Shown in pieces: positions 1 to 32,000 of a DNA stretch of 32,000 nucleotides. Every line of letters begins with the position of its first letter. Within the stretch, counting starts at the first letter, position 1. Source of the DNA: Candidatus Saccharimonas aalborgensis (GTDB lineage Bacteria > Patescibacteriota > Saccharimonadia > Saccharimonadales > Saccharimonadaceae); assembly GCF_000392435.1 (NCBI RefSeq), contig NC_021219.1, positions 1-32,000 on the forward strand, in the 5' to 3' direction. The position numbers and the translations under genes are program-made. The notes under the pieces are model-generated. The model ran no database searches and was not told the origin of the DNA. It saw only the letters and a list, made by a program, of their open reading frames with translations.

Positions 1-294
1 AATCGTTGCCTTGATGCTATTTTGACCACCGTGCGGAACATTATAGCTTGAAGACGCCGTATACGTGCCATCCTTGTAGGACGTAGCAGTCGAGGAATCA
101 CCAGAAGACGTTGTGGCTGTAGTATTAGTCGTTTGAGTGTTGCTCGCTGTGCTCGAATTTGTCGTTGAGACTGAGTTTGTCGCTACATACGACGGACGAT
201 CACCTCCAGACAATAGCGTCACTGCCCCATAACCGGCCGCCGTAATAAGGGCAACTGAGCCAATAACAACAAAAATCTTGTTTTTTGTATCCAT
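1..294 (-). CDS. Partial CDS (C-terminus beyond window edge): membrane-anchored Ser/Thr-rich protein, possible FMN-binding-domain protein
   Basis: Not in the ORF track because it runs off the window. My reverse-strand translation from ATG (294-292) gives MDTKNKIFVVIGSVALITAAGYGAVTLL (TM anchor), an S/T-rich linker, then SYKDGTYTASSSYNVPHGGQNSIKATI. The last part resembles the start of FMN_bind-type domains. Confidence 0.45.
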   Translation of the reverse strand, partial: MDTKNKIFVVIGSVALITAAGYGAVTLLSGGDRPSYVATNSVSTTNSSTASNTQTTNTTATTSSGDSSTATSYKDGTYTASSSYNVPHGGQNSIKATI

Positions 295-379
295 CTGTCG
301 TTAATTACCACCTGGTTGTGTTGTTGGCTGATCTGTCGTCGATGATCGCATCATGCCCCGATACCTACCACCGAAATTG

Positions 380-625
380 CTATCTATCGCCATTGATTTG
401 AGATCGTGACTCCATCATACCGCCGCGACCGTTCCCATACTGTGACTGACCTTGATGACCAATCAGATATCCGAGCAAAATACCAATGAAAAAGAATAGT
501 GCCGTCATTGCGACCGCAATATACATTGTCTTATTTGAGTTAGATGTCACTTCAGTATGGCAATGTTCTGCACAGACATGCGACGCCGTGACTGGCGAAT
601 CTGTTTCTTTGATAACCGTTTTCAT
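380..625 (-). CDS. Small single-pass membrane protein with N-terminal CxxHCH motif and Gly-rich tail
   Basis: 81-aa ORF. Strong SD (AAGGAG) 6 nt upstream of the ATG. Central hydrophobic helix YIAVAMTALFFFIGILLGYLI. HVCAEHCH is a possible metal-binding motif. Co-oriented with the downstream partial gene. Confidence 0.5.
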   Translation of the reverse strand: MKTVIKETDSPVTASHVCAEHCHTEVTSNSNKTMYIAVAMTALFFFIGILLGYLIGHQGQSQYGNGRGGMMESRSQINGDR

Positions 626-682
626 ATATTCTCCTTTTATTGACCTATGTGTTCAGTATCGAAAGAATGTCTTAAACTAACC

Positions 683-1285
683 TTAAAAATGACGTCTTTG
701 CCTGCTGATGTCATTTGTTAGAGACAAGAACCACGCATAGGCATAGACCAGCCCATACATCTCAACTGACAGAAGTGAGATACTATGCGTAAGATGATAG
801 ACCGCCATCAGGAGTCCCGTAGTGAGTACTGCAATGTAGCCGATATAGTGCGTTCGATCAGAAAAAGCGTCTGATATATTTTTCAGAAAGAACATCAGCG
901 AGCAGAGCAACGTAAACTCTCCGTATCCGAAAAAGTCATGAATATGGGGATGTTGGTCATAGGTAAACACAGCAAGCCCGATCCAGCAAAATGCAATAGA
1001 AATAAACCAATTACGGATCAACTCAGCGCCCCTGGGCATATCTATGCCATACATATCCTTTCGAACCAATATACCCATCGTCATCAGACAGATCGCTGCA
1101 ACCACAAGTGAAGCGTTAAATAATGCTGCCGAGAGATGACCATGCTCGCCGAGACGACTTAGGTGAAGCTGGAGCCACAGGGTATCGGGTGCTAGGAGCA
1201 TACCGAGAACTATACCGGTTGTTCCCACCAAAACGAGTGCCGATGCGGCATGAGAACTTCTGTAGTGATGTTCGGGTACTCTCAT
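683..1285 (-). CDS. Multi-pass integral membrane protein, unknown function
   Basis: ORF 683..1351, but the first 22 codons lie inside the upstream terminator hairpin. Likely start is ATG at 1285 (MRVPEHHYRSS...). About 6 hydrophobic helices. TGT-TACAAT box 6 nt upstream of this ATG. Confidence 0.7.
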   Translation of the reverse strand: MRVPEHHYRSSHAASALVLVGTTGIVLGMLLAPDTLWLQLHLSRLGEHGHLSAALFNASLVVAAICLMTMGILVRKDMYGIDMPRGAELIRNWFISIAFCWIGLAVFTYDQHPHIHDFFGYGEFTLLCSLMFFLKNISDAFSDRTHYIGYIAVLTTGLLMAVYHLTHSISLLSVEMYGLVYAYAWFLSLTNDISRQRRHF

Positions 1286-1291
1286 AACTTT

Positions 1292-1300
1292 ATTGTAACA
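1292..1300 (-). promoter_or_regulatory. Extended -10 box (TGtTACAAT) 6 nt upstream of ATG 1285; leaderless-type promoter
   Basis: Reverse complement of 1286-1300 reads TGTTACAATAAAGTT and is followed directly by ATG. No SD in between. Confidence 0.4.
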
Positions 1301-1316
1301 AAAAACTAATTGCCTG

Positions 1317-1351
1317 TTGGGCGTACTCCGTGTATCACGGAGTACGCCCAA
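1317..1351 (-). terminator. Perfect 16-bp hairpin (3-nt loop), probable terminator of the 1364..1669 gene
   Basis: TTGGGCGTACTCCGTG-TAT-CACGGAGTACGCCCAA at 1317-1351. On the minus strand a TTTTTT run follows 11 nt later. The palindrome explains the mirrored MGVLR..RSTPN N-termini of spurious ORFs on both strands. Confidence 0.6.
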
Positions 1352-1363
1352 CTCGACGACCGA

Positions 1364-1669
1364 TCAGGTGAGGCGACCGTTGGAATATCCTCCCCTCAGC
1401 GCCTCCGTTGCCAGCCAGTTGCGCAGGTACAGCGCTGCCCGCAGCATAGCAAGTCGTGCACCGAGGTTCGTCACCTCTTTCGAGGTGAGTGGCCCGTAGG
1501 AGCGCAGCGTGCTGCTCCCCCATCTGGCGATAACCACGATACCTGCGTCATGGAGCGCATTGACGGCTACCCAGCCATGCTGGACAGGCCAGGTGTGCAC
1601 CGGATAAACCGGAACCCCAAGCACTGAGCTCGGCAGTCCTTCGTACAGATCGTCGATGTGACCGCTCAT
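1364..1669 (-). CDS. Hypothetical 101-aa protein encoded in a local high-GC patch
   Basis: GGAGG SD 5 nt upstream of the ATG (tgGGAGGtgaaagATG). Several overlapping ORFs in other frames are typical of high-GC coding DNA. By hand count, 1381-1560 is about 60-65% GC against about 43% for 1681-1740. Confidence 0.55.
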   Translation of the reverse strand: MSGHIDDLYEGLPSSVLGVPVYPVHTWPVQHGWVAVNALHDAGIVVIARWGSSTLRSYGPLTSKEVTNLGARLAMLRAALYLRNWLATEALRGGYSNGRLT

Positions 1670-1782
1670 CTTTCACCTCCCACCAACGGTTGTCGGGATA
1701 GACGGTACAAATATACAGTGTATCTACTGCAAGCTAAAACACAAGCACATGCTTTTTGCATTAAACATGGGCAGAATAGCAA

Positions 1783-2199
1783 CTATTTATTGAGTGCAAA
1801 GGTTTTTATGATGACATCAACATCTTGCATCAGGTCAGGGTGAGCCAGTATTTGCTCACCTGTCATCCACTTGTAATCAACATGCTCTCTTGGTTGAAGA
1901 ACTATTGACGGCCTTTGGTTAACGTGTAGTTCAAAAACTGGGAAAACGACGGTCATATTGGGATACTCGATAGGAAGTTCGCCCAGCCTCCTAAATTGTG
2001 ATACCTCAGACTTTATGCCCGTTTCCTCAAACAACTCTCGAGCGATCGCCTGGTCATCTGTCTCTCCGGCTTCAACTTTTCCTCCAGGTATTCCCCAGAG
2101 TGATGGATCAGTTTCCTTCTTCGTACGGAATAACATCAAAATATCAGCATTATGCCTGACAATACACCCTACAACTCTTAAAACTTTCTTATCGGTCAT
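1783..2199 (-). CDS. NUDIX hydrolase (about 139 aa)
   Basis: NUDIX box GGKVEAGETDDQAIARELFEETGI. The track ORF extends to 2445, but homology begins at MTDKKVLRVVGCIV (ATG 2199), preceded by a GAGGA SD. Confidence 0.85.
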   Translation of the reverse strand: MTDKKVLRVVGCIVRHNADILMLFRTKKETDPSLWGIPGGKVEAGETDDQAIARELFEETGIKSEVSQFRRLGELPIEYPNMTVVFPVFELHVNQRPSIVLQPREHVDYKWMTGEQILAHPDLMQDVDVIIKTFALNK

Positions 2200-2245
2200 A
2201 TACGTATCCTCAATTATGTTGGTTATTGTAGCACATCTATGTTTG

Positions 2246-2788
2246 TTACCCTTTGGGAGCCTGCTTAACGATCTGATGAAGAATGCCCACTCGCTCTGAG
2301 ATCGCCACGTCCGGCATAGTGATTGTCCGGATACCAAGTTCTTTATACAGCTGCGCCAACCGCTGGTGTATTTCCATAGCTTGTTCAATTGTCTCAAAGC
2401 GTTCGCCGTACGTGCCGACAAACTCGCATAGGATAACCGTGTCATAGGCAGCTATCTTTGCACTTTGTGCGGCACGATCCGCAATACCATCCAAGCCAGC
2501 CATCTGAGCATAGACGATGGTATCGGCTACCCCTCGATCAAAGACAGCTATCGAGTCATCAGCAACAGATTGATGCTGACGATGAGCTACCTCTAGGCAT
2601 GCCCCGCAAAACTGTTCAGGATTTGCGATCAATTCATCGACGCTATAGCCCTTTTCGCCATGGTGTTCAGCCAATACGACGGACGCCGGCTCAGGAAAGG
2701 CGACAACTGTCGGATCAAAACGAGCATATGCCTCAAGCAGAGAGGTCTTGCCCGTATGCGGCCCACCGGTGAGGACTATCTTCGTCAT
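2246..2788 (-). CDS. P-loop ATPase, AAA_28/NadR-kinase-like family
   Basis: Walker A GGPHTGKTS at the N-terminus. 180-aa size and overall pattern fit small AAA_28 nucleoside/nucleotide kinase-like ATPases. Confidence 0.7.
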   Translation of the reverse strand: MTKIVLTGGPHTGKTSLLEAYARFDPTVVAFPEPASVVLAEHHGEKGYSVDELIANPEQFCGACLEVAHRQHQSVADDSIAVFDRGVADTIVYAQMAGLDGIADRAAQSAKIAAYDTVILCEFVGTYGERFETIEQAMEIHQRLAQLYKELGIRTITMPDVAISERVGILHQIVKQAPKG

Positions 2789-2797
2789 AGTTTACCT

Positions 2798-2806
2798 GTT
2801 ATATCA
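2798..2806 (-). promoter_or_regulatory. Extended -10 (TGaTATAAC) 9 nt upstream of ATG 2788
   Basis: Reverse complement of 2789-2806 reads TGATATAACAGGTAAACT, then ATG. Lies in the AT-rich divergent intergenic region 2789-2915. Confidence 0.4.
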
Positions 2807-2844
2807 CTTTTACTAGCTTTTGTATAATATTTGCTTAATAACGC

Positions 2845-2873
2845 TTGAATTTTGTTGATGTTTGTGATATAAT
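2845..2873 (+). promoter_or_regulatory. Sigma70-type promoter for the formyltransferase/ThyX-like operon
   Basis: TTGAAT (2845-2850), 17-nt spacer, TATAAT (2868-2873) with a TG extension (TGATATAAT). GGAGG SD at 2901-2905 and GTG start at 2916. Confidence 0.55.
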
Positions 2874-2915
2874 AATTATCATTAGAACATAACCTGCTGC
2901 GGAGGCAAAAGTTAC

Positions 2916-3640
2916 GTGACGGAATTAACTCAAAAAGTGATCGATACTTTCCAGACTCGACCAAACGTTGCTGTTTTGATGAGCCTGGGTGGGTCAAATG
3001 CCGAGCGTCTCTCGGTGACCCTGACATTCGTAAGTTATATGATATATCTACCGTGGTATCCGATCAACCGAGCTCAAGAGGAGCTGAGGTCGCCGGTGAG
3101 CACGGACTTGACTATCTACTACGTCCTGTCGATCGATTTCGCACACCGGACGAGCGAGAAGCCTACTTCGATGCACTCTGCGCTGAATTAGGCGAACGCG
3201 GTGTGACGGCGTGTTTTTATGCTGGTTTTATGAAGATTTCAAAAGGTAAATTTGTTCGTGAGCTGCCAGGTATCAACGCACACCCGGCCGATTTAACCGT
3301 TACCGATGAAAGTGGTGTTCCGCTTTTTAGGGGGATGGATGCAATAAGCGCGATGCGCGCAGGCACCGACGGCATGATAGGTGCATCAACACACGTCGTC
3401 GCTGACAAAGTCGACACTGGTGCAACGTTTATTCGGTCGCTTCCCATTCACGCCCCCGCTAATATGACTGACGAGGCCTGTCATCAGCGCATCAAACAAG
3501 CTGAGCACCAGATCTATCCGCTGACACTGCGCATGCTTGGAAAAGGGTTAATTGACATAAGCCGCATGCCATATACATTTGATGAAGCAACGGGAATACT
3601 AACTGACGCATCAGGAAAGGTAGTTGACTATGACAAGTAA
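2916..3640 (+). pseudogene. PurN-family formyltransferase, reading frame broken near 3009-3017 (frameshift, possibly an assembly error)
   Basis: N-terminal piece (ORF 2916..3191) has NVAVLMSLGGSNAERL, matching the PurN VLISGxGSNLxA loop. The rest (frame of ORF 3053..3640) continues as DPDIRKLYDISTVVSDQ... and carries GINAHPADL (PurN NIHPSLLP: catalytic N and H), THVVADKVDTGA (catalytic D region) and EHQIYPL. The switch needs a -1 shift inside cgTCTCTCggtg. Confidence 0.7.
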
Positions 3641-4403
3641 GGTTGAGGTGATCGGCTCTACACCAACACTCGATATTGCAGACTTTTTCGAGGCGATAGC
3701 TCGTGAACCGCGGGCAAACAAACTTGGCGCTGCACTGGGGTTTGCTGGCTGCGCAAGCTGGGATGATGAAGGACGATATATCTGTGGGCCAAGCGTAAGC
3801 TTGGTAGGAATCGGCGGTGTACCGATTAGCCCAGAATTACTCGCGTTGTATCAGGATGGTGGCCGAAACATGATGGCGGCTTCGGCCGGAATGTCGTACC
3901 TCAATAGTGGCAACAAGCCTCTTGACGCCCTGTATCCATCTGTCATTGCCCGTGGTCATCACTCCATCGCACATACAACCACAGCCAATCTGCTTGTTGC
4001 TGGCGTTTCGAGTGGTGTCGAAAATGAATTTAATTCTCAGCGCGACGTCGTGCATCTCAGCCGTGTCACCAATGCTCGCACCGGCATCCAAGATCGGCCA
4101 CCAATTGTCGTGCCTTCCGCTGATCTGTTACCAATCACGCGCCATATCGTTGAAGCAACAGACGATGCACTTGCTACACTGCCAGCATCGACATCACTTG
4201 ACGAGAGAGAGGAACGTAATCTGCTCTATCCCTCAGCCAAAGCAACGCTTTTTTTGGCAACAGCGAGTCTGAGAAACTTCCAAAAACTAGTTGCTCAGGC
4301 GCATGATGATGGCAAAGAAAAAGAATACCAAACCGCACTCAGTGCAATCAACGACTGCTTATCATCACTATGGCCAGAGTTATTTACCCAGGAGGAACGC
4401 TAA
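3630..4403 (+). CDS. ThyX-like (flavin-dependent thymidylate synthase fold) protein with degenerate signature motif
   Basis: GHHSIAHTTTANLLVAGVSSGVENEFNSQRDVVHLSRVTNAR aligns by eye to ThyX GHESxxEH...FRHRxxSxxxxSxRY. The C-terminal LYPSAKATLFLATASLRNFQKLVAQ matches the ThyX helix pattern. AGGAAAGG SD 9 nt before ATG 3630 (TTG 3624 is less likely). Overlaps the upstream stop by 11 nt. Confidence 0.55.
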   Translation: MTSKVEVIGSTPTLDIADFFEAIAREPRANKLGAALGFAGCASWDDEGRYICGPSVSLVGIGGVPISPELLALYQDGGRNMMAASAGMSYLNSGNKPLDALYPSVIARGHHSIAHTTTANLLVAGVSSGVENEFNSQRDVVHLSRVTNARTGIQDRPPIVVPSADLLPITRHIVEATDDALATLPASTSLDEREERNLLYPSAKATLFLATASLRNFQKLVAQAHDDGKEKEYQTALSAINDCLSSLWPELFTQEER

Positions 4404-4404
4404 A

Positions 4405-5856
4405 GTGGTGCGACGGCTCGAGATTCACTCTACCTCACCAGATCACGGCGAGCGAGCCGCCGGCATCAAAGATACGCTTCGTCGTCACTTTGGTGTCTAC
4501 GGTGTCAAGCTAGCGTCGATCTATGATGCACCAGAGGAGGGAGTCTTCCTGTGGGATGGCGAGAGACACACGCCAGCAAGTGATACCGATCTCGCGGATT
4601 ATATCACCGAAACGCAGCGTCTTGAGGCCCCGGATCAAAGCTGTCGTGAAGATGCAGCCCTCCTCGATCGCTACTTCGATGACCAAGGACGTCTTGATAT
4701 ATATCGAAACCCCCTAGATTGGGTTTCCAGCAATCCTATGATTGCCGCATTGATCGAGAAAGATCCGCGCATCAATAATGTCCTAGCTTTTCTGTGCGAA
4801 CAGCGTGGATTGTTCCTAAAACCACCTCAGTATCGATTGCAGGGGAACTACTGGAACTCACCGTCAAATGGCGGTCTTCCTATTGTCCGCAAGAAAGACC
4901 CCATTCATGAGGGTACATTTATGCTTCACGACCTCTATCACCTGTTGATACAGGATCCGCTGCCGTATGATACCACTCAGGCAACACACGGACGGGCAAA
5001 CTTCCTCCATCACCGCATGGCTTCAGAGGCGACAACGATGGTGATGGCGGATATGCAGGGAGTGCACGTTGCCGAGCTTCGCGAACAAGGCTATGACACT
5101 TCAAAGCGACGGATTTATCCTGTGTTTGAAGCAATTTTAGAACACGCACCATCTGCCACTATTACCGATGTATTGTCAGCGAATATCGACTTCTGTTTGA
5201 CTGGTTCGACGCGTGCCTACGAGGCACTCGGTGTTCCCCCCGAGGTGCTGGCAACGTTCTGTGAGAAATACGACACGTTCTTTAGTGCTGATTATGATTG
5301 GAACGCTCATAATTTCGATGCTGTTGCACAAACTGTCGAACGTGATGCCGCACAGCATGAGTATTTCCAGCTCGCACGTGAACTGTATGGCCTACCCATG
5401 ATTGATGACCTATACGGTGAAATGGAAGCCAAGGATGTGATATTGGAGCGGTTTGCCGATCAGATCCAGGAAGCTTATAGCTACACTCCTCACAATGATG
5501 AGGTGTCACGAATGAAAGAAGTAGCGAAACGATACTTTGGGGGACAACTGGCTCTCTTTTATCAAGATACGTTCCGTCAATATCGTGACTCGCCTCTGTT
5601 TGAGATATACCTATCGACTTCACGTCTGTTGCTAGAGGCAGCTAGTCCTGAGGCTATCAGAGAATATACCGAGGCGCTCAACGATATCATTAGCACACTC
5701 CTCGATCAGCAGCGAACTGCGGGGGCTATTGACTCACAGCAATACGAACTCTATCGAATGCACGTACCACTGTATCCTGCATACTTTATCAATTATCAGC
5801 AAGAGCAGGGCCAGATCATTCCGCTCCGAGAACGCATTTCTGGTATGCAGCTATAG
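4405..5856 (+). CDS. Hypothetical 483-aa protein (HDLYH motif), translationally coupled to the ThyX-like gene
   Basis: The track ORF starts at 4291 inside the upstream gene. GTG 4405 lies 1 nt after the upstream TAA and 8 nt after GGAGGA (4391-4396). I recognise no family. Contains FMLHDLYHLL (HDxxH). Confidence 0.7.
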   Translation: MVRRLEIHSTSPDHGERAAGIKDTLRRHFGVYGVKLASIYDAPEEGVFLWDGERHTPASDTDLADYITETQRLEAPDQSCREDAALLDRYFDDQGRLDIYRNPLDWVSSNPMIAALIEKDPRINNVLAFLCEQRGLFLKPPQYRLQGNYWNSPSNGGLPIVRKKDPIHEGTFMLHDLYHLLIQDPLPYDTTQATHGRANFLHHRMASEATTMVMADMQGVHVAELREQGYDTSKRRIYPVFEAILEHAPSATITDVLSANIDFCLTGSTRAYEALGVPPEVLATFCEKYDTFFSADYDWNAHNFDAVAQTVERDAAQHEYFQLARELYGLPMIDDLYGEMEAKDVILERFADQIQEAYSYTPHNDEVSRMKEVAKRYFGGQLALFYQDTFRQYRDSPLFEIYLSTSRLLLEAASPEAIREYTEALNDIISTLLDQQRTAGAIDSQQYELYRMHVPLYPAYFINYQQEQGQIIPLRERISGMQL

Positions 5857-5876
5857 CTCACTATCTTTTAGCGTAG

Positions 5877-6437
5877 TTAACGACCAAGATATTCGACAAT
5901 ATCGGTTACTGTACGATCAAGTTGTCCAATGCGATTGATAACTACCTGATCAAATTGAGGCATCAAGCTAAGATCGGTTGGCTCAACTGCCAGTCGGGCG
6001 GCTATCTCATCCTCAGGTACACCGTGTTGTCTCATCTGTATAGCAATGTCAGACCAGGCAGCCGGTAAGAGTAGTGTTGTGCGGACAAATCCGGCACCTC
6101 TCGCACGCAGTTGTTCACGTAATTGAAGGGCTGTATGGGTTGCAACGTTGAATGTTCTGTCGTCACCTTCATCGAGTGCTTGCTCAAGAACTTTTAGAGG
6201 CGTCCCATATATTCCTGACGGAGTTTCTAACACGTCAAACATCGGCGTAGAAGCAGCTAGTTCACCAAACTCACTTTTAGATACAAAGTGATAGTCGATG
6301 CCATCACGCTCTCCTGATCGGGGAGGACGTGTTGCAAACGGAACGATAGGCATAATGCCATGATCATCCCGAAGTTTCTCGATAACTGTTGTTTTGCCAA
6401 TACCGCGGGGTCCAGAAAGAGTTACTATTCTTCCCAT
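5877..6437 (-). CDS. Guanylate kinase family protein
   Basis: P-loop GPRGIGKTT; ATRPPRSGERDGIDYHFVSKSEF matches Gmk TTRxPRxGExDGxDYxFV; IYGT matches YYGT. 186 aa. Confidence 0.8.
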   Translation of the reverse strand: MGRIVTLSGPRGIGKTTVIEKLRDDHGIMPIVPFATRPPRSGERDGIDYHFVSKSEFGELAASTPMFDVLETPSGIYGTPLKVLEQALDEGDDRTFNVATHTALQLREQLRARGAGFVRTTLLLPAAWSDIAIQMRQHGVPEDEIAARLAVEPTDLSLMPQFDQVVINRIGQLDRTVTDIVEYLGR

Positions 6438-6446
6438 ATAGTATAT

Positions 6447-6475
6447 ATTATACTACTTTAGTGTTTTTCTGTCAA
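6447..6475 (-). promoter_or_regulatory. Consensus sigma70 promoter TTGACA-N17-TATAAT, 9 nt upstream of ATG 6437
   Basis: Reverse complement reads TTGACA (6475-6470), GAAAAACACTAAAGTAG (17 nt), TATAAT (6452-6447), ATATACTAT, ATG. No SD. Confidence 0.65.
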
Positions 6476-6479
6476 TATT

Positions 6480-7526
6480 TTACACTGTCTGAGCCAAAGC
6501 AGCGTTGAGGATTGCTACTTCGCGACGTTTCATCATTTCAAGCCCAACTTTGCTACCATCTTCATCTGTAGTGGTCGCCGACTGAATCAGCCGAATTGCC
6601 TCGGCGTATGAAGGCACCCAGACGAGCTCCATTCCCTGAGCAGCTTCTTTTTGGGTAAGGTTCGTACCGACAAATTGATCTGTAAGTGCCCGATAACAGT
6701 AAGAGATTTGACGCATGCCATCAAAATAACGCTGCTCGATGACAACTCCCAGCGGGACAATAGTGTGAATAGTATACCCGGCTTCTTCCTGTACTTCACG
6801 CCGTAATCCATCCAAACGATCCTCATTCGTCTTAATACCGCCACCCGGTAATTTGTAGGAGCCGGTCTTAGTAAAGTGCATCAGGGCTATCTCACCCCGA
6901 CCATTTATAAGAACAACTCGCGCTGCATGACGAGTGTAGGACATCGCCCGGTCCTTTGGATCCACAAGCCCAAGCTCATGTTGATCTTGAGAAAGAATGA
7001 TCGGCAGTCCATCGGCACATGATCGTTCGATTATCGAGCAAATAAACCCACTTTTTGCCGCAGTATAGGCCTCCCTGTTATTTGCGTGCTGTTCGGCTAG
7101 TTGCCTCTTGAGAGCAGCATACTCCTCTCTTGCGTTACTGTGAGTACGTAAATAATTACGAAATGCAAGGACATCGGTATAAGCGGGGCTATCTTTTAGG
7201 ACGATGTGCAGGTAGTGGGTCCTGGCATGATCGGGTCCCTTGGGGACAAATATTTCCCAATCTTTGATCCGCTCGGGCATCCAGTGATACCCCAATGCCT
7301 CAAGTCCAGAGATATTTTGATATACTTCGTCAAATGAATCAACACCTATGAGGATATCAATGATCGGCTTGGCTACGAGACCCTGTACGGCCGTACTGCC
7401 TACGTGATGAATATCCTCACCCGAGAAGACGGGTTGAAGCAGCTCCTTTTCGTGCAAAAAGTCACTTGGCCAATCTCTACTGTAGTTGACCAGTTTCACC
7501 GTCTCCCTCGCGAGTCCAGCTGCCAT
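6480..7526 (-). CDS. GrpB-domain / NUDIX hydrolase fusion protein
   Basis: The N-terminal half has the GrpB (UPF0157) signature IHHVGSTAVQGLVAKPIIDILIGV. The C-terminal half has the NUDIX box GGGIKTNEDRLDGLRREVQEEAGY. Starts 21 nt after the fusA stop. Confidence 0.8.
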   Translation of the reverse strand: MAAGLARETVKLVNYSRDWPSDFLHEKELLQPVFSGEDIHHVGSTAVQGLVAKPIIDILIGVDSFDEVYQNISGLEALGYHWMPERIKDWEIFVPKGPDHARTHYLHIVLKDSPAYTDVLAFRNYLRTHSNAREEYAALKRQLAEQHANNREAYTAAKSGFICSIIERSCADGLPIILSQDQHELGLVDPKDRAMSYTRHAARVVLINGRGEIALMHFTKTGSYKLPGGGIKTNEDRLDGLRREVQEEAGYTIHTIVPLGVVIEQRYFDGMRQISYCYRALTDQFVGTNLTQKEAAQGMELVWVPSYAEAIRLIQSATTTDEDGSKVGLEMMKRREVAILNAALAQTV

Positions 7527-7547
7527 ACTACATTGTTTCTCGAGCTA

Positions 7548-9635
7548 CTACTTCGATCGCTTCTCAATAATCTCTTGAGCAACGTTTGGTGGTACTTCCT
7601 CGTAGTGGGCAAGTTCCATTGTGCTAGCGGCACGACCCTGTGACATACTGCGGATGTCACCGGTATAACCAAACATATTTGCCAGCGGAACGATTGCTTT
7701 GACGAGTTTTGCTCCGCCCATGAGGTCCTCCATGGCTTCAATGCGACCACGACGGCTGTTGAGGTCACCGATGATATCACCCATGAACTCCTCAGGTGTG
7801 GTGACTTCGACATGCATCACAGGCTCGAGAATAATTGGGGTCGCTTGCTTGATACCGTCCCTTGCGGCAAGCGCACCAGCGAGCATAAAGGCCAATTCGC
7901 TCGAGTCAACATCGTGATAACTACCGTCGTAGAGTGTCGCCTTGACGTCGACGACAGGATAGCCAGCAATGACACCACTTTCGAGGGTCTCGCGGATACC
8001 TTTTTGGACAGCGGGTCGGTACTCCTGCGGAACGACACCGCCCTTGATCTCGTCGATAAACTCGAAGCCCTTTCCAGGCTCATTTGCTTCAAACTTAACC
8101 CATACATCACCATACTGTCCACGACCACCTGATTGCTTGGCATGCTTACCCTGGACTTGGCTAGTCCCCTTGATCGTCTCACGGAAGGCGACTTGCGGTT
8201 CACCGACATTTGCCTCGACGTTGAACTCACGTTTCATGCGGTCGATGAGGATCTCGAGATGAAGCTCACCCATGCCCGACATAATCGTCTGGCCTGTTTC
8301 GTCATCAGTGTGAATGCGGAAGGTTGGGTCTTCTTCGGCGAGGCGCTGCAAAGCGATACCCATTTTTTCCTGGTCGGCTTTGGTCTTTGGCTCGACGGCG
8401 ATACTGACAGGCGGCTCAGGAAATGTAATGGCCTCGAGTGCGATAGGATGAGCTGGATCACTTAGTGTGTGGCCGGTAAAGGTCGTCTTGAGGCCAACCA
8501 CGGCTGCGATATCACCTGCACCAATCTTATCGACATCCTCACGCTTGTCGGCATGCATACGGACGATACGGCCAACTCGCTCTTTTTCGCCAGAGGTGGT
8601 GTTGAGCACATAGCTTCCAGCCGTCAACACGCCAGAGTAGACACGAACGAAGATAAGTTTTCCGACAAATGGGTCAGTTGCGATCTTGAAGGCAAGAGCA
8701 GCCATTGGCTCTTTGTCGTCAGGCTTACGACTAATTTCATCACCTGTTTTGGGATTCTTTCCCCAAATTGCGTCAACATCGAGAGGACTTGGCAAGTAAT
8801 CAACCATGAGGTCGAGAACCTTCTCAACAATCACTCCGCGACCATCACCACCAGTGACAAGATAGAAGTCACCGGCCAGGACACGCTTGCGCAGCGCGCT
8901 CTTAAGCTCATCAACCGAGATTGCTTCCTCGCCATGCTCAAAGAACTTCTCCATAAGTGCATCGTCTGCCTCGACTGCGGCTTCCACGAGGAGACTACGA
9001 GCATTCTTTGCCTTTTCGTGCATATCTGCAGGAATCTCGCCCTGAACGAGCTCATGATCGGTAAAGTCGGTGTAGGTATACGCCTTCATATCGACAAGGT
9101 CGATGACGCCGTTGATGTCTTTTTCGAACCCAATTGGCAAGTGAATCGGCAGGGCATTCTTGCTGAGACGGCTATGGATAGACTCGAGCGACTTGTAGAA
9201 ATCACCACCGATCTGGTTGATCTTGTTGATGAAACAGATGCGGGGCACACCATACTTGTTTGCTTGACGCCAGACAGTTTCAGATTGCGCTTCCACGCCC
9301 ATTTTGCCATCAAACACCGTCACCGCGCCGTCCAGAACGCGAAGCGAACGCTCAACTTCAGCGGTAAAGTCAATGTGACCGGGAGTATCGATAATGTTGA
9401 TCTTGTGGCCCTTCCAGAAACAAGTCACGGCGGCAGAGGTAATGGTGATACCGCGCTCACGCTCCTGCTCCATCCAGTCAGTCGTCGTCTCACCATCGTG
9501 CACAGCACCGATCTTGTGGCTAAGACCAGTTCGATACAAAATCCCCTCTGTTGTCGTGGTTTTGCCGGCATCGATGTGTGCAATAATACCGATATTACGA
9601 AAGTCCTTGAGTGGGACGTTGGTTGGAGTTGCCAT
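7548..9635 (-). CDS. fusA: Elongation factor G
   Basis: 695 aa. G1 [22 protein letters not shown], and full-length EF-G domain pattern. AAGGA SD. Confidence 0.97.
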
Positions 9636-9718
9636 AGGGGTTCCTTGCTCTAAATGTGGAGCGACTTAACTAATAGTTTTTGCTGTTTTTTGCCATAACG
9701 AAACAGCACTTACTATCA

Positions 9719-9747
9719 ACTATACCACAAGAAGCTCATCCTGGCTA
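9719..9747 (-). promoter_or_regulatory. Possible fusA promoter (TAGCCA-N17-TGgTATAGT)
   Basis: Reverse complement has the extended -10 TGGTATAGT (9727-9719) and a weak -35 TAGCCA (9747-9742). An 8-bp hairpin (9681-9708) lies in the predicted 5' UTR. Confidence 0.35.
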
Positions 9748-9754
9748 GCGATCG

Positions 9755-10420
9755 CTACATATCTGTCGGAAGTAGTTTTTCGATACAGACACTGTCGGTA
9801 TTTTTGAGAATGAAAACTACTTCATCCAATTCTTCCCGAGACTGAGGCTCAAGTGCAGTATCGTATACACTGCTTTTGCCAACCAAAAATCCGCATGTTA
9901 GGCGAGCTTCACCAAGTTCGATCAAAACAGGACCTTTTATTGTACCGACGATCATTTTGCCCGAGGAGAGGGGTAAAACTGTGTCGATAGCATCTGACCG
10001 ACCAGGGGAAAGAGAGCAGACTGATACTCCATCACCTATTATTTTTACTTGATCGCCAGCACAGAGATGGAGCATGTCAGCAAATTCAATCGTTAGTATC
10101 TGTTTGATGGCTTCTCGATCAGAGAGAGATAACTGTCGCGGCGCCCCTTGTTGCCCAGCTGCAAGCAACGCTTCCAAAAGACTATGTACTGCGAGAACTT
10201 CACGCGTCACATCAAGAGTATACTGTTCAAGGGCAGCATCATAGCCGTCAACTTGTACCTCAATGGGTTCATGTCGAGCAATGTCTGCAAAGGCAATTTC
10301 CTCTCTACTGGCCGCCTCAAGTCTTGGGAGCAAGAATGGATCGTTCGCCAACTGCCAGCGTATTATGCCATCAAACCGTTGCTCATCATCTCCAGGACGC
10401 TCAGCCAAGACGCTCGGCAT
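9755..10420 (-). CDS. Hypothetical acidic 221-aa protein (cassette protein C)
   Basis: GAGGAGG SD 9 nt upstream of the ATG. 15 nt after the stop of the 786-aa gene. The C-terminal half resembles the type-2 module of the two upstream proteins (see findings). Confidence 0.7.
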   Translation of the reverse strand: MPSVLAERPGDDEQRFDGIIRWQLANDPFLLPRLEAASREEIAFADIARHEPIEVQVDGYDAALEQYTLDVTREVLAVHSLLEALLAAGQQGAPRQLSLSDREAIKQILTIEFADMLHLCAGDQVKIIGDGVSVCSLSPGRSDAIDTVLPLSSGKMIVGTIKGPVLIELGEARLTCGFLVGKSSVYDTALEPQSREELDEVVFILKNTDSVCIEKLLPTDM

Positions 10421-10435
10421 CAGGCAATGCCTCCT

Positions 10436-12796
10436 CTAGATGAGTAGTTGTTCGATCTGGCTAAACGGGACATACCGCACCTGCTCTTTCTCACTTTCGG
10501 TAATAGAATAGACAACGAGGATAGGCTCGATGGTCTCAAGTGCTCGGTACCCATAGATGACGTCGACAACACCGCAGGCGTATCCCGTATCGTTTGGATC
10601 AGTGCTCTCGTCCATAGGCGCACGTCCCCCATCTGGCTCATAGACACCGCCCTTGATAACAAGTCCTCTATCGGGGGTGAGGAGATCACGCAACACACGT
10701 GCTACCACATGACCAACTCGTTCCATAGTTGCCACTTTTACAGGATCAGACTCATCTCTAGACAGTGCAAGATGACGACACATTTCTTTTAATTGATCGA
10801 GAGAGCTGAGTGCTTTTAGCTCATGGAGAACTTCTACTTGACAGAGTTCTGCTTGGACCTGTCGCAGCACCTCCTCTATCTCGGTATGATCGCTTAGCTC
10901 ACCATTACCCGCCCAGTTCGACAGTGCGTCCTCGCGATTCCGGATTACTTCTAGTTCAGGAATACGGAAGTAGACCGACTTGTCTAGAGATACTTGGATA
11001 TATTTACGCACGTCGACGACGGCGATTGGCATCATTGTGCTACCTTCGAGTGTCAGTTGTGTCCCGGCGTTTGCCTTGACATCACGAAGCAGCATACCAA
11101 CCCGAAAACTGTAGATGTCTTTCTCGTCATTTTCGCTACGGAAACATTTTACTTCCTCATAGATGCCGCATTGTGAGGTAGTAATATTCCCAGCGACAAG
11201 TTGTGTGCCTTTCATTACAATACTGAACTCATGTTCCCTTGAATCACCGATAATAGAGAGAGTTGACTGGGGCACTAAAACCCCTTCGCCAAATACTTCT
11301 ATCAGCACCTCGATGGTGTCATAAAACTTTCCAAACGCAGCAATCATAAGGTTGAGCTCACGCATGGTTGCCAAAAACTCATCTCGATCTGAAAACGTTT
11401 TTGCACTGAGTTCTCGACAGCGCTCAGCAAAAAGGTTCAGGGCATGTTCGGCTTTCTCGAGGGTTTCACGTTTTGTTTCTCCGAGAAGTTCCTGAGCCAT
11501 CGCCAAAACAACCCCCGGATCGATCGCCTCAGCGACTTCATCCTCCGCAGCCTGTTCGGCAGCGAATAGCTCGACGAGAGACTCTGTGTCTTGAAACGCT
11601 GATCCGTCAGCAGCTACCTCTGGCACTTCGTTTTCCCCATCTGCATGTTCGACGGCAGTATCGACGTGCCGAAATGGCAGTTTCGCTGGGTCTGGTCGTG
11701 TTGTCTGATAGTTAATAACGGCATCAGCTGTAAAAAAGTATGGTGTCCTGCCGCCATCACGTTCGGGCACGGCTTCTAACGCGTGAAATGCTGGTAGATA
11801 GGTTATCTCGGTATCATAATCACCTGTTCCTGCTTGTTCCCATAATCGCATGCCTTTAACGTAGAGAATTCGAGGTCGGGTGTCATAATGTGGCCGAACA
11901 ATCGGTTCCAGGTCAGCCAATTTTCCAACAATTTTCCCGCCAATCCAAAAGAAATATGGCTCAGTCCCATCAAAATCAAGTTGGCGAGTAAGATAGCGCT
12001 CAAGCATGTCAATGATACTTATCCTGGTATGGCCAGCACCGTTGACCTTTTGCCAGTCAATCGTAATGGCAAAATCATCAAGTGCTCGCATGATCGCCTT
12101 TTCACGATTCTTAGCATAGTTAATTCGTTCGATCATTGCGTCAATTTGTTTTTTTATATCAGGTAGCAGCTCAGTGATTTCTCGTTCTTCGGAGCGATCA
12201 GACATATGCGGTAATTGAATATTTTCGATATCACCAATCTGGAGAGTAAACCACGCTGTGTCTTCGGGGTAATCCTCCGCCTTGGAGAAATCAAGCACCA
12301 GGTGGCGATAGGTCCCAGGTAGAAGTCCGTCGATGCTCTCGAAACCCCTTATCTCAGTTGTTTGCTCATTAAATCCAATCAAATGGAGCGGAAAATGCGT
12401 AACCTTGTAGTGCTGACCCCTCAGATCAAGTTCAAGCTCAGGAAATACATCATCAAATAACTCTTCAACATCTTTTTCGGTATCTCTTAGGTAATCGGTC
12501 AAGAAGGTCGTATGACGAATCCGACCGGTGACCATAACTGTCGCCTGTTGATAGCCTAGCTCACGAAGCTCAACATTGAGATCAACGAGAAGTCGTTGAA
12601 TCTCTTCCTCGGTCACATCGCCTCTGTTGATTTGAAGCTCAACCTGCTCGGCTTTTTTTAGCAAGGCCGCGAACCCTGCATCGAACTGTTCCCTTACATC
12701 GGGAGAGGTTTGCCACTCAGAGGCCACGATGGCGTCAAAAACTTCTGATTTCTTTTGGCTATCATCATCAGAAGGTGGCATTTCCATCACTGTCAT
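10436..12796 (-). CDS. Hypothetical acidic 786-aa protein (cassette protein B), internally duplicated
   Basis: Long uninterrupted ORF with no catalytic motif I recognise. Looks like two copies of the unit found once in the upstream protein. Confidence 0.75.
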   Translation of the reverse strand: MTVMEMPPSDDDSQKKSEVFDAIVASEWQTSPDVREQFDAGFAALLKKAEQVELQINRGDVTEEEIQRLLVDLNVELRELGYQQATVMVTGRIRHTTFLTDYLRDTEKDVEELFDDVFPELELDLRGQHYKVTHFPLHLIGFNEQTTEIRGFESIDGLLPGTYRHLVLDFSKAEDYPEDTAWFTLQIGDIENIQLPHMSDRSEEREITELLPDIKKQIDAMIERINYAKNREKAIMRALDDFAITIDWQKVNGAGHTRISIIDMLERYLTRQLDFDGTEPYFFWIGGKIVGKLADLEPIVRPHYDTRPRILYVKGMRLWEQAGTGDYDTEITYLPAFHALEAVPERDGGRTPYFFTADAVINYQTTRPDPAKLPFRHVDTAVEHADGENEVPEVAADGSAFQDTESLVELFAAEQAAEDEVAEAIDPGVVLAMAQELLGETKRETLEKAEHALNLFAERCRELSAKTFSDRDEFLATMRELNLMIAAFGKFYDTIEVLIEVFGEGVLVPQSTLSIIGDSREHEFSIVMKGTQLVAGNITTSQCGIYEEVKCFRSENDEKDIYSFRVGMLLRDVKANAGTQLTLEGSTMMPIAVVDVRKYIQVSLDKSVYFRIPELEVIRNREDALSNWAGNGELSDHTEIEEVLRQVQAELCQVEVLHELKALSSLDQLKEMCRHLALSRDESDPVKVATMERVGHVVARVLRDLLTPDRGLVIKGGVYEPDGGRAPMDESTDPNDTGYACGVVDVIYGYRALETIEPILVVYSITESEKEQVRYVPFSQIEQLLI

Positions 12797-12844
12797 ATGC
12801 CCTAGTAAATAGAGGAACCACCTCTATTGCAAGCATAGCCGCTA

Positions 12845-13804
12845 TCATGTTGGCTTGAGTAAGTCATAGAGAAGCTCTCGTGATGACCGAAGCTGCACGA
12901 CAGCGCTCGCCGGTACTTCCCTATGAATATCATCTCCTGTCTCAGGCAGAAACGTTACTTCGATGAAAGGTACGGCGATATGATGCGCTTTGTCCAGATC
13001 ATCCGAGCCCGGGAGAACACTCATACGGATTGATTTGTAGCGGAAAAAGCCGACAAATGGCCCTTTGGTTTGTCCAGGATGGACAGGCTCGCTCTGTTGT
13101 AAATAGTCACCCGAAAATGCCATAAGGTACGGAAAATCTCTATTGCCAATCGTCCGTTGGTTGATGACCTCCTGGATGTCTTGAAGACGCTGCATGCTTG
13201 CTTCGTCGGTCGGGACAAACTCGATAGCATAGCTCGCTAGCGCCGGTAGAATGGTTTCGAGCGATCCAGCTTCTGGCAGGTGCTGCTCAAGTCTCGCTAG
13301 CTCATTTGGGTGAAAATAACGTAGCCGACGTTCACCGCCATCAGGGTCAAAGCGAGAAAAATCATATTTGAGGCTGCCGATAACTGATTCACCTCTCGCA
13401 ATAGAGCTCGTCGAACCGGGCACGCTAAAGATATGCACGATCTGTCTGCCTGGCAAAGCGGTGATTTCCTCAGTGTTTGGCTGAACATCATCAATGGCAA
13501 ACCCCAGGCTAACGACAGGCATAGAATCAAACATGCGTATTTCGACATGCCCAACGTGCGGATTCATAAACCATGCCGATCCAGTTGCCGGCAACAAAGC
13601 ACCGTAAATACCGATGGCTCGCCATTCGTCATCAAGTTCAGCTATGAGTGAAGTTAGCTCTTCCTCTGAAAAGCACTGTCGATCGGCTCGCAGCATGGTA
13701 TTGAAATCGCGTATATGACCATACAGCTCGTGTACTTTTTTTGGCAACATAACAGCTTCGAGCGATTCAATTGGATCAATATTTCTTCGTTGCACCTCTG
13801 CCAT
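12845..13804 (-). CDS. Hypothetical acidic about 319-aa protein (cassette protein A); start uncertain
   Basis: The ORF extends to 13936, but that extension overlaps the divergent gene start at 13903. ATG 13804 (MAEVQRRNIDP...) leaves a 98-bp divergent promoter region. No clear SD at any candidate start. Confidence 0.65.
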   Translation of the reverse strand: MAEVQRRNIDPIESLEAVMLPKKVHELYGHIRDFNTMLRADRQCFSEEELTSLIAELDDEWRAIGIYGALLPATGSAWFMNPHVGHVEIRMFDSMPVVSLGFAIDDVQPNTEEITALPGRQIVHIFSVPGSTSSIARGESVIGSLKYDFSRFDPDGGERRLRYFHPNELARLEQHLPEAGSLETILPALASYAIEFVPTDEASMQRLQDIQEVINQRTIGNRDFPYLMAFSGDYLQQSEPVHPGQTKGPFVGFFRYKSIRMSVLPGSDDLDKAHHIAVPFIEVTFLPETGDDIHREVPASAVVQLRSSRELLYDLLKPT

Positions 13805-13876
13805 AGTATCTGTATTAAATCTTGTAAGGATCCTCAGAGCAAGCGTAAACAGTTCGCTAATAGCGATAGAGTATCC

Positions 13877-13882
13877 TATAAT
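13877..13882 (+). promoter_or_regulatory. -10 box TATAAT for the 13903 gene
   Basis: TATAAT lies 20 nt upstream of ATG 13903, with a GGAG SD (13892-13895) between. The -35 is weak. Confidence 0.4.
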
Positions 13883-13902
13883 GATCAGCATGGAGTAATC
13901 CC

Positions 13903-15009
13903 ATGAGTACCAATGTAGAGTCAAAACCGACATCATGGATTGATCGCCTCAGAGGACGTAAGTTCATGAGGAAAATTGGTGCGGGGGCCATGGCTGTCCA
14001 GGCTATCACCGGCATTACATCAGAGATGGGATTTTCGTTGATGCCAAGCGCGGTCTATTCTTACGCCGAGACCGATGAGGCTAAGACCTACACCCCAAAC
14101 ACTTTCTGTATCTTCCTCCCCGGGAGAGGAATTACTCGACTGGCGCGCGACTTTGCGGATGCCTATCAGCCTACAACCAGACAGTATTGTCGGAGCACCG
14201 TCTTGGAATATAGCGAGGGAGGGATAAGTGAAAAAGAGCTTGAGCATAGCATCCGGCGATATGTCAACGACCACGCCATACCAGACAGACCTATTCAGCT
14301 CGTGGTAATTGCATCAAGTATGGGCGGTAACGTGGCAGTTCCGGTTTTTGGTGCTATCGCTAGAGATACCGAAAATACCTCCCAGCCAATTTCTACTCGT
14401 GGACTGCTTCTCGATTCTTCACCGGCCGGAACAATTAGCCTCAAAGGTCCGATCCAAGGATTTGCCGTCGGTACAATGTCAGGACTTCAAGGAAAACCTG
14501 TTCATGGTATTTTTGAACCGCCGCTGCGCGTTGGATTTGAGTTTGCATCAAGGGCTGTCAATCATGATTTTCCCGAATCGGCTTCCACCGTTTTTTCCTA
14601 TCTAGAGGATGGCGTCCGAGTTGCAAATGAAACACGGGGTCGGCTTGATATGGATGAAATGAATATTATTAATAACTTCGATCCAGATAAGCAAGACTAT
14701 GGGTTTCTCAAAAAAGCCAATGCAGTAATTGTTTACACTCATGCCGATACGGAAGCGGCGGATGTAACTGTACAGTGGTCGGTGGCAAGTTGGCTATGGA
14801 AAACTGCACTCGCTCGTCAACAAATTAGTATGGGCGAAATAGCCATCAAAGACGGTAGACATGCAAATCCAAACACTGCACCAGACCCATACAACCAAGC
14901 GTTACTCTCACTTCTAAAACAAACAGGTCTACCGAGTATCGCCGATCTGCGACGCGAGGAGTTCTACGACCACTTTGATCGAGTTGGAAACGATAGATTG
15001 CCTAGTTAG
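13903..15009 (+). CDS. Putative secreted alpha/beta-fold hydrolase (esterase/lipase-like)
   Basis: N-terminal basic and hydrophobic signal-like segment RLRGRKFMRKIGAGAMAVQAITG. Nucleophile-elbow-like VVIASSMGGNV (AxSxG). 368 aa. Confidence 0.6.
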   Translation: MSTNVESKPTSWIDRLRGRKFMRKIGAGAMAVQAITGITSEMGFSLMPSAVYSYAETDEAKTYTPNTFCIFLPGRGITRLARDFADAYQPTTRQYCRSTVLEYSEGGISEKELEHSIRRYVNDHAIPDRPIQLVVIASSMGGNVAVPVFGAIARDTENTSQPISTRGLLLDSSPAGTISLKGPIQGFAVGTMSGLQGKPVHGIFEPPLRVGFEFASRAVNHDFPESASTVFSYLEDGVRVANETRGRLDMDEMNIINNFDPDKQDYGFLKKANAVIVYTHADTEAADVTVQWSVASWLWKTALARQQISMGEIAIKDGRHANPNTAPDPYNQALLSLLKQTGLPSIADLRREEFYDHFDRVGNDRLPS

Positions 15010-15014
15010 GGGGG

Positions 15015-17309
15015 TTAACTGTGCTGATCAGGTGTCTGCTGGCTGCTACCAGGACGAACGTCAGTAGTCATTGGCGCCGGAAATCCGCTACCCGCGGCGA
15101 GCGGCTGTGGTGATCTTCGGGCGTGAACAAACACAAGGAGTGCACCTGCGATTACCATAATGAGTGCAAACAGCGATGCAACGATGACGAGAATAATCAT
15201 AAGCGGTGATGAGAGATTGAAGGCAGATGCCCCAGACTCATCACTTGTTTGTGACTTTGCTCCCTCAGCAAACTTATTGATAAAGTAGTTATCATTATAT
15301 TTTGCCTGTAGTGTAGAGAACGTTTTTGAGGCTTCAGAATACCGGCCAGCCCCAAATTGGTCAAGACCCTGTTGCCAGAGTGAAGCGACCGAACCATCCG
15401 TTTTGAGGGAAATATTGTTTTTTGAGAGCAAGTTACGCAAATCGTTTGCGTCACGCACATACCCGTTTGTAAAACATGTCTCACCATTACGGCTACATCC
15501 TTGGATCGTAGCACCGTATGTGTTCAGCCCAACTTGCACACCCTTTTTGTTGAACGCCGGACCACCGCTATTTCCTGATGCAATACGTGCAGAGGTGATG
15601 AGAAGTGTATGACCACCGGCGTCGCCGTTTTGCTTTATCTCTAGTACCTCTCCCTGTGTAATACTTGGGTAGGTTTTGACACTTTTTGTGCCGAGACCAT
15701 CATCAACAAATGCGGGATATCCTATAGCAGTAACTTCTTCGCCTTGCCCAATATCTGAGGCTGTTCCCAGTGATACTACCGGAAAATCACCCTCAGCCTT
15801 GATAATTGCGACATCCGAATGTGATGATGACGCATTAAATGTCATGGAAGATTCATCAAAATCATAATCTACAAGACTAGCTTTAATACGAGTTTTGTCG
15901 TATGTCCAACTAGAGCTATCAATATTAAATTTCAGAGGAGTATCTGATGTTTGGACGACAATATGCCGCTCAGTATTGGTTCGCAAGACGCCAGTTAGCG
16001 GCGTTCTAGAGCCGATTAAGATAAGCGCTTGTCTTGCCTGTTTGTCACCGGCTTTTGCTTTGGCCATAGTATCATTGATCTGATCCTGAGTAGCATAGCC
16101 CGCCTGGACTGCATACTTGAAATAGTTATTGAGCACCGACGGATCGTCTATATAGGAGAGCCCGTAGAGCAGAACATCAAGCTGGACAGTATAAACAACA
16201 TGACCGTTGGTAGCAATATACCCGTCGCTTGAGATAAATGACCCGCTGCCAATTACCGGAATACCACAGAGATGTTTCACTGAAAAACTTGCTCCGTTGT
16301 CAGCACGTAAGGTCAAGTCGGTACACGAGAAAACACCGATCCGTACCGTGGCAGGTTGGTTGTGGGCGACAACTGGAACGAATGTTTGACTGTTGAGCAC
16401 ATCGGGTACATTTGCCGTGTCTGATGCTGCATTCTTTGTGGGATTCACCGTGTCTGTCGAAGCAAGATCAAACGAAGTAGCCACCATTGTCGATATACCC
16501 GCAGAAACAACTGAACTTTCTGCATAGGCAGAATCAAGCGGCTTTGAGTAGGAGACACTTGCAATCACCTTCATATAGCTTTGATATTCGTCAAGCGTCT
16601 GATCGACAAAGCTGTCGGTAAACGATATCCAGTAGGGGCGATCGTTTTGAACTGTCATAAGATAGTACGAATAACTTGAAGTTGTACTACCAAGGAGATC
16701 GTACGTATGCACGGCAAGAATCTCTCTATAGTCCACCGATCCGATCTTTATTATTTTGTCACTCTGTACTGTGTCGCCATTCTTTGCGATCGTCTCTTTT
16801 TGGCGTGCCACAAGTAATTCAATCGGAGAGAGAGCCTGGTATTTCTGTTCTAATTTACTTTTGTCGAAGTAATTCTGATGATGATTTGTGAATAATCGCA
16901 TCCCTGGATGTGAAATATAGTCATATTCACCCTTTGGGCTAGTGGCAGCAATAGGATCAATCGTTATCATCACATAGGCACGACGGGTATCGAGATCTGT
17001 TCCGTCGTATTCTTCTCCCGTCACCATACCAGGCTTCTGAACTTTATCCAATACTTGACCGTGAGCGATATGCGTTTGGGAATTGTACGTGATGGCCATA
17101 CCCAAATCAGAACGAATAGTTTTATCATACTTCTCAGCAATCGTATCCTGAACGATAGCTTTTATCTTTGTTTGTGCAGATGGATTAATGTAATTTGTAA
17201 TATTTTTCCCGTAAGTAAACAACAACCCGATGCAAGCGACGAGCAGGATGCTGCTTACAAGCAAAATAATACTCAGGTGTTTCTTGTGTCGATGTTCGAG
17301 CCGTGGCAT
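15015..17309 (-). CDS. Trypsin-like (S1 family) serine protease with N- and C-terminal membrane anchors
   Basis: Catalytic triad contexts IATNGHVVY (His), SDVAIIKAEG (Asp), ASGNSGGPAF (Ser). N-terminal TM LSIILLVSSILLVACIGLLF. C-terminal TM LMIILVIVASLFALIMVIAGALLVFV followed by a Pro/Gly-rich tail. AAGAGGA SD. Confidence 0.85.
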   Translation of the reverse strand: MPRLEHRHKKHLSIILLVSSILLVACIGLLFTYGKNITNYINPSAQTKIKAIVQDTIAEKYDKTIRSDLGMAITYNSQTHIAHGQVLDKVQKPGMVTGEEYDGTDLDTRRAYVMITIDPIAATSPKGEYDYISHPGMRLFTNHHQNYFDKSKLEQKYQALSPIELLVARQKETIAKNGDTVQSDKIIKIGSVDYREILAVHTYDLLGSTTSSYSYYLMTVQNDRPYWISFTDSFVDQTLDEYQSYMKVIASVSYSKPLDSAYAESSVVSAGISTMVATSFDLASTDTVNPTKNAASDTANVPDVLNSQTFVPVVAHNQPATVRIGVFSCTDLTLRADNGASFSVKHLCGIPVIGSGSFISSDGYIATNGHVVYTVQLDVLLYGLSYIDDPSVLNNYFKYAVQAGYATQDQINDTMAKAKAGDKQARQALILIGSRTPLTGVLRTNTERHIVVQTSDTPLKFNIDSSSWTYDKTRIKASLVDYDFDESSMTFNASSSHSDVAIIKAEGDFPVVSLGTASDIGQGEEVTAIGYPAFVDDGLGTKSVKTYPSITQGEVLEIKQNGDAGGHTLLITSARIASGNSGGPAFNKKGVQVGLNTYGATIQGCSRNGETCFTNGYVRDANDLRNLLSKNNISLKTDGSVASLWQQGLDQFGAGRYSEASKTFSTLQAKYNDNYFINKFAEGAKSQTSDESGASAFNLSSPLMIILVIVASLFALIMVIAGALLVFVHARRSPQPLAAGSGFPAPMTTDVRPGSSQQTPDQHS

Positions 17310-17356
17310 ATATCCTCTTTTTTATTCCAGTTATGCTCATAGTAACATTAATATTT

Positions 17357-17398
17357 AAAAATAAATACACTCCCGAGTAGTGGAAGTGTATTTATTTT
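17357..17398 (-). terminator. Intrinsic terminator after rpsG (bidirectional A-tract/hairpin/U-tract)
   Basis: Minus-strand RNA: AAAAUAAAUACACUUCC-ACUACUC-GGGAGUGUAUUUAUUUU. About 17-bp stem with one G-U pair, running into a U-rich tract. Confidence 0.65.
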
Positions 17399-17420
17399 GT
17401 GGTAGTTTCAGACTACTACA

Positions 17421-17900
17421 TTAGGTACGAGCAAAGTGAGCAAACGCTCGGTTTGCTTCAGCCATCTTGTGCGTATCTTCTTTTTTCTTGTAGGCAGCAC
17501 CAGTTTCGTTGTAGGCATCGACAATTTCAAGCGCCAGACGTTTTTCATATGGCATACCATTTCGGGCACGTGCACTCTGTACGAGCCACGTGAAGGCATA
17601 GTGAAGTTGACGATGACCTTGGACGGGAAATGGAATTTGGTAGTTCGCACCACCGACACGACGGCTCTTAACTTCAAAGTTTGGCGAAATGTTTTTGAGT
17701 GCTCGCTCGAACACTTCAAGCGGTTCCTCGCTTTTGAGTGTTTTTGCCGCCTGCTCGAGCGCAGTATAGACCATGCGCTCTGAACCCAGCTTTTTTCCAT
17801 CGAGCATTGATTTGTTGATAAGGCGCTGCACAAGTACACTCTGGTATTTGCGGTCAGGCTTAATCGTGCGTTGTAATTTCTTGGTTACTTTACGAGGCAT
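17421..17900 (-). CDS. rpsG: 30S ribosomal protein S7
   Basis: 159 aa; MPRK...DRKYQSVLVQRLINKSMLDGKK...ANRAFAHFR, typical uS7. Confidence 0.97.
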   Translation of the reverse strand: MPRKVTKKLQRTIKPDRKYQSVLVQRLINKSMLDGKKLGSERMVYTALEQAAKTLKSEEPLEVFERALKNISPNFEVKSRRVGGANYQIPFPVQGHRQLHYAFTWLVQSARARNGMPYEKRLALEIVDAYNETGAAYKKKEDTHKMAEANRAFAHFART

Positions 17901-17902
17901 GA

Positions 17903-18316
17903 CTACTTCCCTTCCTTCTTGGTACCGTACTTGCTACGGCCCTGTTTGCGCTTTGATACGCCCTGGAGATCGAGTGCACCGCGCACGATGTGATAGCGCA
18001 CACCCGGCAGGTCAGGTACGCGGCCACCACGAACCAGGACCACGGCGTGCTCCTGTAGGTTGTGGCCTTCACCACCGATGTAAGCCCAAACTTCATGACC
18101 ATTCGTCAGACGAACACGAGCAACCTTCCGGAGGGCTGAGTTAGGTTTCTTTGGGGTTTTTGTTGTCACCTTGACACAAACACCACGCTTGAGTGGCGCA
18201 TCTTGGTCATAGTAACGAACCTTGAGCGCGTTATGAATACGTCCCAGTGCTGGAGACTTTGACTTCTTACCAGCGACCGAGCGCGGTTTGCGCACCAATT
18301 GATTGATAGTTGGCAT
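17903..18316 (-). CDS. rpsL: 30S ribosomal protein S12
   Basis: 137 aa; [12 protein letters not shown]...[18 protein letters not shown]...[17 protein letters not shown]. Confidence 0.97.
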
Positions 18317-18565
18317 AGAAAAGCGGTTCCTTGATTAGATCAATTTTATAAAACTATGGTAGACGTTTTAGCGTCTATCGCTGCATGTTCGAAGCGCAGC
18401 AAACGCCTGACACGCTCGTCCCTTTGCCATCATGCTTCGTTCGCACCGTGAAACAGAGATGACTAAGAGATGAAACTCATCTTTCATCGTACCAAAAAGT
18501 CATGCTTTTGTCTAGTGCATTGCACGATGGCACCCCCCGGGGTAAAATAAGCGTGAGAACTATTC

Positions 18566-19555
18566 ATGAATAATCAACCGCCTCCCCCCATTAGCCAAGA
18601 TGATTTCACGACACCGTCTGCACTTCCGCCGACTGACCCTCTCTTGGGAAAGGTTCGATCTGAGCGCCGCTGGCATCCACACCGCGCAAAATTACTGCTT
18701 ATTGGTGTTATAGCTACGGTGACCTTGATAGTGATTGGGACATTTCTGCTCTTTGGCCGACCCACGCCAAAAAATACCGTTGAGCAGCCACAGACCCGAG
18801 TGGACACGGTGCCTGATCTCACTGCGGCAGAAACAATCATCAAGCTGAGAAGCGTATTTAAAGGGAGCGCTCTTGCCCCCACTCCACCCAGCGTCCCTAT
18901 ACAAACTGCAAATCACAACTACTATACCGTCGTGACAGATCCGTCAGAGGTAGCAAAAACAAGTCTTTCGGGCCCAATTAATTACCCCGATACTGATGAG
19001 ATTATTGTTTCCATAAAGTCAGTCTTTGAAACAAATCACTTTTCACCGATTGTCCTAAAAGATGGTGGCAACAATGCCTCAGTCCTTATTGAGTACACCC
19101 GAAAGGACGTTGTTTGCCAGCTTGATGTCAGTTCACCGACAACCGTGAAACCCATTACCCAGTCGGTATCGGTGAGTTGTCTCGATATGAAACAGTACGA
19201 AACGCTCGCCCGAGCCCAAGAACCCTTTTACCGCGCCTACTCACCGGCATTAACAGCGAGCTATGCGATTGCGCTCATTGGCGCTCCGAGCGTAAAAAAC
19301 GGTGGTACCGCGGGATACCAGACTGCGATCATTGCTGTTGGTACCGTTGCCGAACGTACGAAGGTAACAGGCGGCGTCACTCCTCGATTTTATGCTGCGA
19401 GCGACCAAGTATGGCATTACTTTACCGATCGCGTCGGCGATCTCACCTGTGACATCTACGCAACGAACGATATTAAAACTGCTTACGCAGGGACACCGTG
19501 TTATAGCACTGCCAGCAAAAAGATGAGTGTCGTCAAAGCGCCAAATACGAAATAA
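18566..19555 (+). CDS. Hypothetical single-pass membrane protein with Pro-rich N-terminus and extracytoplasmic domain
   Basis: 329 aa. TM LLLIGVIATVTLIVIGTFLLF. I recognise no family. Confidence 0.65.
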   Translation: MNNQPPPPISQDDFTTPSALPPTDPLLGKVRSERRWHPHRAKLLLIGVIATVTLIVIGTFLLFGRPTPKNTVEQPQTRVDTVPDLTAAETIIKLRSVFKGSALAPTPPSVPIQTANHNYYTVVTDPSEVAKTSLSGPINYPDTDEIIVSIKSVFETNHFSPIVLKDGGNNASVLIEYTRKDVVCQLDVSSPTTVKPITQSVSVSCLDMKQYETLARAQEPFYRAYSPALTASYAIALIGAPSVKNGGTAGYQTAIIAVGTVAERTKVTGGVTPRFYAASDQVWHYFTDRVGDLTCDIYATNDIKTAYAGTPCYSTASKKMSVVKAPNTK

Positions 19556-19569
19556 TCATCCTATTCATT

Positions 19570-19605
19570 ACAACAACTCCCTGCTTTACCGCAGGGAGTT
19601 GTTGT
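19570..19605. terminator. 15-bp perfect hairpin between convergent genes (bidirectional terminator candidate)
   Basis: ACAACAACTCCCTGC-TTTACC-GCAGGGAGTTGTTGT. No clean U-tract on either side. Confidence 0.5.
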
Positions 19606-19637
19606 GGTGGCGGAAGTATTCGTTTCCCTCGACGCAG

Positions 19638-22600
19638 TTACACGGCGAGTTCGATATCAACTGCGATATCATCGATGACTTCAGCCTGCTCATCATTTGC
19701 CGAGATCGCTCCGGTACCAACCGGAATCTTTCGACCGATGATGACGTTTTCTTTGAGACCGTTCAAGTGATCGGCCCGGCCGCTTGTTGCTGCGTTGATA
19801 AGCACGCGAGTTGTATCCTGGAATGACGCCGCAGAAAGCCAGCTGTCGCTCCAGATAGAAACTTTTGTGATACCAAGCAATAGCTGCGTGTATTGTGCGG
19901 GTACTTTACCACTTGCGACAAGTGCAGCATTGGTATCAACGACCGATGCTTTCGATACAATGTCACCAGTTACAAATGTACTGTCACCAGGATCTTCTAC
20001 CTGAACACGGCTAAACATCTGACGCACAATGATCTCAAGGTGCTTGTCGGCAACATCTTGACCTTGCGCTGCGTAGATACGCAACACTTCGTTGATGATG
20101 TAGCGTTGAGTTGCTTCGGTACCCTTCAGACGCATCAAATCATGCAGGTTCAATGAGCCGATTGTTAGCCTATCGCCAGCTTCAACATAGTCACCCTTTT
20201 TAACAACCAGCTGCATTGTGCCAGGCACTTCATAGCGCACTGGTGCACTTGCGTTGGCGGCGAGTACCAGAGAATCTTCTGCAATCTCTACTACGCCGTC
20301 AAATGGTGCGGTCAGAGGGTGGGCTTCTCCTTCTGCTGTCGCGAGAACATCGCCAACTTTCACACTACTGCCCGCCTTGATGCTAACCGTTCGGCCCTCA
20401 AGCGGCATGCGCTCGACATGACCAGCCTCTGGCGTGACCTGTACGACGTACTTGCTGCCATCTTCCCAAATATCAACACTACCTGTGACCTCTGTCACAT
20501 AGGCTTGACCTTTTGGATTTCGAGCTTCAAACAACTCCTCAACACGCGGTAGACCTTGGGTAATGTCTGATCCACCGACACCTGAGCTGTGGAACGTGTT
20601 CAACGTCAACTGTGTTCCTGGCTCACCAACTGACTGTGCAGCAATAACACCGACAGGTTGAGCAGTAGCAACCAAGTTACCAGTTGCCATATCGATACCA
20701 TAACTGCGCTGCGGAATACCTCGCAAATTGTTGGTCGAGAGCACCGACTGAATCTTTACTTCTGTGATCTTCTCATCAGCCTGAATTGCGTCTGCAATCT
20801 CACGCGTGATGACTTTGTTAGCAGCAATATATCCCGGAACTTCCTCCGCAGTGAAACGGCCATAGAGGCGATTACCGAAATCGATCATCGTTAGCTCAGA
20901 TTCTGAGCGGTAAATTGAGAATCCCTTGTCATCACCCTCTTCGTCTGCAACCGTAAAGACATCTTGGCTCACATCGACAAGGCGACGGGTCAGGTAGCCG
21001 GAGTCAGCAGTCTTGAGCGCAGTGTCAATCAATCCCTTACGAGCACCACGTGTTGCCACGAATGCCTCAAGGCTTGAAAGACCTTTTTTGAAGTTACTGC
21101 GAACTGGCAGCTCAATTTCACGGTTAGCAGCATCCACCTGAATACCGATCATCGCACTGGCTAGCTTGACGTTAGTAATGTTACTACGTGCACCTGAGTT
21201 AACCATTGTCGAGATACTGGTATCCATTTTTGTAAGCTCGTTACGAAGGAAATCCTCGATTTTACGGTCAACACCGCGCCAATTTGCAACTGTAAGGCTG
21301 TAACGTTCATCATCAGTGATGAGACCCTGGTCATACTGATCAGAGACAAGAGCGGTTTTCGTATCGCCTTCAGCGATAAACTCACTGATCTCATCGAAGC
21401 TCAGGTAGTCCTGCATACCAGTTGAGACGGCGCTAGTAGTGGCAAAGCGAAATGCCAAACCTTTCATGCGGTCAGCGGTACGCGCCGTTTCCTCAGCTCC
21501 GTAGATATCAAAGATTTGTGCCAACACTTTCTTGAGTTCTTTTTTGTTTTGGACATTGTTGTTGAATGGGAAATCTTCAGGCAGGATTTCGTTGAAGAAT
21601 ACGCGTCCGAGAGTTGTCGTGCGGATATCACCTTTTGCACGAACACGAATCGGGCTTTGCAGCTGCAACTTGTGCATGTCATACGCCAGTTCAGCATCTC
21701 GGCTGTCAGCAAAGACCGCTACCTTATCAGTTTGCGCACTTGGCTTATCGTATGTCAGGTAATAGTTACCCAGAACGATATCCTGGTTGATATTGAGCAC
21801 TGGGCTACCATCGGCTGGTTTGAGCAAATTATTGACGGCACTCATGAGATCGCGAGCTTCGGCTTGTGCTTCTTTGCTCAGCGGCAAATGAACAGCCATC
21901 TGGTCACCGTCGTAGTCGGCGTTGAATCCACTTGCAACAAGCGGATGAAGTTGAATCGCCTTTCCTTCGACAAGAACGGGCATAAAGGCCTGAATACTCA
22001 AACGGTGAAGTGACGGCGCACGGTTGAGAAGCACATACTTGCCCTCGATACAGGCATCTAATGCGTCCCATACGACTGCTTCACCTGCCTCGATGAGCCG
22101 AGTAGCGCTACGAATATTGTGCGCATATTCACCGCGGATAAGCCAGCTGATGACAAACGGCTTAAACAGCTCGAGTGCCATTTGTTTTGGCAGGCCGCAT
22201 TGGTCGATTTTGAGTTTAGGACCAACCACAATAACCGAGCGACCCGAATAGTCGACGCGCTTACCGAGGAGGTTTTGACGGAATCGACCCTGCTTACCTT
22301 TTAGCATATCGCTAATGCTTTTGAGCCGTCGTCGTCCACCTGTCGCATTGACCGCACGACCACCACGGGCCGCTGAATTGTCGATAAGACTGTCGACCGC
22401 TTCTTGAAGCATACGCATTTCATTACGTCGAATTACTTCTGGTGCGTTCAGGTCGATAAGTTTCTTGAGGCGGTTATTTCGATTGATGACACGTCGATAG
22501 AGGTCGTTGAGGTCACTGGTCGCAAATCGCCCACCGGTCAGTTGCACCATAGGCCGCAGGTCGGGAGGGATCACCGGCAAGACTGTCAGGCATAGGCTGC

Positions 22601-23471
22601 TTGGCTTGATACCAGCCGCTTGCATACCCTCAAGTACCTTGAGACGCTTCAGTAGCTTCTTTTCACGCTGACCTTTGGCTCCAGCAACTTCCTCGCTGAG
22701 TTCAGCAATAAGTGCCGACAAATCAACTTCGTCAAGCAACGCTTTGAGCGCTGTGCCACCCATTCCAACAGTGACAAGCTCCTCGTATTCCTCAGGCAAA
22801 TTGCGGAAATCTGTCTCGCCGATAAGCGCATGTCGAACAAGGCCCTCGAGCTGAGTCTTTTTTACAATATAGCTTGACTCGAGCTCTTCGAGTTCTCGTG
22901 ACTGCTCCTCGGCTAGTTTCTTGACGTCGGCACCTTCAGCCGCAGCTTCTTTTTCAAAGCGTATCTTGATAGCTATCCGGCCAGCATCAGTTTCAGCTTC
23001 CAGATCAGCCAAGAATTGATCACGCTTCTCACTGTCGACTTCGAGGATAACATAGGTCGCAAAGTAAGCAATCCGCTCAAGATTACGCACCGTGATACCC
23101 AGTAGCAAGCTCATCGCGCTCGGTGTACCACGCATAAACCAAATATGTGCGACCGGTGCAGCCAGGTTGATGTGGCCCATTCGTTCACGCCGAACAATCG
23201 ATTTAGTGACCAGTTCACCATTTTTGTCGACAGCAGCTTCACGTGAGCGTACCCCTTTGAGCTTATTGTCGTGTGGGTTGATATCCTTAACTGGTCCAAA
23301 GATTCGTTCGCAGAACAGTCCATCTCGCTCTGGCTTTTGTGTTCGGTAATTTATGGTTTCAGGCTTAGTGACCTCACCATAGCTCCATTTGAGAATGTCA
23401 TCTGGACTTGCAACAGCCAAACGAACAGCATCAAAATCAGCGATACCTGTCGTAGCAACAACGCGCGACAT
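19638..23471 (-). CDS. rpoC: DNA-directed RNA polymerase subunit beta-prime
   Basis: 1277 aa with the [12 protein letters not shown] catalytic motif. The ATG lies 1 nt after the rpoB stop, with a GAGGAGG SD inside the rpoB 3' end. Confidence 0.98.
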
Positions 23472-23472
23472 G

Positions 23473-26400
23473 TTAGGCCTCCTCTCTATCTTGTTCAGTG
23501 GTTATTTCTTCATATAGTTCATCGTATTCTTCATCGACATCACTAATTTGACCTTCGTTATCAATATCACGCACGGTCACGCCATCGTCTTCATCTATCT
23601 CACCAAGTTCGTCTGATTCGTCGAGTACATATTCCTTGTCTTCCTCGATAACAGGTACGGTTTTATCCTCAGGACCGCTCTGTTCGATAACACTCTCTGC
23701 ATCAAACTCTTCACCTTCGTCGATGAGGTCAACCCTGAGACCAAGACCCTGCAATTCTTTCACCAACACGTTGAAGCTCTCGGGAAGTTTCGGACCGGTG
23801 ATGACATCGTCTTTGATAATTGACTCATAGGCCTTTGCGCGACCATAGACGTCGTCAGATTTGATTGTTAGCATTTCCTGTAGAGTACTTGCCGCACCGT
23901 ACGCCTCAAGCGCCCAGACCTCCATCTCACCAAAGCGCTGGCCACCATTTTGAGCTTTTCCGCCCAGTGGCTGCTGCGTCACCATGGTGTATGGACCAGT
24001 CGATCGAGCGTGAATCTTGTCGCTGACCATGTGGTGTAATTTGATCATATGCATCACACCAACGGTTGAGCGCTCTTCAAATGCCTCACCTGAACGCCCG
24101 TCATAGAGCTGACTCTTACCGTCAGGTGCGAAACCGGCTTTCTTCAGCTCATCTTCGATAACGGTATTTGGAACCCCATTAAATGGTGGTGTTGCCACAC
24201 GATACCCGAGAGCTCGTGCCGCCATACCGAGGTGTGTCTCAAACAACTGGCCGAGGTTCATACGACTTGGCACGCCGAGTGGGTTCAAGACAATGTCAAC
24301 AGCGGTTCCATCAGCGAGGAATGGCATATCCTCAACTGGCAATATACGTGCCACTACACCCTTGTTACCGTGACGTCCGGCGAGCTTGTCTCCCACGCTA
24401 ATCTTGCGTAATTGAGCAACAAAAATCTGGATTTGCATCAAAACGCCAGCTTTGAGCTCATGGCCATTCTCGCGACTAAATATCTTTACACCAACAACCT
24501 TGCCGCCGCCTGCGTTATTCATGCGCTGGCTTGTATCGCGAACATCTTTTGCTTTTTCACCAAAGATCGCGCGGAGCAACCGCTCCTCAGAGCTCAATTC
24601 TTGTTCGCCCTTCGGTGTGATTTTTCCGACTAATACATCACCGGCCTTCACTTCACTCCCGATTTGAACGATACCGTTCTCATCAAGATGACGTAGGCTC
24701 TCTTCACTCACATTTGGAATATCACGAGTGACGATCTCAGGACCAAGCTTTGTCTCACGGACTTCTACGTTGTAATCCTTGATGTTGATGCTCGTGAGGG
24801 AATCATCCTCGACGAGGCTGCGGCTAATGACAACGGCGTCGTCCATGTTGTAACCACCCCACGGCATAAAGGCTACCAAAAGATCGCGACCGAGAGCTAA
24901 CTCTCCATCGGCAATTGATGCACCTTCGATGAGAACATCACCTTTTTTAACCGTATCTCCACGACTAACGCGTACTTTCTGATTGATACTTCGATCGTCG
25001 TTACTCTTTGCAAAGTGGATTGGTGCATATTGCTTGGCACCGTCCTTGTAGGCAACTTCGACAATATCTGCGTCAGCACGAATAACTTCACCGGCAGCTT
25101 CTGCTACCACCAACTGTGATGAGTCACGCGCGACCGCACCCTCAATGCCTGTTCCTACAGTAGGAGCTTCAGGTGTTAGCAGGGGAACTGCCTGACGTTG
25201 CATGTTTGAGCCAGTCAAGCTTCGATCGATACGGTTCTTTTCGATAAATGGCACCAGCGCTGCGGTTGAACCCAAGATCTGCTTGTGAGCAGCATCCATA
25301 AATGTCACCTCAGACGCATCAACCTCACCCGGCTTCAAAAACTTACGTGCACTTACGCGTTCATTGACAAACTTGTTGTTGGCATCAAGTTCTGCACCAG
25401 CGTCAGCGATGACTTCAGTAACTTCCTGACTTGCGTCAAGATACACCACTTCATCAGTTACCTTGCCGTTTTTGACACGGAGATATGGTGTTTCGATAAA
25501 GCCATATTCATTGACCCGCGCATAGGCAGCGAGGTTGAGCACTAGGCCGATATTAGCACCTTCTGGTGTTTCGACAGAACAGATACGACCATAGTGGGTG
25601 GGGTGGGCGTCGCGGACATCAAATCCAGCACGCTCACGACTTAGTCCACCAGGGCCCATACTACTGAGGCGTCGTTTGTGGCTCAATTCTGAGAGCGGGT
25701 TAACCTCGTCAAGAAGCTGAGAAAGCTGGCTCGATGCAAAAAACTCACGCACAGCAGCGACGACTGGTCGAGCGTTAATGAGTTGGCTCGGTGTGACAGT
25801 GGTGATATCGCTCATGCTCATGCGATCCATGGCATTTCGCTGCATACGAAGCATACCAACGCGGAACTGACGAGCAACGAGCTCACCGACCAATTTGATG
25901 CGGCGATTGCTGAGTGCGTCGATATCATCGCCGGCTTCTTGTGTATTATTCATCCGGATGAGCTCACGAATGATAGCAACGAGGTCATCGAGTTGGAATA
26001 CTCGATGCTCAGTCGTGTTTGGTGTCGTGAGGCCAAGGCGTTGGTTCATCTTATAACGACCAACGCGTGAGTAATCAAATCGTTTGAAGTCATAAAACAT
26101 TCGCTCGATCATCTGGCGAGCGTTGTCAACTGTGGCCAAGTCACCTGGGCGAAGGCGTCGGTACACCTCGATCAATGCTTCATTGACACCATGAGCTGGG
26201 TCTTTTTCGAGGGTAGCATCGATATATTTGATATCTCCGGTATCGATATCTTTGAACAACTCTTTGATTTCATTTACTTTGCTATACCCAAGGGCGCGCA
26301 GTAGGGTTGTGACGGCGATTTTTCGGCGACGATCAATCTTCACATACAGTGCACCATTGCTGGCGGTCTCAAATTCGAGCCATGCACCGCGACCAGGGAT

Positions 26401-26883
26401 CAGCTTTGCACTATAAAGATTTCGTGTTGCACCACGCTCAGCGGTAAAGAACACGCCCGCGCTTCGGATCAACTGGCTCACGACAACGCGCTCTGTTCCA
26501 TTGATGATAAAGGTGCCGCGATCGGTCATCCAGGGATAATCACCGAGGTAGATTTCCTGCTCTTTGACTTCACCGGTAACTTTATTGGTGAGTTCGATCA
26601 TAACATGCAATGGTGCATCAAAGGTCAGGTTATTTTCTTTTGCAAATGCTTCTTGGTTTTTTGGCTCCTGAAAGGCATACTGCTTGAATCGTAGTTCCAA
26701 CTTTTGACCAGTATAGTCCTCGATTGGATTGAGCTCTGCAAAGATTTCGCTGAGACCGGTCTCGACGAAATCTTTCCAAGACTCCTTTTGATGCGCGATA
26801 AGATTTGGTAGCGGCAGCGCACTATCGTCTTTCGTGAAAAAAACGCGTTTGGCTGGAGCGGCCGCAGGCTTTGATTTTGCCAT
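23473..26883 (-). CDS. rpoB: DNA-directed RNA polymerase subunit beta (with acidic C-terminal extension)
   Basis: 1136 aa with conserved beta-subunit blocks (GDKLAGRHGNKGVV, the rifampicin-region-like SQLSQLLDEVNPLSELSHKRRLS). AGGGAG SD. Confidence 0.98.
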   Translation of the reverse strand: MAKSKPAAAPAKRVFFTKDDSALPLPNLIAHQKESWKDFVETGLSEIFAELNPIEDYTGQKLELRFKQYAFQEPKNQEAFAKENNLTFDAPLHVMIELTNKVTGEVKEQEIYLGDYPWMTDRGTFIINGTERVVVSQLIRSAGVFFTAERGATRNLYSAKLIPGRGAWLEFETASNGALYVKIDRRRKIAVTTLLRALGYSKVNEIKELFKDIDTGDIKYIDATLEKDPAHGVNEALIEVYRRLRPGDLATVDNARQMIERMFYDFKRFDYSRVGRYKMNQRLGLTTPNTTEHRVFQLDDLVAIIRELIRMNNTQEAGDDIDALSNRRIKLVGELVARQFRVGMLRMQRNAMDRMSMSDITTVTPSQLINARPVVAAVREFFASSQLSQLLDEVNPLSELSHKRRLSSMGPGGLSRERAGFDVRDAHPTHYGRICSVETPEGANIGLVLNLAAYARVNEYGFIETPYLRVKNGKVTDEVVYLDASQEVTEVIADAGAELDANNKFVNERVSARKFLKPGEVDASEVTFMDAAHKQILGSTAALVPFIEKNRIDRSLTGSNMQRQAVPLLTPEAPTVGTGIEGAVARDSSQLVVAEAAGEVIRADADIVEVAYKDGAKQYAPIHFAKSNDDRSINQKVRVSRGDTVKKGDVLIEGASIADGELALGRDLLVAFMPWGGYNMDDAVVISRSLVEDDSLTSINIKDYNVEVRETKLGPEIVTRDIPNVSEESLRHLDENGIVQIGSEVKAGDVLVGKITPKGEQELSSEERLLRAIFGEKAKDVRDTSQRMNNAGGGKVVGVKIFSRENGHELKAGVLMQIQIFVAQLRKISVGDKLAGRHGNKGVVARILPVEDMPFLADGTAVDIVLNPLGVPSRMNLGQLFETHLGMAARALGYRVATPPFNGVPNTVIEDELKKAGFAPDGKSQLYDGRSGEAFEERSTVGVMHMIKLHHMVSDKIHARSTGPYTMVTQQPLGGKAQNGGQRFGEMEVWALEAYGAASTLQEMLTIKSDDVYGRAKAYESIIKDDVITGPKLPESFNVLVKELQGLGLRVDLIDEGEEFDAESVIEQSGPEDKTVPVIEEDKEYVLDESDELGEIDEDDGVTVRDIDNEGQISDVDEEYDELYEEITTEQDREEA

Positions 26884-27038
26884 ACATACTCCCTGATAGA
26901 TGATGGTTAATATAGTGTTGTGTTATCGTCTGTGCTTTGGCGCCGAAGCTTTACTAAATGGGGATACGCATACCAAAACGCCACGCCACTGGCACGGTAC
27001 ACAAAATTATCCCGCATTACACAATCTTCATTGCTTTG

Positions 27039-27068
27039 ATTGTACTATAGCCGACATGCTCTTGTCAA
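27039..27068 (-). promoter_or_regulatory. Candidate rpoB promoter TTGACA-N18-TACAAT
   Basis: Reverse complement has TTGACA (27068-27063) and TACAAT (27044-27039). Implies a 5' UTR of about 150 nt. Confidence 0.4.
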
Positions 27069-27102
27069 CAAACTATACTCTCCACTTATCCTATCGGTAC
27101 AT

Positions 27103-27696
27103 TTATTGTTTGGTGGCGAGGACGGTATCGATAAGGCCATAGCGCTTTGCATCCGTCGCACTCATCCAAAAATCTCGCTCCATGTCAGCCTTTACTTTAC
27201 TGAGTTTTTGGCCGGTATTCTCTGTCATGATGGCGGCCAATTTTTCTTTTAGCTCAACCGCCTCACGTAGCGTAATTTCTTGATCTGTTACTTTACCCTG
27301 CGTGCCGCTACTCGGCTGATGTATCATCACTCGCGCATTTGGCAATAAGTGCCGTTTTCCCTTTGCGCCACTGCTCAGCAACAGCGCTCCCATGCTAGCT
27401 TGCAATCCGATACCATAAGTAGCGACATCTGGCTTGATATAGTTCATCGTGTCATAAATAGCCAGGCCATCATACACACTCCCACCGGGACTATTGATGT
27501 AGAGGTGAATATCCTTCTCGGGATCCTCATTCGCGAGATGCAGTAGCTGGGCTACTACCACGTTTGCGGTGTGCTCGTTGATTTCTTCACCGATAAAGAT
27601 AATTCTATCCTCAAGCAGACGGGAATAAATATCATAGCCGCGCTCTCCGTCACGCGTTTTGACAATCACATTTGGTACAAGATAGCTTTTCGTCAT
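27103..27696 (-). CDS. clpP: ATP-dependent Clp protease proteolytic subunit
   Basis: ClpP pattern [16 protein letters not shown], active-site region [19 protein letters not shown] 27696 (197 aa) is preferred over the 27735 extension. Confidence 0.95.
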
Positions 27697-27705
27697 AGTG
27701 TCTCT

Positions 27706-27735
27706 AGTATACCGCAGTAAATTAGCACTCGTCAA
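27706..27735 (-). promoter_or_regulatory. clpP promoter TTGACG-N18-TATACT, 9 nt upstream of the ATG
   Basis: Reverse complement has TTGACG (27735-27730) and TATACT (27711-27706), then AGAGACACT and ATG. The -35 and spacer overlap the CIRCE element. Confidence 0.5.
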
Positions 27736-27748
27736 GTCTGAGTGCTAA
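27722..27748. promoter_or_regulatory. CIRCE operator (HrcA binding site), perfect consensus
   Basis: TTAGCACTC-GTCAAGTCT-GAGTGCTAA is exactly the TTAGCACTC-N9-GAGTGCTAA consensus. The inverted repeat extends to 13 bp (TAAATTAGCACTC / GAGTGCTAATTTA). Confidence 0.85.
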
Positions 27749-27775
27749 TTTAGCTTCTGATAAACAATAACTTAA

Positions 27776-27885
27776 GCCTCAGCCCCCCCGACAGACAGTT
27801 GGCCCTGATGGGCCAAGGCCCGCCAAGAGCGAAGGCTGATTCAGTTAGCGGCGGGCCGGTTGCTGGAGTGGGGAGGGGGTGAGGC
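27776..27885 (-). other. GC-rich three-helix structured element in the tig-clpP spacer (complex terminator or small RNA)
   Basis: The outer helix pairs GCCTCAGCCCCCC (27776-) with GGGAGGGGGTGAGGC (-27885). It encloses hairpins TTGGCCC-TGAT-GGGCCAA (27799-27816) and GGCCCGCC...GGCGGGCC (27817-27857). No ORF. Confidence 0.4.
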
Positions 27886-27901
27886 GGAATAGACACTAGC
27901 T

Positions 27902-29182
27902 CTAATTAAAATCGATCAACGCTTGAACAGTTTTTTCGGTCAACAAGCTGTTGGCAATTTCGCGCTGAACTTCTGGTTCATCAAACCGCTTTGCCATATC
28001 GGGGTTATTGGCGTACTGGGTCCTAAACGAGTTGATGCGCTCTGCTAACTCATCGCTCGATGCTTGAATCTTCTCTACCTTGCTCAGTTCGGCAAGTACG
28101 AGACCCGCCTTGACTCGATCCTCTGCAGCAGGACCAGCTTCCTTTTCCAGCCACTCGTCCCGGTCTTTGAAGCCATTTGTCTCAAAGTACTGTTCCGGTG
28201 TCATACCGCGGTACATCAGATTTTGCGTCATGTCTTGCTCAATCGAACGAATCTGATCCTCTCGGAGTACGGACGGCACCGCAACCTTACTCTTTTCGAC
28301 CAACTGCTTCACAAGGCTGTCTTTGAGTTTGTCGGTTGCTTCGCGTTCTTTTTGAGCAGTAATCTCAGACTCGATATCTTTTTTGAGTTCGGCCACATCG
28401 GTAAAGGGTCCGACCTTGGCAGCGAACTCATCAGTAAGTTCCGGCACGACAATCTGATTGACTTTCTTTATAGTGACGGTGAAGATTACTTTTTTTCCTG
28501 CTAACTCTTTAGCGGGATACTTCTGAGGAAATGTCAGAGGAATATCTTTCGTTTCACCAGCTTTCGCGCCAATGAGTGCATCCTCAAATCCAGGGATAAA
28601 CGAATTACTGCCCAGTGTCAGTGGATACTCCTGAGCGGTTCCGCCCTCAAATGCCTCTCCGTCTTTGGTGCCAACGTAGTCGATCACTACCTCATCACCA
28701 GAGACAGCGGCCGCAGAGGTTTCTTTTTTCTCTGAATACCCTTTTTGAATTCTCGTTACTACCTCGTCAATATCGGCTTTTGTCACCGTCACTGGTTCTT
28801 TGACTGCTTGTAATTTTTTGTAGTTACCGAGAGTTACTTTTGGCAAGACATCCCCCTCCGCAGTAAACTCTAGCAGATCACCGGGAACAAACTTTTTAAT
28901 TTCGACCGCGGGACGTTCCAACGCCTGTATCTCATTGTTGAGATATGCTTCCGCTACTGCTTTGGACAGGGCGTTATTGAGCGTCTCCTGCGAGAGTGCT
29001 GATTGGTCAACGTGTTTCGCGACCACATCAAGCGGCGCACGACCTTTACGAAAACCTTGGACCTTAGTTGTTTTAGCGAGATGTTTGAGCGCAACCTGCT
29101 GGGCTGCTTCGAGTTCGGGCGCGCCGATGGAGATCGTCACCAGGACACGCGTATCTGAGAGATGTTTGACAGTCGTTTTCAT
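27902..29182 (-). CDS. tig: Trigger factor
   Basis: 426 aa. N-terminal ribosome-binding signature GFRKGRAP, central FKBP-like region FIPGFEDALIG, C-terminal helical arm. Confidence 0.93.
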   Translation of the reverse strand: MKTTVKHLSDTRVLVTISIGAPELEAAQQVALKHLAKTTKVQGFRKGRAPLDVVAKHVDQSALSQETLNNALSKAVAEAYLNNEIQALERPAVEIKKFVPGDLLEFTAEGDVLPKVTLGNYKKLQAVKEPVTVTKADIDEVVTRIQKGYSEKKETSAAAVSGDEVVIDYVGTKDGEAFEGGTAQEYPLTLGSNSFIPGFEDALIGAKAGETKDIPLTFPQKYPAKELAGKKVIFTVTIKKVNQIVVPELTDEFAAKVGPFTDVAELKKDIESEITAQKEREATDKLKDSLVKQLVEKSKVAVPSVLREDQIRSIEQDMTQNLMYRGMTPEQYFETNGFKDRDEWLEKEAGPAAEDRVKAGLVLAELSKVEKIQASSDELAERINSFRTQYANNPDMAKRFDEPEVQREIANSLLTEKTVQALIDFN

Positions 29183-29190
29183 AGCTGTTC

Positions 29191-29199
29191 ATTATATCA
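29191..29199 (-). promoter_or_regulatory. Extended -10 (TGaTATAAT) 8 nt upstream of the tig ATG
   Basis: Reverse complement of 29183-29199 reads TGATATAATGAACAGCT, then ATG. No SD. Confidence 0.45.
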
Positions 29200-29223
29200 G
29201 ATTGTGCGCGTAGTGCCGAACTA

Positions 29224-29793
29224 TCAGTATTTGAACAGCAACGCACCCCGCATCCCCATGGTATCGTGCACAGAGCTAGCCGTACCGCACTGTGTCACAA
29301 GCGTATTGAAGTTATTTGTGTCGTCTTGAGAGGGACTTTCAAGCGCATAAAAGACCACCTGAGTATTGGTACCACACGGATAGACCGCCAGACTCTTTGT
29401 CCCGTTAGTCGCGCCACCAGACACCTGCGTATTTACCGGCAAGGCTGTGGTGAACCCTGCTGGTAGCAGATTGGCAGCCACAAGGACATCCTCAAGCGTG
29501 CAGATGTATCTCCCGGTGCCAACGAATCCCGTGGCGCCATCGGTACAAACACCGCCTGCTATCGCAACAGTTGACGACAAACCACCAGCCGGGAAACGAC
29601 CACCGTTATTTGCCGCCCACACGCCAAGTGCTTCAGCAACCTTATGCGCACCGTTTCGCACCTGTGTATCACGGGCCTGCAGCTGAGAATCCATGTAAAT
29701 TACGGTGAGTAGCGTTGCCAAGATAGCAATCACTACTATCACTACTAGTAGTTCAACGATGGTAAATCCCGAACGGACGTGTCGCAATCTCAT
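29224..29793 (-). CDS. Type IV pilin / pseudopilin (prepilin-type N-terminal cleavage/methylation domain)
   Basis: Leader MRLRHVRSG followed by FTIVELLVVIVVIAILATL (G|FTxxE motif). Cys pairs in the C-terminal globular part. ATG 29793 is preferred over the 29829 extension. Confidence 0.85.
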   Translation of the reverse strand: MRLRHVRSGFTIVELLVVIVVIAILATLLTVIYMDSQLQARDTQVRNGAHKVAEALGVWAANNGGRFPAGGLSSTVAIAGGVCTDGATGFVGTGRYICTLEDVLVAANLLPAGFTTALPVNTQVSGGATNGTKSLAVYPCGTNTQVVFYALESPSQDDTNNFNTLVTQCGTASSVHDTMGMRGALLFKY

Positions 29794-29841
29794 GTCATAC
29801 ACTATGACAAACATGCCGTAGACGCGCAATAGGCATAAACG

Positions 29842-31194
29842 CTATGAACTGAGGTCACTGACGTCAAATTCGTCTTCTTCGCTGGTTTTTTTGCGGCGCC
29901 GATCCTTGACGGTAGAGACGACCCGCTCAAAGCTCAGTTTTTGCTCATTACTTGTGGTGGTATCCTTCAGCGGATAAGCTTCTGACGCTAATTCTTCATC
30001 GCCGATAAACATGATGTAGGGAATAGCTTTTTTGACGGCAGTCTTGAGCTGCTTATCGATCTTTCGCCCGGTGAAATCAAGCTCAACATTGACTCCTTCA
30101 CCGCGAAATTCCTTTGCCAATTTGGCGGCACCACGCAAGCTATCACCGACGACAATCATATAAATATCAGTTGTTGAGAAAAATGTTGGCAATAACCCAT
30201 GTGTTTCGAGGAAAAGCTGCGTCATCGTCAGCCCAGGTGCAAACCCAACTGCACTGACCGGATCGGCGCCAAACAGGCTCACCAAACCATCATAGCGGCC
30301 ACCACCGAAGAGCGCTCGGTTGTTTTCGGGGTGCGTGTCAAAAAATTCAAACACCGTGCCCGTGTAGTAGTCAAGCCCCCTCATGAGAGTGATGTCAAAT
30401 ACGGCGTTTTTTACTCCTGCACGCTCGAGATGAGTGAAAAGCTCTTGAATTTCTTTGACAGCTTCGCTATCACGGATTGCTTCGGGGAGGTCGGCCATGG
30501 TCTTGGCAGCGAGAAGCTGTGCAATCTTTTGTAGTCCCGTCGGTGCTGCCTCTTGCCCGAAGATGTCAATCGCTTGATCACGAAATGCATCCGACGCAAT
30601 TTTACCTTTTCGATCAAACAGTTTTATCATCAACTGCGCCTGGATCGTGTCAAGCCCCAGGTAGTGTGCCATCATAAAGTTGATCACTTGCCGGTTATTG
30701 ATACGGATGGCAAACATGTCATCAGCGGCGCCAAATGCTTTCATAAGGTCGTACCCCATCGAGATAATTTCTGCCTCAGGCAGTGCACCATCCATGCCGA
30801 AAATATCGCAGTTGAGTTGCCAAAACTCGCGCTCACGACCCCTTTGAGGGCGTTCGTAGCGCATATACTGACCGATGTTGTACCATCGTGCCGGATAGGC
30901 TATCTCCTGACGCCGCGCGGCGATCATACGACTGACACTCGGCGTCATTTCCGGTCGAATCGCTACTCGCCGTTCACCACGGTCAACAAACTGATAGGTT
31001 TGCTCATTGACAAGCTCTTGGCCACTCTTGGCAGCATATACTTCGATCGGCTCGAGTAATGGTGCGTCGTAGGCCTCATAGCCGTAACTTTTGACGATTC
31101 GCCGCCAGGTGCGAAAAATATAATTACGCACACGCATATCTTCGGGATACCAGTCCCGCGCGCCTTTGTACGATTCAGATGAGAGTGAGGTCAT
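29842..31194 (-). CDS. hisS: Histidine--tRNA ligase
   Basis: Class II motifs: KGARDWYP, RPEMTPSV, YERPQRGREREFWQLNCDIFG, GGGRYDGLV. ATG 31194 (451 aa) is preferred over the GTG 31272 extension, which overlaps the upstream gene. Charged C-terminal tail. Confidence 0.93.
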   Translation of the reverse strand: MTSLSSESYKGARDWYPEDMRVRNYIFRTWRRIVKSYGYEAYDAPLLEPIEVYAAKSGQELVNEQTYQFVDRGERRVAIRPEMTPSVSRMIAARRQEIAYPARWYNIGQYMRYERPQRGREREFWQLNCDIFGMDGALPEAEIISMGYDLMKAFGAADDMFAIRINNRQVINFMMAHYLGLDTIQAQLMIKLFDRKGKIASDAFRDQAIDIFGQEAAPTGLQKIAQLLAAKTMADLPEAIRDSEAVKEIQELFTHLERAGVKNAVFDITLMRGLDYYTGTVFEFFDTHPENNRALFGGGRYDGLVSLFGADPVSAVGFAPGLTMTQLFLETHGLLPTFFSTTDIYMIVVGDSLRGAAKLAKEFRGEGVNVELDFTGRKIDKQLKTAVKKAIPYIMFIGDEELASEAYPLKDTTTSNEQKLSFERVVSTVKDRRRKKTSEEDEFDVSDLSS

Positions 31195-31244
31195 AGTATC
31201 TGTTATTGTTTCATATTTCCCTGCATCACGCAAGGAAAAGCGGG

Positions 31245-31781
31245 TTAGTTCAACACGTGCTGTTGGAGCCACGCATACATGGCGATCCCTGCTGCCACGC
31301 CGACGTTGATACTACGGGTACTACCAAACTGCTCAATCGCGACAGTTTGCTCAGCGTAGTTGCGGAGTTTCTCAGAGATGCCCGGTCCCTCTGCGCCAAA
31401 TAGCAGCACACAGTCCTCGGGCAATAGTGCCTCGGATAGCAGAGACGCGTCTTCGCAGTTATCCACAGCAATCAGTCTCTTCTTGTACTGCCGCATCGCC
31501 GCCACGAAGCTATCGGCGTTGGCATAGTAATGCACATGCAGGTACTTGTCGGTCATCATGGCACCGCGCTTATTCCACTGGCGGCTGCCAATGATGTGCA
31601 CGTGCCGCACACCAAAGGCATTGGCACTGCGAACGATTGTTCCCATGTTGTAATCGCGTGACACATTATCGAGAGCGATTTCGAGCGAGATTGCGTCGGT
31701 ATCGAGATCAGCCACGATCGCATCGATCGACTTGCCTTTGTAAGCATCGATGAGGTTACGGCTATCGTGAGGGGCTTCCAT
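31245..31781 (-). CDS. SpoU/TrmH-family (SPOUT) RNA 2'-O-methyltransferase
   Basis: Motifs NMGTIVRSANAFG, LLFGAEGPGIS, STRSINVGVAAGIAMY. 178 aa. Confidence 0.88.
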   Translation of the reverse strand: MEAPHDSRNLIDAYKGKSIDAIVADLDTDAISLEIALDNVSRDYNMGTIVRSANAFGVRHVHIIGSRQWNKRGAMMTDKYLHVHYYANADSFVAAMRQYKKRLIAVDNCEDASLLSEALLPEDCVLLFGAEGPGISEKLRNYAEQTVAIEQFGSTRSINVGVAAGIAMYAWLQQHVLN

Positions 31782-31788
31782 ATTTTTT

Positions 31789-31796
31789 AGTATACA
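31789..31796 (-). promoter_or_regulatory. TG-TATACT -10 box 7 nt upstream of ATG 31781
   Basis: Reverse complement of 31782-31796 reads TGTATACTAAAAAAT, then ATG. No SD. Confidence 0.4.
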
Positions 31797-31819
31797 AAAA
31801 ACACGCCGATTTCGACGTG
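31796..31819 (-). terminator. Intrinsic terminator (7-bp stem, 4-nt loop, U6) ending the upstream structured RNA region
   Basis: Minus-strand RNA: CACGUCG-AAAU-CGGCGUG-UUUUUU. One stem position is G-U on the minus strand but C-A on the plus strand, which favours minus-strand function. Confidence 0.5.
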
Positions 31820-32000
31820 CTGACTATGAGCTAGAGAGGGTTTTCCCCGAGAGACAGGTCTCACCTACCATTCGCGCCGAAGCGCCAGGTCAGTGATCCA
31901 GTGTCTCTCGGGTATTCACCCCCTACGCGGTTGGAGTTCTGGCACGGCGCGGTGAAGCGCAGTGCCAGAACCAGGACGGACTACTTCTTGGACCGGTCGA
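31820..32000 (-). ncRNA. Candidate structured RNA of unknown class (5' end beyond window)
   Basis: No ORF of at least 60 aa. An 11-bp helix CCCGAGAGACA/TGTCTCTCGGG (31846-31856 with 31902-31912) encloses an irregular stem capped on the minus strand by GGCGC-UUCG-GCGC(C) (a cUUCGg tetraloop). A second 9-bp helix TTCTGGCAC/GTGCCAGAA lies at 31938-31970. The terminator follows. Confidence 0.35.

Follow-up and report, generated by a model that had tools for sequence, protein, structure and literature searches.

In phage pathways that modify the nucleotide pool, a pyrophosphatase delivers the monophosphate, an enzyme of the thymidylate-synthase type or of another kind modifies its base, and phosphorylation by NMP and NDP kinases then leads back to the triphosphate. 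Phage T4 employs a dCTPase, a dCMP hydroxymethylase and a dNMP kinase, and the Z-genome cluster consists of MazZ, PurZ and DatZ, acting with the guanylate kinase and NDK of the host. Two single enzymes are also relevant here: DpdN, a phage PF00551 enzyme for which formylation of a modified base, preQ1 or dPreQ1, at its aminomethyl group has been predicted (PMC10516641), and PolB, a ThyX homologue methylating UMP in polyoxin biosynthesis, a precedent for a ThyX-family enzyme acting on a non-dUMP nucleotide in a specialised cluster (PMC5003785).

Here we analyse an operon in the first 32,000 nt of the Candidatus Saccharimonas aalborgensis contig NC_021219.1 (the window), encoding a PurN-like formyltransferase (FT), a ThyX-fold protein (ThyXL) and a third protein, G3. 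Its proposed logic would match that of the phage pathways, and both include an enzyme of MazG type and a kinase of guanylate-kinase type, but a ThyX-fold protein (not ThyA or PurZ) is joined here by a protein with no recognisable fold relative, and the genes are chromosomal, in cellular organisms, with no companion DNA polymerase or glucosyltransferase. An earlier note on this DNA drew the phage parallel; no relatives were found in a 50,697-record phage collection or in a plasmid collection.

Organisation of the operon

The three genes are co-directional and translationally coupled, as judged from their boundaries, and the sigma-70-like promoter previously read ahead of them was recovered by a consensus scan (Table 1), which also detected a promoter-like site, TTGACA-16-TACATT at 3552-3579, just 5' of gene 2. 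The proposed junctions are likewise correct: gene 2 begins at ATG 3630, an 11-nt overlap with the end of gene 1 (TAA 3638-3640), and AGGAGGA (4391-4397) and TAA (4401-4403) precede GTG 4405 of gene 3. The operon lies among core genes (fusA, rpsG/L, rpoBC) and is syntenic in relatives. No other purine or thymidylate gene, canonical thyA and thyX included, was found within the 32-kb window, in agreement with the earlier note.

Table 1. Features of the operon and its flanks in the window
Feature	Coordinates	Strand	Evidence
Nudix hydrolase, about 140 aa from internal Met	1783..2205	-	Pfam NUDIX 7.6e-20
P-loop kinase-like protein (AAA_28), 180 aa, oriented away from operon	2246..2788	-	Pfam AAA_28 1.1e-25
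Operon promoter, sigma-70-like, TTGAAT-N17-(TGa)TATAAT	2845..2873	+	Read in sequence; consensus scan 10/12, extended -10 TG
FT 5' fragment, start GTG 2916, preceded by GGAGG 2901-2905	2916..3011	+	Three-frame translation; collinear with intact 241-aa orthologues L005, L011, L090
1-nt deletion in FT, frame shift -1	3008..3013	+	DNA alignments with L005/L006/L007, L011, L090
FT 3' part, shifted frame	3011..3640	+	Pfam Formyl_trans_N E=2.2e-11, profile positions 63-180
ThyXL, 257 aa	3630..4403	+	Pfam Thy1 E=7e-4 (below cut-off); AlphaFold; Foldseek; residue mapping
G3, 483 aa, mostly alpha-helical	4405..5856	+	Profile and sequence searches, AlphaFold, family alignment
Guanylate-kinase-like NMP kinase	5877..6437	-	Pfam Guanylate_kin 6e-14; NCBIfam guanyl_kin 94.4 bits, cut-off 160
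Promoter of guanylate-kinase-like gene, TTGACA-17-TATAAT, perfect consensus	6447..6475	-	Consensus scan 12/12
GrpB + Nudix fusion, 348 aa, adjoining the kinase	6480..7526	-	Pfam GrpB 2.7e-46, NUDIX 8.2e-12

A PurN-like formyltransferase interrupted by a one-base deletion

Gene 1 had been taken for a single intact ORF, which comparison with relatives contradicts. The 5' fragment encodes MTELTQKVIDTFQTRPNVAVLMSLGGSNAERL, including a GxGSN-type loop, and an intact 241-aa gene is present in at least four close relatives (L005/L006/L007, L011 and L090; 94-99% DNA identity), L090 being 98.8% identical to the window over 7.45 kb. Where these read CTCCTC or CTTCTC the window reads CTCTC, and the missing base, near 3011, splits the reading frame. 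The longest intact FT ORF in the window (GTG 3053-3640, 195 aa) is devoid of the N-terminal phosphate-binding loop, and the 3' part carries the motifs INAHP (catalytic Asn and His), KVDTG (Asp) and AGFMKI (folate loop). The near-identical L005 orthologue was aligned to human GART/PurN structures (E~1e-12), and in this alignment the Asn-His-Asp triad and the GSN phosphate loop are kept in the FT orthologues.

FT shares fold, triad, folate loop and GSN loop with PurN/GAR transformylase (TIGR00639, PF00551), but eight residues are inserted behind its catalytic His and it scores only 78.7 bits against the NCBIfam PurN model (cut-off 150.1). In some lineages (L052 and L066) FT and MazG are joined in one protein, and no purine pathway surrounds FT; according to the literature, Saccharibacteria lack de novo purine and nucleotide synthesis. 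The FT clade is tiny: 5.8 billion proteins contain only 12 clusters of it, and all members with readable context lie within an operon of this type, which together with the score and the missing purine synthesis bears out the suspicion that this is no ordinary purN; the label 'PurN' was given to one homologue by one metagenome source. Like DpdN, FT is a PurN-superfamily enzyme in what would be a base-modification rather than a purine-synthesis context (PMC10516641), but no 7-deazaguanine genes lie near FT.

A divergent ThyX-fold protein and a new protein family

The AlphaFold model of ThyXL (pLDDT 92) matched ThyX structures (PF02511; PDB 1O26, 2AF6, 3GWC) with a Foldseek probability of 1.0 (E 9e-9, TM about 0.57), vindicating the original ThyX-like call, and by this prediction ThyXL genuinely has the ThyX fold, although its sequence is highly divergent, with only 14-19% identity to the canonical enzymes. 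Mapping onto M. tuberculosis ThyX revealed that GHxS and the equivalents of E92, R97 and R199 are retained, whereas R87, R95, H96, S105, R107 and R172 are replaced and RHRx7S has become SQRDxxHLSR, so that the RHR motif and most dUMP/FAD-binding residues are lost. The family has its own strictly conserved polar residues, and its alignment displays the motifs MSYLNSGN, GHxSxAHT, VENEFNSQRDxxHLSRxTxART and DxGKExEY. Because most dUMP- and FAD-binding residues are gone, flavin/folate chemistry is not assured, and the methylene/FAD chemistry given in the earlier note was an assumption. Both the ThyX motif and the FAD/CH2-THF chemistry are reportedly preserved in PolB; in ThyXL, by contrast, most of the motif and cofactor residues are lost, and its cluster contains kinases and pyrophosphatases where that of PolB contains antibiotic-assembly genes. 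Obligate pairing or fusion with G3 further separates ThyXL from canonical ThyX.

G3 is a new family, of 463 relatives at 50% clustering. As had been noted from the sequence, it belongs to no recognised family: it matched nothing in Pfam, NCBIfam, PHROG, PADLOC or PDB sequences, and its confident AlphaFold model (pLDDT 90.9) gave no significant match to the PDB (best E 0.64). The HDLYH motif singled out in the window is an instance of an HDxxH that, with an E, two D and an N, is invariant throughout the family. Invariant or near-invariant positions are K163, D165, H168, E169, H175-D176-x-x-H179, D184, R204, E208, D216, Y230, R235, D296, W299, N303 and Q381. G3 has no recognisable fold relative among solved structures, and it is these conserved residues that make it a putative metal enzyme.

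Conservation, gene fusions and neighbouring enzymes

The trio is a real co-conserved unit. At least 10 independent Saccharibacteria-type loci conserve the operon at 30-60% identity, in the order FT, ThyXL, MazG-like, G3, convergent guanylate-kinase-like and NDK-like. Among 32 distinct G3 lineages with adequate flanks, a ThyX-like partner lies at most 5 kb away or is fused in 28; none was found in the other 4 within the flanking sequence examined. An NTP pyrophosphatase (Ham1, MazG or Nudix) accompanies G3 in 31 of these lineages, FT in 11 and kinases in 11. Co-occurrence is far beyond chance.

Fusions tell the same story. G3 followed by ThyXL occurs in 29 of 173 representative proteins, single polypeptides combine adenylate kinase, Ham1, G3 and ThyXL, and G3 is also fused with guanylate kinase, with Nudix plus adenylate kinase, and with a true Ham1 domain. 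Outside Saccharibacteria, the N-terminus of most G3 proteins resembles Ham1/ITPase (RdgB), whose motifs (T.N..K..E, FGWDD.F and K.S.R) were recognised in 93 of 144 extra segments, the P0151 domain scoring above the Pfam cut-off; no such resemblance was detectable in the window's own G3 N-terminus (hhalign probability 9.7%). Ham1/ITPase and MazG house-cleaning enzymes otherwise stand alone, whereas here they are built into a multi-enzyme module, with a MazG-like gene in the Saccharibacteria operons. The link to kinases and NTP pyrophosphatases is much stronger than the window alone could reveal, given the conserved MazG-, guanylate-kinase- and NDK-like partners and the G3 fusions.

In the window lineage MazG-like and NDK-like genes are missing. 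The guanylate-kinase-like gene converges on G3, with 20 nt between the two, and its orthologue keeps this position in L001, L003, L012, L020, L023, L086 and L087. The GrpB + Nudix fusion, kept in L005, L011 and L090, may belong to this lineage's nucleotide module. The AAA_28 protein has a weak PHROG 'thymidylate kinase' match (1.8e-5) and adjoins the operon also in L003, L022 and L087, and in L001, L010 and L090 an orthologue of the Nudix hydrolase precedes the operon. NCBIfam scores fell short of the cut-offs for the NDK-like (35 against 155 bits) and MazG-like proteins (50-60 against 148-208), and judged by such scores all operon enzymes with known kin are below-threshold paralogues of housekeeping nucleotide enzymes. 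Relatives were also found in Rhizobium (Rhizobium sp. BK176), in Tupanviruses (structural relatives) and on a 341-kb viral contig. A pattern scan recovered the operon from 3 of 185,579 species genomes, a rarity that argues against a core role.

Proposed pathway and alternative explanations

Given its constant association with pyrophosphatases acting on NTPs and with kinases acting on nucleotides, the conserved operon most likely carries out a nucleotide-to-nucleotide conversion. The analysis establishes the order and co-conservation of the genes, the domain fusions, the folds and the retention or loss of catalytic residues; from these we infer the direction of flow, the substrates, every chemical step and what becomes of the product. 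An NTP pyrophosphatase would convert a (d)NTP to the (d)NMP; this would be the MazG-like enzyme in most Saccharibacteria, a Ham1/ITPase-like domain within the G3 protein itself in other bacteria and, in the window lineage, probably the neighbouring Nudix hydrolase (1783..2205). ThyXL and G3, an obligate pair, would then modify the base, or perhaps the sugar, likely by ThyX-type one-carbon transfer and a metal-dependent step at the HDxxH/E/D/D/N residues of G3. Where FT is present, it would formylate an aliphatic amine on the phosphoribosyl product with 10-formyl-THF as donor, a kind of step for which the predicted activity of DpdN is a precedent, and guanylate-kinase-like and NDK-like kinases, or a fused adenylate kinase, would restore the di- and triphosphate level.

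The same enzymes might instead supply thymidylate to a salvage-dependent cell, ThyXL being an odd dUMP-to-dTMP synthase, the pyrophosphatases turning dUTP or dCTP into dUMP, the kinase-like proteins serving as dTMP and dTDP kinases, and FT and G3 servicing folate or flavin cofactors, e.g. by THF release from 10-formyl-THF or by providing reducing equivalents. The fold of ThyXL, the PHROG 'thymidylate kinase' matches (weak, for the AAA_28 and guanylate-kinase-like proteins), the absence of canonical thyA/thyX from the window and the need of Saccharibacteria to interconvert salvaged nucleotides agree with this. We nevertheless consider it unlikely: of the four arginines that clamp dUMP, ThyXL has lost three, along with the RHRx7S signature, and it scores below the Pfam Thy1 threshold, the module is rare among Saccharibacteria but present in Rhizobium sp. 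BK176 (rhizobia possess thyA), and the Ham1, adenylate-kinase and guanylate-kinase partners indicate purine-type, not thymine, nucleotides. Far less probable still is an ordinary housekeeping purN and thyX, divergent through fast CPR evolution, beside an unrelated hypothetical gene. PurN and ThyX are indeed the best database resemblances, one source even saying 'PurN', but this explanation is already contradicted by scores at half the curated cut-offs, by an FT clade confined to the operon, and by 29 representative proteins in which the supposedly unrelated G3 is fused to a ThyX-like domain; moreover, a lone GAR transformylase would have no pathway to serve, and the ThyX active-site motif is lost.

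Two further explanations retain the nucleotide context. Ham1, MazG and Nudix, the most constant partners of G3, are house-cleaning families, Saccharibacteria are wholly reliant on external nucleotides and have many Nudix genes, and the kinase partners imply that the product is re-used; these features would suit nucleotide sanitising or de-modification, in which modified or damaged NTPs are removed by the pyrophosphatases, the NMP is repaired by G3, ThyXL and FT, and the kinases return a canonical nucleotide. However, ThyXL, G3 and FT have no counterpart among known de-modification enzymes, formyl transfer builds rather than removes, the two-gene core also occurs in free-living prototrophic Proteobacteria and on giant-virus and large viral contigs, and distribution is patchy even in obligate scavengers, leaving this a doubtful fit. 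A putative conflict (antiviral or anti-host) system, generating a toxic or chain-terminating nucleotide analogue in the manner of viperin with companion kinases, or depleting nucleotides as dCTP-deaminase/dGTPase defences do, seems similarly improbable. Its sporadic spread from CPR bacteria to Alphaproteobacteria and viruses resembles horizontal transfer, kinase partnership is typical of analogue-producing systems, and several loci are flanked by genes of defence or mobile type, namely AbiEii and HTH genes (L015), RHS/Imm44 (L010), T4SS genes (L001) or an AAA-type ATPase with a PLD-like gene (L012, judged by eye from translations); yet no PADLOC model matches any component, no sensor or effector domain is evident, and the window operon sits among core genes, syntenic in relatives, behind a constitutive-looking promoter.

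Conversion of one nucleotide into another is the reading we prefer. A role with a non-canonical nucleotide, offered as speculation in the earlier note, has become the best-supported hypothesis, still one that we infer, and the outcomes set against it there (assignment to known families, lack of co-conservation, an ordinary purN) were not what we found. With FT interrupted by the 1-nt deletion, the window strain either runs the ThyXL/G3 core alone or carries a sequencing error in FT. We estimate a probability of about one half that the trio forms the core of a conserved pathway, which would convert a free nucleotide at the monophosphate level by novel chemistry.

Operon layout and a single-base deletion in the formyltransferase gene

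The three plus-strand genes of the operon encode FT (a PurN-like formyltransferase), ThyXL (a ThyX-fold protein) and G3 (the third protein). Sequence reading and a consensus scan both placed a promoter-like site ahead of the trio, the ATG of ThyXL overlaps the TAA of FT (3638-3640) by 11 nt, and the GTG of G3 lies one base past the ThyXL stop codon (TAA, 4401-4403), preceded by AGGAGGA. These details agree with the earlier note, whose observation of a tightly coupled trio was real, except that it overlooked the interruption of gene 1. The consensus scan also found a second promoter-like site, within FT, by which ThyXL and G3 could be served independently.

Coordinates of features in the window and in compared loci (L numbers denote loci from other genomes or metagenomes)
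Feature	Position	Remark
Promoter-like site	2845-2873	TTGAAT-N17-TGaTATAAT
FT gene	2916-3640 (+)	frameshifted
FT deletion site	3008-3013
Second promoter-like site	3552-3579
ThyXL gene	3630-4403 (+)	257 aa
AGGAGGA	4391-4397	ahead of G3
G3 gene	4405-5856 (+)	483 aa
Sigma-70 consensus promoter	6447-6475 (-)	TTGACA-17-TATAAT (12/12)
GrpB-Nudix fusion gene	6480-7526 (-)	348 aa
fusA	7548-9635
fusA to rpsG/rpsL interval	9755-17309
rpsG/rpsL	17421-18316
Type IV pilin-like gene	29224-29829 (-)	Pfam N_methyl
rpoB, rpoC, rpsL, rpsG, fusA, tig, clpP, hisS	within the window
Fuller operon	L001, L003, L012, L020/21, L022, L023, L026, L027, L086, L087	Saccharibacteria-type contigs
~185-215-aa protein	L001:10752-11393, L012:6209-6763, L020 and L022 equivalents	no Pfam match
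Split EF-Tu, FT and G3 genes	L010:1414-2690 and L010:9284-12260	356-kb JGI contig
FT-MazG fusions	L052:~2583-4400; L066:~9180-10300
Viral-contig copies	L089:7515-9958; L088:7224-8825
Conserved 241-aa protein	L030:5092-5817; L031, L034, L047 equivalents	no Pfam match
Tupanvirus G3 relatives	BFVD A0A6N1NWN3, A0A6N1NDB5	Tupanvirus soda lake and deep ocean

Three-frame translation put the first 32 codons of FT (GTG 2916 to 3011, ...NVAVLMSLGGSNAERL) in one frame and the remainder (3011-3640, LGDPDIRKLYDISTVVSDQ...) in the -1 frame. At the junction the window reads CTCTC, and five close relatives (L005, L006, L007, L011 and L090) read CTCCTC or CTTCTC and each encode an intact FT of 241 aa; the window is 94.6% identical to L011, a Candidatus Saccharimonas aalborgensis MAG, over 11.6 kb and 98.8% identical to L090, an ENA metagenome scaffold, over 7.45 kb, which places it in Saccharibacteria (TM7/CPR). 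The lesion is a single-base deletion peculiar to the window sequence, and with this 1-nt loss near 3011 the window copy does not form the intact ORF of a PurN. No other gene of the window is obviously disrupted, so the deletion is either a recent strain-specific inactivation or an assembly error. Programmed frameshifting was dropped, since a slippery site is absent and all relatives simply carry one extra base. Fragmentation of FT and G3 in locus L010 was also dropped as a sign of decay, because EF-Tu is split in the same contig, which probably contains many frameshift errors and whose apparent pseudogenes are untrustworthy.

FT and ThyXL diverge from PurN and canonical ThyX

The intact FT orthologue aligns over its full length with PurN/GART structures (E~1e-12). 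In an alignment made with the L005 orthologue, whose triad and loop residues are also present in the downstream fragment of the window copy, the INAHP and KVDTG motifs line up with residues N106, H108 and D144 in the human and E. coli counterparts, showing that the Asn-His-Asp triad is kept; the folate-binding loop AGFMKI aligns with AGFMRI, the N-terminal GSN loop is also kept, and an 8-residue insertion lies C-terminal to the catalytic His. The intact L011 orthologue scores 78.7 bits against the PurN equivalog TIGR00639, below its cut-off of 150.1, close relatives form just 12 clusters among 5.8 billion proteins, and all clade members with readable context lie within the same operon, which together argue against an ordinary PurN. 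FT is predicted to be a PurN-superfamily formyltransferase with an acceptor other than that of PurN, probably a phosphoribosyl compound bearing an aliphatic amine, as the kept phosphate loop and the known reactions of this family suggest. A precedent for such a step is a PF00551 enzyme of phages, whose predicted function is to formylate preQ1 in DNA at its aminomethyl group (PMC10516641). Besides FT, no de novo purine genes (purF/D/L/M etc.) were found in the 32-kb window; according to the literature, Saccharibacteria lack de novo purine and nucleotide synthesis and rely on scavenged nucleotides.

ThyXL matches Pfam Thy1 (PF02511) over its full length at 19.9 bits (E=7e-4), short of the gathering cut-off of 24.8. 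Its AlphaFold model, built with a 32-member family alignment, has a pLDDT of 92, and Foldseek retrieved exclusively ThyX structures, among them 3HZG, 2AF6 and 1O26 (probability 1.0, E down to 9e-9, TM about 0.57, 14-19% identity), bearing out the earlier description of gene 2 as a divergent ThyX-like protein. In a profile alignment to M. tuberculosis ThyX, with residues numbered as in that enzyme, ThyXL keeps the GHxS motif, E92, R97 and R199, but R95-H96-R97 reads S-Q-R and S105, R107, R172 and R87 are replaced by Ala, Thr, Asn and Val/Ser, respectively. The lost residues (R87, R95, H96, S105, R107 and R172) make up the core of both the RHRx7S motif and the dUMP clamp; ThyXL does not have the RHRx7S(xR) motif and lacks most of the dUMP-binding arginines. 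The family has its own strictly conserved set instead, namely SYLN, E131, E133, Q137-R138-D139, H142, T147, Q154, E194, N197 and G228-K229-E230. By its model, ThyXL has the ThyX fold, but by its residues it falls outside canonical thymidylate synthases, and its sequence makes flavin binding doubtful. PolB (PMC5003785) is a precedent for a ThyX homologue that has moved to a different nucleotide.

G3 is a candidate new enzyme family

Whether queried by its sequence or by a family profile, G3 gave no match in Pfam, NCBIfam, PHROGs, PADLOC or PDB sequences, in line with the earlier failure to place it in a family. Its AlphaFold model is mainly helical (pLDDT 90.9) and found no significant Foldseek match among 350,000 PDB chains. 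The best hit was PDE6 (E=0.64, TM 0.12) and dGTPase followed at E=4.7; at E>0.6 and TM<0.2, the hints of PDE6, dGTPase and terpene synthase were rejected as fold evidence. The only structural relatives were two uncharacterised Tupanvirus proteins (E 5.7e-15 and 4e-10, TM about 0.68), and tblastn of G3 against a phage collection and a plasmid collection gave no match.

When 1.84 billion representative proteins were searched in full with a HMMER profile, 463 relatives of G3 emerged. Across 164 of them H175, D176, H179, E208, D216, D296 and N303 are 100% conserved, and K163, D165, H168, E169, D184, R204, Y230, R235, W299 and Q381 are at least 94% conserved. The HDLYH motif pointed out earlier is the centre of this pattern, in which HDxxH is invariant and has an E at +29 and a D at +117 behind it. 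The motif resembles the HD[LIVMFY]xH phosphodiesterase signature, and the HD-domain/class I phosphodiesterase superfamily (metal ligands H...HD...D) was considered for G3; Pfam gave no match to it, and the fold search gave the weak PDE6 and dGTPase hits. The conserved residues are located on three long helices of the model and look like a metal-binding catalytic site; their conservation suggests that G3 is an enzyme.

Most G3 proteins outside Saccharibacteria contain the Ham1 profile and motifs. The N-terminus of the window G3 has no HMM match to Ham1 (PF01725) and lacks the T.N..K..E and FG[YW]D[PD].F motifs, and a decayed Ham1 domain is at most a possibility there, hhalign giving it a probability of 9.7%.

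Operon partners within and outside Saccharibacteria

The trio is co-conserved in Saccharibacteria-type contigs whose proteins are 30-60% identical to those of the window. The fuller operon found there has the order FT, ThyXL, a MazG-like pyrophosphatase, G3, a convergent guanylate-kinase-like gene and an NDK-like gene, the product of the last being divergent yet retaining the HGSD catalytic motif; an AAA_28 kinase-like gene and a Nudix gene often accompany it. The window lineage has lost the MazG-like gene, and Nudix, AAA_28, guanylate-kinase-like and GrpB-Nudix genes surround its trio. The guanylate-kinase-like protein matches in P-loop and overall fold and scores 94.4 bits, below the TIGR03263 cut-off of 160. 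A pattern scan found the operon in 3 of 185,579 species genomes. In several Saccharibacteria-type operons the gene of a conserved ~185-215-aa protein adjoins the NDK-like gene and may be a further operon component.

Outside Saccharibacteria the core consists of two genes, ThyXL beside a ~560-aa G3 protein with an N-terminal Ham1/ITPase-like domain (motifs T.N..K..E, FGWDD.F and K.S.R). With home-made HMMs, 69 metagenome loci and the earlier loci gave 63 distinct G3 lineages. In the 32 lineages with at least 1.2 kb on each side, to which partner statistics from simple ORF calling and the same kind of HMMs were limited, an NTP pyrophosphatase is present in 31 and a ThyX-like gene or domain is adjacent or fused in 28, while FT (twice as a MazG fusion) and kinases each occur in 11. 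Direct G3-then-ThyXL fusions account for 29 of 173 representative G3 proteins. In longer fusions an adenylate kinase is joined at the N-terminus, a guanylate kinase at the C-terminus, or Nudix together with adenylate kinase; a true Ham1 domain, a calcineurin-like phosphoesterase and a Pol-beta-type nucleotidyltransferase are also seen. A 1,335-aa adenylate kinase-Ham1-G3-ThyXL protein is encoded by a gene that stands alone in a bacterial MAG. In two loci outside Saccharibacteria, FT and the MazG-like protein form one ~375-aa fusion beside Ham1-G3 and ThyX-like genes, which ties the formyltransferase directly to an NTP pyrophosphatase.

A 341-kb IMG/VR contig (30% GC) encodes Ham1-G3 (561 aa) directly followed by a ThyX-like protein (252 aa), and a 911-kb viral contig contains a fragmented copy. 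In one set of low-GC contigs a conserved protein of 241 aa with an HxD...H-like pattern (AHSDAY ... YVIHRS) is encoded after Ham1-G3 and could be an oxygenase-type add-on. An R2K ATP-grasp gene was dropped as third component of the Rhizobium-type pair, as it is unshared between L014 and L015 by BLAST; the R2K paper mentions no ThyX link.

Other features of the window

A perfect sigma-70 consensus promoter precedes the guanylate-kinase-like gene and is stronger, by consensus, than the operon's own. In close relatives the fusion of GrpB (nucleotidyltransferase fold) and Nudix lies beside the kinase. The usually contiguous fusA and rpsG/rpsL are ~7.5 kb apart, separated by genes for 221-, 786-, 363- and 368-aa proteins without a Pfam match and a 764-aa membrane-anchored trypsin-like protease. 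The pilin-like protein carries an N-terminal methylation motif; type IV pili are proposed in the literature as a DNA-uptake route of Saccharibacteria. No RNA element emerged from Rfam and tRNA scans across the window or when the 1352-1782 spacer was folded.

A putative pathway at the monophosphate level

By sequence, every partner attached to G3 and ThyXL is predicted to handle nucleotide phosphates, either stripping NTP to NMP or rebuilding NMP. A change of base or sugar would be possible solely via ThyXL, G3 and, where present, FT. An NTP pyrophosphatase, a candidate base-modifying enzyme and an NMP kinase are co-encoded in operons and fusions, the combination that marks phage-type modification of the nucleotide pool. 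All recognisable operon enzymes are paralogues that score below the thresholds of their housekeeping counterparts, which would fit enzymes acting on a non-standard nucleotide. The division between phosphate-handling partners and putative modifiers leads to a model of nucleotide conversion at the monophosphate level, which is the best-supported reading. An NTP would be cut to the NMP, the NMP would be altered by ThyXL and G3 and, where FT is present, formylated, and the modified NMP would be rebuilt to NDP and then NTP. The logic is like that of phage T4 hydroxymethyl-dC synthesis and the Z-genome cluster, phage pathways in which an NTP is taken to the NMP, modified and rebuilt. Single steps of the model are backed by the two published precedents, the predicted preQ1 formyltransferase and PolB. 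More speculatively, ThyXL might give the base a methylene, which G3 would help to trap with water or an amine, and FT might cap the amine. The Ham1, adenylate-kinase and guanylate-kinase partners hint at a purine substrate and the ThyX fold at a uracil-type pyrimidine.

At its most specific, the conversion model becomes a cellular, non-phage pathway to a new non-canonical (d)NTP, built on an obligate ThyXL and G3 pair, whose product would enter the cell's own nucleic acids or act as an antiviral or anti-host analogue; we give this a probability of roughly 0.3. One possibility under it is a C5-aminomethyl or C5-hydroxymethyl pyrimidine or a C1-modified purine, then N-formylated by FT; the ThyX fold would have been re-purposed and G3 would found a new metal-enzyme fold, and the two-enzyme core would be common to CPR bacteria, Proteobacteria, Tupanviruses and one viral contig of very large size. 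The earlier note's idea of a modified-nucleotide pathway is strengthened by co-conservation and fusions and is the best available hypothesis, although we still infer it from sequence.

Several other readings were weighed. The loss of the ThyX motif in ThyXL, the scarcity of the operon among Saccharibacteria and the occurrence of its core in Rhizobium make it improbable that the operon is a dedicated thymidylate supply line, and a plain pairing of ordinary purN and thyX, contradicted on several counts, is far less credible still. House-cleaning pyrophosphatases and a scavenging lifestyle would agree with sanitising or de-modification of nucleotides, to which formyl transfer and the presence in free-living bacteria and viruses are ill-suited, leaving this reading unlikely too. 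A similarly low standing is given to a conflict system: its patchy distribution and the defence-like neighbours of some loci speak for it, but the window operon is syntenic among core genes, and PADLOC-DB 2.0 profiles matched none of FT, ThyXL, G3, the MazG-like protein or AAA_28 and the guanylate-kinase-like protein gave a marginal P-loop match, nothing more.

A literature search found no description of a ThyXL/G3/FT system, which appears to be undescribed and would modify nucleotides at the pool level with a re-purposed ThyX fold and an enzyme family that is new. The adenylate kinase-Ham1-G3-ThyX-like polypeptides and five-gene operons are directly expressible, which makes the chemistry testable. 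If the reading holds, G3 would be a new, unannotated enzyme family of at least 463 clusters at 50% identity, the ThyX fold would gain a new functional branch with ThyXL, and pool editing at the monophosphate level would extend from phages to cells and giant viruses. For Saccharibacteria, whose nucleic acids all derive from scavenged nucleotides, it could point to modification of the genome or transcriptome, or to a means of dealing with foreign modified nucleotides.
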